A stretch of DNA of 64,000 bases from an uncultured candidate division Zixibacteria bacterium (lineage in GTDB: Bacteria; Zixibacteria; MSB-5A5; GN15; FEB-12). The notes below the pieces were generated by a model. The model was not told the DNA's origin. It was given only the letters and a program-made list of their open reading frames with translations, and did not search any database. Below, one piece after another: positions 1 through 64,000 of this stretch (positions are counted from its first letter, which is position 1; every line of letters begins with the position of its first letter). Made by a program: the position numbers and the translations under genes. The stretch lies in contig CAVPPI010000004.1 of NCBI GenBank assembly GCA_963707365.1, positions 981,469 to 1,045,468 on the forward strand. Direction: 5' to 3'.

Positions 1-348
1 ATCAAGTCCATATCCGCTCTTCGCGCCAACGGCGTGGAGTTTCTACAAATTCCGGACACCTACTACGATATGCTGGCCAAACGGAAAGACCTGAAGATCA
101 CCGAGGATCTGGCGGATTTGAAAAAGCACGGTATCCTGTGCGACGTCGAAGGAACCGGCTACCTGCTGCAGCTGTTTACCAAACCCGTCGGCGACCGACC
201 GACCTTCTTTTTTGAGTTTATCCAGCGCGAAGGCGCTCAGGGATTCGGCAAGGGGAATTTCCAATCGCTGTTTGAGTCAATTGAACTCGACCAGAAACTG
301 CGCGGAAACCTGGATAAAGAACCGTCGGAGTCAATGCCGCCGTGCTAA
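1..348 (+). CDS. hppD: 4-hydroxyphenylpyruvate dioxygenase, C-terminal part (5' end lies outside the window)
   Basis: The frame is open from the window edge. The translated tail [52 protein letters not shown] matches the conserved C-terminal region of HPPD. It is followed directly by a homogentisate dioxygenase gene. Confidence 0.8.
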
Positions 349-393
349 AGTAGCACCTATAAACAACCGCAAGATAATAAAAAGGATTATCAT

Positions 394-1563
394 ATGCCGT
401 TTTATCACAGGTTAGGGGAAATCCCACGGGTGAAACATACCACCTTCTTCAAAAAGGATGGCAAATCACTGTACAGGGAGGAGCTATTTTCAAGCAAAGG
501 CTTCTCCGGCATCTACTCGAACAAGTATCACCATCATCTGCCCTCGGCGGTCAAGAGCGTAAAAGAACTTCCCCGGCACAAGAATATTGAATGGCCGGAG
601 GCACCGGTGCTGTATTTTCACTTCTTCACCGATAAGAAGGATTCCTCCGGTTCGTTTATCACGAGTCGCCACGCTTTTTTGACGAATCCCCACTGCACCA
701 TCTCAACTGCCCGTGTAACAGAGGACACGGACCACTTTTACCGAAACGCCTACGGAGCCGAATACGTTTTCATACACCGTGGTTCAGGAATCATGCTCAG
801 CGAATTCGGAAAAATAGCCTTTGGGCCGGGAGACCAATTTATCATTCCGCGGGCAGTGACGCACCAATTCAAGTTCGATGACTACAAAGATAACAAGCTG
901 TTTATCGTCGAGTCAGACACCGCTTTCGAAATCCCTAAGCATTATAAGAATGAATACGGTCAGCTCGAAGAACATGCTCCCTTCTGCGAGCGGGACATAA
1001 AGATACCTCAGTACATGCCCCCTAAGGACGAAACCGGCGAGTTCACGGTCATCCTGAAAGCAAAGGACCGGTATTTTGAACATATCGTACCGCATCACCC
1101 GTTCGGCGTGGTCGGCTGGGACGGATATCTCTACCCGTTTGCTCTGAATATCAAAGATTACCACCCGAAAGTCGGCCGAATACACCTGCCACCACCGGCC
1201 CATCTTGTCTTCAAGACCCAGCATTTCATCATGTGTAATTTCGTCCCGCGCCTTTTCGATTTTCACGAGTCAGCCATCCCGGCGCCATATTTCCACTCCA
1301 ATATCGACAGCGACGAAGTACTCTATTACGTAGAAGGGGATTTCATGTCACGCAAAGGCATCAGGGAAGGGTCAATTACCCTCCATCCGGGCGGGATGCC
1401 TCACGGTCCCCAGCCGGGCAAAACCGAAGACTCTATTGGCGCAAGGGAAACCAGCGAATACGCCATCATGATTGATACCTATTCTCCCCTGCGGCCCACG
1501 CTCAACGTCAAAGAGACGATCGATGAAGACTATGCCCGCTCATGGCTGGAGAATAATTCTTGA
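394..1563 (+). CDS. hmgA: homogentisate 1,2-dioxygenase (short ~390-aa form)
   Basis: The 389-aa ORF has a cupin-like core and a C-terminal ITLHPGGMPHGPQPG stretch typical of HGD. It sits between HPPD and a FAH-family hydrolase, which is the classical homogentisate pathway order. Confidence 0.85.
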   Translation: MPFYHRLGEIPRVKHTTFFKKDGKSLYREELFSSKGFSGIYSNKYHHHLPSAVKSVKELPRHKNIEWPEAPVLYFHFFTDKKDSSGSFITSRHAFLTNPHCTISTARVTEDTDHFYRNAYGAEYVFIHRGSGIMLSEFGKIAFGPGDQFIIPRAVTHQFKFDDYKDNKLFIVESDTAFEIPKHYKNEYGQLEEHAPFCERDIKIPQYMPPKDETGEFTVILKAKDRYFEHIVPHHPFGVVGWDGYLYPFALNIKDYHPKVGRIHLPPPAHLVFKTQHFIMCNFVPRLFDFHESAIPAPYFHSNIDSDEVLYYVEGDFMSRKGIREGSITLHPGGMPHGPQPGKTEDSIGARETSEYAIMIDTYSPLRPTLNVKETIDEDYARSWLENNS

Positions 1564-1644
1564 TGACGACACTTGACGAACGGGGTCGGTTTTCGTTGCT
1601 TTTGACCGGAGAATGAATTGACAAAACACCGGGGAAAACAGAAC

Positions 1645-2823
1645 ATGATTAAGATTCCGAAGTTCGTACAGGAACTCAAGCCGTATAAAGCCGGCAAACC
1701 AATAGCAGAATTGGCCAGAGAGAAAAACATAAAGCGAATCGTAAAGCTGGCCTCCAACGAAAACCCGCTGGGACCATCGCCAAAAGCTGTCGAGGCGGTC
1801 AAAGGCGCGCTGGGAGAACTCCATCGTTATACCGACCCAAAGTCGCACGATCTGGTCATGGCTCTTGCGAAAAAATATGATGTCCAGCCACAGCACATCA
1901 TCTGCGGCCACGGAACAGACTCCCTCATTGCCTATGTAATCAATGCCTTCACGGAAGAACAGGACGAGATACTCACCAGCGAAGGAACTTTCATAGGTAT
2001 TTATGTCAATGCCCGAAAATTCGGACGTACACTCAGGCAGGTACCCCTGAAAGACCACGGCTTTGACCTCGATGCTATCTTACGGGCAATCTCGCCGCAG
2101 ACCCGAATAATATATCTGGCCAATCCGAACAACCCTACCGGAACGATGTTCGGCAAAACTGAATTCGAAGCATTCATGGCGAAAGTACCCGATGATATAC
2201 TGGTCATACTGGACGAAGCTTACACTACGTATGCCTGCTCGAATCCGGATTACCCCAATGGTGTCACCTACTGGTACGAAAACATGGTTGTGATGCGTAC
2301 TTTGTCAAAGGCCTACGGTCTCGGTGGACTGCGGGTCGGCTTCGCGGTCGGGCCAAAGACAGTCATCGACACCCTCTACAAAGTAAAATTACCCTTCGAG
2401 CCTAATATTCTCGCCCAGAAAGCCGCAATTGCGGCGCTGGATGATGACGAATTTCTCAATCTCACCGTTGACACAAATCGCCGCTCACTGGCAACCATGA
2501 AGGCAAAATTCGACCAACTTGGTATCGGTCAGGTTGAAACTGCAGCCAATTTTATTTTGATGCTGATGCCCGATGAACAATTTGCGGCGGATTTTGCCGA
2601 TGAATGCCTCAATCACGGCTTGATCGTCAGACACGTACTCGGTTTTGGCATACCCAACGGCATCCGCATTAATTCCGGCACCGAAGACGAGACAGCTTTT
2701 GCGCTGGAAACTGTTGAAAAAGTATACTCAAAACTCACTCAGGAAAGAGCGAACAAGGAATCGGTTAATTCGAAAAAAGGGGACAACAATGAAATTCCTA
2801 TCGTACAGAAACAAAAACGGTGA
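1645..2823 (+). CDS. class I/II pyridoxal-phosphate aminotransferase, HisC family (probable aromatic/tyrosine aminotransferase in this context)
   Basis: It carries LASNENPLGPSP and the PLP-lysine region RTLSKAYGLGGLRVGF, both hallmarks of histidinol-phosphate/aromatic aminotransferases. I chose the ATG at 1645 (MIKIPKF...) over the ORF-track start at 1618. Confidence 0.8.
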   Translation: MIKIPKFVQELKPYKAGKPIAELAREKNIKRIVKLASNENPLGPSPKAVEAVKGALGELHRYTDPKSHDLVMALAKKYDVQPQHIICGHGTDSLIAYVINAFTEEQDEILTSEGTFIGIYVNARKFGRTLRQVPLKDHGFDLDAILRAISPQTRIIYLANPNNPTGTMFGKTEFEAFMAKVPDDILVILDEAYTTYACSNPDYPNGVTYWYENMVVMRTLSKAYGLGGLRVGFAVGPKTVIDTLYKVKLPFEPNILAQKAAIAALDDDEFLNLTVDTNRRSLATMKAKFDQLGIGQVETAANFILMLMPDEQFAADFADECLNHGLIVRHVLGFGIPNGIRINSGTEDETAFALETVEKVYSKLTQERANKESVNSKKGDNNEIPIVQKQKR

Positions 2824-3811
2824 AGAACGGCTGGGCCTGTTTATCGACAAACGCATCTTCGACCTGCATGATAACGCCAGAAACCTTTCAATTGCCCTTC
2901 CGACTACAATGGGACAATTCCTCCGCGGCGAAGAACTCTCAATGGACCTGGCGCGCAAAACGCAGGAAAGCATCTTAGCAGGCCGCACAACATCGTCGCT
3001 ATCGACCGAAGATATCACGCCTTTAGCCCCTGTACCTCATCCGACCTCCTGCCGCGATGGATACGCATTCCGACAACATGTAGCCACTGCCAGACGCAAC
3101 CGCGGCGTTGAGATGATTGCCGAGTTCGACCAGTACCCGGTCTTCTACTTCACCAACCATAACAGCATCATTGGCCAAGGCGATGTAAAAGTTGAATCCG
3201 ACCACCTTCAGAAACTCGATTTTGAACTCGAAGCGGCGGTCGTTATCGGCCGGCGGGGGAAGAATATCCCGTCTTCAGAAGCCGACGATTACATAGCCGG
3301 CTACACTATCATGAACGATCTCTCGGCCAGAGTGCTTCAGATGGAAGAAATGAAACTCAACCTCGGTCCGGCCAAAGGCAAAGACTTCGCTACCGCCATT
3401 GGCCCCTGGATGGTCACTCCCGATGAATTGGAACCGAACCGCATTGCCACCGACTTCGGCAACAAACACAATCTCCGCATGACAGCCTACCACAACGGCA
3501 ATCTCGTGTCCGATGGTAACCTGGCCGATATGAACTGGACTTTCGCGGAAATAATCGAGCGCTGCAGCTACGGTGCGGAAATATTTCCCGGTGATGTTAT
3601 CGGGTCCGGCACTGTCGGAACCGGCTGCTACCTCGAGCTAAACGGTACGCGCTCTCTGGAGGCTAAGGAAAAAGGTGAGTCGTACACGCCGGTCTGGCTC
3701 GCCGATGGTGACTCCATTGAGCTCGAGATTGAGGGACTGGGACGACTCAAAAACAAGATAGTCAAAGCCAAAAAATACTTTTCAATCCTGGCCAGGAAAA
3801 AGCGGGTGTAG
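2789..3811 (+). CDS. fumarylacetoacetate hydrolase (FAH) family protein
   Basis: The ATG at 2789 (MKFLSYRNKNGEERLGLF) is preceded by aaaaagggga and overlaps the aminotransferase stop. FAH-fold motifs are present: FELEAAVVIG, GYTIMNDLSAR and PGDVIGSGTVGTG. Confidence 0.75.
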   Translation: MKFLSYRNKNGEERLGLFIDKRIFDLHDNARNLSIALPTTMGQFLRGEELSMDLARKTQESILAGRTTSSLSTEDITPLAPVPHPTSCRDGYAFRQHVATARRNRGVEMIAEFDQYPVFYFTNHNSIIGQGDVKVESDHLQKLDFELEAAVVIGRRGKNIPSSEADDYIAGYTIMNDLSARVLQMEEMKLNLGPAKGKDFATAIGPWMVTPDELEPNRIATDFGNKHNLRMTAYHNGNLVSDGNLADMNWTFAEIIERCSYGAEIFPGDVIGSGTVGTGCYLELNGTRSLEAKEKGESYTPVWLADGDSIELEIEGLGRLKNKIVKAKKYFSILARKKRV

Positions 3812-3840
3812 GTTATGGAGAATTCCGACCACCATCGGAT

Positions 3841-4803
3841 ATGCTTCGCTTCGACCCGGGGGAAACTCCCGTTCGCCAGATACATCACCTATTACTGGGT
3901 GGTGTTGCCCCGCGGCCGATAGCTCTGGTTTCTACGGTCTCAGTAGATGGCATCAACAACCTCTCCCCCTTCTCCTTCTTCAACGCCTTCGGAGCAAATC
4001 CACCGATTGTTGCCTTCTCTCCATCCCGACGAGGGCGCGATGCTACCACCAAGGACACTTACAACAACCTGATCGAAACTAAAGAGTGTGTCGTTCAGGC
4101 TGTCACTCACGCTATGGTGAGGCAGGTAAGCCTGGCATCGACCGAATTCGCTCCCGACGTTGACGAGTTCATCAAATGCGGTTTGACACCCATTCCATCA
4201 GAGATTGTCAGGGCGCCAAGAGTAAAAGAATCGCCATTTCAGATGGAGTGTCGCGTTCGACAGGTCATACCGCTGGGCGAGGCAGGCGCATCTGGCAATC
4301 TCGTGATCTGCGAAGTCGTCAGATTTCACGTTTCTAAGAGTGTCCTTCGCGATGACGTCATTGACCCGGATGCTATCGATCTGGTCGGTCGCAACAGTGC
4401 CGATTATTACACTCGCGCCAGCGGAGAGGCCTTATTCGAAATCCCAAAACCATCGGGGAAAACCGCAGTCGGATTTGAACAACTGCCCGGAGTTCTCAAA
4501 CAGTCGCAACTACTATCAGCCAACAACCTTGCGCAGTTAGCGAGTTGTGAGGAGATACCTTCTGTCAAAGAAGTGATGGATTTCATCACTTCTGTCACGC
4601 CGATAAGGGCCAACGATGCTGACTTCAAGTTGCTCTCGCTTGAGAAGGATTTTGACGGCATGCTTGCGGCGGCGCTTGCGATTGCAGAAACCGACACCGG
4701 GCGCGCGAAAAAACGCCTGGAACAGACTATCAAAATGGCGCTGGATAGTAACGAAACATTGTTCGCCTGGAAATCGGCGATTTTCCTGAGTACACTGAAG
4801 TAA
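3841..4803 (+). CDS. flavin reductase-like FMN-binding domain protein with a ~110-aa C-terminal extension
   Basis: The N-terminal HHLLLGGVAPRPIALVSTVSVDGINNLSPFSFFNAFGANPPIVAFS is the typical flavin-reductase-like domain signature. I do not recognise the C-terminal third. Confidence 0.65.
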   Translation: MLRFDPGETPVRQIHHLLLGGVAPRPIALVSTVSVDGINNLSPFSFFNAFGANPPIVAFSPSRRGRDATTKDTYNNLIETKECVVQAVTHAMVRQVSLASTEFAPDVDEFIKCGLTPIPSEIVRAPRVKESPFQMECRVRQVIPLGEAGASGNLVICEVVRFHVSKSVLRDDVIDPDAIDLVGRNSADYYTRASGEALFEIPKPSGKTAVGFEQLPGVLKQSQLLSANNLAQLASCEEIPSVKEVMDFITSVTPIRANDADFKLLSLEKDFDGMLAAALAIAETDTGRAKKRLEQTIKMALDSNETLFAWKSAIFLSTLK

Positions 4804-4843
4804 CACCCCGCACACACTTCGTTGATTAGAAGGGAGCCTGAGC

Positions 4844-6811
4844 TTGTCCAAAAGACAACAACCGCTCTGGGAACCATCTGCCAAACGGGTGGCACATTCC
4901 AATATCGTCCGATACATGCAGTTTGCCTCCCGAAAGGCACAGCGGGAGTTTCTTTCGTACGATGAGCTTTACACCTGGTCGACTGACAACATTGCCGGGT
5001 TCTGGCAAACGCTCTGGGACTATTTTGAGATTATCCACTCCCGAAGACACGATAGCGTCCTCGATGGCAAAGACATCCGCACAGCGCGATGGTTCGAAGG
5101 CGCCCAACTCAACTTTGCCGAAAATCTCCTCCGATACCGCGACGAACACCTCGCCATCATCCATCAAACGGAATTCACCGGTCCCACCTCAATAACCTAC
5201 CGTGATTTGTACAAACAGGTCGCCCGATGTGCGTCCGGCCTGCGTGACCTCAACATTGGCCCCGGCGACCGCGTTGCGGCGTTTTTACCGAACTCGGCAT
5301 TTGCGATCATCGCCATGCTGGCTACAACAAGCCTTGGCGCCATATGGTCATCATGCTCGCCCGATTTCGGGTTTCAGGGTGTCCTCGATCGATTCGGACA
5401 GATAAAACCAAAAGTGATATTTACTACCGATGGCTACCAGTATGGCGGCAAACAGTACGACTGTCTCGCTACCGTTCGCCAACTTGCTTCCAGCGTATCG
5501 TCAATTGAGCAAATAGTCGGTATCCCCTACCTGCCGGAATCAAAACTCGAGCGATCAGACAAATTTATGCTCTGGGAAGACCTGCTGGCCAACGATTCCA
5601 AAGATATCGAATTTGCGCAACTTCCTTTTGACCATCCAGTCTATATCATGTACTCATCGGGCACCACCGGTGTGCCGAAATGCATGGTGCACGGAGCCGG
5701 CGGGACGCTGCTTCAACATCTGAAAGAGCTGTCGCTCCACACCGACCTTAAGCGAAACGATGTTATCACTTACTACACCACTTGCGGATGGATGATGTGG
5801 AACTGGCTTGTCAGCTCACTGGCCATCGGAGCTACCGTCTATCTCTACGATGGTTCCCCCGCCTACCCGGATATGAATACGCTCTATGCCGCAGTCGATG
5901 ATTGCCAAATCTCCGTTCTCGGAACCAGCCCCGGATTCCTCTCATCGTGTGAAAACGCCGGACTCAAGCCGAAAAAAACGCACAGTCTGACAAGTCTACG
6001 AACCGTACTCTCCACCGGCGCTCCTCTCTCCGATTCGAACTTCCAATACGTTTACAACAATATCAAAAGTGACCTTCAGCTATCATCCATATCCGGCGGA
6101 ACCGATATTATCTCCTGTTTCATGCTGGGCAATCCGATACTTCCGGTCTATTCAGGAGAGATCCAGTGCCGCGGTCTGGGGATGAAAGTGGAAACATATG
6201 ACGACACCGGACGGGCCGTAATCGATACTGTCGGAGAACTGGTTTGCACGGCTCCCTTTCCATCGCGTCCGGTAATGTTCTGGAACGACCCGGATGGCAA
6301 GAAATACAGCGCGGCATATTTCGAGCATTTCCCCGGCGTATGGCGTCATGGCGACTATATCCGGATCAATGATCGCGGGGGCGTTATAGTCTATGGTCGC
6401 TCCGATGCCACGCTCAATCGCGGTGGCGTCCGAATCGGAACAGCCGAAATTTATGCTCCGGTTGAGGCGATGGACGAAATCGAAGACAGCATTGTGGTCG
6501 GCCAACAGGCAGGTAGCGACATTCGCATAGTACTCTTCGTGGTACTCGCCCAAGGGCATGAACTCGACGACAACCTGAAAAACAGGATTAAAGACAGAAT
6601 CCGCAAAATGGAAACTCCCCGCCATGTACCTGATATCATCATTGCCGTGCGGGATATCCCCCGAACCTTAAACGGCAAGAAGGTCGAAATGGCGGTTACC
6701 CGCTTAATACACCACCAAAAGGTCACCAATATCGAGGCGCTCGCCAATCCCGAATCGCTGGCAGAGTTTTCCGACCTCAAGGAACTTAAACTGCCGCCCG
6801 AAGGTTTATAA
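4844..6811 (+). CDS. acetoacetyl-CoA synthetase (acetoacetate-CoA ligase), TTG start
   Basis: This is a 655-aa AMP-forming acyl-CoA synthetase with YIMYSSGTTGVPKCMVH (AMP-binding motif) and a C-terminal IPRTLNGKKVE. The N-terminal LWEPS...Y/F region and the size fit the acetoacetyl-CoA synthetase subfamily. It would consume the acetoacetate released by FAH. Confidence 0.8.
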   Translation: MSKRQQPLWEPSAKRVAHSNIVRYMQFASRKAQREFLSYDELYTWSTDNIAGFWQTLWDYFEIIHSRRHDSVLDGKDIRTARWFEGAQLNFAENLLRYRDEHLAIIHQTEFTGPTSITYRDLYKQVARCASGLRDLNIGPGDRVAAFLPNSAFAIIAMLATTSLGAIWSSCSPDFGFQGVLDRFGQIKPKVIFTTDGYQYGGKQYDCLATVRQLASSVSSIEQIVGIPYLPESKLERSDKFMLWEDLLANDSKDIEFAQLPFDHPVYIMYSSGTTGVPKCMVHGAGGTLLQHLKELSLHTDLKRNDVITYYTTCGWMMWNWLVSSLAIGATVYLYDGSPAYPDMNTLYAAVDDCQISVLGTSPGFLSSCENAGLKPKKTHSLTSLRTVLSTGAPLSDSNFQYVYNNIKSDLQLSSISGGTDIISCFMLGNPILPVYSGEIQCRGLGMKVETYDDTGRAVIDTVGELVCTAPFPSRPVMFWNDPDGKKYSAAYFEHFPGVWRHGDYIRINDRGGVIVYGRSDATLNRGGVRIGTAEIYAPVEAMDEIEDSIVVGQQAGSDIRIVLFVVLAQGHELDDNLKNRIKDRIRKMETPRHVPDIIIAVRDIPRTLNGKKVEMAVTRLIHHQKVTNIEALANPESLAEFSDLKELKLPPEGL

Positions 6812-6943
6812 CAGTACCATCCAAAAATGATGACAATAAAAACGTATTACCTGTGAGTTGTGGCCGCATATGGAGTATATCGGTACATATAACCCACAAC
6901 CGCCAAATCAAGAATTGAAATTACACCGCCATGGAGGTAGACA

Positions 6944-8788
6944 ATGAATAGCCCCGATACCGCCCGCCACTTCAGCGGGGCAATAAGCGAGGTCCGGAGC
7001 CGGGCCACCGTGTCAAAGGCACACCGGGACTTGATGGAAAACCCCATAATCCGCAATCTTCCCGCTCATCTGAAACAGTTCGTCGTGGACCAGAACTACG
7101 CTGCTTACACTCCCGTTGATCACGCTGTCTGGCGGTACGTCCTGCGGCAAAACCACCGCTTTCTCAAGGAATATGCTCATAAGATATATTTCGAAGGTCT
7201 GGAGAAAACGGGCCTCAAGATTGAAGCCATTCCCAGCATTGCCGAAATGAACAAAATCCTGTCCAAAATCGGCTGGGCCGCTGTCACCGTAAATGGCTTC
7301 ATCCCTCCGGCCGCCTTTATGGAATTTCAGGCCCACCGCGTGCTGGTTATTGCCGCCGACATGCGCCAGATTCATCATATTGAATACACGCCAAGCCCGG
7401 ATATAGTGCACGAAGCCGCCGGCCACGCACCCGTAATCGCCGACCCCAAGTACGCCGAGTACCTGCGCCGCTTTGGCGAAATCGGTACCAGGGCTATCTC
7501 CTCCAAAAAGGACTACGAGCTTTATGAAGCTATACGGAGATTGTCGATTCTTAAAGAACAACCGGACGCCGACCCGACCGTCGTCAAGCAAGCGGAGCAG
7601 GATGTTCTATACAAGCAAAGCAATCTTGGCAAACCTTCTGAAATGGCCCTCCTGAGCCGCCTTCACTGGTGGACAGTCGAGTTCGGACTGATTGGACCGC
7701 TGGATAACCCCAAAATTTATGGCGCGGGACTTCTCTCCTCCATTGGCGAGGCCGCACACTGTTTTTCCGACGAAGTAAAGAAACTGCCGTACGGTCCCGA
7801 TGCGGTCAGTTACCCCTTTGATATCACAACCATGCAACCACACCTGTTCGTCACGCCGAGTTTCGATTATCTCATCGAAGTCCTCGAACAATTCGCCGAC
7901 ACCATGGCGTTTCGGGTTGGCGGCCTCAATAGCATCGAGAAAGCCATTGAATGTGAAAATACTGCTACTTGCGTTTTCGCATCCGGTCTGCAGGTATCCG
8001 GGACATTCACGGAAGTAATCACCGACAATCACAGTAGGCCGGCATACGTAAAAACTTCCGGGCCAACCAATCTATCCTTCAATTACCACGAATTGCCCGG
8101 TCACACCAGAGACTACCACAGCCACGGTTTCTCCTCACCGGTTGGACGACTGCAGACAGCAGAGAAACCTCTTGAAGATTTCACTGATACCGACATGGAG
8201 AAGTTCGGCCTCGTAAACGGTAACAAAATCAGGCTGGAATTCGAAAGCGGCGTTGTCGTCGACGGAGTCCTGTCCCAGGTTGTCCGCCGCAATGACCGGA
8301 TAATCTTGCTTGTGTTTGTAGAATGTACTGTGACTCACGGCGACACTGTGCTGTTCCAACCATCGTGGGGCATTTACGATATGGCCGTTGGTGAAAATAT
8401 CGTGTCTGTCTTTGCCGGAGCCGCTGACAAAGTTGCCTACGAACAACCATCAACTGTCTCGAAGACACGTACCATCAGAACCAACTATGATGAAAGAATG
8501 CGAAAGCTGCACCGGTTGTATCAGACTGTGCGTGATGTCCGGGAAAATCGGATCGAGGCAGCCGTACTTCATGACATTAGGGACAAACTTCAGACTGAAT
8601 ATCCTGAAGACTGGTTGCTCTCCATCGAAATCCTTGAAATACTCGAAACGCACGACATCTTTCCGACTCTGAGAGATGAAATGAAAGAGGCATTGGATAG
8701 GCGGGTCGAAAGCGACCGGATCCGTTCAGGACTTATAAGCGACGGGCTCTATTTGATTTATAACCGCCAGGAGAGTAAGCAAAAATAG
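6944..8788 (+). CDS. phhA: aromatic amino acid hydroxylase (phenylalanine-4-hydroxylase type) with a long C-terminal extension
   Basis: A GGAGGT sits 6 nt before the ATG. Residues ~40-330 carry the biopterin-dependent hydroxylase core (PDIVHEAAGHAPVIADPKYAEYLRRFGEIG, WWTVEFGLIG, YGAGLLSSIGE). Residues ~330-614 are an extra domain I do not recognise. Confidence 0.75.
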   Translation: MNSPDTARHFSGAISEVRSRATVSKAHRDLMENPIIRNLPAHLKQFVVDQNYAAYTPVDHAVWRYVLRQNHRFLKEYAHKIYFEGLEKTGLKIEAIPSIAEMNKILSKIGWAAVTVNGFIPPAAFMEFQAHRVLVIAADMRQIHHIEYTPSPDIVHEAAGHAPVIADPKYAEYLRRFGEIGTRAISSKKDYELYEAIRRLSILKEQPDADPTVVKQAEQDVLYKQSNLGKPSEMALLSRLHWWTVEFGLIGPLDNPKIYGAGLLSSIGEAAHCFSDEVKKLPYGPDAVSYPFDITTMQPHLFVTPSFDYLIEVLEQFADTMAFRVGGLNSIEKAIECENTATCVFASGLQVSGTFTEVITDNHSRPAYVKTSGPTNLSFNYHELPGHTRDYHSHGFSSPVGRLQTAEKPLEDFTDTDMEKFGLVNGNKIRLEFESGVVVDGVLSQVVRRNDRIILLVFVECTVTHGDTVLFQPSWGIYDMAVGENIVSVFAGAADKVAYEQPSTVSKTRTIRTNYDERMRKLHRLYQTVRDVRENRIEAAVLHDIRDKLQTEYPEDWLLSIEILEILETHDIFPTLRDEMKEALDRRVESDRIRSGLISDGLYLIYNRQESKQK

Positions 8789-8808
8789 CTGGCGCTGGTG
8801 TGATAACG

Positions 8809-9501
8809 CTACAACGTCCCGGTGATATCGCCCACCGTGATATTCTCCACCAGCACCTTTGATGGCCGGCTGATGGCATAATATACCGCCTCGGCTACTT
8901 CTTTCGGATGAAGCATTTTGTCCTTCGACCAGTCTCCGGGGATGTCCTTCCAAAGTTCCGTGGCCGTTGCGCTCGGATAGATATTGATGACCCTGATACC
9001 TCTGGGCCGCAGCTCCTCCCGGATACTCTGCATCAAGCCTTCCAACGCGAATTTGCTCATAGAATAGCTGCTCCAGTTGGGGAACCCCGTACGCGCTGCT
9101 ATAGACATTATATTGACGATGGCAGCTCCTTCAACCATCACAGGAAACAACTTCTTAACCAACACAAACGGCGCCGTCACATTTACGGCAATGGTTCTCT
9201 CCCACTCCTCATGTGTCGTATTTTCAAACGGCTTCACATAAGCGACTCCGGCATTGTTCACCAGCAAATGCAGCGGCACAGCGCTCACATTGTTTACCAG
9301 CGTATCCACACCACGCAGCTCCGACAAATCGGCAACGACCGGAGACGCTTTCCCGCCATTGCCCTCAACGATTTTACAGCTTTCCGCAAGGGCATCGACA
9401 TTCCTCCCCTGCAGCATCAGATGGTAGCTCTCGCCGGCGAGCCTGGCGGCGATTTCTCTGCCTATGCCCCGGCTGGCGCCGGTAATGAGTCCGTTCTTCA
9501 T
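8809..9501 (-). CDS. short-chain dehydrogenase/reductase (candidate sepiapterin/pteridine reductase)
   Basis: It has the N-terminal Rossmann motif ITGASRGIGREIA, an NNAG motif and a catalytic Y..xK region (YSMSKFALEG). It is the last gene of the folE-PTPS-SDR operon. Confidence 0.8.
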   Translation of the reverse strand: MKNGLITGASRGIGREIAARLAGESYHLMLQGRNVDALAESCKIVEGNGGKASPVVADLSELRGVDTLVNNVSAVPLHLLVNNAGVAYVKPFENTTHEEWERTIAVNVTAPFVLVKKLFPVMVEGAAIVNIMSIAARTGFPNWSSYSMSKFALEGLMQSIREELRPRGIRVINIYPSATATELWKDIPGDWSKDKMLHPKEVAEAVYYAISRPSKVLVENITVGDITGTL

Positions 9502-9526
9502 AGCCTGTCTCCTAACGATTGTCCCC

Positions 9527-10747
9527 TCATAACGCCCGTCTCAGGGTAAAACGGTTGTTCGGCGTTTCCCAAAGGCGTAAACGGGTAAGTTTGCCATCAA
9601 CCTGTCCATCCAGCTTGGGCCACAACACCCCGACTATATTTTCGCCGGTGGTGACCATGCCCTTGAATTCATCCGTGTCCATATCGAGATGTTTGTAGTT
9701 CCATTCGTCAACAGTATCAAAGACCGCTTGCTCGAGATCGGCCAACTTAAACATGGTGCCTGTCTTCTCGTCAAGTCTGCCCCCGATACTGGCCTCAACC
9801 TCATAAAGATGCCCGTGACCGTACGGATTATTGCACTTGCCGTAAACTGATTTGTTCTCTTCATCCGAAAGTTCACAGGAATGCAGCCGATGGGCGGCAT
9901 GAAACCGGGTCAGAACACCCATAGTCCAGATATCCGCACTTGAGAACTCCACAAAGAAATGGTCATGCTCGTACAGCTTCACTCTGCTGACAGGTATCTG
10001 CTCACCGAGACGCTTCTGAAAGTGACGCGCAAGAACCTCTGTTGTCACCGGTGAACCGCTCAACTCCGGTAAATCGACATTCAAATTACGGTGGTCAAAC
10101 CGGGCCCGCAATTCATCGATAATGCGTCTCCCCTCCGCCTCAGGATATATCATGCCGGCATCTTTATCGGGCTCGCCGCACAGCGTGACTCTGAGGCGAT
10201 AGTGATGGCCGTGGCCGAAGGGCGATGATGCCTGACCAAAAAGTTCCTCGTTCTCGACCTGGGATGCATGCGGTGAATAAGTCTGCCTCGCGGCCGAAAA
10301 ATCGGTCCACAGATGGCGCTCGACTCTTCCGTCGGCATAGGCCGTAGCCTCACTGTATGGCGACTCGATCAGATGGCACACAACCGGCTGCGCCGTCATA
10401 TCTTTGAACAGCGGTATAGCTTCCGCCAACAGGTTTGCCGCCAGGTTCTCAGCCGTCGGTACGATTTTATCAAACGGCGGCGTATCGGTATTGAAATATT
10501 TGTGATCGTATCTATTGTCAATAATCTGCTTAATTTTCTCTTTAATGATAGTCACGTTGATCATCATACCATTGGCTCGGTCAACCGGACCATCGAACAC
10601 GAAATGAGCGACAAAGTTGTGGCCGTGTCCGAACCGGCTCGTCGCCTCACGGCCGAAGTATGCAATATTCTTAGCCTCGCTCCAGTCCTTTACGAATAGA
10701 CGGTGCGAACTCGAAAACTCGAAACGTTTACTTATCAAAAGAGACAT
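9527..10747 (-). CDS. three-module 6-pyruvoyl-tetrahydropterin synthase (PTPS/QueD T-fold) fusion protein
   Basis: The 406-aa ORF holds three consecutive PTPS-type modules (about residues 1-140, 145-275 and 280-406). Each has a GHGH zinc-ligand signature ([27 protein letters not shown]) and a DH[KR]xxN / YKHLD motif. Only module 3 has the active-site Cys ([11 protein letters not shown]). Confidence 0.8.
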
Positions 10748-11286
10748 GGTTTTATCAGGCTAAAAAACTCCGCCCGCGTCGAAGGATCGTCATGGAATTC
10801 GCCGAGTACGCACGATGTCGTCATGATTGAGTTCTGCTTCTCCACCCCGCGCATCATCATACACAAATGCTGAGCTTCTATCACGACCGCCACCCCGACT
10901 GCATTGGTGTGCTTTTCGATTGTTTCCGCAATCTGCTTGGTCAACTTCTCCTGAATCTGAAGACGCCGCGCGAAAACATCAACAATGCGCGCTACTTTCG
11001 ACACGCCAATAACCTTGCCGCTCGGAATATAAGCCGCATGGCACTTCCCTATAAACGGCAACAGGTGGTGTTCACACATGGAATACAGTTCGATATTTTT
11101 GACCAGAACAATCTCGCTTGTATCGGACTCAAACAGCGCGTTGTTAACCAGCTGATCAATGTCCTCGCGATATCCCTGTGTCAGAAACTCCATGGCTTTT
11201 GCCGCCCGGCGCGGAGTGTCTTTAAGTCCTTCCCTATTAACATCTTCCCCTATCTTCTCAAGTATCTGCCGGTAGAGATTTTCCAT
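10735..11286 (-). CDS. folE: GTP cyclohydrolase I (type IA)
   Basis: The 183-aa ORF contains [23 protein letters not shown] and QERLT-like QEKLTKQIA, the canonical FolE motifs. It overlaps the PTPS start by 13 nt. Confidence 0.95.
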
Positions 11287-11472
11287 CTATTCGCCTTTCT
11301 CTCTGATTTCTATAGCTGCGCGGTATGCGCCTGTCTTTCATTACCAATTCTGACTTACCTCAATAACAATCTCAATCCGCTGTGGTTTACAGAATAATCA
11401 GAATCGTCGCGGATAACAAGGGGATTCCCTCCGGGCAAAACTGTGCCTGTACGCTTGCAGACCCATATCGTC

Positions 11473-12705
11473 TCACTGCCAGAACGACTTCAGCACCGAG
11501 GAAACAGAATACAATTTGCGTGGATCCCCACTCTTAGTTATAAACTCGGTGCACGCATTGCGCAGGTAGACGCTCTTTTTCACCCTGCGGGCCATGAAAT
11601 CATTCAGCCACGGCTTCGATACCCACTTCTGAGCTTGCATATATCCCGCGTGGACTGGTTTCATGATCGACTCTACACCGGCAGTATAACTCTCCACAGC
11701 AGATCTGTCACCGGATGACAACGCTCTGTCGATAGCCTGAGCCGCCAAATCTCCGCACGTCATCGCCTGTCCAATCCCCTCACCCGTCAGCGGAAAAGTA
11801 GCGCCGATAATCTCGCCAACCATGAGAACACTCTTTTTAAACACCGGTCTGGCATTTTCAAGGTCACAGCGCAAAGCTCCGCTCCGCAACGGCGACAGAA
11901 CCTCGGAATCTTCCATTATCTCCCGGGCAAGCGGAAAAGTCGTAGTGAAAGACTCAAAACACCTGCGCAGGTTGAAATCTTGCTTACCATTGAGAAAATA
12001 GCCGCACCCTATATTGTATTCGCCGTTGCCGAGAGGAACTATCCAGCCATATCCGGGCAACAGCCGGCGATCATAGCACAACACCAGATGATTCAGGTTC
12101 GCACGAGATTTGACATAGCACCGCGCAGCTATCGCGCTGGGTTTGTCACTTGCCATCCCTTCTATCCGACGGGCAAGCCCCATGTGGGCGCCGGTCGCAA
12201 GGACCGCAAATTTACATCGCACCGAATGCTTCCCTTTCCTATCGCGGACTGTTACGGTGTGGTCATCGGCAACGTCAAGAGAATCCAAATGACCACAGCA
12301 GAACACGGCCCCGCTTCTCACCGCCGCCTCGGCCAACCTGGTATCAAGATACCGGCGCTTGATAGTGACAATATCGCCGTCAACACTGAAGTTCACTCCT
12401 CCCGGGCTATATATGGAGATTCCTTCAAGCACCGAACCGGCCTTGCGAATAGAGTCATAGAGACCCATTCGTTCAAGGTTCTTAGATACGCCGGTGATCA
12501 GGCTGTCACCACAGACTTTGTCCCGGGGGAAACGCGCCATGTCGACCAGCAGAACTTGATATCCCTTGCGACTGAGACGGAAAGCGGTGGTCGAGCCGGC
12601 CGGACCTGCCCCCACCACAACTACATCCCACAATTTGTCAGGAATACTGGTTAATGGCTCCTGCCACGCTACGGGTGCTGACTCTTGTTCGCGATTAGGT
12701 ACCAA
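11473..12705 (-). CDS. FAD-dependent oxidoreductase, geranylgeranyl reductase family
   Basis: It has the N-terminal dinucleotide fold VVVVGAGPAGSTTAFRLSRKGYQVLLVD followed by FPRDKVCGD. Its length (410 aa) is typical of GGR-like flavoproteins. Confidence 0.6.
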   Translation of the reverse strand: MVPNREQESAPVAWQEPLTSIPDKLWDVVVVGAGPAGSTTAFRLSRKGYQVLLVDMARFPRDKVCGDSLITGVSKNLERMGLYDSIRKAGSVLEGISIYSPGGVNFSVDGDIVTIKRRYLDTRLAEAAVRSGAVFCCGHLDSLDVADDHTVTVRDRKGKHSVRCKFAVLATGAHMGLARRIEGMASDKPSAIAARCYVKSRANLNHLVLCYDRRLLPGYGWIVPLGNGEYNIGCGYFLNGKQDFNLRRCFESFTTTFPLAREIMEDSEVLSPLRSGALRCDLENARPVFKKSVLMVGEIIGATFPLTGEGIGQAMTCGDLAAQAIDRALSSGDRSAVESYTAGVESIMKPVHAGYMQAQKWVSKPWLNDFMARRVKKSVYLRNACTEFITKSGDPRKLYSVSSVLKSFWQ

Positions 12706-12842
12706 CGTTCTCCCTCAATTGCGCCCTGTCTGGCTCTTGCTCGCCGTTATCGACTAAAAACGGTTGTCAGAGCCGACCTTGCTGTTTAGATTACGGGCGA
12801 TATCACATCGTCGCTAAACTCACCGTACTCTCAAGGCTCTAT

Positions 12843-13517
12843 ATGAGAAAAATAGACAAAAAAACTTTGCCGGGCAAGCTCATCATTTTGGCGATATTCG
12901 CCATAGCCATGGCCTACTTTGAGGCAGCGGTAGTCGTCTACTTGCGCAGAATTTTCTACCCCGGCGGCTTCTCTTTCCCTCTCGTGCCAATTGATACCGA
13001 CATGATTGCGGTCGAGATCTTTCGCGAATTTGCCACGATGATCATGCTGGCCACCGTCGCCATCCTCACAGCTAGAAGATTCTGGAAACGCTTTGCCGCC
13101 TTTATGTACGTTTTTGGTATATGGGACATATTCTACTATGTCTGGCTGAAAGCAATTCTCGACTGGCCTGCCTCGCTTCTGGACTGGGACATCCTGTTTC
13201 TGATACCGATCCCATGGATTGGTCCCGTGATTGCCCCCTGCCTGATATCGATCCTGATGATAACGGTAGGATACTATATTTTGCGCCTGTACGACCGGGG
13301 AATTGAGTTCAGGGTTGCTCCTCTCTCATGGCTCTGCGGTATCCTCGGCACGGCTGTCATACTCTTCTCTTTTATGTGGGACTTCGATGCTACCTTAAGG
13401 CAACAGATGCCACAGGATTACATGTATTCCCTGCTGGCAACCGGCCTGATCATCTATGTAATTGGATTCGTTATTTCTTGCCGGAGGTCTGTCGAAAGAA
13501 CACAATCGGGTTACTAA
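12843..13517 (+). CDS. hypothetical polytopic membrane protein
   Basis: The 224-aa ORF has about six hydrophobic segments and many Trp/Tyr at the segment ends. I recognise no family. Confidence 0.5.
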   Translation: MRKIDKKTLPGKLIILAIFAIAMAYFEAAVVVYLRRIFYPGGFSFPLVPIDTDMIAVEIFREFATMIMLATVAILTARRFWKRFAAFMYVFGIWDIFYYVWLKAILDWPASLLDWDILFLIPIPWIGPVIAPCLISILMITVGYYILRLYDRGIEFRVAPLSWLCGILGTAVILFSFMWDFDATLRQQMPQDYMYSLLATGLIIYVIGFVISCRRSVERTQSGY

Positions 13518-13529
13518 GCAGCTCGCCTC

Positions 13530-15008
13530 TCAACCTTTCACAACGCCGAGTGGCGTGAGCCGGGCTACCTTTTTCGCAATTCCGGCTCTGTCGGAAATTT
13601 CCACGACTTCATCAATATCTTTGTAAGCCCCCGGCGCCTCTTCGGATATGATCTTGCGACTCATAGCCTGAAGGTAAATTCCCTTGGCCTCCATCTCCGC
13701 TAGAACCCTGTCCGACGGATGCAACTTTCGGGCGGCGTGCCGTGACAGGCTACGTCCTGCTCCATGGCACGATGATCCGAAAGTCTCGTTCATAGCTTTC
13801 TCGGTACCCACCAGAAGGTAGCTGGCAGTTCCCATATCTCCCGGTATCAACACCGGCTGCCCGACCCCGCGATACCGCTCTGGAATATCTCTGTGACCCG
13901 GACCGAATGCTCTCGTCGCCCCCTTACGATGAACATACAGCCACCGCTTCTTGCCCTCCACGACGTGCTCTTCCAGCTTGGCAATATTGTGAGCTATATC
14001 GTAAATCTGATGCATCCCCATCTCGCGCGCCGGTCTTTTCAGCACCGAGGCAAACGACTCCCGCACCCAGTGGGTAATCATCTGACGGTTCGACCATGCG
14101 AAATTGGCGCCGCACTTCATGGCAGTGAAATACTGCTGTCCTTCCGGACTATCCGCGGGAGCGCACGACAACTCGCGATCTATCAGGGGGATACCGTATT
14201 TCTTGTTGGCCCGCCGCATTATCTCAAGGTAATCGGTGCATATCTGATGCCCGCATCCGCGCGAGCCGGTATGAATCATGACCGTAATCTGGGCGCGCTC
14301 GGTTATGCCAAAAGCAGCAGCGGTCTCTCTATCATAAATCTCGTCTACCTGCTGAATCTCCAGAAAATGATTCCCCGCTCCGAGCGTGCCGAGCTGACCT
14401 GAACCCCGCTTTCTGGCGGCATCACTGACAGCCTGAGCATCTCCTCCGTCGATACATCCCTGCTCTTCAGTCATCACCAAATCTTCCGGCCAGCCGTAAC
14501 CGTTCTCGACCGCCCAACGTGCGCCGTCTTCAAGTACGTACTTCATCTCCGCAGCGGACAAACGCACCCTGCCCTCGGAACCGACACCGCACGGAATATT
14601 GTGAAACATGGCGTTAATAAGTTTGTCAATCCTCGGTATCACGTCGGACACCGAGAGATCGGTCCTGAGCAATCTGACACCGCAATTTATGTCATACCCG
14701 ACTCCACCGGGCGAGATAATGCCTCTCGAGGCATCGAAGGCAGCCACGCCACCGATTGCGAAACCGTAACCGTGATGAATATCCGGCATGGCAATGGATT
14801 TGCCCACTATACCCGGAAGAGTGGCAACATTGGCTACCTGCTCGGGTGAATCATCGCGCACGATCGAGTCGATCATTCTGTCATCGGCATAGATTACCCC
14901 CGGCACACTCATCCGCACCCGGTTCTGCTGCATGATTTTGCTTTCGTATGAAGCCGGTATCTCGAACCGGAAATCATCAATCTTCTTCAGTGGACCTGCC
15001 CATGACAT
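13530..15008 (-). CDS. rtcB: RNA-splicing ligase RtcB
   Basis: The 492-aa ORF has GYDINCGVR, GSRGCGHQ, HNIA and CHGAGR motifs characteristic of RtcB 3'-phosphate RNA ligase. Confidence 0.9.
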   Translation of the reverse strand: MSWAGPLKKIDDFRFEIPASYESKIMQQNRVRMSVPGVIYADDRMIDSIVRDDSPEQVANVATLPGIVGKSIAMPDIHHGYGFAIGGVAAFDASRGIISPGGVGYDINCGVRLLRTDLSVSDVIPRIDKLINAMFHNIPCGVGSEGRVRLSAAEMKYVLEDGARWAVENGYGWPEDLVMTEEQGCIDGGDAQAVSDAARKRGSGQLGTLGAGNHFLEIQQVDEIYDRETAAAFGITERAQITVMIHTGSRGCGHQICTDYLEIMRRANKKYGIPLIDRELSCAPADSPEGQQYFTAMKCGANFAWSNRQMITHWVRESFASVLKRPAREMGMHQIYDIAHNIAKLEEHVVEGKKRWLYVHRKGATRAFGPGHRDIPERYRGVGQPVLIPGDMGTASYLLVGTEKAMNETFGSSCHGAGRSLSRHAARKLHPSDRVLAEMEAKGIYLQAMSRKIISEEAPGAYKDIDEVVEISDRAGIAKKVARLTPLGVVKG

Positions 15009-15043
15009 AGCTCTCCTGCCGCTCCTTCTAAATCATCTCGAAG

Positions 15044-15499
15044 TTAAACATCAAACAACACTTGAACGTGTGCCGGACCCTCGCCGGTTGACTCGGATAT
15101 CTCCATCATATGGTACGATACGCCCTTTACGTGATGACCATAGGAATGTCGATTTTTATCGAACTTCTCTCCCCATCCGCGCGCGCTAAGTCTGTCCTGC
15201 CCCTGAAGTGCAACCTCGAAATCGGTGAGAACCCATCCGTCGACCTCGTGCAGTACAATAAGCCTTGACAACAATCCTACCAGCAGACCTTCCCTGTCAA
15301 CCGACTCAACTTCGATTTCGACCTTCTCATCGGGATTGATAACGGACCCATCGGTCACAATATCGAACATGGCATCGGCCGCCACGGCATAGGCCTCCTC
15401 AACAGTACTGCCGTAGGCCTTGATGGCAATATCGGCCGTATGCTCGATAAACTCGTAATGACGTGAACCCCCGGCTCCGCTTTTCTCTTTTGATATCAT
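15044..15499 (-). CDS. archease (RtcB activator)
   Basis: The 151-aa ORF has the N-terminal YEFIEHTADIAIKAYG motif and a C-terminal KGVSYH motif. It lies immediately upstream of rtcB. Confidence 0.85.
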   Translation of the reverse strand: MISKEKSGAGGSRHYEFIEHTADIAIKAYGSTVEEAYAVAADAMFDIVTDGSVINPDEKVEIEVESVDREGLLVGLLSRLIVLHEVDGWVLTDFEVALQGQDRLSARGWGEKFDKNRHSYGHHVKGVSYHMMEISESTGEGPAHVQVLFDV

Positions 15500-16342
15500 T
15501 TAACTTTCAAGTCCCTTCAAATAAGCGTGAACGCACTGTGGCATTCCTGTTGAATACCCTCCCTCCAGAACTGAAAACGTTGGAACATCAAGCCACCTGA
15601 TTCTTTTGCCTATTTCCTCGAACGTTTCAATCTCAAGCCCGAGACTCGTAATCGGGTCTTCCTTAAAGGTATCAAATCCTGCCGAGACCGCAACCAAATC
15701 CGGAGAAAAGCCTGCAACTTCCGCGAGCGCCTCCGCGAAAATTGTCATGTACGCATCACCGTCCGTGAACGCCTCGACCGGGAAATTGCGGCAATTCAAT
15801 TGCGATCTATGCCCGGTTCCGGGATAGAGCGGACTCTGGTGAAGAGATACATACAGAACTCTTTCATCTCCGACAAAAATATCCTGAGTACCGTTGCCAT
15901 GATGGCAGTCGAAATCAATTATGGCAACCCGGTCGACTCTTTTCAATGCCTTCGCAGCCGCAATGGCGACATTATTGAAATAGCAGAAACCGCCAAGAAA
16001 GTCCTTACCGGCGTGGTGCCCCGGCGGACGCATCAGTGACATGGACGCAATTCCTTCCAGCGCCATCTCCGATGATAGAACCGCCGAACCGGCTGAAAGC
16101 TTCGCGTAAATAGCCAGATTCGGATAAGCCGGCGAATCGCCGTCGTAAAAGCTACCTGTCAATACTCTGTCTATCAGTCCCTGTGAATGAACAAGCAGAA
16201 TGTCTTCCTCATCCACCGGTGTCGGTCGCACCACCTCGTAGTATTGCTTAAGATGCTCAACGGTCGATCTGACCCGTTCAGGCGATTCCGGGTGTCCCGG
16301 CTGCGAGTACTCAAGACACTTCTCGGAGAAGATGATTTTCAT
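15500..16342 (-). CDS. histone deacetylase-family (arginase-fold) deacetylase / acetylpolyamine amidohydrolase-like
   Basis: It contains RPPGHHA, DFDCHHGNGTQDIF and a GGY motif near the C-terminus. It abuts the archease start codon. Confidence 0.8.
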   Translation of the reverse strand: MKIIFSEKCLEYSQPGHPESPERVRSTVEHLKQYYEVVRPTPVDEEDILLVHSQGLIDRVLTGSFYDGDSPAYPNLAIYAKLSAGSAVLSSEMALEGIASMSLMRPPGHHAGKDFLGGFCYFNNVAIAAAKALKRVDRVAIIDFDCHHGNGTQDIFVGDERVLYVSLHQSPLYPGTGHRSQLNCRNFPVEAFTDGDAYMTIFAEALAEVAGFSPDLVAVSAGFDTFKEDPITSLGLEIETFEEIGKRIRWLDVPTFSVLEGGYSTGMPQCVHAYLKGLES

Positions 16343-16367
16343 CGCGGCACTCTCACCTTATAACGCA

Positions 16368-16835
16368 TCACTCACACAACCCCGGTACAAGTATCCAGCG
16401 AATTACCCAGCTACCCTGCTCATCTCTACCGATACAGACTACCCCGGCGTTGTGAAACTCTACGAACGTTTTGCTGTCGCCCCCGCACAATAATCTGGAA
16501 GTCAGCTTATTCAGGTGCGGAAGATGTCCGACCAGCATGACGTTCTCAGACACAGTGGCAAGCTGCTCTGCCCATATGCCGGGATCGGCATGCGGTTCAA
16601 GCCCATTCGATGCCTTTATCCCACCTAAGGGGCTAAGATAGTCAGCGAGGACTCCAGCGGTCTGCAGCGCCCTCAGTTTGCCGCTATGTATTATGACATT
16701 GATGGATGGCCGGAGTCTGGTGGCGAGCAATTTTGCCGTTTTTTCGATCTGGACATATCCGGCTTCGGAGAGAGGCCGCCTCGGATCTTCAGTATCCTTT
16801 TTGGCCTCGGCGTGCTGCACAAGGTACAAGTTCAC
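16368..16835 (-). CDS. sixA: phosphohistidine phosphatase SixA-like (histidine phosphatase superfamily)
   Basis: The 155-aa ORF starts MNLYLVQHAEA (RHG-type motif variant) and has a VGHLPHL motif later. Confidence 0.7.
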   Translation of the reverse strand: MNLYLVQHAEAKKDTEDPRRPLSEAGYVQIEKTAKLLATRLRPSINVIIHSGKLRALQTAGVLADYLSPLGGIKASNGLEPHADPGIWAEQLATVSENVMLVGHLPHLNKLTSRLLCGGDSKTFVEFHNAGVVCIGRDEQGSWVIRWILVPGLCE

Positions 16836-17008
16836 TTTCCTAACTCCTTTTTAAGCTATTACTGTCCCTGTGTTGCTGTCTGTAAGATATACGGCCGAAC
16901 CGGCCTTGACAAGATATTCCGAACCCGCCACAACTTCATTTGCTTTGTCCAAAAACCTTGTTATCTTGGGCATTGATGGCCTCGAACTTACAGAAGACAT
17001 GAATACTT

Positions 17009-18194
17009 ATGGTGACCGACGCAGCAGCCAACCCGAAAAAACATAGAAAAATATACCGCGACACCAATCTTCAGATAATCTTCGGCATCACGCTGATGGC
17101 TGTTCTCGGAGTTGCCAGTATCACTCCGGCTTTTCCGACAATCGCCCGCGACCTGAACATATCAGCCCAGAAAGTGGGCCTTCTAATCACCGTATTTACC
17201 CTTCCCGGAGTTTTTCTTACACCCGTTCTGGGAGTGCTGGCCGACCGCTACGGACGCAAGAAAATCATCATCCCGGCGCTAATGCTTTTTGGCATCGCCG
17301 GAGGTGCGTGCTTCTTTGCCAGAGATTTCAACGTTCTGCTGGTGCTCAGGTTCTTTCAGGGTATGGGCGGAGGTTCCCTTGGATCGATCAACACCACCCT
17401 CATTGGTGATATTTATCACGGAAGAGAACGGGCCGAGGCTATGGGTTACAATGCCAGCGTGCTGAGCATGGGCACCGCCAGCTATCCGTTAATAGGCGGT
17501 GGCTTAGCTCTCTTCGCCTGGCACTACCCTTTTCTTCTTTCCCTGGTCGCCATCCCTATCGGCCTGTGGGTGATCCTGAAGCTCAAAAACCCGGAACCCA
17601 AAAAGCCGGGAAACATGCGTCAGTACCTGCGAGGCATTCTGGACTCCATCAACATTCAGGTGGTGGGGTTATTTTGCGCCAGCGTTTTGACTTTTGTCAT
17701 CCTCTACGGCGTCTATTTGAGCTATTTCCCCTTCCTGATTAAGGAGTCTTTCAACGGTTCACCGGTTACCATAGGCCTGCTTATGTCATCGATGTCGGTT
17801 ACGACAGCCATAGTCTCGGCCCAGATGGGACGGCTTTCAGCACGCTTCTCGCACAAGAAGCTGCTCATAACCGGAGCTATTCTTTATGGCGTCGCCATGT
17901 TAATTACGCCGTTCGTTTCCAGCCTCTGGCTTTCTGCTGATACCAACATGCATTTTCGGCTTGGGCCACGGCGTTATTATTCCAAGTATTCTGACCTTGA
18001 TGTCCGACTTTGCCCCGTTAGCACATCGGGCGGCGTTTATGTCGATGAACTCTATGGTTCTCCGCGGTGGTCAGACAATCGGGCCGCCATTGATCGGTCT
18101 CTTTTACGCGCTCGGTGGAGTCGATATGGCCTTCTTCGCCGGAACAGGCCTTGCTATCGTAATTATGGCCACGTTGTATTTCACTCTGGAATAG
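17009..18194 (+). CDS. MFS transporter, one apparent frameshift near 17900-17960
   Basis: The N-terminal 300 aa are MFS-like (GVLADRYGRKK loop). The frame then degenerates into Arg-rich nonsense. The +1 frame (ORF 17961-18194, ...FLLIPTCIFGLGHGVIIPS...) carries the expected last helices. Confidence 0.7.
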
Positions 18195-18290
18195 ACATCC
18201 GCTCCAATTTGGCCGCTTTGTTACAAACTTGCCATTGGTTTTGACATCTCTTATATTCTCGACAGGATTTGAACTCTCACGGTGGGGATT

Positions 18291-19274
18291 ATGAAACGCC
18301 GCGATTTCATCAAAAAGACCGGAAAAGCAGTAGCGCTGGCCGCAGCAACCGGCGGGGCGGGATTACTGCTTCACAACCGCGGGTCCGGGACACTCTTCTT
18401 CTCGCGGTCCACCGACCGCTACACCCCGGTATTTATTCAAGCAAACAGTTTTGAAGTCGCCCCTGACCCAACCTTGCCGAAAGTCACGCTGTGTCGCGAG
18501 GCCGATGCTGTCAAGGCTCTCAATTATGCTCTCGATGCTATCGGCGGAATAAAGCGGTTCATTAAGCCGGGCGAAAAAGTTACTGTCAAACCGAATATCG
18601 GCTGGGATCGCGCCCCCGAACAGGCCGCCAATACCAACCCGGTACTTGTGGGCGAAATGGTAAGGCTGTGCCTTGAGGCAGGAGCCAGCGAGGTCGTTGT
18701 TACCGATGTAACCTGCAACGACCCGCGACGATGTTTCCTGCGCTCCGGTATCAGAGGCGCTGCCGAAGGAGCCGGCGCCAGAGTAATGCTGCCGCAGGAA
18801 GAAGACTATTTCTCAACCAACATAAACGGTGAACTGCTCACTGTCTGGCCGGTCCTGAAATATTTCCTGAGAACCGACCGCATCATAAACATGCCAATAG
18901 TCAAGCATCATTCGTTGTCAGGATGTACCGTTGGGATGAAAAACCTCTATGGCATTCTCGGTGGGCGACGTAATCAGCTTCACCAAAAAATCGACCAGTC
19001 GATAGTTGACCTGGCGATGTTTTGTCGACCGACTCTCACGGTTGTCGATGCTACCCGCGTTTTGCTCCGCAACGGACCGACCGGAGGCTCCCTCGATGAT
19101 GTCGCTGTTGAGAACACGGTGATGTGCGCAACTGATCAGGTTGCAGCCGACTCCCGCGCTGCTGAATTTTTGGGACTGTCGGGCGATCAGGTGGGACATA
19201 TAGTACTGGCCCAACAGTCGGGACTGGGAATGGTTGACTATAGAGCAGCCGGATACAGGGAAGTGAACATATGA
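18291..19274 (+). CDS. DUF362 domain protein with twin-arginine signal
   Basis: MKRRDFIKKTGKAVALAAATGGAG is a Tat-type leader. DUF362-like motifs are VKPNIGW and MPIVKHHSLSGCTVGMKNLYG. The stop overlaps the next start (ATGA at 19271-19274). Confidence 0.6.
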   Translation: MKRRDFIKKTGKAVALAAATGGAGLLLHNRGSGTLFFSRSTDRYTPVFIQANSFEVAPDPTLPKVTLCREADAVKALNYALDAIGGIKRFIKPGEKVTVKPNIGWDRAPEQAANTNPVLVGEMVRLCLEAGASEVVVTDVTCNDPRRCFLRSGIRGAAEGAGARVMLPQEEDYFSTNINGELLTVWPVLKYFLRTDRIINMPIVKHHSLSGCTVGMKNLYGILGGRRNQLHQKIDQSIVDLAMFCRPTLTVVDATRVLLRNGPTGGSLDDVAVENTVMCATDQVAADSRAAEFLGLSGDQVGHIVLAQQSGLGMVDYRAAGYREVNI

Positions 19275-20962
19275 CAATAAAGACTGTCCGAAACCTTCGT
19301 CGCATCTCTCAGATAGTCTTTTTTGGCGTCTTCTTCTGGCTTATACTCAAAACGACTTTCGAAGTCAGCTTCAACCCGGCCGACCCCACTGAAATCCTGC
19401 TCCCCTATCCGGTCTCAATCGCGCTGGAATTTGATCCGCTTGTGGCTATTGCTACGGTTCTATCCAGCGGCACCCTGTACAAAGGTCTCTTATGGTCGTT
19501 GGTCATCCTGATTCCGACAATTTTCCTCGGACGTTTCTTCTGCGGATGGATCTGTCCGTTGGGTTCGCTCAACCATTGGGTTTCGGAAATTCCCTCGGAA
19601 AGACTCGGCCGCCGCGGTGCCGGAAAAATCAAATCAAATCGCTATAAGAAATACCAACGGATAAAATACTATATCTTGCTCATCTTCCTGGGGGCATCCT
19701 TACTCGGAACGCTGCAGATCGGCCTTCTGGACCCGCTTGCGCTCCTGGCGCGCTCCATCGGCACGGTTGTCCTTCCGATGACGCACACTGTTACATCCGG
19801 AATTGTCGACTGGGTTAAAGGACTCGGCTATCCACCGCTGGGGAGACTTGCACAGAGCATCTATGATTTCATCTCGCCGCTGCTTCTGACTTACCGCCAG
19901 AATTTCTTCCACACCATACTCACTATCGGCACCCTCTTTCTGCTGATTCTCGTCCTCAACAGAATTTTCACTCGCTTCTGGTGCCGGGGCATATGCCCGC
20001 TGGGCGCTTTGCTCGGTATATTCTCCCGCTTCTCTCTGCTGGGCCTGCAAAAAGATGAGCAAACTTGTACCCACTGTGGTATGTGTAACCTGTCATGCCA
20101 GGGAGCCGATGACCCGGAGATCGGCCACAAGTGGCGTCAGGCGGAATGCCATCTCTGTCTCAATTGTCAGGCGACGTGCCCCGAAGGTTCTCTTAAATTC
20201 AAGTTCTTCCCGAATCAACAAGTCACTCGCAACAACCCGGACGGAACGTCCGAAATAAACATCTCCCGCCGCAAAGCCACGATATCCGTTGCCGCGGGTC
20301 TGGCCCTGTTCCCCCTGTTCCGTAGCGGTGATGCTTTCAAGGTCAACGCCAATCCCATGCTGGTGAGACCGCCCGGATCACTGCCCGAAGAATCATTCGC
20401 CGCCCGGTGTATCCGCTGTGGCCAGTGCATGCGCGTCTGCCCAAACAATGCTCTTCACCCCACGCTGCTGGAAGCCGGCCTTGAGGGAATGTGGTCGCCC
20501 TATCTCATAGCCCGAATCGGTTATTGCGAACCTACCTGCACTCTATGCGGGCAAGTCTGCCCTACCGGCGCTATCATGGAACTGACCATGAAAGAAAAAG
20601 TCGGCGACAAAGACACCCCTCCCAACCGCATAGGCACAGCCTTCATTGACCGCGGACGGTGTCTCCCCTGGGCAATGGCTACGCCGTGTATCGTCTGTGA
20701 GGAATGGTGCCCCACATCGCCCAAGGCGGTTTATCTGAAAGATGAAATTGCTTACGACTCGAAGGGCAACGAGGTCGCCGTCAAACGTCCCTATGTCGAC
20801 CCGCATCTCTGTACCGGATGTGGAGCCTGTGAATTCGCCTGCCCCATAAGTGATCGTGCCGCCATATATATCACCTCGGCCGGTGAAACCCGCTCGGTTG
20901 AAAATCAGTTTTTGCTTGAAAGAAATCGTAAGAAGGCTACGGCCGACCAGGCGCAGACATAG
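19271..20962 (+). CDS. membrane-anchored polyferredoxin (NapH/MauN-like N-terminus plus multiple 4Fe-4S motifs)
   Basis: CGWICPLGSL and CRGICPLGAL motifs sit in a TM-rich N-half. Six Cx2Cx2Cx3CP-type clusters follow: CTHCGMCNLSC, CHLCLNCQATCP, CIRCGQCMRVCP, CTLCGQVCP, CIVCEEWCP and CTGCGACEFACP. Confidence 0.7.
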   Translation: MTIKTVRNLRRISQIVFFGVFFWLILKTTFEVSFNPADPTEILLPYPVSIALEFDPLVAIATVLSSGTLYKGLLWSLVILIPTIFLGRFFCGWICPLGSLNHWVSEIPSERLGRRGAGKIKSNRYKKYQRIKYYILLIFLGASLLGTLQIGLLDPLALLARSIGTVVLPMTHTVTSGIVDWVKGLGYPPLGRLAQSIYDFISPLLLTYRQNFFHTILTIGTLFLLILVLNRIFTRFWCRGICPLGALLGIFSRFSLLGLQKDEQTCTHCGMCNLSCQGADDPEIGHKWRQAECHLCLNCQATCPEGSLKFKFFPNQQVTRNNPDGTSEINISRRKATISVAAGLALFPLFRSGDAFKVNANPMLVRPPGSLPEESFAARCIRCGQCMRVCPNNALHPTLLEAGLEGMWSPYLIARIGYCEPTCTLCGQVCPTGAIMELTMKEKVGDKDTPPNRIGTAFIDRGRCLPWAMATPCIVCEEWCPTSPKAVYLKDEIAYDSKGNEVAVKRPYVDPHLCTGCGACEFACPISDRAAIYITSAGETRSVENQFLLERNRKKATADQAQT

Positions 20963-20968
20963 CACCCC

Positions 20969-23099
20969 TTATCGCCTTAACACAAACCCCACCAGAGCAA
21001 GCGCGATTATCCCGGCAATACCAATCAGCAGATAATTGAGGCCGATGACAGGAAGTAACACAGCTGTAGAAAATAAGGCTCCGAGCGATGACCCGGCTAT
21101 CTCGAGAGCGTAGCCTGCCCCCCGATTCTCCTTGGACTTGCGTCCGTAATAGAGCCGGGTAGCCCCGACAAACAGCGCTCCGGTCGCCGCCGCCGCTAGT
21201 AACAAGAAGCATGCATGGTAGAAAACCGGAGAAACGAATGTCCCCAACTCAAATGTCAGAAGGAACCCAACCGTGAGAATCAGCAGGAGACTCAGAGCAA
21301 ATCCCGAAACCCTGTCACTTTTGATTCTATAAACGATTGCCGTCCCCAGCGATAATCCCAGCATAAACGCTCCAATCAGAATCGCCAACGCCCAGTACAA
21401 AGAACCCGCATATGACTGAAACACATAGAAAGATATCAGCTCGAGCGATAGAGACACTACCCCGGCCGTAAAGAACAGAAACATCGCGTATCTGCCTTTT
21501 GCACTCCCCGGGAATACAGATGTGACAAACAGGATAATGATAAGTACGGGGAAAATTAATAGCCACAACGGTTGGGTAAGAATCTCGCTGATAACGACGT
21601 GGTCTATGCTGTTAACCTTTGACCTCAATAGAGCCTGAAGATACGGTAGAATTGGTTTGTTGACGCTGTTGACAGCATCCGACATAGCCATCGCGGCGCG
21701 AAGTTGGCCTCTTTTGAGCTCGCCTAACCTGTCACCGAGATAATCGCCTGACACAAATTGCGCGGTATAGGCCAGACTGTCTATACGCGCGACGATGCTG
21801 TCATATGGAAGTCCGAAACGAGACGAGTCCGAAGCAAAGAAGATTGTGCTTGTTCCCGGCCAGGTCTCCACGTAGGCGAATCGCTCGCTGAGAACATTCT
21901 TAATGACAGAGAGTATTTCCCCCTGCTCGTCGCTTATATAGCGATCAGTATCATAGCCGGTCGGTATAACCACCACCCCTCCCGGGTTCAGCCACAGATG
22001 TTCGAAGAACGATGGTGTCACCAGCCTTCCGCTCTTATAAGTGTCAAATGTCCCGGGGTTGATAATTACGATATCGAACGTCCAATGTTCGCTCACTATC
22101 GGCGCGTTCATAATTCCGGCATCCATGTACAGATGTACCGGGTGGTGGTCGGTTGATATGATACCATCGATCACCTCGCTCAACTCTTGACGGGGATCTA
22201 TGGCCATCAGATAGAGTACACCGATACTCTCTGCCAGTTGCGCCACACCGAACTTTGCCCTGCCTATGTAAGCAATATTGCTCGCGCTCGTGATGGTGAT
22301 ACATTAACGCCGGGATCAGAGCGTTCTCCGCTTCCATAACCGACGGATAAACCGCCTCTATGCTATTGTCCGTGAGCAGAACAAGCTCACTCTCCCTTGA
22401 GAGAATTGTCTGACGACCATAGTGCGTGTCAAACGACTTCTCCACCTGATACGGCTTAAATCTCCACCCGTCAGACATCGGCTCCAAATAGCCAAATCCG
22501 ACAATACACGTTGCCACAACCACCACCATTAAAAGCGCCCGCCGCAATCTAAAATTCCACGTTGGAACCGTCAGTACCCATTCCACAAAGGCGACAAGCA
22601 CACCAACGACCACCGCCAATTGTAGCCCCGAAAGCCATGGGCCAATGGCAAAAGCGACAACAAGACCTCCGAGGAAAGCACCCAGACCTTCAAATAAATA
22701 TACCCTGATAATCGACTGCTGCGTTTCCATCTGCTGACGGGCAATCGATGGAAACAGCCATCCGGAAATAAGCCCTACGGGAAGCATCGCGATAATCGAA
22801 ATCAGCGCCGCTTGCGTGAATGGTATTACTTCGCCAACCATATGATTGGTCAGCATGGGTGAAAAACGCACCAGTAGAATCATCACCGGAAGCAACACCG
22901 CCGCACGCCAAAAAAGAGAGTGGGGAGCGCTTCGCTGTCGCCCGCCCAGATACGCACCGACAGCTACCGATATCAACCAGCCGAAAAGCGCCGTTGATAT
23001 AAACAGCTCGTCGCCGTTCAGTGAAGCTACCAACTCCCGCAGCAACAGAACCTGGCCGACGATCGAATATAGACCGAGTAAGAACGCCCGGCGGATCAT
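20969..23099 (-). CDS. spermidine-synthase-like protein flanked by membrane domains, one apparent frameshift near 22250-22275
   Basis: The N-terminal TM block (ORF 22044-23099) runs into nonsense after ...ALMYHHHE. The adjacent frame continues SASNIAYIGRAKFGVAQLAESIGVLYLMAIDP... (ORF 20969-22246). That part has an aminopropyltransferase-like core followed by more TM helices. Confidence 0.6.
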
Positions 23100-24236
23100 T
23101 TAGAAAATCCCCGGTATCTCGTGCTTACAGAACCGACATCTGTTACCGTTGAGATTGAATTCATAAATGGTATATCCCCTGCGGCCAATGACTGTCTTAC
23201 CGCATTTCGGACAATAGGTTGACTCGGAAGGATGCCCTCTGAGATTACCCAGATAAACATACTCTAACCCCTCGGATTTACTGATAGCGTGGGCGGTCTC
23301 CATTGTCTTTTCGGGTGTGGGAGGAAGATTCTTTAGAAGATATTGAGGATAGAACCTTGAAAAATGCAGGGGCGTGTCTGCGCCCAGATAAGTCTTTACC
23401 CATTGCGCAAGTTCCCGAAACTCCTGCTCGGTGTCGTTGAGAGTCGGCACGACCAGATATACAAGCTCCAGCCATACACCCGAGTTCTTTATCTGAATCA
23501 GACGGTCCAGCACCGGCTTCAACTCCCCCCCTACGATGTCTCGATAGTAATCTTCGCGGATGGCTTTGAGATCGACTTTGACAGCATCAAGGTGCGGCAG
23601 AAGCTCGGTCAAAGGCTGCTCTTCGATATAACCGCCGGTAATCATCACCGACTTAATGCCATGCCTATGCCCCAACTCGGCCGTGTCATACATATACTCA
23701 TAAAAAATCACCGGCTCAGAGTAGGTGTAAGCGATCGTCGGTACATTGCGCTGACGGGCCAGATCCACCAGCGTCTCCGGCGGTAGGTCAAGATTGTTCG
23801 TCTGCTCCGGCCGAACCTGCGATATCTCCCAGTTCTGGCAGAACTTGCAGTTGACATTGCATCCCGCCGTGGCAATCGACAGCGCCTTTGTCCCCGGATG
23901 AAAATGAAACAACGGCTTTTTCTCAATCGGGTCGATATTCAACGAACACGACAAACCATAGACAAGCGTGTAATAAGTATCACCGCGGTTCTCCCTCACC
24001 CCGCAGTAGCCGCGCTCAAGGTCGGTAACATAGCAGTGGCGCGGGCAGATGCCGCACTCGATGCCGCCTTCGGGCTTCTTCTTGTAATGCCGCGCCTCGA
24101 CCGATGACAATTTCGTAGTGTAGTCAAAAGCACAGGCATTCTGGATACCGCCCAGAAACTCCGGAAGCAAGTCTGACTGCGTGGCAGCCACCGCCGCGCC
24201 GCAACCAACACATCTTATGAAAGTCCGCCTTTTCAT
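23100..24236 (-). CDS. AmmeMemoRadiSam system radical SAM enzyme with Tat-type leader
   Basis: CNVNCKFCQNWEIS (Cx3Cx2C) is preceded by the extra Cys cluster CGICPRHCYVTDLERGYCGVREN. A C-terminal CPKCG...CRFC is present. The N-terminus MKRRTFIRCVGCGAAVAA is a Tat-type leader. The Memo/AMMECR1 fusion gene is transcribed divergently from it, two genes away. Confidence 0.8.
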   Translation of the reverse strand: MKRRTFIRCVGCGAAVAATQSDLLPEFLGGIQNACAFDYTTKLSSVEARHYKKKPEGGIECGICPRHCYVTDLERGYCGVRENRGDTYYTLVYGLSCSLNIDPIEKKPLFHFHPGTKALSIATAGCNVNCKFCQNWEISQVRPEQTNNLDLPPETLVDLARQRNVPTIAYTYSEPVIFYEYMYDTAELGHRHGIKSVMITGGYIEEQPLTELLPHLDAVKVDLKAIREDYYRDIVGGELKPVLDRLIQIKNSGVWLELVYLVVPTLNDTEQEFRELAQWVKTYLGADTPLHFSRFYPQYLLKNLPPTPEKTMETAHAISKSEGLEYVYLGNLRGHPSESTYCPKCGKTVIGRRGYTIYEFNLNGNRCRFCKHEIPGIF

Positions 24237-24252
24237 CTTATCATCTTACGAC

Positions 24253-25161
24253 TTCACTGCATATTAGCAATGCCAATTCGCACATTCTCAACCTCGATAT
24301 TATCAATCCCGGCTTCGCCCAACCCGATTTCCTGTGCAGCTGCGAGGTATTTCACCGGACGACCTACTTTTTCCAATGGCGGCAACCCCTTGTGTCTTGC
24401 GAATATCTTCCAGAATCTGAAGACCCACGCTATCGCAGGCTACCGGATCCTCCGACATAACCAAACCACCCCAATGATAAACGTAACTACCCACAAAACC
24501 GGGGCCACCGTTATACTGCACCCTGATTGCATCAAGAACAGTCAGCCGGTTTTTCGTCCTGATAGGCTCCAAATCACTCACGTGCGCACAAAACGGATTA
24601 CAGTTATCGCCGTGATATTTATTTGGATTGTGAATCGCTCCATACATGTTTTTCAACCCGGCCGACATTCCCGCCAGCGAATGGTCTTTGAGAATCGGTA
24701 GATTGATATTCACATCGACAATCTCCGTCAGCACCCCGGTCACCAGCGAATTAACCTCACCCGATGTGTAAAACTCGCTGCTGTAGCCGACACCGTTGGT
24801 GTCGGTGCCGAGGCAACGCCGACCGCTAAACGAGGCATTGAGCGTATAGCCCGCCTCTTTCAGCTCGCGATTGGAACGCTCCCACACGACTGTGTTGTTT
24901 TCGGAAACACCGGCCTCTATCAGAAGCTCACGAGAGCGCATCGGCAAGCGCTACCGGTGTGGAGTTCAGACGCCCCGTCAGACAATTGGGCTTCATGCCC
25001 ACCACAGTTGACTTCCCTTTTGAGCCGCCGAGTAACTGGCCGGACAAGTAGTCCTTGCCAAGGGCGTTAAAGCCTGCTATTAGCAAATCCTTATACTGCT
25101 TAGCGCTGAGACCCGACATCAAATCGGCCCCCTGATACCTTACGACAATAACGCGGCTCAT
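24253..25161 (-). CDS. DUF362 domain protein (no signal peptide), two apparent frameshifts (~24940 and the C4 run at 24386-24389)
   Basis: ORFs 24928-25161 and 24303-24947 are consecutive parts of one DUF362-like protein (GMKPNC..., LPILKDHSLAGMSAGLKNMYG). After RKTQG, the adjacent frame reads the sensible tail LPPLEKVGRPVKYLAAAQEIGLGEAGIDNIEVENV. Confidence 0.55.
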
Positions 25162-25253
25162 ATATTAATTATACTACTTTGACTTGCGTAACAACAACAG
25201 TTTTGCGCTTGACGTTATGCCCCGGCAAATGCATTCTTAGATGGAGAACAGAT

Positions 25254-26759
25254 ATGCCAAAATTAATCTCAACACTATTTCTGGCGGCGACTTTACTGGC
25301 CATCTCAAGTAACACGACCGCCGAAATACGAAAGCCGGCTGTAGCCGGTACGTTTTACCCGGCCGACAGCACCACCCTGACCAAAATGGTCTCCGGCCAT
25401 CTGGATGCCGTGAAGGATATTCCTGAGATCGATGGTCAAATACTCGCTCTGGTTGTCCCCCACGCCGGACTGGTCTATTCCGGACCAATCGCCGCATACA
25501 GCTACAAGTTGCTTGAAAACAGCGATATAAATACAGTCATACTTTGCGGACCTTCGCATCGGCTCGGCTTCGATGGCGTCTCGGTCTATGGTCCGGGTGT
25601 CACCTGGCGAACACCGCTCGGCGATGTCGACTGTAATGACGCCATCTGCGAACAACTTATAGCCTATGACAAAGGTATCTCTGTCATATCCGAGGCCCAC
25701 GCCGGCGAACACTGTCTCGAAGTTCAACTGCCTTATCTCCAGACCGCGCTCAGTCAATTCGAAATTGTCCCGGTGCTGATTGGATATCCAAATCACGATA
25801 ATATCACCCGTCTTGAAGGCGCTCTCTCTGACCTGAAGCTGGACAATCACACAATCATGATCGCCTCAAGCGACTGGCAGCACTATCGCCCGGCCTCGCA
25901 GGGATTGAAACTCGACTCGGCCGGCATAGACTGTATCAAGCGACTCGACCCGGATGCTCTCGAGTCCTATCTCAAACAGGGGAAAACCGAGGCCTGCGGC
26001 GGCGCGGCGGTCGTAGCTGTGATGAGATCAGCAATAGCAAAAGGAGCGAACCGCGCAAAGATTCTCAAATATGGCGACTCCGGCGATATGTCCGGCGATA
26101 AAAGCAGTGTCGTCGGATATGCTGCCGCCGTAATATATAAGACCGATGGAAAGGATACTCCCAGACCAACGGAAAAGTCCGGAGGAGAAATTATGAAGAG
26201 TGAATCCTCTCCGAAATTCGAACTTACCGATACCGACCGTCATCAACTGCTCACTATCGCTCGTACATCGATAGATTGCCACCTCAACAAAAAGCCTCTG
26301 CCTGATTTCGATTTATCTCAGACACTCCGCGATAATGGCGCTGCTTTCGTGACACTGACAAAATACGGCCGCCTTCGCGGTTGTATCGGCTACACCGTGG
26401 CGTTCAAACCACTTTGGGAAACTGTTTCTGAATGCGCTGTCAAGGCTGCAACCGAAGACCCTCGTTTCCCGCAGGTTAGAGCAAACGATCTGCCGAACCT
26501 TCATATTGAGATATCAGTGCTGACGCCGTTGGAAAAGGTCAAATCGCTCGATGAAATCAAAGTGGGGCGCGATGGTTTAATGATCTCGATGGGGAGTCGG
26601 CGCGGGCTGCTTCTTCCTCAGGTCGCCACCGAAAACGGCTGGACCGAAACCGAATTTCTCGAGCAGACCTGCCGTAAGGCCGGCCTGCCGGAAAGTGCTT
26701 ACAAATCGCCCAACGCCGTCATCGAACGCTTCCAGGCCGTCATATTCGAAGAAGAATGA
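25254..26759 (+). CDS. fused AmmeMemoRadiSam system protein B (Memo-like) and protein A (AMMECR1) with Sec-type signal peptide
   Basis: The ATG at 25254 follows GGAGA. The leader is MPKLISTLFLAATLLAISSNTTA. The Memo-like half has AGTFYPAD and VVPHAGLVYSGPIAAYSY. The AMMECR1 half has AAFVTLTKYGRLRGCIGY and EDPRFPQV. Confidence 0.8.
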   Translation: MPKLISTLFLAATLLAISSNTTAEIRKPAVAGTFYPADSTTLTKMVSGHLDAVKDIPEIDGQILALVVPHAGLVYSGPIAAYSYKLLENSDINTVILCGPSHRLGFDGVSVYGPGVTWRTPLGDVDCNDAICEQLIAYDKGISVISEAHAGEHCLEVQLPYLQTALSQFEIVPVLIGYPNHDNITRLEGALSDLKLDNHTIMIASSDWQHYRPASQGLKLDSAGIDCIKRLDPDALESYLKQGKTEACGGAAVVAVMRSAIAKGANRAKILKYGDSGDMSGDKSSVVGYAAAVIYKTDGKDTPRPTEKSGGEIMKSESSPKFELTDTDRHQLLTIARTSIDCHLNKKPLPDFDLSQTLRDNGAAFVTLTKYGRLRGCIGYTVAFKPLWETVSECAVKAATEDPRFPQVRANDLPNLHIEISVLTPLEKVKSLDEIKVGRDGLMISMGSRRGLLLPQVATENGWTETEFLEQTCRKAGLPESAYKSPNAVIERFQAVIFEEE

Positions 26760-26765
26760 TTCCTT

Positions 26766-26949
26766 GTAGGCTCACGCCGCGGCGTGAGCGCTACAGAAAC
26801 TTGATCGCACTGGATATCAGTCTGCGTTTGATAAATCAAACGCCTACGGTGACAGCTCAAAATTCCTTGTATTAAAATATCCTTCATGCTCTTACAGCGA
26901 TTTGGCTTCGTTTCCTCATTTTCGTGGCGGGTTCGAAGACGGACCCGCC
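26766..26949. repeat. REP/BIME-like palindrome cluster A
   Basis: Three hairpin units: gtaggctcacgccgcggcgtgagcgctac (26766-26794), gcgtttgataaatcaaacgcctac (26824-26847) and ggcgggttcgaagacggacccgcc (26927-26949). All three families recur at 28.6-31.7 kb. Confidence 0.6.
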
Positions 26950-27254
26950 CGGCAACTTCCAAGATGGATTCCTTTCGTTGATTTTTTCTGAAGAATCACC
27001 ATTTCCCACCGTAACAAACAGCCTCACAGGCGATTGCCGCAGCGCTCGCTCGCGTAGAATAAGTGGCATTGTGCCAGTGTGTCGCATTTCAATTTCTCCA
27101 TTTTTGGACAGACCTCTCCTTTAAAAGCGCGAGGTCATTTTATGGAGGGGTTTTGATTTTTGCTATGGATTGGTAGTGAAAGTGTGGGGCAGTCTTTACA
27201 GAGCTGAAATTTGGGGAATCGGGATCCAATCTTCAGGGACGTGGTCGTCTGGAT

Positions 27255-28308
27255 TCAATGGTATTCAAAAGGCTCAAACTCGTATTGTTCTAAATCTGCT
27301 TGGGCCATCATATGGCTAAAGACATTATTCTTTCTATCGCTACCAAAACCGACTCTCGCACGTTTGAGAGTATTCAGTTTCAAAAGCGGTTGGTATTGGG
27401 CCGGTTCCATGTTATTCGCAGCTATATGAATGAATTCTTCAAGGGCCGGCGCTTTCATTAGCCCACTAACATCCTTTAGGCCTTTCATGGTGTCCAGATA
27501 GACTCGTCTCAACTTGGTCAGGTTGCTCATATCTGGCAACGAAGTTACGTTTCGCAGCGCCTGAAGGTAACCGATACTTGCAGCCCCCTAAGGGTAGAGA
27601 CTACGGACAAATCGCTCAGACCCCTAATCTGCCAGAGTTCCAAATATTTGATACCGTCTATCCGTTCCAGAGCCGAGAGATCTTTGATACCGCCCAGCTT
27701 TATGTCCAGCGACCACAGATTACCCAAGGCCCGAATGAAATCCAGATTTGGAGGGCTCAGCAGAACGCAGTGTCAACTTTTCAAGTCGCTTCAGTTCCGA
27801 AATAGTCTTAATATTCGTCTGCTGTCCGTCGAGATAAAGGCATCTGAGATCTTGAAATCTGTTAAGATACTTGAGGTTCGGTTTCGACGATTTCGTTCTT
27901 TGAATTGTCAAGCCCGCAAGTGACGAGGGAACAAGCGAAAGGAAATCTAGGCTTTCGAGATGGTATATACCTACCGATAGTGTTTCGAGATTCTCCAGCG
28001 CAGCAATATTCTCAAGTCCGGTCACATCTATCAAGCAGTCAGCACAAAAGTGACGCACCTTAGGAATTCGAGTCATAAAAGACAGATCACAAACTGAAGA
28101 ACCACATCCATAAATTCTAATTTCGAGATCCTGCCTGACGATGAGAAGTTCGTTGTTGATTATATCCCAGGTGCTGTTGCTTACCGGTTTATTACACTGG
28201 CAGTACTTTGATTTCGCGGTGGCTTTTGAGCCAGTCTATTTCCTGTTTAGTTAACGTACCATAGAAATTCAATCTGTCTGTTGGAAATTTTGTTCTCGCC
28301 AGTGGCAT
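27255..28308 (-). pseudogene. leucine-rich-repeat protein, disrupted at about 28195, 27725 and 27542
   Basis: A GGAGGA RBS and the ATG at 28308 (MPLARTKF...) open the gene. Successive frames then carry LRR units: LIDVTGLENIAALENLETLSVG, LKRLEKLTL, IKDLSALERIDGIKYLELWQIRGLSDLS and MSNLTKLRRVYLD. GC content is visibly lower than in neighbouring genes. Confidence 0.5.
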
Positions 28309-28479
28309 CGATTCCTCCTTATCAGTCAGCCCCAATATATTAGGTATGCAATTCCCTTCAACCACAACATATAGCCCCCTGTCATAATCCAGATTAATGT
28401 GATTTGCGGGCGGGGGGATTTGCGTATAATATACTGCACAGATGTATAGTATTAACCGATATGGGAAGTTAGAGCAACG

Positions 28480-28766
28480 GGGACTTTCCCCCTCGCCCCC
28501 CGGGAGAGGGTCGGGGTGAGGGGTATGTCGTTCGGACAGATGATGATCCCGCTTCAGCGGGACCGCGCACAAAAACTGCGTCTGTAGGCTCTGCGTCTGT
28601 AGGCTCACGCCGCGGCGTGAGCCTACAAAGGAATCGTTGGAGATAAATGTCAAAACCTCCATCTGACGACGGACCCTGTCGGGTCCGCCGTGGGCGGACT
28701 GGGAAACTGGGGATTTTGACCTACTGAAGAAGGCATAACCGTAGGCGTTTGATTTATCAAACGCAC
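28480..28766. repeat. REP/BIME-like palindrome cluster B
   Basis: The cluster contains a G/C-rich hairpin (ccctc...gaggg) and a tandem 15-nt duplication ctgcgtctgtaggct x2 (28576-28605). It also contains the perfect 28-nt palindrome gtaggctcacgccgcggcgtgagcctac (28599-28626). Further units are ggaccctgtcgggtcc, gtccgccgtgggcggac and gtaggcgtttgatttatcaaacgc (28741-28764). Confidence 0.65.
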
Positions 28767-29116
28767 CATGTTATGCCAAAATGATAACGGGTTGAGGATG
28801 GAAACCAAGACCAAACGCAACAGGTGACGGACAGATGAGACATCTGCGGCGCACGAAACCTCCCCCCGGGGGTGGTCTTCCGCACTTTCCTTACAACATC
28901 TTAGGTGAAAGCGCCCACGGTGCGGTGATAGGAGACCAACGTTGTGAGAAAAGATATGTACTTGAAAAATTATAAAAAAAACAGCGCGAAATGGCTTTCT
29001 GTAATCACGTGAATCAATTACACAAAAACAAGTTGAAGGAATTAAACGTCTTTTGGGGTCCCTTTAAAAAAATAAGCAAACAAAGCCAATTCTCTTCCGA
29101 AACAGGTATACTCGTT

Positions 29117-29266
29117 CCGTCAGGTCCTGCGCCCTTCTGAAGGCGTGTGACCTGACGGTGCAGGATGCGAGGATGGCAAAGATAAAAAGCAAAACCGTAG
29201 GCGGTTGATTTATCAAACACGTCATGTTATGCCAAGACGATAGCGGGTTCGAAGACGAACCCCTAC
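29117..29266. repeat. REP/BIME-like palindrome cluster C
   Basis: A 10-bp stem ccgtcaggtc/gacctgacgg spans 29117-29158. It is followed by gtaggcggttgatttatcaaacac and gggttcgaagacgaacccctac. The same unit order (a near-identical hairpin copy) occurs at 31536-31650. Confidence 0.6.
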
Positions 29267-29285
29267 GAAGGCTGAAAGATAAGCG

Positions 29286-29925
29286 ATGTACACAATCACG
29301 GATTTGAAAAATATACTCGACAAGAAATGGCCCGAAGCTACTTTCAAGACCGCCGATAGCGAAAAATCAGTATTCGGCACCGGTATCGAAGGCTATCGAC
29401 AGTCTCCTCCCCTATGGCGGTATTCCGTTCGGGCAGATGGTCGAAATAACCGGCCCGGTATCATCGGGCAAAACCGGTCTTCTTTATAAAATCATGGCAA
29501 AAATCACGCACGAAGGTTCGGCGGTTTATTTCGACCTGAGCAACTCTTTCTATCCATCGGCCGCTACCTGCTGCGGCGTCAATATCGACCGCCTCGTGGT
29601 GGTCAAGACAGGTGATATTCTCACCGGGGTGCGCACCGCCGAAACTCTTCTATCTCACGGGAAAACATCGTGCGTGATACTCGATCTTATCGATCAGGAA
29701 AAGCCGCTCCCCATGACTTTACTCCACCGTTTTCGCATGCAGACCACCCGGAGCAAAGCGCTGACATTCTTTTTAACCGCAGACGACACCCGGATTATTC
29801 CATCGAGCATCGTCTCCCTGCGCCTTTCCGTAAGAAGGCTCAATCTGCGCCGTGTGGAAATCGAGATCACCAAGAGCAGAATATCAAAAGAGGGCCTTAA
29901 AACCGAGTTGGTGCTTTATGATTAA
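29286..29925 (+). CDS. imuA: ImuA-like RecA-fold protein of the mutagenesis cassette, one apparent frameshift near 29390
   Basis: ORF 29286-29489 ends in nonsense after ...FGTGIE. The next frame reads AIDSLLPYGGIPFGQMVEITGPVSSGKTGLL (P-loop), as in ImuA/SulA-like proteins. Its stop overlaps the imuB start (ATGATTAA). Confidence 0.6.
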
Positions 29926-31429
29926 AGATAGAATAGCCTGCGTGCTTATCCCTGATCTGGCGATGCAGATCTGTCTCATGAAGGATCCATCCCTTTTGGA
30001 CAAACCGCTTGCCCTGACCGAAACCGATAGCGAGGTATCGCCGATCCTCGCCGCAAACAATATTGCCAAAAATGATGGTGTGATGGTCGATATGACAGTG
30101 GCGCAGGCGCGGTCGTACTGTCCGGAGCTGGTCACCCGCCAGGTCTCTCGCAAAACCGAACGGGCAGCCTCGGAAAAGCTCCGCAATATCCTGTTCACGG
30201 CCAGTCCGCTGGTGGAAGAAACCGGACCGGGATGTTTTTTCGTCGATGCCTCGGGCCTTAACTGGCTTTACAAAAACGAGGATGAGTTGGCGGGGCGGCT
30301 GGTTTCGCTTATAAGTTCGCTCAAACTCACGGTACAGATCGGAATCGGCAATAACAAATTTGTCGCCCATGTAGCCGCACTGGTGTCCTCGGTAAATTCG
30401 TTTACAGTCGTAGCGGCTAATGCCGAACGACGGTTTCTGAACAACCTGACTATCGGTTACCTTCCCCTGCCGGATGACCTGCGCGATAAATTCCTGGCGC
30501 TGGGGCTGAAAACTATCGGACAGGTGGCGGCGTTTCCATCGAACGAAATGACCACCCGATTCGGCGAAGAAGGCTCCAGGATATCCCGTCTTTCTAAAGG
30601 CGATGACACCGATTTCTTTCTGCCGCAGTTTTCACAGGTGACACTATCGGCCAGAATTTCTCTGTTCGAACCGCTTGAATCTTCAGGGGCGATTGTTGCT
30701 CACGTGGAGAAAGTTCTGACCGACCTTCTTGAGAAACTTGGCCGGACCGGCCGGGGATGCCGCGCTGTTGATATACAACTTCATCTTGAAAACCAGACGC
30801 ACAAAACTTTGCACCTTGGTCTCAAGGAGATCTCGGATACATCACAAAAATTTATCCGTCTGCTCAACAATCAGGTAAACGGCCTGAGACTGCCGGACAG
30901 GGTGGCGGATATTATTGTAACCATCCCTGAGGTCCTGCCGCTGAAATCATCGCAGCTTGATCTTCTAGGCGCGGGCGGATCGCTTGACACCTCTCCCCTT
31001 TCTGATAACCGCATGGGCGGTAGTTTGCGACAGGTGCAGCTATTGGCTCCCACTGTCAACAACGGCCTTACTCCCGACAGCAACTGCAGTTTTTGTGCGG
31101 TTGATTTGAAACCCAAAGCGAAAAGCGCCGCCGTTGATACCTCGTGGCGTTGTTCTTTTGCTCTCAATCCTATAGCGGGATTGCGGCTTATACAGCCGGC
31201 CCGCAAGGCCACCGTGGCGACCTGTGGCAGGACGCTCAACTCGGTCAAGCTGCGACGTCACACTCGCTCGATAGTCAGGCAAAACGGCCCCTGGGAGTTG
31301 TCCGGAGGATGGTGGCAGTATGGTTTTGACCGGATGTATTACGAGGTTCAGACCGATGACGACCGGTTTTACCTGCTCTATTTTGACCGCCAGGCCTCGG
31401 ATTGGTACGTCCAGGGCGTGTTTGATTGA
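29918..31429 (+). CDS. imuB: ImuB, Y-family DNA-polymerase-like protein
   Basis: The start is the ATG at 29918 (MIKDRIACVLIPDLAMQ...). A UmuC/DinB-like palm region lacks obvious catalytic acidic triad conservation. Its position between imuA and dnaE2 is diagnostic. Confidence 0.75.
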   Translation: MIKDRIACVLIPDLAMQICLMKDPSLLDKPLALTETDSEVSPILAANNIAKNDGVMVDMTVAQARSYCPELVTRQVSRKTERAASEKLRNILFTASPLVEETGPGCFFVDASGLNWLYKNEDELAGRLVSLISSLKLTVQIGIGNNKFVAHVAALVSSVNSFTVVAANAERRFLNNLTIGYLPLPDDLRDKFLALGLKTIGQVAAFPSNEMTTRFGEEGSRISRLSKGDDTDFFLPQFSQVTLSARISLFEPLESSGAIVAHVEKVLTDLLEKLGRTGRGCRAVDIQLHLENQTHKTLHLGLKEISDTSQKFIRLLNNQVNGLRLPDRVADIIVTIPEVLPLKSSQLDLLGAGGSLDTSPLSDNRMGGSLRQVQLLAPTVNNGLTPDSNCSFCAVDLKPKAKSAAVDTSWRCSFALNPIAGLRLIQPARKATVATCGRTLNSVKLRRHTRSIVRQNGPWELSGGWWQYGFDRMYYEVQTDDDRFYLLYFDRQASDWYVQGVFD

Positions 31430-31444
31430 GGGGGGCACAGCGTT

Positions 31445-31706
31445 TGTAGGCTCACGCCGCGGCGTGAGCCTACAAAGGAATCGTTGGAGCCAGGCCCAAA
31501 GCGGGTTTAAGCCTGCTACCATATAGGTCATAACGGTAGGCGTTTGATTTATCAAACGCGTCACGTTATGCAAGACACCGGCAATTGCATCGTACGGGTA
31601 GACTCGTTCCGTCAGGTCTTGCGACCTTCTGAGGGCGTGTGACCTGACGGTTCTGATTGATTGCTGTCAGGTCACATCCCACCACAGGTGGGACAGGACC
31701 TGACAG
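31445..31706. repeat. REP/BIME-like palindrome cluster D, inside the imuB-dnaE2 intergenic space
   Basis: A 45-nt stretch (31445-31489) is identical to 28598-28642 and includes the perfect 28-nt palindrome at 31446-31473. Also present are gtaggcgtttgatttatcaaacgc (31536-31559), the hairpin ccgtcaggtc...gacctgacgg (31609-31650) and ctgtcaggtc...gacctgacag (31664-31706). Confidence 0.7.
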
Positions 31707-31716
31707 AACAAAAAAA

Positions 31717-34700
31717 ATGAAATACACAGAACTACATTGCCACTCCAACTTTTCGTTCCTGAGTGGCGCAAGCCACCCCGAAGCACTTGTTCAGCAAGCG
31801 TATCAGTTGGGGTATGAAGCGTTGGCCCTTACCGATGCCAACGGTCTCTACGGTATAGTGCGGTTCAGTCAGGCGGCGATCGAAAAAAACATCAGGCCGA
31901 TTTTCGGCAGCGAAATTACTTTAGATAACGGCCATCACCTTCTCCTGCTGATAAAAAACTCTGCCGGCTACGCCAACCTGTGCAGCCTTATCAGCGATGC
32001 CAAACTGAGGAGTAAAAAAGACGAGACTAAGATAACTAAAGAGAGCCTTGCTTCGCACCGCGATGGTTTAATAGCCCTGTCAGGTTGTTCGCTCGGGGAG
32101 ATACCATCGGCTATTCTCAAAAAAGACCTGCCAACAGCGCAGCGAGTTGCCTCAGAATATAAAGAACTTTTCGGCAAAGATAATTTCTATCTGGAGATGC
32201 AGCACCACAACCTGCCGGACCATCACACTCTATGCGAGCAACTTTCGCGACTGGGACAAGAGCTTGACATCAAAACAGTAGCCACCAACAACGTTCACTA
32301 TGCCACGAAAAAAGCGCGGATGCTTCAGGATATTCTCACCTGTATCAGAAACCACACCACGCTCGACAAAGCCAACGGCCTTTTGTACCCGAACGCCGAA
32401 CGATATTTAAAACCCCCGGATAAAATGATTCGCAGGTTCTCGCACTATCCCGAAGCTATTGAAAACAGCGTTGCTATCGCAGAGCGATGTTTGTTCTCGC
32501 TGGATAATCTTCCAACGACACTCCCCGATTTCCCTGTCCCCGATAGCGAAACAGTGCACAGCTACCTTCGGAAACTTACCTACGAGGGAGCCAAAAACCG
32601 TTATCGCGATCTGACCTCGGAGATTGTAAAGCAGCTTGAGCATGAACTGACAATTATCGAGAAGCTCAATCTTTCCGGATATTTTCTCATTGTGTGGGAT
32701 ATTGCCCGCTTCTGTAAAACCAACGGCATTCTCTCACAGGGGCGCGGATCGGCGGCCAATTCGGCCGTGTGTTATTGTCTGGAAATAACCGCTGTCGATC
32801 CTATCAAGCTCGATTTGCTTTTCGAACGGTTCGTCTCGGAAAACCGCAAGGAACCGCCGGATATTGACATCGATATCGCCAACAACCGCCGCGAGGAAGT
32901 CATCCAGTATGTTTACAACAAGTATGGCCGCAATCATGCCGCGATGGTGTGCGAGGTAATCAGCTATCGGGGACGGTCGGCCACGCGCGATGTCGGCAAG
33001 GCGCTGGGGTTTTCGCTCGAAGAGGTGAATCTGCTGGCCAAACGTCTGGACCACTATTCCGATACCGAAGAGATGGCGGAGCGATTGAAAGAGATCAATT
33101 TCAAGGCTGATTCCCGACGGGTGGGGTTGCTGGTGGAACTTTGCAAGCAGATAAGGCGGTTCCCACGACATCTGGGAATCCATGTCGGCGGGATGATTGT
33201 CACGAAAAAGCCTCTAACGCATGTAGTGCCGGTTGAAAACGCCACTATGCCCGACCGGAGCGTTATCCAGTGGGACAAAGATGATGCCGCCGATGCCGGA
33301 CTGGTGAAAATTGACCTTCTGGGACTGGGGATGCTTTCGCTCATCGATATTGCTTTCAAGCTGATAAAGAAAAATCACGGTCTGGATATCGACCCGGCCC
33401 GCCTTTCCTACGATGACCCGGAAGTGTACCGGCTTCTCAGCAGCGCCGACACCGTGGGAGTGTTTCAGGTGGAGTCGCGGGCGCAGATGAACTGTTTGCC
33501 CCGCCACAAACCCAACTGTTTTTATGACCTGGTGATCGAGGTCGCTCTGATTCGACCGGGTCCTATCCAGGGGGATATGGTACATCCGTATTTAAGGCGA
33601 AGAAACGGCGAGGAGGAAGTAACCTACCCGCACCCTAAACTCGAACCGATTTTGAAAAAGACACTCGGCATTCCCCTGTTTCAGGAGCAAGGGATGAAAG
33701 TGGCGGTGACAGCGGCGGATTTTACTCTCAGCGAAGCGGATGAGCTCCGCCGCGCCATGGGACACAAACGTTCCAGAGAGAAGATGGATGCCCTGAGCGA
33801 AAAGCTCATTAAAGGGATGATGCGAAACGGTATCACGCTTGAAGCAGCCGAGAGAATTTATACCCAACTGGCGGCTTTTGCCGACTTTGGTTTCGCCGAG
33901 TCGCACGCGGCCTCGTTTGCGCTGCTGGTCTATGTATCGGCGTATCTTAAGCTGTACTACCCGCCGGAGTTCTATTGCTCCATCTTGAACTCCCAGCCCA
34001 TGGGCTTTTACTCACCATCGAGCATCGTCTACGAGATGCGCCGCAAGCGAGTCAAACTCGGCCATGTGGATGTTTTGCGAAGCGGCTGGGACTGCACTGT
34101 CGAGGGGGATTCGGTCCGGCTGGGTTATCGCTATATCAAAGGACTCGGCCAAAGTAGCGGAGAACGCATCGAAACTGCTAAAAACGAACGACCGTTCAAC
34201 TCGATAAAGGATTTTGTATTCAGAACAGGACTCAATCAGACGGAACTGACCCGGATTGCGCAGGCGGATGGATTTGAATGTTTCGGCGTTGCACGCCGTG
34301 AGGCTGTCTGGCAGGTGCTGTCGCTTTTGCGGCAATCACCCGATGAACTTCAGGTTGAAACCCAAGAAACCGGTCTTACTTTGCTGCCATCGATGACTAT
34401 CGGTGACACGCTGGTTTCGGATTTCAAAAGCATGGGTCTATCGCCGGGACCGCATCCGATTCAGCTCATAAGAGACAAACTGCTTAAACAGGGAGTGGTG
34501 AAATCGGAAGACCTGAAACTCTGCCCTTCCGGCCGACCAGTCAAAGTAGCCGGGTTGGTGGTTATCAGGCAACGCCCGGTCACGGCCAAAGGGTTTCTCT
34601 TTATTACGCTCGAAGATGAAACCGGCTTTTCCAATATCGTTGTTAAACCTCAGATGACCAGCCGCTACCGAAAAGAGGTCACGCATTCTAAAGCCCTGAT

Positions 34701-34815
34701 AGTCCACGGCGTGCTGGAGAAAAAAGACGGCGTTATCAACGTAATCGGATTTCAATTCACCCCGTTTTTGATAGATGAATCCGATATCGCCGTCCAAAGC
34801 CGCGATTTCAGATAG
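31717..34815 (+). CDS. dnaE2: error-prone DNA polymerase III alpha subunit DnaE2
   Basis: The ATG at 31717 opens MKYTELHCHSNFSFLSGAS (PHP domain). The rest is a ~1030-aa Pol III alpha core with no tau-binding tail. It lies downstream of imuA-imuB. Confidence 0.9.
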   Translation: MKYTELHCHSNFSFLSGASHPEALVQQAYQLGYEALALTDANGLYGIVRFSQAAIEKNIRPIFGSEITLDNGHHLLLLIKNSAGYANLCSLISDAKLRSKKDETKITKESLASHRDGLIALSGCSLGEIPSAILKKDLPTAQRVASEYKELFGKDNFYLEMQHHNLPDHHTLCEQLSRLGQELDIKTVATNNVHYATKKARMLQDILTCIRNHTTLDKANGLLYPNAERYLKPPDKMIRRFSHYPEAIENSVAIAERCLFSLDNLPTTLPDFPVPDSETVHSYLRKLTYEGAKNRYRDLTSEIVKQLEHELTIIEKLNLSGYFLIVWDIARFCKTNGILSQGRGSAANSAVCYCLEITAVDPIKLDLLFERFVSENRKEPPDIDIDIANNRREEVIQYVYNKYGRNHAAMVCEVISYRGRSATRDVGKALGFSLEEVNLLAKRLDHYSDTEEMAERLKEINFKADSRRVGLLVELCKQIRRFPRHLGIHVGGMIVTKKPLTHVVPVENATMPDRSVIQWDKDDAADAGLVKIDLLGLGMLSLIDIAFKLIKKNHGLDIDPARLSYDDPEVYRLLSSADTVGVFQVESRAQMNCLPRHKPNCFYDLVIEVALIRPGPIQGDMVHPYLRRRNGEEEVTYPHPKLEPILKKTLGIPLFQEQGMKVAVTAADFTLSEADELRRAMGHKRSREKMDALSEKLIKGMMRNGITLEAAERIYTQLAAFADFGFAESHAASFALLVYVSAYLKLYYPPEFYCSILNSQPMGFYSPSSIVYEMRRKRVKLGHVDVLRSGWDCTVEGDSVRLGYRYIKGLGQSSGERIETAKNERPFNSIKDFVFRTGLNQTELTRIAQADGFECFGVARREAVWQVLSLLRQSPDELQVETQETGLTLLPSMTIGDTLVSDFKSMGLSPGPHPIQLIRDKLLKQGVVKSEDLKLCPSGRPVKVAGLVVIRQRPVTAKGFLFITLEDETGFSNIVVKPQMTSRYRKEVTHSKALIVHGVLEKKDGVINVIGFQFTPFLIDESDIAVQSRDFR

Positions 34816-34896
34816 GACTATTTTTTATTGCCCAACTGTGAGCGATATGCCATATATTTATCGCAAAGATAACCGACAAAACAGGATTTCAACCCG

Positions 34897-35760
34897 GTGG
34901 CCAACTGGTTTTTCGTTACCGACATACACGGCTCGACCGAACGCTATCGAAAACTGCTGAAGCGCATCGCCACAGATAAACCGCAGGCGGTTCTTCTCGG
35001 CGGCGACCTGCTTCCCCACGGACTGGCCCGTAGCTCTGCGGCGGAGCAGTATCCCGATGACTTCGTAAACGATTTTCTCGTAGTGGAGTTTGCCAAACTC
35101 AAAGAGTCTATGGGTGGTGAGTATCCGAGAGTGCTGTTGATCCTTGGCAACGATGATCCCCGCTCTGAAGAAACTGCCTTTATTGAGGCTGAAGAGAGCG
35201 GCATCTGGGAGTATGCCAACGAACGCCTGATTAACGTAGGCGACTACAAGGTTTACGGCTATGCCTACGTCCCTCCTTCCCCGTTTCTTCTGAAAGACTG
35301 GGAGAAATACGATGTCTCCCGGTTCGTCGATCCCGGTTGCGTGTCGCCCGAGGAAGGAACCCGCACCATACCCATTGCTAATCGTGAGATTAAGTATGCG
35401 ACTATCAAAAAAGACCTTGAGGCTCTCGAAGGGATAGATGATTACGGCAGGACAATCTTCTTATTCCACACGCCACCCTACAAAACCAAACTGGACCGCG
35501 CCGCTCTCGACGGCAAGATGGTGGATCATGCGCCGGTGGATGTTTATGTTGGCAGTATAGCCGTCAGGGAGTTTATTGAGAACCGCCGGCCGCTGGTCAC
35601 TTTACACGGACACATTCACGAATCGGCCCGTCTGACGGGCGATTGGCAGGATCGGATCGAGCAGACATATATGTTTTCCGCAGCTCACGACGGACCGGAA
35701 CTGGCGATAGTGCAGTTCGACCCGACCAATCCGTCCGAAGCTGCGCGAATGCTAATCTGA
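34897..35760 (+). CDS. metallophosphoesterase (calcineurin-like), GTG start
   Basis: It carries FFVTDIHG, LLGGDLLPHG, LGNDD, and FHTPP/GHIH motifs in the canonical order. Confidence 0.7.
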   Translation: MANWFFVTDIHGSTERYRKLLKRIATDKPQAVLLGGDLLPHGLARSSAAEQYPDDFVNDFLVVEFAKLKESMGGEYPRVLLILGNDDPRSEETAFIEAEESGIWEYANERLINVGDYKVYGYAYVPPSPFLLKDWEKYDVSRFVDPGCVSPEEGTRTIPIANREIKYATIKKDLEALEGIDDYGRTIFLFHTPPYKTKLDRAALDGKMVDHAPVDVYVGSIAVREFIENRRPLVTLHGHIHESARLTGDWQDRIEQTYMFSAAHDGPELAIVQFDPTNPSEAARMLI

Positions 35761-38700
35761 CGATCCCTTTTTCTTCTTCTGAAGCGGCAACTGTCGCGCC
35801 GGGTCGGTAACCGCCCCTATTTTGACGGCGTAACTTGTCTTCTGCTCGATATCCTTGTCGGTTATGATGTGAACATCAAGCAGCCCGCCCGACTTATAGC
35901 CCGTTTTCAGATAGTTGATTTCACCGAGCGCCAGACTCCACCCATCGAACCACTGTTCGAGCATTTCCCGCTGTTTGGGGGTACCATCAAAGTGCACCAG
36001 CAGGTCAATATCGCTGGCGGCTCCGGCCGATGCGTTTTTGGTACTTCCAAATACATAGAGAGCCTTAACACCGAAGCGCTCCGGGTCGAGCGTGGTAGCA
36101 ATATGCTCGGCCATCTGAAATCTCCAGCGCCAGCTGCTATCCGAGGCATGTTCGGCAAACATCTGTGCCGCCGTTCCCTTGGTGGTCTCATCGGACGGCG
36201 AAGATAATATCCCCACAGCTTCATCGAGATCGGCGTTCATCAGCACTCGCAGGACCTTACCGTTCGTCACCGCTGATACGTCTATGAGCTTAATTGTGTC
36301 CTCGAGCGAAGCAAACTCCGGAGCAATTTCGCTCAGAATGTTCGCCGAACGTGTCAGGAACTTTTCATTGAACATCACTCCTTTGTCGTCCGGAAATAGC
36401 GGGAGATACCTGATGCGAGCCTCAACCAGATCCTGGAAAAAGTGAGTGCCAAATGACAGGTCGGGGGTATAGTTGCCTTTCTTGCGGGCCACCTCGGCCA
36501 GCACGGCGGTGTTGTTGATATCAGAGTAGGTGACCTTGACGCCAAGCCTGATGTCGCCGCGACTCCCCCACCGACCGGGACCAATCAAAATAAACCTTCG
36601 CTTGGGTAGCAGTTTGTTTAGCTTGCCGATTGCTCGACCGACAGCAACGAGATCATCTCTTTCGGATATCTCACCGTACTTATCGGGGTCCACATACACA
36701 ATGTGGGTGATATCCGGTACCCGTCCGTTCGATATATACTTATTGGCCGAGAACACCATCCGATCCTCCGGGATATCCTTGGGGATCGGGGCCGCAACAC
36801 TGCCATCCGATGGACTCTGGGCGCGACACTGAAGTAGATACAGGTCTTTCCCGTCATGAGCGAATTCGATATCCACCGGGTGACCAATAGTCTCTTCCAA
36901 CAACTTGAGTATATCGTGAATCTGTTTGATAAACGGCGTATCGGATATGAGGCCGTCGAAAGTGACCAGGAGGTCATCCTCATCGAAATCTATGTGAGAA
37001 CCTACCGGTTTGGAAATATGCCCCGCTTTGTGAATCGAGACCAGGCGCTTTATCATAGGCATATCGTAACCGAAGTTCTTCATCAACTCCGTTACCTCGA
37101 TTGTCTCAAAGGTATTTTTGGTCAGATTGATAACATCGATCTTCTTCGGTGTGTACCGCAGGATATCATCGACCGAAATGTTGACGCGCAATCCCGGCTG
37201 ACCGGGGGCACACATTACCGGATAGTCATCACTGAGTCGGTCGACCGCCCGCGTACCGAGACCCGGCACAAGACGCACCAGACCGTCCTCACGCTGAATA
37301 CGCGGCGACCAGCGAAATTCATTTCTACTGAAAGCAACGCCCGCGAAAGCCGGCATGAAATAGTCGCCCACGCGCGTACCGACCACTTCCTGAATCATAA
37401 TGCCCATTTCTTCACCGAAGTCGATCAATCCTCGTTCGGAGCGATATTCAATCGGGTCGGGACCGAAAGTCGAGGCATACACTTCCGCGATGCCATCGAG
37501 CAAGGCATCGAGTCGTTTCTGTTTACTGCCCTGGTTGGCCACAAAAACGCTCTTATACTTTCCTGAAAAGGCCGCGCCGATGCGGTCTTCGAGCAAGCTG
37601 GAGCTTCGCACGATAAGAGGTCTTTCCTCGAAATCATCGAGAGCAAGCGACAACCCCTTGATAAACTCCGGTGGAGAACCGGGAGTTCTTAAAGCTGTGA
37701 ATGATGTGCGGATATTCGAAACGAACCTGCTCGATATCTTTGTATTTCTGCTCCACACTTTCGTCCAGATTGTTGTAGTGCATGAAGTGAAGAAGCATGT
37801 CAGAGGTTATGTACCAGGTCTTGGGGACTTTCAGATTGCCCAACCTGGCCCCTTTTTCATTGTGTTTTTTGACAATCTGAGCCGCCAGGTACATACCTGC
37901 GCTTTTGCCACCCAGTTTGCCGTGGCTCTCGGGAGCGAAAATCATATTGTTGAGAAGTTCATAGAAATCCTTGATCCCAACATATTTCTTCGCAACATTG
38001 ATATACTGAAGCTGATCAGAGAGGAAACGGCGAATCAGTGATACGATAATACCGATTTTGCCGGGCGAAATCGACTTGGTCCTCTCTTCCTTGGTGGCTA
38101 TGTAATAATAGCGGCGGATAGCATCGGCTACATCGGAAAGCGACAGGTTACGATTGACCACCTGAACCAGAAAACTCAGTTTGTCTTCCTGAATCCATTT
38201 CTGAATTCTCTCAAATATCTCATCGCCGGACATATGGGACTCGGCAATGCGAAAAACCGCTGCTCCGAGATCCACCGGAAATGAAATCTTCATGCGGCGA
38301 TATGGAATATTGGAATCATCAACAAACTCATCCTCACCGGTCGGTTTGACCAGGCTGGAGCTTTTGAGCAACTTTTCAGCCTCGGCAACACCGCTCCAGC
38401 AGAGATAGTTGAGCATCTTGTGGGAAACACTCACGAACAAATCGTGATCGGTCTGCTGCAGTAGGCCCAGCACGACCTGCCATTCGTTCTGTTTTGACTC
38501 TGAGATTTTCTGCCGGGCCGAGTTCCACTCCTGATATACCTGTTTCATGCGGAAGTGCTGAATAAAGTGGCCTATCCGATCGGCAACAGTCTCAATAAGC
38601 CGGGTTTCTTCTTTCAGAAACGGCCCTTCGTCCGCCAACGGCAGTTCTCTCGCATAGGACAGGCTGATCGTTCCAACGATTCGACCCTGGACTTCAATAT

Positions 38701-38986
38701 CGGCGCTCAACACCCACGGCGTCTCTTTGAAGTCCGGAGATTTATAGGTAACATCCTCCAGTACTATTTTGGCCTGACACGCGTCGGGGTATTGCCAACC
38801 ATCCGGCACAGCCGCAATGATAGCTTCGCATACTTCCTGAACTCCAGCATCGGGCTGATTAAGAATCTCCTCGACACGGTACAGGCAGTTTAGTTCTTTC
38901 GCTCTTTCCTGAAGCGACTCGAGAAGTTTATCGACCGACTTTTTGTTATTTTCCATAAGTGACAACCCCTTGCCTATTTTTGCCAT
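35752..38986 (-). CDS. large PEP/pyruvate-binding (PPDK_N) domain protein with an N-terminal sensor-like module and a C-terminal nucleotidyltransferase domain; one apparent frameshift near 37680
   Basis: ORF 37634-38986 holds KELNCLYRVEE, a sensor-type module, then LGGKSAGMYL. It stops making sense after ...HSFKNSR. ORF 35752-37758 continues PPEFIKGLSLALDDFEERPLIVRSSSLLEDRIGAAFSGKY. Its tail has GSTKNASAGAASDIDLLV, a minimal NTase signature. Confidence 0.65.
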
Positions 38987-40706
38987 CCACTTTAACGACC
39001 AGCGGCGAGTTCAGTTCGACGTGTCTGACGAAATCCGTCTCTTCGACCGCCGGCTGGGCATTCAGCCAATCCCAGGCTATCTTGTACTCTCCGGCATGAT
39101 GCACGGAAAAATAGCATATCTGAAAACTGGTTATATTGTGAAAGAAGTGTGACCCCTGACTGGGGTCGACATTCATATCTTCAAGTGTCGCCTCAACGAT
39201 CACCCTGGCTCCGGCAATCTGGCTCCAGTTGACCGGGATGCCAAGCCACGGATCGGAACTACCCCACCGGCCAAAGCCGATAAGTAAATACGGCTTGCAT
39301 TCGGATACCAGCCGTCGATTGATAGACTCCACTTCCGAGGCTATGGCGCGTGTGTTCTTGGCCAGAAAGTTCTCCGGCCTGACATAGACCACATCTTTGA
39401 TAGACTCAATCTGACCGTTTCCCATGACGATATCGGATGCTATCAAAAGATTTTCACAACTGAGGTCATCTTCCGTCACAACCACGCCCCCCTCGGCTAC
39501 AACCATCGGCCGCACCTGAAGAAAACCGAAGCGCACTTCAGTACCAATCTCCACGGCGAATTCTATCTCTACTTTCTTCCCCGTCCTTTCTTCACAAACA
39601 GACAGGACTTTCAGTATCAGGTCGTTGAGAGGGATGTCGTCCAGCCTGAGCACGGGCGCGAAGTTCAGCACGCGCGGTCCTTTTGATCCGGTTCCGATGA
39701 CGATGCGGTCGTTTTGGGCAACGTAGGTAGAAGCCACGCAGTCGAGAGTACCATCGTATTCCGCATCATTCAGATTGGCCTCAATCAGGTATTCCGACTC
39801 CCTCACGGGGTCGTGTTCCGGTGGCCGCCCCATATTCACCGCCCAGAACTCGGTTTGAGTCTGTTTCAGTGTTTCCGATACAGAACCGTAGGGTGGCCCC
39901 ACCGTCGGATAAACAGGGCAATAGGTCCAACTCTTGCCGCCATCGACAATAGTCTTGCCCAGCCCCAGAGCCAGCGACACCACCCCCTGCTCAGGCTGTG
40001 CGCCTCCGAAGGGGTAATAATTGTAAGAGCGGGCCACTCCTGAGATATTGGGATAAAAGCGATCACCGTGGCGATCACCTACGACTTCCTGAATGATCAC
40101 CGCCATCTTTTCGTCCGAGGGCGACTGCCCCGTAATTTTTATATAGTCCTTCGCTTCCCTAAAAAACGTGGAAGCATAAACGAACTTAATTGCCTCGATC
40201 AACAGCTTGAAACGCGACTGAACATCCGCCTGGTTGTTGGGAATCATCTTCGTCCCGTAAACACCGGCGAACGGCCGAAAGAGGGCATCCTCCAGAAGAC
40301 TCGACGAACGAACGGCCAGGGGAGCATGAACTTTTTCAATAAGTCCTCTCAGGTCACCGCAGAATTCCGCCGGAAACTCCCCTCTCTGAAAAACGTGGGC
40401 AATGCGATCATCGGGCATATCGGAATAGGCGGTCTCGTAAAGATCGTTTCGCTCCATAAACAGGTCGAAAACATCGGTACCGATCACTGTCAGAGTGGGA
40501 ATATTGACTGCTATATTGTTGAATTGTCCGGTATCAATTTGCTTGACGAGGGCATCTTTGATAAAGGCGAGTCCACTGGCCTTGCCGCCAATGCCACCGG
40601 ATCCGATGCGGGTGAATTTCTCTTCAGACCCGAACAGGTCGCGGTCGAAACGGGGAATTTCACCACTGATTCCGACCCTGTCATCATTGTCAGATGATTG
40701 GCTCAC
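38946..40706 (-). CDS. PEP/pyruvate-binding (PPDK_N) domain protein
   Basis: It has GGKASGLAFI and LAVRSSSLLEDALFRPFAGVYGT, typical of the ATP-grasp N-domain of PEP synthase / PPDK. No phosphohistidine swivel or PEP-utilizer C-domain is evident. Confidence 0.7.
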   Translation of the reverse strand: MSQSSDNDDRVGISGEIPRFDRDLFGSEEKFTRIGSGGIGGKASGLAFIKDALVKQIDTGQFNNIAVNIPTLTVIGTDVFDLFMERNDLYETAYSDMPDDRIAHVFQRGEFPAEFCGDLRGLIEKVHAPLAVRSSSLLEDALFRPFAGVYGTKMIPNNQADVQSRFKLLIEAIKFVYASTFFREAKDYIKITGQSPSDEKMAVIIQEVVGDRHGDRFYPNISGVARSYNYYPFGGAQPEQGVVSLALGLGKTIVDGGKSWTYCPVYPTVGPPYGSVSETLKQTQTEFWAVNMGRPPEHDPVRESEYLIEANLNDAEYDGTLDCVASTYVAQNDRIVIGTGSKGPRVLNFAPVLRLDDIPLNDLILKVLSVCEERTGKKVEIEFAVEIGTEVRFGFLQVRPMVVAEGGVVVTEDDLSCENLLIASDIVMGNGQIESIKDVVYVRPENFLAKNTRAIASEVESINRRLVSECKPYLLIGFGRWGSSDPWLGIPVNWSQIAGARVIVEATLEDMNVDPSQGSHFFHNITSFQICYFSVHHAGEYKIAWDWLNAQPAVEETDFVRHVELNSPLVVKVDGKNRQGVVTYGK

Positions 40707-40795
40707 AACAGATCCTCAAACCAAAATGCCTTCTAACTAAAGGTAACATTTTTAACACCATTGCGAAACCTTAAACCGTGCCCAAAAATGAAACC

Positions 40796-40821
40796 GTCCG
40801 GGTCGAGGATTCGGCCCGGAC
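40796..40821 (-). terminator. possible intrinsic terminator after gdhA
   Basis: A 7-bp stem gtccggg/cccggac is followed on the minus strand by ggTTTcaTTTTTggg. The loop is long, so the call is weak. Confidence 0.35.
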
Positions 40822-40868
40822 AGTCTTTCATGCGGTTCTACGAAGATGGGGGGTGAACTTGGTGACTA

Positions 40869-42155
40869 TCAGACCCAACCCCTGTCTTTACAGGCCTGAG
40901 CCACGCGACTGACGGCGATAACGTATGCCGCATCGCGCATGTAAATCTTTCGTTTTCTCGCCAGTTCGCTCACCGCAATAAACGCCGAGGTCATTTTGAG
41001 ATCCAGCTTGCCCAGAACCTCTTCCTTTTCCCAGAAGTAGTTCATGTTGCTCTGAACCTGTTCAAAATAACTGCAGGTCACTCCGCCCGCGTTAGCCAGG
41101 AAATCGGGAATCAGGAAGATGCCGCGTTCATGGATAACCTTGTCGGCCTCGGGGGTTGTCGGACCGTTGGCGCCCTCAGCTATCACTTTCACTTTCTTGC
41201 TGATCTTCTCGACATTATCACCGGTAATCTGGTTTTCAATCGCCGATGGCATCAGAACATCCACGTCCTGCTCCAACCAGGCCTCGGCCGGAAGTACTTC
41301 ATAGCCGAGGTCTTTCGCCTTGGCCTTATCAATACCGCCAAAGCGATCGGTGATTTTCAACAGGGCGTCAATGTCCACGCCGGCCATGTTCCTGAACGAA
41401 TATGAAATTTCATCAGCTTGATCCCAGCACGATACGCAAATGACCTTGCCGCCAATCTGGTTGTAAAGTCTGATAGCGTACTGTGCCACGTTGCCGAATC
41501 CCTGAACCGATGCGGTAGTGTCCTGCGGACGGATATTCAATTCCTTGAGCGCTTCGCGCAGAGTATAGACGACACCAAAACCGGTCGCCTCGGTACGACC
41601 AAGAGAGCCGCCCATACCCACCGGCTTGCCGGTGATGAATCCGGGATACTTGCCACCGTGGATATGCTCGAATTCGTCCAGCATCCACAACATGTGCTGC
41701 CCCGAGGTCATTACATCGGGCGCCGGAACATCGGCCACCGGGCCAACGTTCTTGGCAAGCTGACGCACCCATCCGCGGCAAATCTGTTCCTGTTCGCGCA
41801 TGCTCAGATTGTGCGGATCACAGATAACGCCACCCTTGCCGCCACCGAGAGGAATGTCAACCACAGCGCACTTCCACGTCATCCACATGGAAAGCGCTCT
41901 GACGGTGTCAACGGTCTCCTGCGGGTGGAAACGAATTCCGCCCTTGCTCGGACCCCTGGCATCGTTATGCTGAACCCTGAAACCACGAAATACCTTGAAA
42001 GTACCGTCATCCATATGCACCGGAATGCTGAATTGATACTCTCTAAGAGGATTACGCAACAGCTCGCGTGTAGCTGAATCCAGCTCAAGGAAGTCCGCGA
42101 CTTTGTCGAACTGCGCCTGAGCCATGGCGAACGCGTTGAACGCCTTGCTAGTCAT
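40869..42155 (-). CDS. gdhA: glutamate dehydrogenase
   Basis: The 428-aa ORF has the GGIRFHP, PLGGGKGG, GFGNVAQ and ANAGGV motifs of Glu/Leu/Phe/Val dehydrogenases. Its length and N-terminus fit GDH. Confidence 0.9.
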   Translation of the reverse strand: MTSKAFNAFAMAQAQFDKVADFLELDSATRELLRNPLREYQFSIPVHMDDGTFKVFRGFRVQHNDARGPSKGGIRFHPQETVDTVRALSMWMTWKCAVVDIPLGGGKGGVICDPHNLSMREQEQICRGWVRQLAKNVGPVADVPAPDVMTSGQHMLWMLDEFEHIHGGKYPGFITGKPVGMGGSLGRTEATGFGVVYTLREALKELNIRPQDTTASVQGFGNVAQYAIRLYNQIGGKVICVSCWDQADEISYSFRNMAGVDIDALLKITDRFGGIDKAKAKDLGYEVLPAEAWLEQDVDVLMPSAIENQITGDNVEKISKKVKVIAEGANGPTTPEADKVIHERGIFLIPDFLANAGGVTCSYFEQVQSNMNYFWEKEEVLGKLDLKMTSAFIAVSELARKRKIYMRDAAYVIAVSRVAQACKDRGWV

Positions 42156-42633
42156 TTCAAATATTCCTTCTTATGTTAGACCCGTTGTAAGTAACTACCA
42201 GCACTTCGTGTATTATAGCCGTAACCAGAAACGAACCGTTAGTTGTTTCCGAATCCGGAATGTCAAAGTGGGCAATTTTCAAACTCAAAGATCTCATCTT
42301 CAAACACACACATTATGTGACTTTTTTCACAAACACTAATATATTAATATCGTCAACTTGTCAAGACATTTAGAACAAATTTGACGAATATGTCAGTTTT
42401 TTTTGATTGAAAGTCTATGTCCGGGTCCTCTTTGTGATTCCACATACGTAGTCGGTCTCCCTGCCCAGGCGGCCCTCCCTGGCACCGCACCGGGATCGAG
42501 CAGTTAATTCAGCCCGATTTAACCTCATAACCGACTATCACTTCTGGCGCTGCGGCGGCAGCTAAAGGCTCTTTTGTCTGTCTCCCTGCCTCGCCTTATC
42601 CTCAGCGTTGATTTTGTCCGGAGCAAACACTAC

Positions 42634-42662
42634 TTGACATTGACGGTCGCGAATGTTAGAAT
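42634..42662 (+). promoter_or_regulatory. near-consensus sigma70-type promoter for the plus-strand cytochrome trio
   Basis: TTGACA (42634-42639), a 17-nt spacer, then TAGAAT (42657-42662). It lies ~90 nt upstream of the ATG at 42753. Confidence 0.45.
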
Positions 42663-42752
42663 AAAACGGCTCAAACAATGACATTCCCCCCTTATGTAGC
42701 AGATAGGGCTTGTGATTTTTTTCACTATTTTACCGTAGGAAAAGGAGGTCCA

Positions 42753-44134
42753 ATGAATCTATCCCCGCAAACCAAAGACACCCCCGTCAGGAATTCAATT
42801 GTCTCTCTTCTATTTACGATAGGGACACTGCTGTGTCTGCTGACGACTGTATCCGCGGGCGAAGGCCCCATTGGGTCAAAGTCATATGATGATTACGACA
42901 CCCCGGACTATTGCGGAAGTTCCTGCCACACTGACTTCTATCAGCAGTGGCGGCAGGCCATGATGTCGCAGTCGTATACTCATCACTGGGATGAGATCGA
43001 GTACTTCAAACTGGCTATCCCCCACGCCGAAAAGGACCCGGTTGTCGCCGAGGTGAAAGCCGGATGTAACGGATGCCATGCCCCGATCTCCTTTCTTACC
43101 GGTGATGTTCCCCCCCGCGCCCCGAAGAGGGCAGCCGGGCTAACGAGGGTGTACAGTGCGACCTCTGCCACACAATTACCGGTCACGAGGGAGACACTCC
43201 GTTCAATTTCAATTTCATTTCCAGTCCCGGAAACGTGAAATATGGTCCCCGCACGGGCGACAACTCCCCGGCGCATGAAATGGCCCAATCCGATTTTCTG
43301 CACACGGCCGAATTCTGTGGCGCCTGTCACAACGAAAAAGACCCCTACGGTATATGGGTGAAATCGACTCACCTTGAATGGAAAGAGGGCCCCTATTCGG
43401 CCCAGGGTGTCATTTGTCAGGATTGCCACATGACCTACGCACCCGGCCAGAGCGCCTCTATGGGAACCGAGTACCCGGATGTCCGCCAGCACCTGTTCCA
43501 CGGCGCCCACGATCCGGGCAAGGTTCGTGGAACTATCGAACTGCGTATTCATCCGGATATTACCGAGGCGGAACCGGGCGAGCCGATCAAGTTTACGATT
43601 GCTCTGTTCAACCAGAAGACCGGGCATAAATTTCCAACCGGCTCGGTTGAGGATCGCATCGTGTGGATGCACGTTGAGGCGACCGATGCTGAAGGCAAAG
43701 TTTATCACCTTCCGGTCGATTTGAAAGGTTTCGAGGGCGAGGAGTATACTGTTGGCGCCGATGTGCTCGCCTATCAGGACATGGGCATCGCCCTCGGTGA
43801 TCCCAATTTCAAGGGCGTGCAGCGCGATGGTATCCCTGTCGGCGATCGCATATTCCGCATGCCTTATTTTGACCCACAGGGACGCATGACTATTCAACAG
43901 TGGAACACAAAGAGCCTTGGTGTGGATTACCGGCTTGGCCCCCGTGAGACCAAACTGGAAACGTGCACCTTCACTCTGCCGGACGACGCCGCCCCGGGAC
44001 CGATGACCGTCAAGGCCACCTTAAACTATCAGAAACTGGTGAAACCGGTGGCTGATTTTCTCGAGGTCCCCGAAGATGAAGCTGAAATCATAGTAGTTAA
44101 CGATCACTTTACTACAATAGAGGTCCTGCCATAA
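42753..44134 (+). CDS. secreted pentaheme c-type cytochrome (cytochrome c554/NrfA-like heme packing plus a C-terminal beta-rich domain), apparent frameshift in the C7 run at 43110-43116
   Basis: AAAGGAGG precedes the ATG at 42753, and a signal anchor (LLFTIGTLLCLLTTVSA) follows. After frame repair there are five CxxCH motifs: CGSSCH, CNGCH, CDLCH, CGACH and CQDCH. The second frame reads ...PPRPEEGSRANEGVQCDLCHTITGHEGD. Confidence 0.75.
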
Positions 44135-44151
44135 TCAAGGAGGAGGAGAAT

Positions 44152-45343
44152 ATGAAACAACCACTGAAATTGGTTCTCACAGCTGCAGATGGTATTCGGC
44201 ATCACTGCCGCCGCGCTGGTTGTACAGACCGATACGGCTAACGCCATCCCGGCTTTCGCTCGCAAATACTCCATGTCATGTACCACCTGCCACGCACCGT
44301 ATCCGCGGCTCAAAGACTACGGTGATGAGTTTGCCGGTAACGGCTTTACGCTCAAAGATCAGGACGCTCCCCGTTACTATCAGAAAACGGGCGATGAAGA
44401 TCTTGCCCTGATACGAGATCTTCCCTTTGCAATTCGCCTGGAAGGCTTCTTCAAACATCAGACCGAAACCGACAAAGACCTCGACTTCACCACACCGTAC
44501 AATGTCAAACTGCTGTCCGGAGGCGCCCTGTCGAAGAATATCGCCTATTACTTTTACTTTTTCTTCAGCGAGCGCGGCGATGTAGCCGGGCTTGAAGACG
44601 CTTTCCTGATGTTCAACAACGTCTTCAACAGCGAATTGGATATTTATGTCGGTCAGTTCCAGGTATCCGACCCGCTCTTCAAACGTGAACTGCGCCTGAC
44701 CTATGACGACTACCAGATCTATCGAACGACAGTGGGAGCCTCGGATATCAACCTGACTTATGATCGCGGTATCATGCTGACTTACGGATTCGAAAGCGGC
44801 ACCGATGTTATCGTCGAGGTTGTCAACGGTAACGGGTTGGTTGCCGCCGATGATTTCAGAACCTACGACAAGGACAAGTATAAAAACTTCGCAGGACGGA
44901 TATCTCAGGATATCGGCGCCTATGTCAGAATAGGCGGGTTCGGGTACTACGGCAAAGAAGCTCGCTTCGGCAACACCAACGAGGTCTGGATGCTGGCCCC
45001 TGATTTCACCGTCACGCCCAACGACAAACTTACGCTCAACGTGCAATATGTTGAGCGGAGTGATGACAACCCGAACCTTGTCTTGTTGAAACCTGATGAC
45101 GAAGTAAAGACCAGCGGTGCTTTCGCGGAACTGGTGTTCATGCCCGATGGTGAGCGCAGCAAGGTATATGCGGTCGGGCTCTACAACTGGGTCGACTCCG
45201 ACTTCGATGGCGAGGACTATGAGTCCCTCACCGGTCACGTAGGCTACCTGCTGCAAACAAACATCCGGCTGATAGCCGAAGACACTTACGATATTCAGAA
45301 CGAGGAAAATCGTTTTGTGGTCGGATTCATAGCGGCTTTCTAA
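44152..45343 (+). CDS. fused monoheme cytochrome - outer-membrane beta-barrel (Cyc2-like architecture); probable frameshift within the signal peptide (~44185-44190)
   Basis: AAGGAGGAGGAGAAT precedes the ATG at 44152 (MKQPLKLVLTAA). The frame then shifts to ...FGITAAALVVQTDTANA / IPAFARKYSMSCTTCHAPYPRL. There is a single CxxCH right after the cleavage site. About 350 aa of alternating beta-strand pattern follow, ending ...RFVVGFIAAF (terminal Phe). Confidence 0.6.
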
Positions 45344-45496
45344 GTCACACCGGTTTGTTCAAAAAATCAACAAGGGCGGCTTTCACAAGGCCGCCCTTTC
45401 AATTGTCGCACAGCAACTGCGGCATATTCCAGATAATTTCACTACTCATGTCCATTGAATGCGAAAATTTGTCACCCGGTTGCCGATACTATCTGT

Positions 45497-46285
45497 ATGC
45501 GCTACGTTTGCTGGGTCACAGCCACACTGTTCGCATTGGCGTTCGCCTTAACTGCGAAATTCACATTTCACGCTGACAGCGTTTCTTCGGGCGGGCGATT
45601 CGATGATCCTCATCGTGATATTCCGTGCACCGACTGTCATCCCCTGAGAGCCGACGTAAGCTCAGGCGGTCCGGTCAACCGGCAGTTCCGGCAACAGTGT
45701 GAGAAATGTCACGATCCCGGCGCCGCCAATCTGACAGGCATTCCTCTGAATTTCCACAACTCGCGCGAACGGTCATGTTCCGAATGCCACAGCTTTCACA
45801 ACACGGAACAGATATCTCTGGCAAACTCGAGTTTCCTGGTAAGCTTTGAAAACAGTTTCCAGAGGGGACAATGCTATTGTTGCCACGGACCGGGGGAAAA
45901 CATCAAGAGCCTGTCGCCGGGACACAGGGCCGCAGCGGCCATTTTCCATTCGGACTTCGCTGTTCTGGGAAGGCTGAGTTCTTCGCAAACGTGCTTGATA
46001 TGTCATTCCGATGCCAGTGCTCTTCCGGTCGGCGAAATTTCACAATACGCCAAAGGCGCCCCGCGTTTCAAAGAACACGGTAGTCACCCTGTCGGCGTGG
46101 AAGTCATTCCCGGCACCGGCAAACCCGGTAACGCCATCATCGATCCGATTGGCCACAAGATCCAACTTTTCAACAATCGCATGGAATGCTCAAGTTGCCA
46201 CTCACTCTCGGCGGGACACACGCCCTTCAGGCTGGTCTACCCCACCAGAAATGAGTTATGCCGGGCCTGTCATAAAATCGATTAG
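45497..46285 (+). CDS. secreted heptaheme c-type cytochrome
   Basis: The leader is MRYVCWVTATLFALAFALTA (the ORF track gives an alternative TTG at 45455). There are seven CxxCH motifs in ~235 mature residues: CTDCH, CEKCH, CSECH, CYCCH, CLICH, CSSCH and CRACH. Confidence 0.75.
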   Translation: MRYVCWVTATLFALAFALTAKFTFHADSVSSGGRFDDPHRDIPCTDCHPLRADVSSGGPVNRQFRQQCEKCHDPGAANLTGIPLNFHNSRERSCSECHSFHNTEQISLANSSFLVSFENSFQRGQCYCCHGPGENIKSLSPGHRAAAAIFHSDFAVLGRLSSSQTCLICHSDASALPVGEISQYAKGAPRFKEHGSHPVGVEVIPGTGKPGNAIIDPIGHKIQLFNNRMECSSCHSLSAGHTPFRLVYPTRNELCRACHKID

Positions 46286-46320
46286 CCCTTATCTTCTCTA
46301 AGGCAAAAAACCTCACAAAA

Positions 46321-46347
46321 AAGAGGAGAGCTTTTGGCTCTCCTCTT
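46321..46347 (-). terminator. intrinsic terminator of the OmcS-like gene (the hairpin is shared by the convergent genes)
   Basis: A perfect 11-bp stem aagaggagagc/gctctcctctt encloses a 5-nt loop. On the minus strand it is followed by TTTTTTGTG. It begins 34 nt after the stop at 46381. Confidence 0.6.
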
Positions 46348-46380
46348 AGTGAGGGATGCAATCTGAAAATTCAGATTACA

Positions 46381-47436
46381 TTAACCACCTTGTACGTGAC
46401 ACTGATTACATACTTCCTGATAACGAGTGCCGTCGCCGTTCTCGCCCCAGTTGGCCGCACCGGTCGCCCAGATAATGCCGAAAGCATTCTGGTTACCGTG
46501 GGCTTTGTGGCAAGACATACAGCTCGGGGTCAGATCAGCAGGAGCGCCGGTCCATGGCGTTCCCCAGTCACCCCAGTCACCGGTCGCACTCATCACCTGA
46601 ACGCGGTAGGCGCGTCCGGAGAACGTAGCGGTGCTCGAGTGACCACCCGTTATGGCGCCAATATTGGCGTCTGCGGTCGGGTGACGATACCATTCGGTCT
46701 GGGTCGGAGCAGCGGCGTTTCTCATGTTAGCGTCGGCTGACGTACCATGGAAATCCGTGTGACAGCCCTGACACCAGGCACCGTAAGCCGAGCCGGTCGG
46801 ATCCGGTTCGTTGAAGAACACGTTCTGAATGTCATAGTGGTCGCCACCAAAGGCGGCCGACGCTTCATAGATGTCCTTCGTCAGGTCATTGGTTCCAACA
46901 GCGTAGCTCAGACCGGGGCCTGATACTCCGCCTGCGGCATAAAGCACATTGCGATAGGGATTGTTGCCCGCGGCAACGAATCCACCATAACCGTGTTGCT
47001 GGTGACAGTCAACGCAACTGAGACCATCGGCGTTGGCGAAAGTACCCCCCGGGGCAACATCCGTCGAACCGAGAGTGTGACCCGTCGCATCGAAATACGG
47101 GGCCGTGTTATCACGGTTCAGGGCGCCTGCCTGGCGGCCGTTCGTCGGAACATTACCGCCATTGGCAGCCAGCACGTCAGGAGCGAATGTCTGATTGTCG
47201 TGACAGGCTAAACAGAGATTGTTTATCTCGTCACGCAACAGAAAATGATACGGACCTGAAGCACCGAGGCCGACCGTGATGCCGGTACCATCGGAATTGT
47301 ACCCGTGAGTCTGACTGTAGTGCATCACGTGGCACTCAGCACAGTTGAGCGATGCACCCGTATGGTAATCGCCGGCAATTGCGCTGGAGGCAAGAAGCGC
47401 GAACGCCGCGATTCCTACCAGGATGAGTTTCTTCAT
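46381..47436 (-). CDS. OmcS-family hexaheme c-type cytochrome (candidate nanowire-forming cytochrome)
   Basis: GGAGG sits 8 nt before the ATG at 47436. The leader is MKKLILVGIAAFALLASSAIA. There are six CxxCH motifs. Motif-for-motif, the order matches my recollection of G. sulfurreducens OmcS: YHTGASLNCAECHVMHYS, LL..x7..CLACH, GH...APGGTF...CVDCHQQHG, AWCQGCHTDFH...RHP, CMSCHKAHG and a C-terminal CNQCH. Confidence 0.75.
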   Translation of the reverse strand: MKKLILVGIAAFALLASSAIAGDYHTGASLNCAECHVMHYSQTHGYNSDGTGITVGLGASGPYHFLLRDEINNLCLACHDNQTFAPDVLAANGGNVPTNGRQAGALNRDNTAPYFDATGHTLGSTDVAPGGTFANADGLSCVDCHQQHGYGGFVAAGNNPYRNVLYAAGGVSGPGLSYAVGTNDLTKDIYEASAAFGGDHYDIQNVFFNEPDPTGSAYGAWCQGCHTDFHGTSADANMRNAAAPTQTEWYRHPTADANIGAITGGHSSTATFSGRAYRVQVMSATGDWGDWGTPWTGAPADLTPSCMSCHKAHGNQNAFGIIWATGAANWGENGDGTRYQEVCNQCHVQGG

Positions 47437-47560
47437 GAGTTTGACCTCCATACCTTTGCTCTTAAAAAGTTAAACTCGTTGAATTATGGTTAATAAGGCT
47501 TAGTTCTGAAAAATGAGAATACGTTTCAGGACGACCAAACTCCCCGAAAGGAGCACAGCA

Positions 47561-47576
47561 TGTGAGAAATTTCACA
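47561..47576. promoter_or_regulatory. perfect CRP/FNR-type palindrome TGTGA-N6-TCACA in the leader of the OmcS-like gene
   Basis: The sequence is TGTGAGAAATTTCACA, centred ~132 nt upstream of the ATG at 47436. Both half-sites match the CRP-family consensus exactly. Confidence 0.4.
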
Positions 47577-47658
47577 AGCGTCAATTTTGATTGTCCGGTC
47601 TTTGTTAGCCCCTTTTTAGTCATGTTGTCTGCGTCCTAGCTACCAACGTGGTAATATA

Positions 47659-47674
47659 TCACAATACCTTGTGA
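47659..47674. promoter_or_regulatory. second 16-bp inverted repeat, TCACA-N6-TGTGA
   Basis: The sequence is TCACAATACCTTGTGA, centred 98 bp upstream of the first palindrome. The half-sites are in swapped order. A weak TTGACA-17-TACCTT promoter candidate lies at 47697-47725. Confidence 0.3.
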
Positions 47675-47833
47675 AAAAAGTATCTTTACCTGCGAAAAGG
47701 TAATAAAAACGGTCTTATTTGTCAAGTGCTTTGTGTGGAATTTTTTGCAGGAATCTGTTGTGCGGATGCAAGTTGCCATTTTTACGTATGCTCCATAGGT
47801 GTAACTATAAAGAATACGTAAGGTTAGGCGAAT

Positions 47834-48860
47834 TCATTTGGTCTCAAAACGCTGGATTCGACTGCCTATTCGCTCTACGATAAAGAAAACTGAGTCATTT
47901 GCCGCCGCGATATCGGCCGGATATCGGAATTCACCGGGGCTAATACCATATCCCCCAACTATTTCACGAAATGTCCCGGAGCTGTCAAAGACTTTTACCA
48001 CCTGCCGAAGGCCATCGGCGACCCAAATGGCTGGCCGCCCTTCCCTATCGGACATAATCTCTATTCCGGACGGAAACGACACGTCGCCGCGCTCAATCTG
48101 ATGACCGCTGAATCCATATAGAAAAGCACCATTGGTATCGAATACTTTGATTGCCGGTTCAGCGTACAGGTCTGTCACGAACAAACGATCCCGCCAGATC
48201 TGAATTCCCAGAGGAGTATTGAACTCAGAAGGTCCCCCGCCTTTTTGACCGATAGTCCTTTTCGAGTTCAAAATACTCATCAAGCACCATTATGGTGACA
48301 ATATCGCCGGTCGTTATGACGTAGAGATTGTCCTCGCTGTCGATAGCGAGGCTCTGCGGCTTTATCGTCAGGGAGGTGTCGCCATAAAGCGTGTTCAGGT
48401 ATACTTTTTGAAGCGATTTGCCCCTGAAATCGAGCACATCCAGATAATCCGCAAGGTTGTCGGAGAGGATTATCTCCCCCAGCTTGTTTACTGCCAGATC
48501 GCGTGGTTCTCCTTTGATCAGTCGACCGGACCGCTGCTCGATAACAAAGTGCTCGAACGAGTATTTGGGGTTGAGCAACTTATCGTATATGACCACCCGG
48601 CCATTGCCGGCATCGGTGACAAAAAGTTCATCGGCCGATTTATCGAAAAAGAGGGAACCGGGGCTGCGAAGGTTCTTCTGCCAACCGTCATCAAAGGCAA
48701 TTGCGGTAATATTGAAGTCGAGGGCCGGTGGTGTGTCCTGTGCTGCAACCGCCACAGGAGATGCCAGACAAAGAAGCAACGAGGCAATAACCACGGGCGC
48801 GACTTTGCGAATCTCAGTTCTTTGAAAACAGATCGGAGAGTTCACTAACGGCATCCTCAA
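47834..48860 (-). CDS. secreted NHL-repeat beta-propeller protein, one apparent frameshift near 48230-48280
   Basis: The signal peptide is VVIASLLLCLASPVAVAAQD. Repeated NHL-type blades include LFVTDAGNGRVVIYD, LAVNKLGEIILSD and LFVTDLYAEPAIKVFD. ORFs 48225-48860 and 47834-48283 are consecutive parts of one gene. Confidence 0.7.
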
Positions 48861-49404
48861 CCATCTTTTTGGCCAGGTTATCGGCCGACCTCACGGCGCC
48901 GATACCGAAGGCAATTTCCCCCTTGTCGCCACGACCGTTGGAATTGGCCACCCATACGGTTTTTTTCGTAGCACAATCGATCAGGCGGCAATTGAACGCA
49001 ACTTCGGGCACCCGTCCCAAAAAGCTGTTATCATATTCTTCATACTCAATCGCAGCTCCTGTCAACAGAAGATCAACACCGAGACTGGCAGCGAGGCTGT
49101 CAATCTGAGCATCGGAAAGCAGCGACGAAGATCTGATTCTGAATTGTCTGAGGCTTTCGTACAATTGGCCGAATTCCACAGTCTCAAACCGGCTCTGTCC
49201 GGCCATGGCGTTCAGAAAATAATCGGTTAGTTTTTCGGCAGCCTTTTCCCTTCCGCTAAGATTCTCAAACGGCAAAACGGCTACTCGAGATGTGGAAGGC
49301 AACTGACTGTCGATGCGTCTTTTGGCCGTCAGATTTGACGCACATCCGGTCAGCATCAATATTATCAGTCCTATCGGAATTGTCCGTGTCAGAATATGGA
49401 ACAT
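48814..49404 (-). CDS. lipoprotein (LpoB/TolB-N-like, VAVLPFENLSG motif)
   Basis: The ATG at 49404 opens MFHILTRTIPIGLIILMLTGCAS, which contains a lipobox L-T-G-C. The VAVLPFENLSGREKAAEKLTDYF motif resembles small periplasmic-face OM lipoproteins. Confidence 0.6.
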   Translation of the reverse strand: MFHILTRTIPIGLIILMLTGCASNLTAKRRIDSQLPSTSRVAVLPFENLSGREKAAEKLTDYFLNAMAGQSRFETVEFGQLYESLRQFRIRSSSLLSDAQIDSLAASLGVDLLLTGAAIEYEEYDNSFLGRVPEVAFNCRLIDCATKKTVWVANSNGRGDKGEIAFGIGAVRSADNLAKKMVEDAVSELSDLFSKN

Positions 49405-49408
49405 ACCG

Positions 49409-50014
49409 TTACCTCGATACTCTGCCGAATGATTCGGCCACTTCATGACACACTTTCGTAGTCATCGCGCCCAGCGTATGGGTTTCCCCGAAGGAAAAGA
49501 CAGGAAACTTGGGACCACCCTTGCGGGTGGTTTCATAGCTCCAGACTACCCGGCCGGTCTGGCAGTCGATAAAACGGACAATCACCGCCACCAGAGGGAA
49601 TTCGTCCTGACCTGAACGCACCATCGTGAAGTCTTTAACGGCGCCCACGAATATGCCCTCGACTTGCGCCTGTTCACCGATAGCCATAGCCTGTTCGCTG
49701 GTCAGTTCATCCAGCGCGTTTACCATATCCTGTTTGACTACCGCCTTAACCACCTTCTCGACATCACCCATGTTGGCCACGGAAACCGTATTGAGCATAA
49801 GCAATTCGGTCACGAAGCTGGAGGTCACTTTGTCGGAAGCATTCTTGTCGGTGGTCAGATTTGAAAACGGCACGACCGCGACGCGCGAATAGAAGCCAAA
49901 ATCGGCCTCGTCGTTGACATACATCCGGTTGCTGCCGCACGATGCGAGCGTTAACAGAAAACCGAAAGCAAGAAAGAGCTTGAGCTTTAACATAGCATTA
50001 CCTGTTTTTTTCAT
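49409..50014 (-). CDS. lipoprotein, paralog-like to the downstream one (VAVVPFSNLT motif; DUF799-like)
   Basis: The lipobox is LTLASCGS. It shares the motif VAVVPFSNLTTDKNASDKVTSSF and the GxxIEG/LLTGAV-type pattern with the 48814-49404 protein. It overlaps the barrel gene stop by 4 nt. Confidence 0.6.
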   Translation of the reverse strand: MKKTGNAMLKLKLFLAFGFLLTLASCGSNRMYVNDEADFGFYSRVAVVPFSNLTTDKNASDKVTSSFVTELLMLNTVSVANMGDVEKVVKAVVKQDMVNALDELTSEQAMAIGEQAQVEGIFVGAVKDFTMVRSGQDEFPLVAVIVRFIDCQTGRVVWSYETTRKGGPKFPVFSFGETHTLGAMTTKVCHEVAESFGRVSR

Positions 50015-51745
50015 ATCTGTATACTTAACACACTTTGAATGGATTCGTTTACTATTTTTTCTCCCAGGGCATCCCGGGTACGGCTGTGCAGGTAGGCCAC
50101 CGAGAGCGTGACTTTCTGCGAAAGATACATCAGGATCTGCCCATTGACCGTACGCGGCCGGGTCTCAATCGATTCGAACTCACCGTCTTCTCCTACAAAA
50201 ATATCCCGCGTCTGTTTCTGTTCGTTGACCGAAAGATATAAATTAAAAGCCCGGCGAAAAGAATAACTGATATAGCCGGTGGCGGAACTCAGGCTGGACC
50301 TGACGGTACTCTTATAATTGCTGTGAATATAGGTGGCGTTCATATTAAGATTGGAGCGGGGCGTAAAAGTCAACCCGGCGTTGTAGTTTTCCGAAAAGGA
50401 CCTGTCGAATCTCAGTCTGTCGCCGATATAGAGCGCCGTTATTCTGAACCTGCCTTCGAGACGCCGCGTGAAATTCACCCTGGTGTCAAGCGAGCGGGTC
50501 AACTGATACCGCCGCTGCTCGTCAACCGGGTCACTATCGTGAGTCAGTGATATGTCTATAAAAGTCTTGATATACTTTCTCGGAAACAGATTCAACGATG
50601 CTTGATATGTATCAAGAATGTAGTCACCGTCGTTGACCGTGGCTATTACCGCTCCCGATGTATCCCTGATCGACACCAGCCTCGTGGACTGCTGGAAAAT
50701 CGTACGATTGAAAGTCAGACGGGTATCCACGCCGCTGCGGAAGTACCGGGTCAGCACCGCCCCGAGATTCGCATATTCCACTATATTATTGTCGCCGTTC
50801 TGACGATTGTTCTGATACCCCTTCCCCGCCTGAAAGCTGAGATAACCGGTCGGCGTGAATTCAGCCACGCCGGACATCGTCTGATTATCGTTCTCAATCA
50901 CCGTCTGCTGCTGTTCCGCCTCAAGAAACCGACCGGAGTAACTCAGATTGACAGAGACTTTATCGATTGCGTTTAGAAGCAACAGCGAGTTTACAGAGTG
51001 AGTGAACGAAGTCTGGTTCAGTATCGAGTGGCTCTCACGGCGCGTATCGTAATAGTTGTAAGTAGCACTGGCGTAGCCGAGACCGACAAGGTTACGATTG
51101 AATCCCACAGTCCCCGAGTAAGTACGGGTGGTGACATCTCTTCCCCCCGGAAGGTTACTGACTTGCCTCAGATTATTGTAGTTGGCCCTGAAAGTCAGCG
51201 GGTCAAGAGAATACGAGCTTTCCAAAACGACGTTACGATTGAAAGCATCAAATTTGGGCTCGAGTCTCTTTGTCGAAATTACTGAAATGTGAATAAACGA
51301 GATTGAAAGTCGGATAGTCGGTATAAGCGAGCTGGGCCGTTATTCGCCAGTCACGATAGTAAACATCGACAAACTCCGTAACGGCAGCTGTATAACTGCG
51401 CCGTTTATAGGGCGAGTAACGGGCGTTGAAGGCATAACCATAGCTCTTGAGATCAAGATAATAGACCGGCTGAAACTCATGATAGTTGGCAAACGATTGC
51501 TCTCGCCGCTGAAGATTGGCCGTCAGACGGATATGGTTCTTATAAAACAGGACATCTTCATAGTTGATGATAGCCGTCTCCCGCGTAATATCATCCTCAT
51601 CGGCTTCGCCGTTTTGCTGTTTGATATGTTCGTACGAAAGAGAAGCGTTCCCGAACAATCGCCCGGCCACAGCGGTATCGCACCATGGACCAACCAGTGC
51701 TGACAGAGAGAATAAAATCGCAAATACAGCGAAGCGATACATCAA
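50011..51745 (-). CDS. large outer-membrane beta-barrel protein (~575 aa), one apparent frameshift near 51225-51250
   Basis: The signal peptide is MMYRFAVFAILFSLSALVGPW. Alternating aromatic/polar strands rich in Y, N, S, T and R run throughout. ORF 51248-51745 ends ...SNFDKE, and the next frame continues RLEPKFDAFNRNVVLESSYSLDP (ORF 50011-51225). No CxxCH is present. Confidence 0.55.
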
Positions 51746-53904
51746 TAGTCTTCTCCCGTAGGATGATGACAGTTAGCGTAACAGGTACTGGTCGTAGCAT
51801 CAACTTCCTCCCAGCCGCTTATGTGACCACCGAAGATGAATGCGTGCGACGGCGCCCCGGCAGTCGGGGAACAGGGAGGAAAGATGTAATTGGAGCCGTG
51901 AATATTCCCGATTCCGGATCCGTTGTCACAGGCAGGATCCTGGTCGTCATCATAGCGCCCGGCATGACAACCGCGGCAGGACTGACCGTTGCGTCCGGCT
52001 CCCCCCGGATCGGTATGGGCGCGACGGTCGTGGTCTGCGAATCGCGATACATTCTCCGAATTGAACACATAGTAGTTTTCATCATGACAGCGCACACAGA
52101 ACTGCCTCTGGGCGCTCGGGAACAGCGTCCCGATAACAGGCTCGCGAAAATACGTCTCGACATACAACATGCCGCTGTTATCACTGCCGTGCCCCGTCGT
52201 TTCATGACAGTCAAAGCAGCTTATCACGTCATGCAAAGCCGTCTGGTTGAACGGCGGCAACATCGTGGCCGTGAAGTTGTTCACCGAACCCGGCACTGTA
52301 TAGGGATTGTTCCCCTGTGCCCGAACCGGGTGATAGGAAGAATTCAGAGGATCGAACTGGGTATATACATCGATAACTGTTGCCGCCGGGTCAGAGAAAG
52401 GCGCCAGCGATGATCCCCCCGGCACCTGTGCTTCAACCGACATAGCGCCGTTGCCGTCGTGACACTTCAGACAGAAAGAATTCTGCACCTCCACCACCCA
52501 ACTTTCAAGAAAGGCGCTGTTCAAATCGCGCGTGAAACTGCTGAAACCGGTAAGGGCCTGACCGTTATCGGGGTCTCTCAGTTCCACAAAACCGTTGGCA
52601 TGATAAGCACCATTGATATCGCCGCTGAACGCGATTCCTTCCATATGGCACACACCGCAGTCATTATTGGTGACCGTGTCGGTCACACCGATAGCATTGA
52701 CATGGTGAGCGTTCAGACCAAACTCACCGAGGATGGCTCGACGCGTACCCCGGGCGGTAGCGTGACACGCTACACAGGAGCCGCCGATACCGGGATTATG
52801 AACGTTATTGGCTGTGGGCGTTGAGTAATCGCGGCCGTGGCACTCGTAGCAATGTTCGGTCGACGCAGCCGTGTGTTCCGTAACAGAGGCCGGCAAAGGC
52901 GGAAGGGTGAGCCCCTCGATAGCATCGGCCTGGGCGACACCATCAGATGACGGATGACAGCCAAAACAGAAGCGCCGGACCTGCGCGTTATCATTACGGA
53001 TGTCTGTCAGCCCGTACCAGCCGGGCCTTTGATCGCTCAGGAGGTAGTTGTTTCCCCCCAACCCGCCGTAACCAATAGAACCGTGCGGGTTGTGACAATC
53101 ATAGCACGGCAGACGCATCCCCGATGTCACATATCCCCCGCCCGTGGTAATTCCGTGCCCGCTACTGGCGTTGGGGTTTATTGATCTGTCATAATAATAG
53201 GCTATCGTGCGTGAGGTATCATCCATACCGACCGGTCCGTCAACACGGTGGCATTCCAGACAGAGGGCATAATTCTCCGCCTCCAGCCCAAGCTGCGAAC
53301 CGGTGATACCGCTATAGGTCGTATCGAGCATATCGTGTGGAGCGACTGTACCGTGCGGATTGTGACAGTTGTCGCAGGAACCGTAACCGAACCAATCTTT
53401 GACAGGCATGTCCTGGTCGGCATAGTGCGGTGAGAAAAGACTGTTCTCCCAGACGACCCGTCCCGGCCACCTCACCCGGTTCTCCAGGCCAGGCAACCGC
53501 GTGCCGCCGCTGTTGAATTCAAAATAACCCGGATCCGATGAACCGATTGGCAGCCGGTCGGATTCCTGAGCCGGATAACCCGCTGTGCCCCCCGTCGGCT
53601 GGTCAGCGTGACAACCGCCTGAAGAAGCAGAAAAACATAGCTCGTTGGAATTGTAAGTAAACAAGCCGTATGGGAACGTATTGTCAGGATCATGGCTCAC
53701 ATGACACTGGGCGCAACTCCCCTGAGGATAATCCGGCGTTCGCAGCACGCCGTTATCAACCGAACCGTGAGGAGATTGCCTATACTGACTGTCATCGGCG
53801 CCGACCGACGCCGCAAACCAGAAAAGTATAGCGCCAAGGGCAACAATCGCCCGGGCGAGGCGCATCGATGAAATGTATCTTATTTGTTGTGACATTGCTG
53901 ACAC
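51742..53904 (-). CDS. secreted multiheme c-type cytochrome, 12 canonical CxxCH plus two atypical motifs
   Basis: The leader is MRLARAIVALGAILFWFAASVGA (an alternative start is at 53865). By direct reading it has 12 CxxCH, a CYANCH (CX3CH) near the C-terminus and NELCFSASSGGCH (CX7CH). The last sits where the hexaheme paralog has NELCLSCH. Confidence 0.8.
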   Translation of the reverse strand: MSAMSQQIRYISSMRLARAIVALGAILFWFAASVGADDSQYRQSPHGSVDNGVLRTPDYPQGSCAQCHVSHDPDNTFPYGLFTYNSNELCFSASSGGCHADQPTGGTAGYPAQESDRLPIGSSDPGYFEFNSGGTRLPGLENRVRWPGRVVWENSLFSPHYADQDMPVKDWFGYGSCDNCHNPHGTVAPHDMLDTTYSGITGSQLGLEAENYALCLECHRVDGPVGMDDTSRTIAYYYDRSINPNASSGHGITTGGGYVTSGMRLPCYDCHNPHGSIGYGGLGGNNYLLSDQRPGWYGLTDIRNDNAQVRRFCFGCHPSSDGVAQADAIEGLTLPPLPASVTEHTAASTEHCYECHGRDYSTPTANNVHNPGIGGSCVACHATARGTRRAILGEFGLNAHHVNAIGVTDTVTNNDCGVCHMEGIAFSGDINGAYHANGFVELRDPDNGQALTGFSSFTRDLNSAFLESWVVEVQNSFCLKCHDGNGAMSVEAQVPGGSSLAPFSDPAATVIDVYTQFDPLNSSYHPVRAQGNNPYTVPGSVNNFTATMLPPFNQTALHDVISCFDCHETTGHGSDNSGMLYVETYFREPVIGTLFPSAQRQFCVRCHDENYYVFNSENVSRFADHDRRAHTDPGGAGRNGQSCRGCHAGRYDDDQDPACDNGSGIGNIHGSNYIFPPCSPTAGAPSHAFIFGGHISGWEEVDATTSTCYANCHHPTGEDY

Positions 53905-54842
53905 CCCGCGATATAATCTAAATCACCTTCAATATATGACCACAGCAACGATTTCTCATCCGAACCGCCGTGGGCCTTGTGACAACTCCCGCAGAATATC
54001 CGATTGGATTCCGCCGGCTGACGCGAGCTAATAAAATCACTTGCCGTTGGTACTTCGAACGGTAACCTGATAATACCATTGGCATCATCAGCGAACCCTT
54101 CCCCCGTTCCGGAAATCCAGTGGGGAACATCCGTATGGCCATCGACTGGAAACTCGTTAATCGCCACATCCACCGGATGGCTATTGAAGTGGGCCGGTGG
54201 TGACGCCACACTATTTGTCTCGAGCTGATTGTGGCAGGAAACGCACCAGGCCGAGTAGGCCTGTCTGTATCCGATGTTGTCCCTGCTGTACGCCGTCGCC
54301 GATCCGCCGGCAGTCGGCGGAATGTCCGGAGAAAATTCAGTGAAGAGATCGCTGCCCTCTTCCAGAACAAGGGAGTCACCCACACCGGCCGGATCGAAAA
54401 GCAAGTTGCGGTAGTTGCCGTTACCGTGCGGAGCGTGACAACTGGCGCAGTTTAACTCTACGAACTGAGCTTCCACTTGAAGGGGCACGATACTCCCCAG
54501 CGCCAGGTTGTGGCCCATCGGATTATCAATGCCGATGATATCAAAATATCCTCCGGCACTCTGGCCGGACAGGGCCGCATCGTACATCTGCACCGGCCGC
54601 ATGATATCCGGCGCTGTCGGATCGGTACCATCATGGCACGACAGGCACAATTCGTTGACAGTATTTTTCAGAAGTAAAGTCGAGAACGGACCGCCGGGTA
54701 GCGGCTCTCCTTCTTTGGAGGCGTGCTGAATGTGACAATCCTGACAGCGTAGATTCGGTTCAACGTGCCACTGCCCGCTCCGTACGCCGGAAGCGATAAA
54801 AAATAATGTAAGCAAAGTCATTGTTCGAGTCATCACAGTCAC
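53880..54842 (-). CDS. OmcS-family-like hexaheme c-type cytochrome, operon-internal paralog
   Basis: The leader is MTLLTLFFIASGV. The six CxxCH motifs follow the same order and spacing logic as the 46381-47436 protein: CQDCHIQH, LLL..x7..CLSCHDG, GHNL...CASCHAPHGNGNYRNLL, AWCVSCH...HP, CGSCHKAHG and a C-terminal CQQCHNK. Confidence 0.7.
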   Translation of the reverse strand: MTVMTRTMTLLTLFFIASGVRSGQWHVEPNLRCQDCHIQHASKEGEPLPGGPFSTLLLKNTVNELCLSCHDGTDPTAPDIMRPVQMYDAALSGQSAGGYFDIIGIDNPMGHNLALGSIVPLQVEAQFVELNCASCHAPHGNGNYRNLLFDPAGVGDSLVLEEGSDLFTEFSPDIPPTAGGSATAYSRDNIGYRQAYSAWCVSCHNQLETNSVASPPAHFNSHPVDVAINEFPVDGHTDVPHWISGTGEGFADDANGIIRLPFEVPTASDFISSRQPAESNRIFCGSCHKAHGGSDEKSLLWSYIEGDLDYIAGCQQCHNK

Positions 54843-54844
54843 CT

Positions 54845-55801
54845 CTATTGCAGCGTGTAGAACAGCAATCTGCCGGTCTCCTCGAGCACAGCCATCCGAT
54901 TGTCTATTGTCCCGAGCATGGCCACCGGACTAATCGTGCTATTTTCGAAAGTCAGTACCGACAGTTGGGTGCCGGTCTGGTCAAAAATGCGAAACTGGCT
55001 GTTGGTATCATCAGCCACCCAGACGAATCCGCGAGTGTCAACCGCCACCGCAGCCGCCTCCCATCCTCTCTGCTCCGATGGCTGATTCCACCCTCCCTGA
55101 TAAAGAAATTTCCCATCGATCGCAAATACCTGCATCGGAAAGTTCTTCTGGTCGGCCACTATCAGTTTGCCGGGCGCCGCGGCAGTCATATACGCCGGGG
55201 CAAGCAACTTACCCTTGCCGGAACCGTCGCGAACAACAATCTCCTTAAATTCCCATTGCTGATCGAACCGGTAGATACAACCTGCATGGCGGTCCAGGAT
55301 AAGATAACTCCCGGTCGGTTCACGGACAATCTGGTCGATAGAGAATTTATCAGAAATACCGTTCAGGTCCGCCACTGTATCAATCACACCGGTATTGTAT
55401 TCATTAACGGCAAATATGATTGTCTTGTTCGCCAACGTGTAAAGAAGACGGGAGTCGGATTCGAAGCAAATAGAGCGAGGTTGTTCAAGTCTTACCTGCT
55501 CTCCCACCGTCCAGAGAAACCGGCCCTCCAAATCTACAATTACAATACGATTTGTGCTGAGGTCACTGATGGCAATCTTTTCGCCGTTCGGAGAGACAGT
55601 CATCGCCGATGGACGGTCGAGTTGGTAACGACCGCCTATCAAAATATGTTGACTCTCAATAGCCTGGGCAAGAGCCACGGAAACGTTTGCCGTGACGACT
55701 ATACCGGCTACGAGTAGCCAGAGGCAGGAGAAATAAGTTGCTATCTTGTACGCAGTGCTCTCCCTGGCCCTTAATGAGACACCGTGTGACAAATGATGCA
55801 C
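54845..55801 (-). CDS. secreted NHL-repeat beta-propeller protein
   Basis: A hydrophobic leader (CLWLLVAGIVVTANVSVALA) is followed by repeated blades: IAISDLSTNRIVIVDLEGRF, YLILDRHAGCIYRFD, LIVADQKNFPMQVFAIDGKF and VWVADDTNSQFRIFD. The start is uncertain because it overlaps the upstream gene end. Confidence 0.7.
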   Translation of the reverse strand: MHHLSHGVSLRARESTAYKIATYFSCLWLLVAGIVVTANVSVALAQAIESQHILIGGRYQLDRPSAMTVSPNGEKIAISDLSTNRIVIVDLEGRFLWTVGEQVRLEQPRSICFESDSRLLYTLANKTIIFAVNEYNTGVIDTVADLNGISDKFSIDQIVREPTGSYLILDRHAGCIYRFDQQWEFKEIVVRDGSGKGKLLAPAYMTAAAPGKLIVADQKNFPMQVFAIDGKFLYQGGWNQPSEQRGWEAAAVAVDTRGFVWVADDTNSQFRIFDQTGTQLSVLTFENSTISPVAMLGTIDNRMAVLEETGRLLFYTLQ

Positions 55802-58800
55802 AGCTTTCTATCTTTTTCAGCCACCAGTATTGCCGCGTAGTCAGACGAGTGTGGAGAGTGGCAACCGACACAGTTGAGAGGCTCCTTGGTCCGCGGGTCT
55901 GTCACACCAACACCCATCGGGTGATAGTGCGTCTCAACAGCACCCTCGTGACAGGTCAGGCAAAGCTCCATTATGTCGGATGTAGCCAGTAAACCGGCAT
56001 TGGTACTCGTATGTGGTTGATGGCAGTTGCCGCAGTCTTCAAAAGCCACGGCGTGTTGATTCTTACCTTTAAATTCCGAACCCTTATGACACGAGAGGCA
56101 CATCGACGGACCCTCTTTGAGAAGAAGACTCGAACCGTACCCGACGTGCGGACCATGACATTGAACACAGCCGTCCGCTTTGGTCAATGGAGCATGTACA
56201 ACAGCATTGGCGGTGGTCTCCAGAAAATCCTCGTGACATGCGAAACACATCTGGTTAACCGGAGCCACGAACTCATGGGCACTCATTCCATCGTGACACG
56301 AAGTGCATTCCCCATCGGCAAACGGAGCGTGCATGTCGGGCAGCAGAAGTCCTTTCGAACCGGCCGGACCGGCGTGAGCCGCGTGGCAGTTCTGGCAATC
56401 GACGCCTTCAAGGCTGAACCCTTTGTGCGCCGTACGCAGGTCGCGCGACGACAGATCGTGACACTGCCCGCAAAGCTCCATCTTGGAGTCAGTCAGCAGA
56501 GCCGTCTGATTTCCGGCATGAGCCACGTGGCAGGCGCCGCAATCTCCATCGGCCACCGGCGCATGCGGAGCACCCTCGGTGATCTGGCGGTTTATATCTT
56601 CGTGACAGGATATACAGAAACTCTCTGCCGGTTTGGTAGTCAGGGCCGGATAGGCCGACGAGTGAGGCTTGTGGCACTCAAGACACTGGCCTTCCTCGAA
56701 CGGGCGATGGTTGACAGCCATCTTCTGCTGGTCTTTTATATCTTCGTGACAGGACACACAGAGCAAACTCCCGTCAAGCCTCAGCAGACCCTTGTAGTCG
56801 GCAGCGTGCAAACTGTGGCAGGAACTGCACTCTTCACCGGCAAACGGAGCATGCTGGTGTTCCAATTCAGCCGATTCCGCCACCGTCTCGTGACACGCAC
56901 CGCAGAGATCCATGGTCGAAGCTACGAGAGCAACTTTGTTATCAGCGCCCTTCTCGTGGCAATCCTCACAACCACCATCGGCAAACGGCGGATGAAGCAT
57001 ATTTCTTACCAGCTTGTCCTGCTCGCTGACGTGCGGATTATGACATTCCAGACAGTCAGCCGTCGTTATATCATACCCCCCGTGAACTGTCGTCAGGGCA
57101 TCATCCACATCATGACACGTTACACAAAGATCCGGAGCGCCGGCAATCACAAAGCCGACATTGTCCGAACCGTGAGCGGCATGGCAGGCATCACATTCGC
57201 CCTGCGCTACCGGAGCGTGGGCATTCTGCTTGCGGAAAGCCTCCTTTAACTCATCGTGACAGGTGTAGCATAAATCGGCGGAGATGCCCGTTAGCTTGGG
57301 AAGCTGACCTACCATCAGTCCACCGACGTTAATTTTGGTCATCCTACCGGTGACAAGCTTGGCTTCATTACCGCCGTGAGGATTGTGACAACCGGCGCAA
57401 TCACTTTCAGCAGCCGGCGTATGAACAAATTCTTTTTCAAGGTCAAGACCTTCATAGTCGTGGCAGGATGCACACAGGTCGTTGTTTCGCGCCGTCAACA
57501 GGTGCAGATTGTCTGCACTGTAGTGCGGCTGATGGCAACCCTGGCAATCATCCACAGCCGGAGCATGAGGATTGGCCATGTTGACTCGCTTATTGATATC
57601 AACGTGGCAGGCAAGACACATCGCAGCACCTTCACCGCGGACCAGATGCGGCGTGTCGCTGTAGTGCGGCAAATGGCAGTCGGAACACTCGCCGGTCAGG
57701 TATGGCTGATGCCCCGAGGAGGCATTCAACGCCTCGCGGTCAGGTTCGTGGCATTCCCCGCACAACTGCGCCGACGGAGCTTTCAGAAGCCCCTCGGGAG
57801 TCCCCTCGTGAGGCTTGTGGCAGCCGAGACAGTCATCGAGGGCGGCATGAACGTTCGAGGCAGCATCGCGCGCAGCGGCAAAATCTTTATGACAACCAAG
57901 ACACAGCGAAGCATCGTCGGCCTTCGCCAACGAAGCATTATCAGAACCGTGTACCTCGTGACACCCACTGCATTCACCGGTCACTACCGGCATATGCGGC
58001 CTCTGACCACCTCCGGTCAATACCGCGTCGTGGCACTCACCGCACAGAGTTCGCTGGTCCGCCTTGAGAAGATTGCCGAACCGCGATGAGTGCGCAGTGT
58101 GGCAATTGTCGCAATTGTCAGCCTCGACAGCGGGATGAGGATGCGATTTGGAGATATTGTCAACGATACCATCATGACAGGCCGAACACAGTTCACCCAC
58201 CGATATTCCCTCTTCAAAAGCTACTTTTCCATCGGCATCAGGAAGAGAGTGACAGGTCTCGCACTCACCCGAAGCAAACGGCGCATGAGCATCATCGGCG
58301 AGCAAACCTTTTGTATTCGAGGCATGGGCGGCATGGCAATCACTGCAAGGCAGGTCTCCCGCATTGCGTTCTTTGTGTACGCTCACCCAGGTTTCATCGG
58401 ATTGATCATGGCAGGAACCGCACAGACTGTTGATTTCGGCCGTGAGAAGGCCGGGGTAACTGCTGTTGTGAGAAGTATGGCAGGTCAGGCACTCCATCTG
58501 GTCGTACGGGGCGTGGATGAATTCTTTCGCGCGGGCGGCATCCATATTGTCCTGGTGGCACATTAAACAGAAATGCTCCACCGGCGCATCGGCGGCCGGC
58601 TCCCAGAGCATACCGGTTTCGTTGGAACCGTGCGGATTATGGCAATCCCAGCATTTGCCGGAGGCAACCGGGAAGTGTACGCTTCCCTGGCTGTACTTTT
58701 CTTTGAGGTCGGCGTGACAACTATAACACAATTCGGACGTAACGTCCTGAAGGATCAGCTTCTGAGCAAAGCCGTGGCGTTTGTGACAACTCTCGCAGTT

Positions 58801-58968
58801 CTCGTCTTTGATCGGCTTGTGCGCAAATTTCACAGCCGAATAAACCTGCTTTTCTTTCTGGTGACAGTCGTAACATGTCTTTGCCGCAAACGCAGACGTG
58901 GCAAAAGCCAACGTGATTACAATGGTAAAGCTGATCGCTGTTTTGTATGTGACAAGTGTCCGCCGCAC
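55771..58968 (-). CDS. giant secreted multiheme c-type cytochrome with 42 CxxCH motifs (paired-CXXCH repeat architecture)
   Basis: The leader is ISFTIVITLAFATSAFA. I counted 42 CxxCH in 1065 aa by hand, about one per 25 residues. They are arranged as ~21 repeats of LCxxCH-(~15-20 aa with HxP)-CxxCHxxH. Confidence 0.9.
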   Translation of the reverse strand: MRRTLVTYKTAISFTIVITLAFATSAFAAKTCYDCHQKEKQVYSAVKFAHKPIKDENCESCHKRHGFAQKLILQDVTSELCYSCHADLKEKYSQGSVHFPVASGKCWDCHNPHGSNETGMLWEPAADAPVEHFCLMCHQDNMDAARAKEFIHAPYDQMECLTCHTSHNSSYPGLLTAEINSLCGSCHDQSDETWVSVHKERNAGDLPCSDCHAAHASNTKGLLADDAHAPFASGECETCHSLPDADGKVAFEEGISVGELCSACHDGIVDNISKSHPHPAVEADNCDNCHTAHSSRFGNLLKADQRTLCGECHDAVLTGGGQRPHMPVVTGECSGCHEVHGSDNASLAKADDASLCLGCHKDFAAARDAASNVHAALDDCLGCHKPHEGTPEGLLKAPSAQLCGECHEPDREALNASSGHQPYLTGECSDCHLPHYSDTPHLVRGEGAAMCLACHVDINKRVNMANPHAPAVDDCQGCHQPHYSADNLHLLTARNNDLCASCHDYEGLDLEKEFVHTPAAESDCAGCHNPHGGNEAKLVTGRMTKINVGGLMVGQLPKLTGISADLCYTCHDELKEAFRKQNAHAPVAQGECDACHAAHGSDNVGFVIAGAPDLCVTCHDVDDALTTVHGGYDITTADCLECHNPHVSEQDKLVRNMLHPPFADGGCEDCHEKGADNKVALVASTMDLCGACHETVAESAELEHQHAPFAGEECSSCHSLHAADYKGLLRLDGSLLCVSCHEDIKDQQKMAVNHRPFEEGQCLECHKPHSSAYPALTTKPAESFCISCHEDINRQITEGAPHAPVADGDCGACHVAHAGNQTALLTDSKMELCGQCHDLSSRDLRTAHKGFSLEGVDCQNCHAAHAGPAGSKGLLLPDMHAPFADGECTSCHDGMSAHEFVAPVNQMCFACHEDFLETTANAVVHAPLTKADGCVQCHGPHVGYGSSLLLKEGPSMCLSCHKGSEFKGKNQHAVAFEDCGNCHQPHTSTNAGLLATSDIMELCLTCHEGAVETHYHPMGVGVTDPRTKEPLNCVGCHSPHSSDYAAILVAEKDRKLCIICHTVSH

Positions 58969-58977
58969 AACTACCTC

Positions 58978-59436
58978 TCACTTTCTGGCTGGCGCCGTGA
59001 TGTATTTCTCACTCACCTTGAAGTCGACAAGCTTGAAAGCCAGAAGATCATCACGCTTGAAATGAGGTGACGTCAAGACGTAAAAACCCCAGCTCTCCTG
59101 CTTAATCTCACCTTCAAACGAAACCCTGACCCTCACCGCCGGATTGTACAAAGTATCAGACATCTGCAAAGCTTCACCCGTCTGCGTTATTCCCAGATGG
59201 GGATTAAAGCCTATGACAGTTGCCTCATACTCCTCCTCACCAATATAAAACGGTTGCTCCATTCCGACAGTATCAAATTGCACAAATTCGGGATAAAGCC
59301 TGTGGCGGGTCTCAATAATAAAATACTCTACTTCCGAGCTTACATCGGTGGAATCGGCCTCTTCGGCACAAACTTGAGAGGATGACATGAAGATCGGAAG
59401 GATGCCAAAAATTAACGGTGCGATATACTTATTCAT
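58978..59436 (-). CDS. small secreted protein of unknown function, first gene of the cytochrome operon
   Basis: The 152-aa ORF has the signal peptide MNKYIAPLIFGILPIFMSSSQVCA and no heme motif. I recognise no family. It ends 9 nt before the 42-heme gene. Confidence 0.55.
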   Translation of the reverse strand: MNKYIAPLIFGILPIFMSSSQVCAEEADSTDVSSEVEYFIIETRHRLYPEFVQFDTVGMEQPFYIGEEEYEATVIGFNPHLGITQTGEALQMSDTLYNPAVRVRVSFEGEIKQESWGFYVLTSPHFKRDDLLAFKLVDFKVSEKYITAPARK

Positions 59437-59482
59437 GGTCTGTTCAGGTCTTCCTTGTTATATTTTGAACGTCCTTGTGAAT

Positions 59483-59510
59483 AAAATAACAAATTTTGTC
59501 CTGTTGTCAA
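59483..59510 (-). promoter_or_regulatory. candidate sigma70-type promoter of the nine-gene cytochrome operon
   Basis: Read on the minus strand: TTGACA (59510-59505), a 16-nt spacer, then TATTTT (59488-59483). A second TTGACA lies 20 nt further upstream. The element is ~45 nt upstream of the ATG at 59436. Confidence 0.35.
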
Positions 59511-59676
59511 CTTTTTCTTGATATTGTCAAAGATAAACTCCGTCCAATATGACCGACCTAAACGCCTGATACGACACTACTTAATAGCGCAGGCACGGTC
59601 CTATATTGCTAAGCGGAGCAGTCAGTGATTTCGGAGGAATCGGCAAAATACCGGAAATCTTGGGCCACAAAGCCAC

Positions 59677-61435
59677 TCACAGCATGAGCTGTCTGCTGGC
59701 CAGTTCCCGGTACAAAGTGGATGACTTCAGCAGGCCGTCGTGGGTCCCCTGGTCGACAATGCGCCCCTTATTCATCACCACAATCCGGTCAGCATGGCGG
59801 ACAGTGGCCAAACGATGCGCCACGATAATGGCCGTCTTTTCCTTGAGCAACTGGCTCAGCGCCTGCTGAATAAGCTCTTCAGATTTTGAGTCGAGAGATG
59901 AAGTAGCCTCGTCGAGCAAAATAACCGGCGGGTCTTTAAGCACGGCGCGGGCCAGACACAAGCGTTGTTTCTCGCCGCCTGAGACCGTGACACCCCTCTC
60001 GCCTATCTCTGTGTCATAGCCGTTCTTCTGACTAATGATGAAGTCATGGATATTCGCTATCCGCGCCGCCTTTTCTACAACATCCATTGCTGCCCCGGGG
60101 TCGGCATAAGCGATATTATCCCGGATTGACATCTTAAAAAGCAACGGATCCTGATCCACCAGACTCATCAAGCCGCGAAGGGCTTTGAGATCAATCTGCC
60201 TCAGGTCAACACCGTCGAGCGACACCGAACCGGAATCCGGGTCGAAAAAGCGCATAATCAGATTGATCAGTGTCGTCTTCCCTGCGCCCGACGGTCCCAC
60301 TATGGCTACGGTTTCGCCGGGATTGATGTCGAGCGACAGATTCTCGATACCAAAGTCGGAGTCGTGGTGACGATAATTAACATTGCTCAGTCTGATAGCA
60401 CCGCGCACATCCCGAAGCGCCACCGGCTGAGAAGCTTGTTCTACGGCAGGCGGAAGTTCAAGATACTCAAACACCCGGTTTACCGATGCCATCGCTATCT
60501 GAATATTTACGTTTATCGAAGCAAGGTCCTGCACCGGACCGTATAGATAGGCCAGAAGCATGTAAAATGCCATCAGGGCGCCAAGTTTCATCGTTCCAAC
60601 AGCAATCAGGTAAGTACCCCACGCCAGAACAATAACAGGTCCCAGCATATTGAGAAAGTAAACGAAATTGTTTGCCAGACGAGCTAACGATGGCGCTCTG
60701 TATATACAATCCCCTGAGGCGCACCAGAAGACCGGTCACTTTGTCGGTCTCCGCATCTTCCTGACCAAAAGCCCGAACAGTTCTTAGCCCCCCCAGTGAT
60801 TCCTGCAACCGTCCCTGAAAAGACGCTATTGTCTCCTGTAGCTTTCTGGCAATACCGTGAGCTTTAACGCCAAAGAAATTGGAGAAGACGATTGTCAACG
60901 GCACCGGAGCCAGGGCCACCAGCGTAAGTTTCCAATCCACGAAGAGCAAATAGACCAGGATACCAACCAGAAGGAGGATATTCTGAAGAAACCTGAGCAA
61001 AGTTGAGGCCAGAAGATTCTGGATTCTGGAGGCATCGGAAAGAATACGCGAGATAATTTCGCCCATCTGGTGCTGCTGATAGAAACGAAATGAAACCGTC
61101 TCAAGATGCGCAAACAACTCTATCCGTATGTCATTAATTAGTGACGCTCCGATCCTGGTAGCAAGGTAGTCCTGCGCCAGGGAGAATATGACTCTGAAAA
61201 AGTAAATACCAATCAGGACAATGCCGAAAAGCAGAGCCGGTGTCCAATCGATGCCGTTCGCGGCGGTCTCAACCAGATGCGGAATGAGGTCATCGATCAT
61301 GTACTGCACCGAGGCAGGCAAGGCCAGAGCCAGGGCAGCCAGAATCATCATGACCACAAAGGTTATTAGCTGAAGGTGCCAGTATGGCCTCAGATACCCC
61401 CAGAGACGTCTCCGTACGATTTTATCAGGAAGCAT
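59677..61435 (-). CDS. ABC transporter, fused permease/ATPase (MsbA/exporter type), one apparent frameshift near 60650-60700
   Basis: The N-terminal six-helix TMD is in ORF 60467-61435. The NBD in ORF 59677-60648 has Walker A GPSGAGKTT, signature VSGGEKQRL and Walker B ILLDEATS. Confidence 0.8.
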
Positions 61436-61501
61436 AGCTATCTACCGTCCAAAGGACCCTGCATCTCATTTCTTAGCCACCCTTTAACGCCGTACTATAT
61501 A

Positions 61502-62842
61502 CTATTGGAAGTCTTCCAGCAACCTCAGAGTGAGTTCCGCATCCTGCGGCTCGATACCCTGTTTCTGCTCTATCTGGTACATGCAGTACGGATTGTTCGC
61601 CCTTTCCCCTGTCGCGGAAACCGATGTTGCACGGAGGGGGTTGAACACCAGGATAACCCCCAGGGTAAATAGAATCGGGAAAGCCTTTGACTGGGCCAGT
61701 TCATATCGTCCGAGTATCATGTTGAGCACCAGGCTCACACAGACGTAGGCGCCAACGACAATGCCGGTCACCACAATATACCCGACGGTCCGTTTGATGA
61801 TGGTGTCGGCATCGAACAGATTGTGTTTGACAATGGAATAGGCAATGGATGCGGGAAAGAACAGCACGAAAAAAGAGAGCAGGTTCCAGGGAAAATTGAT
61901 CTTCACGAAAAAGACCAGGGTCATGATGATGACCGGTGGCCCGAAGGAAATGGTAACACCCCAGAAAATCACCCGGGCTCTCTGGCGGGCCTGTATGGTG
62001 GCAGCCTTGAAGCGCGTATGAAAAATCAAGGCAATCATGCCGGCCACGCAGAGCAGGGTACAGACACGGTTGATGGACCCAAGCTCTTTATAGGTGGGAA
62101 ACCAGGACCAGGCGCCGCCGCTGAAGATATCCTGAAAGACGGTAAAATAGATCTGGAAAGCGATAATCAGGATCACGGCCGGTAGATAAATGAGATATTC
62201 GAGGGCGGGGAATTTTTCAAGAATTTGCTTTCTTTCGGGAAAAATCAGAAAAAGATGAAGAAAGTTGAAGGCATAGAGCGTATTGATGGTATAGAAAAAC
62301 GGGACGAGAAAGTAAGAGGTTTGATTCTCCAGTCCGGCCAGAATCATGGTCCCCAGGGTGAAGCACAGGATCAGGAAGGTCCAGCTGGTGGACGTGTTGG
62401 GTTTGAGAATATAGACGATCAAACCCATGACATAGAGGATAAACCCAACCAGAAAGGGAACCAGAAAGACATTGAGAAAATCGCTGATGTCAAATCGAAC
62501 AACCGGGACCACCACTTCGCGGATCTGGCCCTGGGATTCGACCAGGTAGGTGGCCTCGCTCCCCACGGGCTTCTTTCTCACGATATTTACCAGATCGGCG
62601 CCTTTGGTCACCGACTGGCCATCTACCGCAAGGATACGTTCTCGAAACTTAATGCCGGCATGGGGTCCGGGCCAGTCTCTCTGTCCGGAAGCGGAAACAA
62701 AGGTGTCTTTGTAGACGAGGAACCCTGCAAAGGGTTTGTTGAACCATGAGAGTGCCGAAACCCAGGTGACGACACAGATCAACAGCATGAAACCTGTCAG
62801 CGTGAAAAAGAGTATTGTGGGCAGCCTGCCACGCTCGTACAT
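61502..62842 (-). CDS. PDZ-domain-containing polytopic membrane protein (sensor-like input module, no output domain)
   Basis: An N-terminal TM is followed by a PDZ-like segment (ILAVDGQSVTKGADLVNIVRKKPVGSEATYLV) and ~8 hydrophobic helices. The ORF ends shortly after an FNPLR motif that normally precedes a cytoplasmic output domain. Confidence 0.45.
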   Translation of the reverse strand: MYERGRLPTILFFTLTGFMLLICVVTWVSALSWFNKPFAGFLVYKDTFVSASGQRDWPGPHAGIKFRERILAVDGQSVTKGADLVNIVRKKPVGSEATYLVESQGQIREVVVPVVRFDISDFLNVFLVPFLVGFILYVMGLIVYILKPNTSTSWTFLILCFTLGTMILAGLENQTSYFLVPFFYTINTLYAFNFLHLFLIFPERKQILEKFPALEYLIYLPAVILIIAFQIYFTVFQDIFSGGAWSWFPTYKELGSINRVCTLLCVAGMIALIFHTRFKAATIQARQRARVIFWGVTISFGPPVIIMTLVFFVKINFPWNLLSFFVLFFPASIAYSIVKHNLFDADTIIKRTVGYIVVTGIVVGAYVCVSLVLNMILGRYELAQSKAFPILFTLGVILVFNPLRATSVSATGERANNPYCMYQIEQKQGIEPQDAELTLRLLEDFQ

Positions 62843-63108
62843 CTCATCTCCAGGAAAATCATAAGTTTAGTTGAATCGGATCTGGCGAAATATCTTAATA
62901 CCTTGCTCCGGCAAGTACAAGCAATTTGTACCGTTTTATAACGTCTGAGATATACAATAGAGCCCAAAGAATAGAGCCTTATACCGCTTGTCATAATAAC
63001 GTTCCGAAAATAGGATGGCGGCATAAGGGGTTGTAGCAGAAAAACGATCCTCAATCGGAACGTTTTTCTGACAATCCCTATAACCGCAAAAATACTTTCT
63101 TAGAAAGC

Positions 63109-63140
63109 AAAATTACCGGGCACGCGTGACCGGTAATTTT
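63109..63140. terminator. strong hairpin, possible bidirectional terminator
   Basis: An 11-bp stem aaaattaccgg/ccggtaatttt encloses the loop gcacgcgtga, whose core cacgcgtg is itself palindromic. T-rich tracts flank it on both strands. Confidence 0.35.
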
Positions 63141-63362
63141 GTGATGAATCATGTGAATGAAAAAGGAGGCTATGGATTCTCAAGGTATTTCATCTGGTAA
63201 GGCCCCGATTCTGACTGGGAAGTGGTTTTAAATCCACTCATAACAAAAACATCCTATACACTCCACAAATCAAAAAGCACAGTTGTTTTCAGACTACCCT
63301 ACCCTATATGCAGCCCGTATGAACGCTGTGTTGCAAGCATAACTATTCGCTTGTTAAGCGAA

Positions 63363-63803
63363 TTAAGGGCATTCAGTTATATCTTTATGTGCTTCATCGT
63401 CAGGCACAATAAACTGGATCTGTGCATCAAACGACCATAACATGCCGGTAGTTGGATCTGGGTCTCTTTTAAAATTTTTTATTTTCGTAATAATGGCTTC
63501 ACAACTGAATTCAAAAATTGTACCTGCATCAAAACGCGTGTAAAGAATTTCATCCTGATTACATGCCGTAAGTGAAATGGAGACAGCTTGTGTATCAACG
63601 ACGCATCCTTCGATCTTCTTAATTCTAGTCGTTGCCCAGTCACTACTGCAGTCCATAACGACTGCCGCCCACATGGTTGGTCCTATGATTTTTTCCTGTA
63701 TAACCGCGCCCGGCGGTTCTGCTGCAAACAATATTGTAGCAGAACTCACAATGGCTGCTATCATGAAGAACACCCAAATAAATAGTAATTTCCCGACTTT
63801 CAT
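63363..63803 (-). CDS. small secreted Cys-containing hypothetical protein in an AT-rich segment
   Basis: The 146-aa ORF has the leader MKVGKLLFIWVFFMIAAIVSSATILFA. AGGAGG-like aaggaggt sits upstream on the minus strand. I recognise no family. Confidence 0.45.
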   Translation of the reverse strand: MKVGKLLFIWVFFMIAAIVSSATILFAAEPPGAVIQEKIIGPTMWAAVVMDCSSDWATTRIKKIEGCVVDTQAVSISLTACNQDEILYTRFDAGTIFEFSCEAIITKIKNFKRDPDPTTGMLWSFDAQIQFIVPDDEAHKDITECP

Positions 63804-64000
63804 AACTGTACCTCCTTTGCGTTAACGATAATATATGAATGTTATCAATTACTCCTGTTGATCTCTATTTAAATTTTTTTTGAGCAAAATTCCCGTTAAA
63901 AGCTTACAGTGACAGGATCTGAACAGGTGGATGTACCCTGATCACAAACCTTATATTCGAAATCACCCTTCACCCACCATCCCAGATAGTCTGTGTAAAT

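Follow-up and report, generated by a model that had tools for sequence, protein, structure and literature searches.

A multiheme cytochrome encoded beside an OmcS-like hexaheme protein in a Candidatus Zixiibacteriota genome carries a putative stretched heme-2 attachment motif

In OmcS of Geobacter sulfurreducens, the cytochrome with the paralogues OmcT, OmcJ, and GSU2501, residue H16 ligates heme 5 of the neighboring subunit, and the osc (omcS-companion) block, GSU2493-GSU2500, is reportedly linked to the maturation and secretion of the OmcS nanowire (Shen et al. 2025, Cell Chem Biol, as cited in PMC12977616). Attachment motifs of heme c that are longer than CXXCH are known from MccA/SirA-type proteins (CX15CH), with CX11CH and CX17CH as further examples and CX3CH or CX4CH in tetraheme c3, and the mitochondrial cytochromes c and c1 of euglenozoans attach their heme through a single-cysteine A/FXXCH motif. 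The MtrCAB, PCC3, and Uet conduits combine periplasmic and extracellular multiheme cytochromes with envelope and NHL proteins. Among the relatives of OmcS, polymerization has been demonstrated for OmcS itself alone (PMC12977616), and the attachment of OmcS-type wires to the cell, as well as the way in which they are fed with electrons, is still called speculative (PMC12307469).

We analyzed a 64-kb stretch of a Candidatus Zixiibacteriota MAG (the window), in which the genes for two cytochromes, p320 and p720, sit midway in a conserved cluster that is, as judged from its predicted products, one for extracellular electron transfer (Table 1). The first gene product of the cluster found no match in the Pfam scan, and the 1065-residue cytochrome scores above the thresholds for two decaheme models, DmsE and GSU2203, only because its repeats are summed. 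The NHL propeller gene beside p320 keeps its position in Zixibacteria-type loci, and elsewhere its matches are weak or absent. In Pfam the lipoproteins gave weak matches to LpoB at E = 2e-4 and to CsgG at E = 1e-3, neither of which reaches the curated cut-off. For the 573-residue barrel candidate we found no match in Pfam or NCBIfam, and of the related clusters compared, those outside Zixibacteria have a poorly conserved version of its gene or none. Queried by tblastn with the intact protein of the related locus L001, this gene falls into two frames here, with the junction at about 51255-51266 and short base runs at the junction; the tblastn matches to the second NHL gene are likewise split over two frames, with A5 and G5 runs at the junction. 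Both frameshifts lie outside the p320 and p720 genes. NapC/NirT-type cytochromes adjoin the cluster, both here and in a second related locus (L044).

Table 1 Features of the conserved cluster in the 64-kb window, with positions counted from the first letter of the window
Feature	Position	Strand	Description	Basis
p356	46381..47451	(-)	First OmcS-like hexaheme cytochrome (type 1, with APGGTF stretch), at the opposite end of the same conserved cluster	
Second NHL-repeat protein	47834..48860	(-)	Frameshifted in this assembly	tblastn with the 335-aa NHL protein of L001
Two lipoproteins	48814..50014	(-)	201 and 210 aa, lipobox Cys; recur in most related clusters	Weak LpoB/CsgG-like matches
Possible outer-membrane barrel	50011..51745	(-)	Orthologue of a 540-573-aa protein, frameshifted here	tblastn with L001 protein
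p720	51742..53904	(-)	Secreted multiheme cytochrome, 12 CXXCH, one CX7CH, and C-terminal CX3CHH	
p720 C-module (residues 381-720)	51742..52764	(-)	Six CXXCH, probable C659-C678 disulfide, C-terminal beta-hairpin Cys-loop	
p720 CX3CHH	51763..51783	(-)	CYANCHH, C708-X3-C712-H713-H714; putative heme site, doubtful	
p720 N-module (residues 1-380)	52765..53904	(-)	Six CXXCH and stretched heme-2 site; 'companion' module	
p720 three-heme stretch (residues 61-194)	53323..53724	(-)	Homologous to p320 N-terminal half	hhalign
p720 CX7CH	53608..53637	(-)	C90-FSASSGG-C98-H99 (CFSASSGGCH), stretched heme-2 attachment motif	Translation
p320	53880..54842	(-)	Secreted OmcS-family c-type cytochrome with six heme motifs; the second of the OmcS-like paralogues (type 2)	Six CXXCH, family profile, AF2/Foldseek
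NHL-repeat beta-propeller protein	54845..55801	(-)		Pfam NHL
1065-aa cytochrome	55771..58968	(-)	42 CXXCH (21 paired-CXXCH repeats); kept in most related clusters	
Small secreted 152-aa protein	58978..59436	(-)	First gene of the cluster	Position and sequence conserved

The first-pass annotation of this stretch had read p320 as a repeat of the OmcS-like motif order without the APGGTF stretch, and this was confirmed: its six CXXCH motifs (C33, C66, C132, C200, C284, and C314) are all in register with those of p356 in a full-length alignment (25% identity, E = 2e-21), and VAPGGTF is present in p356 and absent from p320. Both proteins share their six collinear CXXCH motifs with OmcS (PDB 6EF8/6NEF). 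As a single sequence p320 matched OmcS at E = 3e-4, and the profile of its family (A2, 58 sequences) matched 6EF8 at E = 1.6e-15 and 60 bits, with hemes 1-5 collinear and heme 6 placed C-terminally as in OmcS. In the profile alignment H26, H37, and H40 of p320 align with H2, H13, and H16 of OmcS, and H40, which lies within a CXXCHxxH motif, is invariant among the 58 sequences. The family has 12 conserved histidines for six hemes, and exactly six of the invariant or near-invariant ones are non-motif residues; p320 thereby keeps its six heme motifs and is predicted to retain the full bis-histidine ligand set, including the equivalent of OmcS H16.

The AF2 model of p320 (pLDDT 81, with residues 20-57 modeled poorly) retrieved 6EF8 as the top match in Foldseek (probability 1.0, E = 4e-4), at a TMq of just 0.48 and an rmsd of 9 Å. 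Compared with OmcS, p320 is about 90 residues shorter, lacks the APGGT stretch, shares 17% identity in the structural alignment, and is encoded by a member of the Zixibacteria and not of the Desulfuromonadia. On the strength of these profile and fold comparisons, p320 is a true but distant, secreted hexaheme homologue of OmcS. Because OmcS is the only proven polymer among its relatives, p320 can only be assumed to form filaments.

The neighboring cytochrome p720 contains, besides its regular and atypical heme motifs, two extra cysteines, C659 and C678, and passes the cut-off of the Pfam Paired_CXXCH_1 model (PF09699; 72.2 bits, cut-off 20.6), as does p320 (63.8 bits). In the database, p720 begins with Met14, encoded by the ATG at 53865, which lies 14 nt past the stop codon of p320. 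This ATG is probably the true start, and the overlap of 25 nt between the two genes implied by a GTG start is therefore probably not real. Its 24 full-length orthologues show a mean column identity of 64% and hold 19 invariant non-motif histidines; set against 12-14 hemes, this count cannot discriminate heme number. Neither a PDB sequence search nor a fold search with Foldseek found a solved relative of p720, and its AF2 model is poor (mean pLDDT 60, with residues 33-152 under 50).

We assign p720 by its sequence to a separate, widespread, and previously undescribed family, of which it is a two-module member with a predicted seven-heme N-module of ~380 residues and a six-heme C-module that is unrelated to it. 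The N-module also stands alone, as proteins of ~370-430 residues in many phyla, and its seven motif and seven non-motif histidines are invariant. The C-module is likewise found separately, and also within giant Gram-positive multiheme cytochromes; the similarity in its front part is limited to the generic c3/Hmc/MtrC-like kind.

The resemblance that had been proposed between the N-terminal module of p720 and p320 was borne out for the N-terminal, three-heme half. Comparison by hhalign of the p320 family with the p720 family (A1) gave a probability of 97.5% and E = 7.7e-12, matching p720 residues 61-194 to p320 residues 30-149 in a shared register of heme 1 (CXXCHxxH), heme 2, a GYF motif, and heme 3. 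Residues H46, H160, and H184 of the N-module are invariant, and position 71, which corresponds to OmcS H16, is histidine in 38 of 49 N-module proteins. Part of the similarity is that of a generic paired-CXXCH unit, and this unit recurs at p720 residues 213-282 and 475-581. In sequence comparisons the C-terminal half of p320, which holds the OmcS-like hemes 4-6, found no counterpart in p720, and the N-module profile did not reach homology with OmcS (E = 0.033, out of register).

These comparisons bear on the suggestion that the three cytochromes are a family expansion with 6, 6, and 12+ hemes. The part concerning p320 and p356 stands, as the two are true paralogues; p720 does not fit it, lacking hemes 4-6, having a profile that falls short of OmcS, and belonging to a family of its own. 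In its strongest form, the suggestion would make all three proteins paralogues of one expanding OmcS family (6, 6, and 12-14 hemes) that co-polymerize in a mixed filament, with both atypical motifs needing a dedicated lyase encoded elsewhere. Although the relatedness of the p720 N-terminus to p320 would agree with such a scheme, we regard it as highly improbable, given the missing counterpart of hemes 4-6, the failure of the N-module profile to match OmcS, and the independent occurrence of the two p720 modules in other lineages; the near-continuum of loop lengths and the single-cysteine variants described below also speak against a dedicated enzyme.

The stretched motif occupies the second heme site of the N-module. 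In both BLASTP and profile-profile alignment, NELCLSCH of p320 pairs with NELCFSASSGGCH of p720, and hhalign places a 5-column gap exactly within the heme-2 CXXCH of p320. The p720 peptide spanning the site is NELCFSASSGGCHADQPTGGTAGYPAQESDR, and a second p720 peptide of interest is ...TCYANCHHPTGEDY. The first-pass annotation had staked its reading on two cysteines seven residues apart standing at this very position, and the equivalence held: because orthologues of p720 carry CX2CH or CX5CH in the same column, the alignments prove the CX7CH to be the positional equivalent of the heme-2 CXXCH. A sequencing artefact was considered and rejected, the codons being invariant across independent assemblies; C90, C98, and H99 are unchanged in all 24 orthologues (49-100% identity).

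The length of the loop varies widely within the family. CX7CH is invariant in 18 close orthologues and CX8CH is common across the family, while family-wide the same column reads CX2CH, CX3CH, CX4CH, CX5CH, CX6CH, CX7CH, CX8CH, or AX8CH, in which the first cysteine is lost. Among 49 aligned N-module proteins C98 and H99 are invariant, and position 90 is cysteine in 43 and alanine in six. A tally by regex, which is approximate and takes some of its CX2CH counts from the OmcS-like half of fusion proteins, gave about 43 members with CX7, 47 with CX8, 13 with CX4-6, and 19 with AX8CH. The motif type tracks lineage across 40 genomes, and the CX7CH loop is rich in Gly, Ser, and Ala, with nothing pointing to an active-site role.

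This pattern fits a real heme site with a relaxed loop, and not a disulfide or an artefact. A C90-C98 disulfide was rejected as the main reading, since a structural bond between these residues would not tolerate alanine while the Cys-His pair is kept. We consider that the stretched site still binds heme, mainly via the invariant second cysteine and histidine, which would bring p720 to at least 13 hemes. The opposite reading, that the site is degenerate, would have heme 2 lost, the two cysteines serving as a disulfide or as metal ligands, and p720 carrying 12 hemes. Consistent with it, no CX5CH to CX8CH heme site was mentioned or experimentally documented in the literature searched (n = 5-8 are absent from the motif list of a 2024 survey), the site is not modeled with confidence by AF2, and extended motifs such as CX15CH are known to need special lyases (PMC6976685), with none found encoded nearby in the window or in the two annotated related loci. 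We nevertheless judge a degenerate site to be improbable: Cys98-His99 is invariant in every member examined, with the first cysteine replaced by alanine in about 19, as expected of a heme anchor; canonical CX2CH orthologues share the column; and the surrounding histidines are conserved as given above.

With respect to the MccA/SirA-type motifs, p720 likewise has one conserved CXnCH (n > 2, here n > 4) among many CXXCH; in contrast to them, the loop of n = 5-8 in the p720 family is variable among orthologues and not fixed, its first cysteine is missing from some members, and neither the window nor either of the related loci with annotated genes yielded a lyase gene. The AX8CH variants keep the same half of the motif as the single-cysteine sites of Euglenozoa, namely the second cysteine and the histidine, but they occur in bacterial multiheme proteins, with a spacing of 8 instead of 2, and are putative heme sites.

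As had been noted from the sequence before, no lyase gene is visible in the window: a Pfam scan of most of its sizeable ORFs (all but about seven) revealed no Ccm, CcsBA, or ResB gene, and the 10-kb flanks of L001 and L002, the related loci with annotated genes, likewise yielded no heme lyase gene. The accompanying idea that the extended site depends on a dedicated lyase is weakened by these results, because the loop length is near-continuous, some family members do without the first cysteine, and the regions scanned yielded no lyase gene. Most likely, the stretched motif is loaded by the general cytochrome c maturation system of the organism.

The second atypical motif, the C-terminal CYANCH, was confirmed by translation. 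CX3CHH is kept in 23 of the 24 close orthologues, a conservation that leaves a 14th heme as the less likely alternative, and the more distant orthologues of the p720 family (P0021-P0026) have CX4CHH. Heme binding at this motif is doubtful because the wider relatives of the C-module read C-x(n)-C-[N/S/A/K/Q]-H, with the histidine at +2 often kept; it is probably a Cys-loop with a ligand histidine and not a 14th heme site, nor a canonical heme motif. The two atypical motifs, previously left as either real or degenerate heme sites, part ways: the invariant Cys-His pair and the CX2CH orthologues favor a real site at CX7CH, and CX3CH is probably not a canonical heme motif.

In about 50 loci, which come from at least eight phyla, the gene for an OmcS-like protein is immediately followed by an N-module gene; these loci have representatives in Zixibacteria, Gemmatimonadota, Krumholzibacteriia, Eisenbacteria, Glassbacteria, Fibrobacteraceae, GN15, and a deltaproteobacterium. 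The conserved cluster also holds the 42-heme cytochrome, NHL propellers, and lipoproteins, and a type-1 OmcS-like gene resembling that of p356 is present in nearly every related cluster. The p720 orthologue in the L002 cluster has no adjoining p320-type gene. In four genomes, single ORFs of 704-717 residues fuse an OmcS-like protein of the p320 type to an N-module, with only about 30 residues between the heme-6 motif and the next CXXCH in one of them (P0038). The existence of these fusions argues for direct contact between p320 and the N-module, and the earlier proposal of a cap- or anchor-type physical link fits both the gene adjacency and the natural fusions.

Our preferred reading, to which we attach a probability of roughly 0.6, is that p320 is an OmcS-family protein served by p720, an adaptor, anchor, or cap from a separate family with a heme-bearing stretched site and general maturation. 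The first three heme sites of the N-module reproduce the N-terminal half seen in OmcS-like subunits, and via this OmcS-like N-terminal face p720 would dock onto p320, or onto a polymer of OmcS-like subunits, at the heme-6 end, in the manner of one further OmcS-like subunit. p720 would thereby connect the OmcS-like protein electrically with the 42-heme cytochrome and the envelope proteins that make up the remaining pathway, serving as an electron adaptor, anchor, or cap rather than co-polymerizing as a paralogue.

An alternative reading is a porin-cytochrome conduit without any filament. The 42-heme cytochrome would then span the periplasm, the 573-residue protein and the lipoproteins would form the outer-membrane passage, and p720 and the hexahemes would be monomeric surface cytochromes that directly reduce or oxidize minerals in the manner of MtrC/OmcA, with the likeness of p720 to p320 reduced to a shared paired-CXXCH block. 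The gene order accords with such a conduit (a periplasmic-type giant cytochrome, extracellular-type multihemes, a Pfam-less protein of ~570 residues, and lipoproteins), as do the adjoining NapC/NirT-type cytochromes, the threefold occurrence of the paired-CXXCH unit in p720, and the score of p720 against the Pfam MtrC/MtrF domain II/IV model (40.8 bits, cut-off 30); polymerization, moreover, is proven for OmcS alone (PMC12977616). On the other hand, the N-terminal match extends over three heme sites and non-heme motifs, p320 keeps the complete OmcS histidine set with the H16 equivalent, the fusions favor direct contact, and the barrel-like gene has at best poorly conserved counterparts outside Zixibacteria, so that we find a filament-free conduit rather unlikely. 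Like Mtr and PCC conduits, the cluster combines multiheme cytochromes of periplasmic and extracellular type with envelope and NHL proteins; it differs from them in having OmcS-like hexahemes but no MtrB-type or PCC porin recognizable in Pfam or NCBIfam, and apart from generic motifs neither of the two cytochromes is related to MtrA or MtrC by sequence.

For the preferred reading of p720 as an adaptor, anchor, or cap, the practical consequence is a concrete candidate partner for OmcS-type wires, encoded next to OmcS-like genes, sometimes fused to them, and copying their N-terminal interface. The family also offers a natural series at one heme site, with Cys-Cys spacings from 2 to 8 and single-cysteine forms, on which the tolerance of maturation systems can be tested, and surveys that count only CXXCH (or CX2-4CH) would miss one heme per family protein. 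A bolder extension, which we think unlikely as a whole, is that the N-module defines a new and broad 'nanowire-base' family that imitates the N-terminal docking face of OmcS to nucleate, cap, or anchor OmcS-like filaments, its heme site having evolved from CXXCH through CX4-8CH to AX8CH while being loaded by ordinary machinery. If true, this would provide the first anchor to be identified for any cytochrome nanowire, as well as the first CX5-8CH motifs and the first bacterial single-cysteine attachment motifs in multiheme proteins.

The surroundings of p320 resemble those of omcS and GSU2501, near which genes for NHL propellers, lipoproteins, and giant cytochromes are also found. By gene content and order, a likeness to the osc block is also apparent, with an OmcS-like hexaheme gene followed by a giant cytochrome, beta-propeller/NHL proteins, and lipoproteins, an arrangement that is kept in about 50 loci and widespread across phyla; GSU2500 is not listed as a cytochrome. 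A search seeded with a deltaproteobacterial N-module returned no Geobacter-named homologue, and single-sequence searches gave no match to OmcS for the two larger cytochromes of the deltaproteobacterial locus (L055). In that locus the gene order is kinase, sigma-54 regulator, multiheme cytochrome, NHL protein, multiheme cytochrome, hexaheme cytochrome, N-module cytochrome, propeller, and LpoB-like lipoprotein.

The 720-residue cytochrome p720, encoded downstream of the OmcS-like hexaheme protein p320, belongs with the free-standing forms of its N-module (residues ~1-380; the C-module spans residues 381-720) to a widespread, uncharacterized family that accompanies OmcS-like cytochromes and has a heme motif of variable length. 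The sequence details of p320 and p720 in the first-pass annotation proved right throughout, as did its description of p320 as OmcS-like. A single p320 query against the PDB returned only OmcS (6EF8), weakly (E 3e-4), and a profile of the 58-member p320 family reached OmcS with E 1.6e-15, the match running collinearly from the mature N-terminus (OmcS F1-H2 = p320 W25-H26) to heme 5. In this profile the invariant H40 of the p320 family aligns with OmcS H16, which Wang and colleagues reportedly found in 2019 to ligate heme 5 of the next filament subunit. The AF2 model of p320 (pLDDT 81, pTM 0.77) matched one structure significantly, OmcS (E 4e-4, TMq 0.48), followed by a weak match to OmcE, and the family conserves exactly 12 His for six hemes. 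Judged from sequence, p320 is a distant yet real homolog of OmcS, itself the only proven filament among its relatives (PMC12977616). The third cytochrome, p356, aligns with p320 end to end (25% identity, E 2e-21), each of its six heme motifs opposite the p320 counterpart; its VAPGGTF stretch is missing from p320. The translations of p320, p356 and p720 all begin with signal-peptide-like N-termini.

Features of the window and of two related loci (L055, L001).
Feature	Coordinates	Strand	Description
ImuB-like (IMS family) gene, then DnaE-type polymerase gene	29852-34815	plus	
Two abutting ORFs	42678-44134	plus	186 and 299 aa; heme motifs; weak NapC/NirT match
384-aa protein	44189-45343	plus	one N-terminal CXXCH (MSCTTCH); long region without Pfam match
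276-aa cytochrome	45455-46285	plus	seven CXXCH; divergent neighbor of p356 gene
p356	46381-47451	minus	six CXXCH; VAPGGTF stretch
Second NHL-repeat gene	47834-48860	minus	in two frames; junction 48234-48262 at A5, G5 runs
Ortholog of single 573-aa L001 gene	50011-51745	minus	split across two frames at 51255-51266; short base runs (cccaaattt) at junction
p720	51742-53904	minus	720 aa; 12 CXXCH; C90-FSASSGG-C98-H99 (CX7CH); C708-YAN-C712-H713-H714 (CX3CHH); extra Cys C659, C678
p320	53880-54842	minus	320 aa; six CXXCH; 12 Cys in total
42-CXXCH cytochrome	55771-58968	minus	1065 aa; 21 paired-CXXCH repeats
ABC transporter ATPase	59677-60648	minus	directly upstream of cluster
L055 (Deltaproteobacteria bacterium GWC2_42_11)	1-15797		histidine kinase, sigma-54 regulator, 450-aa multiheme cytochrome, NHL, 437-aa multiheme cytochrome, 324-aa hexaheme, 348-aa N-module cytochrome (CX2CH), beta-propeller, 689-aa unknown protein, LpoB-like lipoprotein
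L001	1-4230		ABC transporter ATPase preceded by two radical-SAM/SPASM genes

The proposal that p720 is an expanded OmcS paralog did not hold. Residues 29-140 of p320 match residues 60-185 of p720 by BLASTP (27% identity, E 8e-6), and profile-profile comparison extends this to residues 30-149 and 61-194 (probability 97.5%, E 7.7e-12), with heme 1 (CXXCHxxH), heme 2, a GYF motif and heme 3 (CXXCHxPHG) in register. No counterpart of the C-terminal half of p320 (hemes 4-6) was found in p720, and the N-module profile gave only a non-significant, out-of-register match to OmcS (E 0.033). Part of the p320-p720 signal reflects a generic paired-CXXCH unit (Pfam PF09699), since further copies of the heme-2/heme-3 unit lie at p720 residues 213-282 and 475-581. 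By these comparisons p720 is a separate family that shares with p320 only an N-terminal three-heme unit.

Identical or near-identical proteins are recorded from Candidatus Zixiibacteriota MAGs, annotated solely as 'cytochrome c3 family protein'. In its database version p720 starts at Met14, which puts the start codon (ATG) 14 nt past the p320 stop codon and packs the two genes tightly. We collected 24 full-length orthologs (49-100% identity), and an exhaustive HMM search yielded 974 related representatives, 176 of them at E<=1e-30. The N-module (residues ~1-375 in this search) and the C-module (~365-710) each occur apart, and matches also lie within multiheme proteins of up to 4629 aa. Stand-alone N-modules (~370-430 aa, six CXXCH plus the odd site) are common in Zixibacteria, Krumholzibacteriia, Eisenbacteria, Latescibacterota, Fibrobacteraceae, GN15 and others; Thermoleophilia surface cytochromes with Ig domains share the C-module with p720. 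Across 49 N-module proteins no variation was seen at seven motif His or at seven His outside the motifs. A sequence search of the PDB with p720 found no relative, and Foldseek returned no match for its AF2 model, which is of poor quality (pLDDT 60 overall and below 50 at residues 33-152).

The CX7CH of p720 had been suggested to replace a canonical heme site, and this was confirmed: in the profile-profile alignment a five-column gap falls exactly within the p320 CXXCH opposite it, making its Cys equivalent to the heme-2 site of p320, and the codons are not artifacts. In the ortholog alignment this column reads CX7CH in 18 sequences, CX5CH in P0021, P0022 and P0025, plain CX2CH in P0023, P0024 and P0026, and CX3CH (P0042) or CX8CH in more distant members. 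An approximate tally over ~160 family members gave CX2 in at most 39 (an over-count), CX4 in 6, CX5 in 5, CX6 in 2, CX7 in 43 and CX8 in 47; in ~19, Ala takes the place of the first Cys (A-X8-CH). By lineage, Zixibacteria and allies carry CX7 (14 loci) or CX5 (2 loci), Gemmatimonadota and Glassbacteria CX8, Krumholzibacteriia CX6-8 (AX8CH at one locus), Eisenbacteria and unclassified relatives mostly AX8CH with some CX8, and the deltaproteobacterial MAG (L055) CX2.

All 49 aligned N-modules retain the second Cys with its adjacent His, and six have Ala instead of the first Cys. Were the two Cys a disulfide pair, loss of one should release the other from constraint; Ala at the first position beside an invariant second Cys-His speaks against this. 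The same pattern is what a heme anchor would be expected to show and indicates that CX7CH is a genuine, conserved site in the position of a canonical heme site: a heme-2 site with a stretched loop and putative heme occupancy. The A-X8-C-H N-modules (L043, L044, L045, L048, L050, L051 and L052; P0331, P0357, P0358 and others) are candidate single-thioether heme sites in bacterial multiheme cytochromes. A 2024 survey gives CXCK, CX2CK, CX3CH, CX4CH, CX11CH, CX15CH and CX17CH as known heme c motifs (PMC11492766), and in the literature searched we found no mention of CX5CH to CX8CH as terms.

The first-pass annotation had seen no lyase gene in the window, and we likewise found no Ccm, CcsBA or ResB genes among the scanned window ORFs or in the 10-kb flanks of the related loci L001 and L002. 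Its expectation that extended sites usually need a dedicated lyase, as CX15CH does, is not indicated here: because loop length shifts among fairly close orthologs and the first Cys is dispensable, the stretched site, unlike CX15CH, would be handled by the general maturation system.

A cluster with p720 or an N-module was found at about 50 loci, in the order: a small protein (152 aa), a cytochrome of ~1040-1066 aa with 42 CXXCH, an NHL propeller, (p320), p720 or the N-module by itself, a 540-573-aa protein without Pfam match, two lipoproteins with weak LpoB/CsgG-like matches, a second NHL propeller and a p356-type OmcS-like hexaheme protein. In loci from outside Zixibacteria the genes run NHL, p356-type hexaheme, N-module, lipoproteins, small protein and 42-heme cytochrome, the OmcS-like gene again immediately preceding the N-module gene. 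Nearly all related clusters retain the 42-heme cytochrome, which scores roughly 460-1500 bits in those that have it. In gene content the cluster resembles the Geobacter omcS/GSU2501 region, which includes cytochromes and a lipoprotein, and the L055 layout is reminiscent of it as an intermediate arrangement. The GSU2493-2500 block of that Geobacter region has been tied to the maturation and secretion of OmcS nanowires (PMC12977616).

The OmcS-family hexaheme and its partner are genomically inseparable, and in four MAGs, three of Gemmatimonadota and one of Glassbacteria (L028, L030, L036, L037), a p320-type protein and a CX8CH N-module form one ORF of 704-717 aa, OmcS-like part first. In one such protein, P0038, residues 14-329 match full-length p320 (E 1e-27) and ~30 residues separate the heme-6 motif from the first N-module CXXCH. 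The first three heme sites of the partner copy the OmcS-like N-terminal half, and the OmcS H16 equivalent is kept in p720 and in 38/49 N-module relatives. We propose that p720 would bind p320, or an OmcS-like polymer, at the heme-6 end as the next subunit would, extending the heme chain into its 13 (perhaps 14) hemes and on to the 42-heme cytochrome and envelope proteins; p720 would thereby serve as adaptor, anchor or cap. The Gly/Ser/Ala-rich stretched heme-2 loop may, speculatively, shape the interface or heme exposure. The main rival explanation, compatible with the present data, is a plain porin-cytochrome conduit whose surface cytochromes are monomeric. Of the earlier suggestions that the subunits cap, anchor or co-polymerize, adjacency and fusions make physical partnership likely, which fits a capping or anchoring p720; co-polymerization loses ground, p720 being no paralog.

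The C-terminal motif, noted earlier as a possible heme site, is present, and its heme role is doubtful. It reads CX3CHH in close orthologs and CX4CHH in the more distant orthologs P0021-P0026 of the family alignment (A1); the wider C-module family retains both Cys, followed by N, S, A, K, Q or G and then often His (C-x4-9-C-x-H). The low-confidence AF2 model places it within a beta-hairpin. The motif is more simply read as a Cys-loop with a ligand His beside it, and a 14th heme at CX3CHH is possible at somewhat long odds. C659 and C678 occur together in the Zixibacteria group only, which suggests a disulfide between them.

The split in the 573-aa-gene ortholog is probably an assembly indel, not a pseudogene, and that in the second NHL gene is likely a second homopolymer error of the cluster. 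NapC/NirT-type cytochromes lie beside the cluster in the window and in L044; the abutting 186- and 299-aa ORFs may be one gene that a frameshift has split, and they could encode the pathway's entry point on the quinol side. The layout of the 384-aa protein resembles fused cytochrome-porins such as Cyc2. Farther off, the ImuB-like and DnaE-type pair looks like an imuB-dnaE2 mutagenesis cassette, and there is a sharp shift in GC skew near 26 kb, with GC content falling to 0.48 at 26-30 kb.

Follow-up and report, generated by a model that had tools for sequence, protein, structure and literature searches.

The 42-heme c-type cytochrome encoded in the 64,000-nucleotide stretch of uncultured Zixibacteria DNA analysed here (the window) is, on the evidence of its heme-motif order and alignments, a head-to-tail fusion of two known cytochromes, one with 26 hemes and one with 16 (26 + 16 = 42). 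The pair is already known, the two cytochromes having been described since 2010-2017; the main new result is their fusion into one 42-heme chain. In G. bemidjiensis they are Gbem_1124, with 26 hemes and equivalent to GSU2495, for which 26 motifs were likewise counted, and the 16-heme Gbem_1125, listed as having "no match" in G. sulfurreducens (PMC2996986). A core operon of 26-heme cytochrome, 16-heme cytochrome, propeller and prolyl isomerase has been reported from SEEP-SRB1, Desulfuromonadales and others (PMC5539420), and in the omcS-companion operon GSU2495 and GSU2494 are called OscI and OscJ, names that date from 2025 (PMC13194489).

The gene starts with GTG, 5-6 nt downstream of a Shine-Dalgarno-like GAGAGG (coordinates are collected in Table 1). 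All 84 cysteines of the protein lie inside its 42 CxxCH motifs; a motif scan detected no Cx3-4CH or CxxCK variants in it, and 2000 residue shuffles gave a mean of 0.58 CxxCH motifs and a maximum of 4. The count of 42 motifs in 1065 residues made in an earlier, sequence-only reading is thus confirmed, with all of the cysteines in motifs and about 0.6 motifs expected by chance, as is the cleavable signal peptide without a lipobox: the N-terminus reads MRRTLVTYKTAISFTIVITLAFATSAFA, with AKTCYDCH directly beyond the predicted cleavage site, and has no Cys ahead of the first heme motif. The mature protein has 24.7 aa, or 2.64 kDa of polypeptide, per heme. Both of the profiles that had been suggested for checking do match, PF09699 (paired CXXCH; curated cut-off 20.6 bits) at 21 places with E 4.8e-197 and 637.9 bits and TIGR01905 over 20 stretches with 598 bits, which puts the protein among the paired-CXXCH cytochromes. 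The proposed construction from ~21 paired repeats holds in that PF09699 matches 21 times and a ~48-aa unit, LCxxCH..HxP..GxCxxCHxxH..LL, recurs, but the repetition is not perfectly 21-fold; single-heme "b" units at hemes 9, 26 and 35 shift the phase, the full motif grammar being (AB)4 b (AB)8 b (AB)4 b (AB)3 A. That the protein is a fusion of the known 26-heme and 16-heme cytochromes had been missed in that reading.

Table 1. Features of the 42-heme gene, its product and the surrounding cluster (window coordinates)
Feature	Position	Strand	Description
42-heme c-type cytochrome	55771..58968	-	1065 aa; stop codon 55771-55773; 42 CxxCH
Type-I signal peptide	58885..58968	-	aa 1-28, cut between AFA and AK; no lipobox
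OscI-like module	56944..58884	-	aa 29-675, hemes 1-26; grammar (AB)4 b (AB)8 b
Fusion junction	56932..56943	-	aa 676-679; in place of I C-terminus and J signal peptide
OscJ-like module	55774..56931	-	aa 680-1065, hemes 27-42; grammar (AB)4 b (AB)3 A
20-aa insertion, hemes 21-22	57271..57372	-	aa 533-566; modelled beta-hairpin
u1	58978..59436	-	152 aa, secreted or membrane-anchored all-beta; 9 nt upstream of 42-heme gene
NHL-repeat beta-propeller protein	54845..55801	-	318 aa; PF01436; conserved beside hexaheme gene
OmcS-like hexaheme cytochrome	53880..54842	-	320 aa, 6 CxxCH; sole PDB match OmcS 6ef8
12-heme cytochrome	51742..53904	-	720 aa; additionally one CX4CH
Probable outer-membrane beta-barrel	50011..51745	-	frameshift-split near 51255-51266
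LpoB-like lipoprotein	49409..50014	-	201 aa, lipobox LASC
CsgG/LpoB-like lipoprotein	48814..49446	-	210 aa, lipobox LTGC
Second NHL propeller	47834..48860	-	frameshift-split near 48234-48262
OmcS-like hexaheme cytochrome	46381..47451	-	356 aa; H44 aligns with OmcS His16

The grammar of hemes 1-26 is identical to that of the 26-heme (GSU2495/OscI type) family, which is recognized by 26 CxxCH motifs in the order (AB)4 b (AB)8 b at spacings of ~23-28 aa; order and spacing are both found here, in a chain that is not a stand-alone 26-heme protein, as it runs on for 16 further hemes. The comparison set was drawn from homologues in Desulfuromonadales, Thermodesulfobacteria and other MAGs. Its 26-heme members show 30-35% identity to the 42-heme protein (E 1e-85 to 1e-100), and for four of the five the best alignment runs from residue 1 (or 29) to 672-676; L077_I, the fifth, is shifted along the repeats, its best segment covering residues 168-894. 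The split 26-heme proteins stop 5 residues past the CxxCH of heme 26. The five 16-heme proteins align end to end with the remainder, from residue 674, 680 or 682 to 1061 or 1063, at 32-36% identity (E 1e-53 to 1e-65) and with a matching spacing profile, and this part has the 16 CxxCH motifs, the (AB)4 b plus 7 more, and the tail THP.G..DPR..C..CH...LC..CH that mark the OscJ, Gbem_1125 type. At the junction, hemes 26 and 27 are 22 aa apart, as in other neighbouring pairs, and residues 661-700, which span it, are modelled with a pLDDT of ~90.

A 16-heme gene comes after the 26-heme gene in all five split loci, with stop and start overlapping or closely abutting, and encodes a signal peptide of its own; a 16-heme gene directly after the 26-heme gene is seen in Desulfuromonadales, Thermodesulfobacteria and G. 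bemidjiensis. The lipobox is absent in 81 of 86 fused homologues and present in 26 of 47 split 26-heme proteins. Hemes 21 and 22 are separated by a median of 43 aa in the fused family versus 23 in the split one; the insertion between them is the sole low-confidence part of the model of the 42-heme protein (pLDDT < 50 at residues 546-553). In a neighbour-joining tree the fused forms are interspersed with the split ones.

Full-length homologues of the fused protein, 85 in all, have been found in more than 8 phyla, down to ~31% identity; the hosts of the family are mainly Zixibacteria, Ignavibacteriales, Krumholzibacteria, Eisenbacteria, Latescibacterota, Gemmatimonadota and Nitrospirota MAGs. 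In the alignment of these with the window protein (86 sequences) all 42 CxxCH are invariant columns, and ~42 distal His are invariant or nearly so, 40 of the non-motif His being conserved at >= 92% and two more at 84% and 74%; the alignment contains no conserved Met. Since the distal-His inventory matches the 42 hemes and no Met is conserved, the assignment as a paired-CXXCH, peptide-minimised, all bis-His cytochrome is supported. At least three genes in the window are split by frameshifts beside homopolymers, which marks the assembly or the genome as indel-prone and raises the question of whether the 42-heme ORF is itself an artefact -- a repeat expanded or collapsed in assembly, a chimera, or a pseudogenised gene. 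The chance of this appears negligible: the ORF is intact, its DNA holds no tandem repeat (direct repeats are <= 40 nt, at 60-86% identity), exactly 42 motifs are found in 91 independent homologues of 986-1100 aa, with every motif invariant in the 85 that were aligned, and an identical protein is already present in a public collection. The absence of long DNA repeats and the 42-motif homologues also answer the earlier concern that the repeat number might come from the assembly.

By its gene content, the surrounding cluster is of the osc type without the prolyl isomerase. OmcS-like hexahemes, NHL propellers, LpoB/CsgG-like lipoproteins and a large candidate channel protein, presumably the barrel, are all there, while the window and 74 of 75 fused loci lack an OscH-type prolyl isomerase; of the five split loci, four have Rotamase_2 proteins encoded immediately upstream and the fifth has them close by. 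Directly upstream of the 42-heme gene in 51 of 75 loci, L001 among them, lies u1, which has no similarity to the Rotamase_2 proteins, no Pfam or NCBIfam match and, for its AlphaFold2 model (pLDDT 83), no PDB match. The 320-aa hexaheme aligns with the d8 profile in hhalign (probability 99.9, E 7e-33); OmcS is the sole match (E 1.4e-7) of a 35-orthologue profile of the 356-aa hexaheme, the alignment starting at the mature N-terminus, and of the 58 orthologues of this hexaheme 55 have 6 CxxCH. Orthologues of the 12-heme cytochrome have ~380 aa and 6 hemes in most loci. The frameshifted barrel candidate has orthologues that are intact ORFs of 523-618 aa; the candidates have beta-signal-like C-terminal F/I ends and alternating hydrophobicity with z ~2, and one member matches Porin_4. 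A PDB search with the candidate gave no match; an outer-membrane barrel is its probable identity. The second NHL propeller has an intact 340-aa orthologue in L002, and the 201-aa LpoB-like lipoprotein has homologues among the lipoproteins of split 26+16 clusters.

The OmcS-like hexahemes, probable barrel, two LpoB/CsgG-like lipoproteins and NHL propellers adjoin the 42-heme gene in 39 of 41 well-flanked loci from many phyla, and the earlier statement that a barrel and OmcS-like components are encoded downstream has accordingly been borne out, the barrel as a probable one. L001, a complete genome, has only u1 with the 42-heme gene, the OmcS-like cluster not being nearby. No conserved inner-membrane partner was detected in the cluster. 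The 42-heme gene belongs to the core of a conserved operon, in which two OmcS-like hexahemes and a further multiheme cytochrome are also encoded.

The AlphaFold2 model of the 42-heme protein is a confident one, with a pLDDT of 88.1 and a pTM of 0.70. Its only solved relative is MtrA (PDB 6R2Q chain A), with a sequence E of 3.5e-13 and a Foldseek E of 1.8e-5 (probability 1.0); globally the two superpose poorly (TMt 0.46, rmsd 17.8 A), so that the chain may bend. Known heme wires have 7.8-10 A per heme; extrapolating from that spacing, the 42-heme chain would be ~33-42 nm long if straight. As this is well above the ~20 nm width of the periplasm (PMC7096707), the earlier idea of a chain long enough to bridge a periplasm is too simple.

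The 42-heme gene probably, though far from certainly, encodes a secreted, soluble, all bis-His wire, a single-chain version of the 26-heme plus 16-heme system. Its hemes would be arranged as in MtrA, with stacked and T-shaped pairs alternating along a single unbroken chain, which could conduct electrons over the periplasm, possibly into or through the barrel, and so link inner-membrane redox enzymes with the OmcS-like filament or surface module, the flow being either export or uptake; in organisms with split genes, both proteins would dock end to end into that chain of 42 hemes. Their natural fusion argues, as a Rosetta stone, that the pair works as one wire. Two published observations have been counted against the wire explanation: the split homologues were reported to be unexpressed during metal respiration (PMC5539420), and a GSU2494 mutant has a wild-type phenotype (PMC9248073). 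The poor superposition on MtrA, the lack of a conserved inner-membrane partner, the reduced locus of L001 and the "no match" for Gbem_1125 in G. sulfurreducens weigh on the same side. The mutant phenotype would fit a periplasmic electron store, or capacitor, whose 42 low-spin hemes would buffer electrons under intermittent external acceptors or donors, as would the very high heme load (2.64 kDa of polypeptide per heme) and the lack of an evident catalytic heme. Storage is nevertheless very unlikely, for it leaves unexplained the exact number and order of hemes across phyla, the fixed 26+16 partition and the close association, within one operon, with genes for the barrel, lipoproteins and OmcS-like proteins.

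An operon with a probable barrel and CsgG/LpoB-like lipoproteins could also serve to let the 42-heme protein out through the barrel to the cell surface, where it would be either a monomeric extracellular wire or a base or cap for the hexaheme filament; OscE/F/G have been proposed to be a secretion channel (PMC13194489), and a role as extracellular wires has been predicted for long single-chain cytochromes of Desulfuromonadia (PMC11492766). The split homologues, however, have been called periplasmic (PMC13194489, PMC5539420), roughly every second split 26-heme protein is a lipoprotein, and the only structural relative, MtrA, sits in its barrel facing the periplasm. Export of the protein itself therefore seems quite unlikely.

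A further ORF in the window (44189-45343) encodes a monoheme, beta-rich protein, the architecture of which we take to be Cyc2-like; it would suit a wire of the same kind running inward, from extracellular donors such as Fe(II), minerals or partner cells to the cell. The 26+16 pair has been proposed for electron uptake in the sulfate-reducing partners of ANME and was reported as unexpressed in metal reduction (PMC5539420), and the Zixibacteria genome RBG-1 has been argued to favour iron oxidation (PMC3903129). On the other side, bis-His chains are reversible, so that sequence cannot settle the direction, and electron export is what OmcS-type partners are best known for; inward flow is a serious possibility, if a somewhat unlikely one.

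The fact that the number of hemes is exactly 42 in phylum after phylum, in fused and in 26+16 form alike, might tentatively be seen as the mark of a rigid molecular ruler, a continuous chain of ~33-40 nm from the inner membrane through the whole periplasm into the barrel, plugged there straight into the base of the OmcS-like filament, with the 26-heme part set by the width of the periplasm and the 16-heme part by the passage of the barrel; this is doubtful, and on balance we think it unlikely. If true, it would be the electrical link that has been missing between cytochrome nanowires and the cell. How filament ends exchange electrons with the periplasm has been called unclear, and the 10-heme MtrA is too short for a periplasm of ~200 A (PMC7096707). 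The case for a single 42-heme chain lies in a natural fusion with an exact heme count in many uncultured phyla and an ordinary heme-heme junction; it predicts that the split proteins dock end to end, that the chain has a defined length and orientation in the envelope, and that filament function depends on the wire. The finding also adds Zixibacteria, and with them other phyla of the FCB group and of sediments, to the lineages with OmcS-type machinery; these phyla play a part in iron and carbon cycling.

Among known systems, the dodecahemes GSU1996 and GSU0592 are likewise long, heme-dense periplasmic "nanowire" cytochromes, and PF14522 matches the 42-heme protein weakly. Membership of the c7 polymers (GSU1996 type), which consist of tandem triheme c7 domains with one His/Met heme in each, was rejected, the grammar being two-heme rather than three-heme, with no conserved Met and no GSU1996 among the PDB sequence matches at E <= 1e-3; of the earlier comparison with doubled-CXXCH and c7-polymer cytochromes, the paired CXXCH (PF09699, TIGR01905) stands and the c7 membership falls. 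The MtrA and DmsE decahemes are also peptide-minimised bis-His wires working with a barrel, in the present case the probable product of a neighbouring gene, but MtrA has 10 hemes against 42, and insertion of the 42-heme protein in a barrel would be conjecture. It does not belong to that family (~10 hemes in ~300 aa, matched end to end), as TIGR03508 scores 402 bits, above its cut-off, from 8 partial stretches; the fold is related. Both neighbouring hexahemes resemble OmcS (PDB 6EF8) in having 6 hemes and in the alignment of a His16 equivalent and of the mature N-terminus, though identity is low and these putative filament proteins have 320-356 aa versus 407. From the 26+16 pair of the osc and SEEP-SRB1 clusters the 42-heme protein differs in being one polypeptide, in having no lipobox and in the 20-aa hairpin between hemes 21 and 22, and 74 of 75 fused loci have neither an OscH-type prolyl isomerase nor a ~500-aa protein within 10 kb, the small beta protein u1 preceding the gene instead. 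With that pair it shares heme-motif grammar and spacing for hemes 1-26 and 27-42, with collinear parts that are 30-36% identical (the best segment of one 26-heme protein in five being out of register), and a neighbourhood of NHL propellers, LpoB-like lipoproteins, OmcS-like hexahemes and a large ~520-700 aa protein, without a Pfam match, that may be a barrel.

The 42-heme cytochrome contains exactly 42 CxxCH motifs in its 1065 residues, as the sequence-only reading had counted; all 84 of its 84 cysteines lie inside these motifs, and neither CX3-4CH nor CxxCK variants were found in the protein. Since 2000 residue shuffles gave a mean of 0.58 CxxCH and a maximum of 4, the motif count is not an effect of composition. 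The cleavable signal peptide of that reading is likewise present (…SAFA/AKTCYDCH, type I), with no cysteine ahead of heme motif 1, and the mature protein has 24.7 aa, or 2.64 kDa, of polypeptide per heme. Both profiles named for checking the paired-CXXCH repeats match, Pfam PF09699 21 times (E 4.8e-197) and TIGR01905 20 times, in keeping with the proposed figure of about 21, though the array is not cleanly 21-fold. With the motifs defined here as A (LCxxCH), B (GxCxxCHxxH) and b (an extra HxPF…GxCxxCH without the trailing His), their order is (AB)4 b (AB)8 b (AB)4 b (AB)3 A.

That the open reading frame is an artefact, for instance of a misassembled repeat number, is essentially excluded. Tandem Repeats Finder detects no tandem array in the gene, whose direct DNA repeats (at most 40 nt, 60-86% identity) simply mirror the motif codons, and the protein search returned about 90 full-length homologues (986-1100 aa, identity down to about 31%), all with exactly 42 motifs save two, which have 40 and 41. 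Across an alignment of 86 sequences every one of the 42 CxxCH is invariant, 40 non-motif His are conserved at 92% or more and two others at 84% and 74%, and there is no conserved Met; motif-to-motif spacing is nearly constant across the family. One distal His per heme indicates an electron-transfer cytochrome in which all hemes are bis-His ligated and none is obviously catalytic. An identical protein is present in a public collection, where its cluster representative, from Candidatus Zixiibacteriota, carries no annotation beyond "cytochrome c3 family protein".

The protein search also revealed a second, shorter group, about 650-690 aa long and with exactly 26 motifs each, whose grammar is identical to that of motifs 1-26 in the window protein. 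In all five split loci examined, where the 26-heme protein has its own gene (a Desulfuromonadales MAG, a Thermodesulfobacteria MAG and three others), the gene directly following encodes a cytochrome of 390-419 aa that carries a signal peptide of its own and exactly 16 motifs, and the 26-heme stop and 16-heme start overlap or closely abut. For four of the five 26-heme proteins the best alignment is with window protein residues 1 (or 29) to 672-676; for the fifth, L077_I, it is shifted along the repeats to residues 168-894. The 16-heme proteins match residues 674/680/682 to 1061/1063 end to end, including the distinctive C-terminal tail, at 32-36% identity (E 1e-53 to 1e-65). It is near certain that the window protein is a fusion of a 26-heme and a 16-heme cytochrome: 42 = 26 + 16. 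At the junction, residues at about 676-679 take the place of the 26-heme protein's C-terminus and the 16-heme protein's signal peptide, hemes 26 and 27 are spaced by 22 aa, a normal inter-heme distance, and the AlphaFold2 pLDDT is about 90.

In a crude neighbour-joining tree of the common 26-heme region, 84 fused proteins form one large pure clade and another 7 fall within split clades. This pattern suggests that fusion or fission happened more than once; being drawn from a distance tree alone, it is weak evidence. A lipobox-like Cys follows the signal peptide in 26 of 47 stand-alone 26-heme proteins (P0096-P0156) vs 5 of 86 fused ones (P0001-P0092), so membrane anchoring differs between the two systems. 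The median spacing of hemes 21-22 is 43 aa in the fused family vs 23 aa in the split 26-heme family. The corresponding 20-residue insertion (residues 533-566 in the window protein) is characteristic of the fused family and is modelled as a beta-hairpin, which could be a docking or hinge element.

The AlphaFold2 model built on the 86-sequence alignment has a mean pLDDT of 88.1 and a pTM of 0.70, its sole low-confidence segment (residues 546-553) lying within that hairpin. Foldseek against the PDB matched only MtrA (6r2q_A; E 1.8e-5, probability 1.0, TMt 0.46), in agreement with the sequence search (E 3.5e-13). The c7-type polymers with which the protein had been compared from its sequence were not recovered: PDB searches gave no match to the GSU1996 type, the grammar is one of two-heme units, and no Met is conserved, so membership of that group was rejected. 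A modular, locally ligated heme chain is favoured because each AB pair contributes two His and each b unit one, because MtrA homology runs through the whole chain (8 stretches matching the MtrA/DmsE decaheme model TIGR03508), and because there is very little peptide per heme. Known heme wires advance 7.8-10 Å per heme. By analogy, a straight chain would measure 33-42 nm, of which the 26-heme part would take up 20-26 nm and the 16-heme part 12-16 nm. PMC7096707 gives a periplasmic width of about 20 nm, which the whole chain, if straight, would exceed; the chain may be bent, reach into the barrel or cross an envelope wider than that.

The 42-heme gene stands in an operon-like arrangement of overlapping or abutting genes (see table). 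A tblastn survey of the window neighbours against 75 loci encoding fused homologues found this operon conserved, with its gene order permuted between lineages, in MAGs of Zixibacteria, Ignavibacteriales, GN15, Nitrospirota/Thermodesulfovibrionia, Deltaproteobacteria including Geobacteraceae, Gemmatimonadota, Krumholzibacteria, Eisenbacteria, Latescibacterota, Glassbacteria and Anaeromyxobacter. Among loci with at least 7 kb on each side, 39 of 41 have the lipoprotein and hexaheme core. The gene u1 precedes the 42-heme gene in 51 of the 75, including L001, a complete genome (CP070674) where the rest of the cluster is missing nearby. No inner-membrane partner is conserved in the cluster.

Coordinates of the 42-heme cytochrome operon and other genes in the window, in minus-strand order
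Feature	Position	Strand	Remarks
MsbA-like ABC exporter	59677-61435		frame change at 60678-60680
u1	58978-59436	-	first in the operon
42-heme cytochrome	55771-58968	-	1065 aa; GTG start, GAGAGG Shine-Dalgarno-like site 5-6 nt upstream
Insertion, hemes 21-22	57271-57372	-	within the 42-heme gene
NHL propeller	54845-55801	-
Hexaheme cytochrome	53880-54842	-
12-heme cytochrome	51742-53904	-	720 aa
Probable barrel	50011-51745	-	frame change at 51255-51266
Two lipoproteins	49409-50014, 48814-49446	-
Second NHL propeller	47834-48860	-	frame change at 48234-48262
Second hexaheme cytochrome	46381-47451	-	last in the operon
7-heme cytochrome	45455-46285	+	flanks the 384-aa ORF
384-aa ORF	44189-45343	+	signal peptide, single CTTCH
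Multiheme ORF, weakly ExtKL/NapC-like	42678-44134	+	flanks the 384-aa ORF on the other side; looks split at about 43150
Three PPDK_N ORFs	35752-40706	-	consecutive, partly overlapping

The downstream barrel and OmcS-like components predicted by the sequence-only reading are encoded there, the barrel as a probable one. OmcS is the only PDB match of both hexaheme proteins, which are clear paralogues of one another (hhalign probability 99.9). A profile of 35 orthologues matches OmcS with E 1.4e-7, aligning from the mature N-terminus (OmcS FHSGG…CEGCHTMH), and pairs an invariant H44 with OmcS His16, the inter-subunit heme ligand of the filament. The 12-heme cytochrome resembles the OmcS-like profile only in part (hhalign probability 97); in the window and its closest relatives it has 12 CxxCH and one CX4CH, vs 6 hemes in about 380 aa for the orthologues at most other loci, so that a doubling or extension seems to have occurred in the window lineage. 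The putative outer-membrane barrel has intact orthologues of 523-618 aa, most ending in a beta-signal-like …x-F or Q-I, and a modest enrichment in alternating hydrophobicity (z about 2). Its Pfam matches are weak and confined to 2 of 28 members, one of them to Porin_4, with no robust match in the family; a PDB profile search found nothing, and BLASTP similarity to the 697-aa protein of a split cluster was not significant. The u1 product (152 aa) combines a hydrophobic helix at its N-terminus with an all-beta domain of 9 strands (AF2 pLDDT 83), and its residues H45, H80 and H125 are invariant or nearly so; it gave no family match and no fold match (best E 0.26). The idea that it is a truncated OscH, the prolyl isomerase of omcS-companion clusters, was rejected, there being no BLASTP similarity, family match or fold match.

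Just upstream of u1 and the 42-heme gene, an MsbA-like ABC exporter is also found in the closest complete genomes (L001 5040-9294, L002 7535-9301), with two radical-SAM/SPASM genes upstream of it in L001. These genes were left out of the system because they are conserved only in the 2-3 closest relatives. The exporter, barrel and second propeller genes are each split in the window into two overlapping or adjacent ORFs with short homopolymers alongside; each of their orthologues in L002 and two further homologue loci, L020 and L058, is one uninterrupted ORF. The pattern points to indel errors of long reads, or else to pseudogenes, in the source contig. The multiheme ORF that looks likewise split belongs to a plus-strand group (42678-46285) transcribed divergently from the 42-heme operon; this group may be a second electron-exchange module. 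In its 384-aa ORF, which has no Pfam or NCBIfam match, the single heme motif lies near the N-terminus and is followed by a long beta-rich region, an architecture that presumably resembles fused monoheme cytochrome-porins such as Cyc2. The three ORFs with PPDK_N (PEP-utilising enzyme, ATP-binding), one of them with an additional nucleotidyltransferase domain, may be paralogous genes or the pieces of one more frameshifted gene.

The window protein is rather likely to be a secreted bis-His heme conduit, a wire that would link inner-membrane redox enzymes to the barrel and the OmcS-like module; the existence of a fused form implies end-to-end docking of the 26-heme and 16-heme proteins where these are separate. 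Against a strong form of the wire claim stand the wild-type phenotype of a GSU2494 mutant (PMC9248073), the lack of a conserved inner-membrane partner, and the N-terminal lipoprotein character of about half of the split 26-heme proteins but not of the fused ones. Rival readings would make the protein a periplasmic capacitor, or a surface-exported wire or filament base. If a wire, it might carry electrons in either direction; uptake is suggested by the ANME-partner literature and by the reported absence of expression of homologues of the 26+16 pair during metal reduction (PMC5539420).

The pair itself has been described. The motif count is 26 in both GSU2495 and Gbem_1124, and 16 in Gbem_1125 next to the latter (PMC2996986, text and supplementary file 4); the heme count of GSU2494 was not found in paper supplements, and the 26-heme homology search returned Desulfuromonadales MAG names rather than a named G. 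sulfurreducens GSU2495 entry. Where PMC13194489 cites Shen et al. 2025, GSU2495 and GSU2494 are now named OscI and OscJ, of an omcS-companion operon. Skennerton et al., 2017 defined a core operon of 26-heme and 16-heme cytochromes, a six-bladed propeller and a prolyl isomerase in SEEP-SRB1, Desulfuromonadales, Ca. Desulfofervidus, Thermodesulfobacteria, Anaeromyxobacter and Desulfurivibrio, with "no known physiological function" (PMC5539420). The fusion supplies a concrete, testable hypothesis for this unexplained pair and for the wiring of OmcS-type filaments to the cell. Lipoproteins, propellers and hexahemes are common to split and fused clusters, whereas 74 of 75 fused loci lack two components of the split clusters, the prolyl isomerase and an approximately 500-aa protein. 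A literature search for "42-heme" gave only noise and no report of a fused form, Shen et al. 2025 lying outside its coverage. Previous work already covers the paired-CXXCH domain, the 26+16 pair and the osc-type cluster; relative to the literature so covered, the single-chain 42-heme form, its exact heme conservation across many uncultured phyla, the cluster variant with u1 and without the prolyl isomerase, and the modular motif grammar appear to be new.
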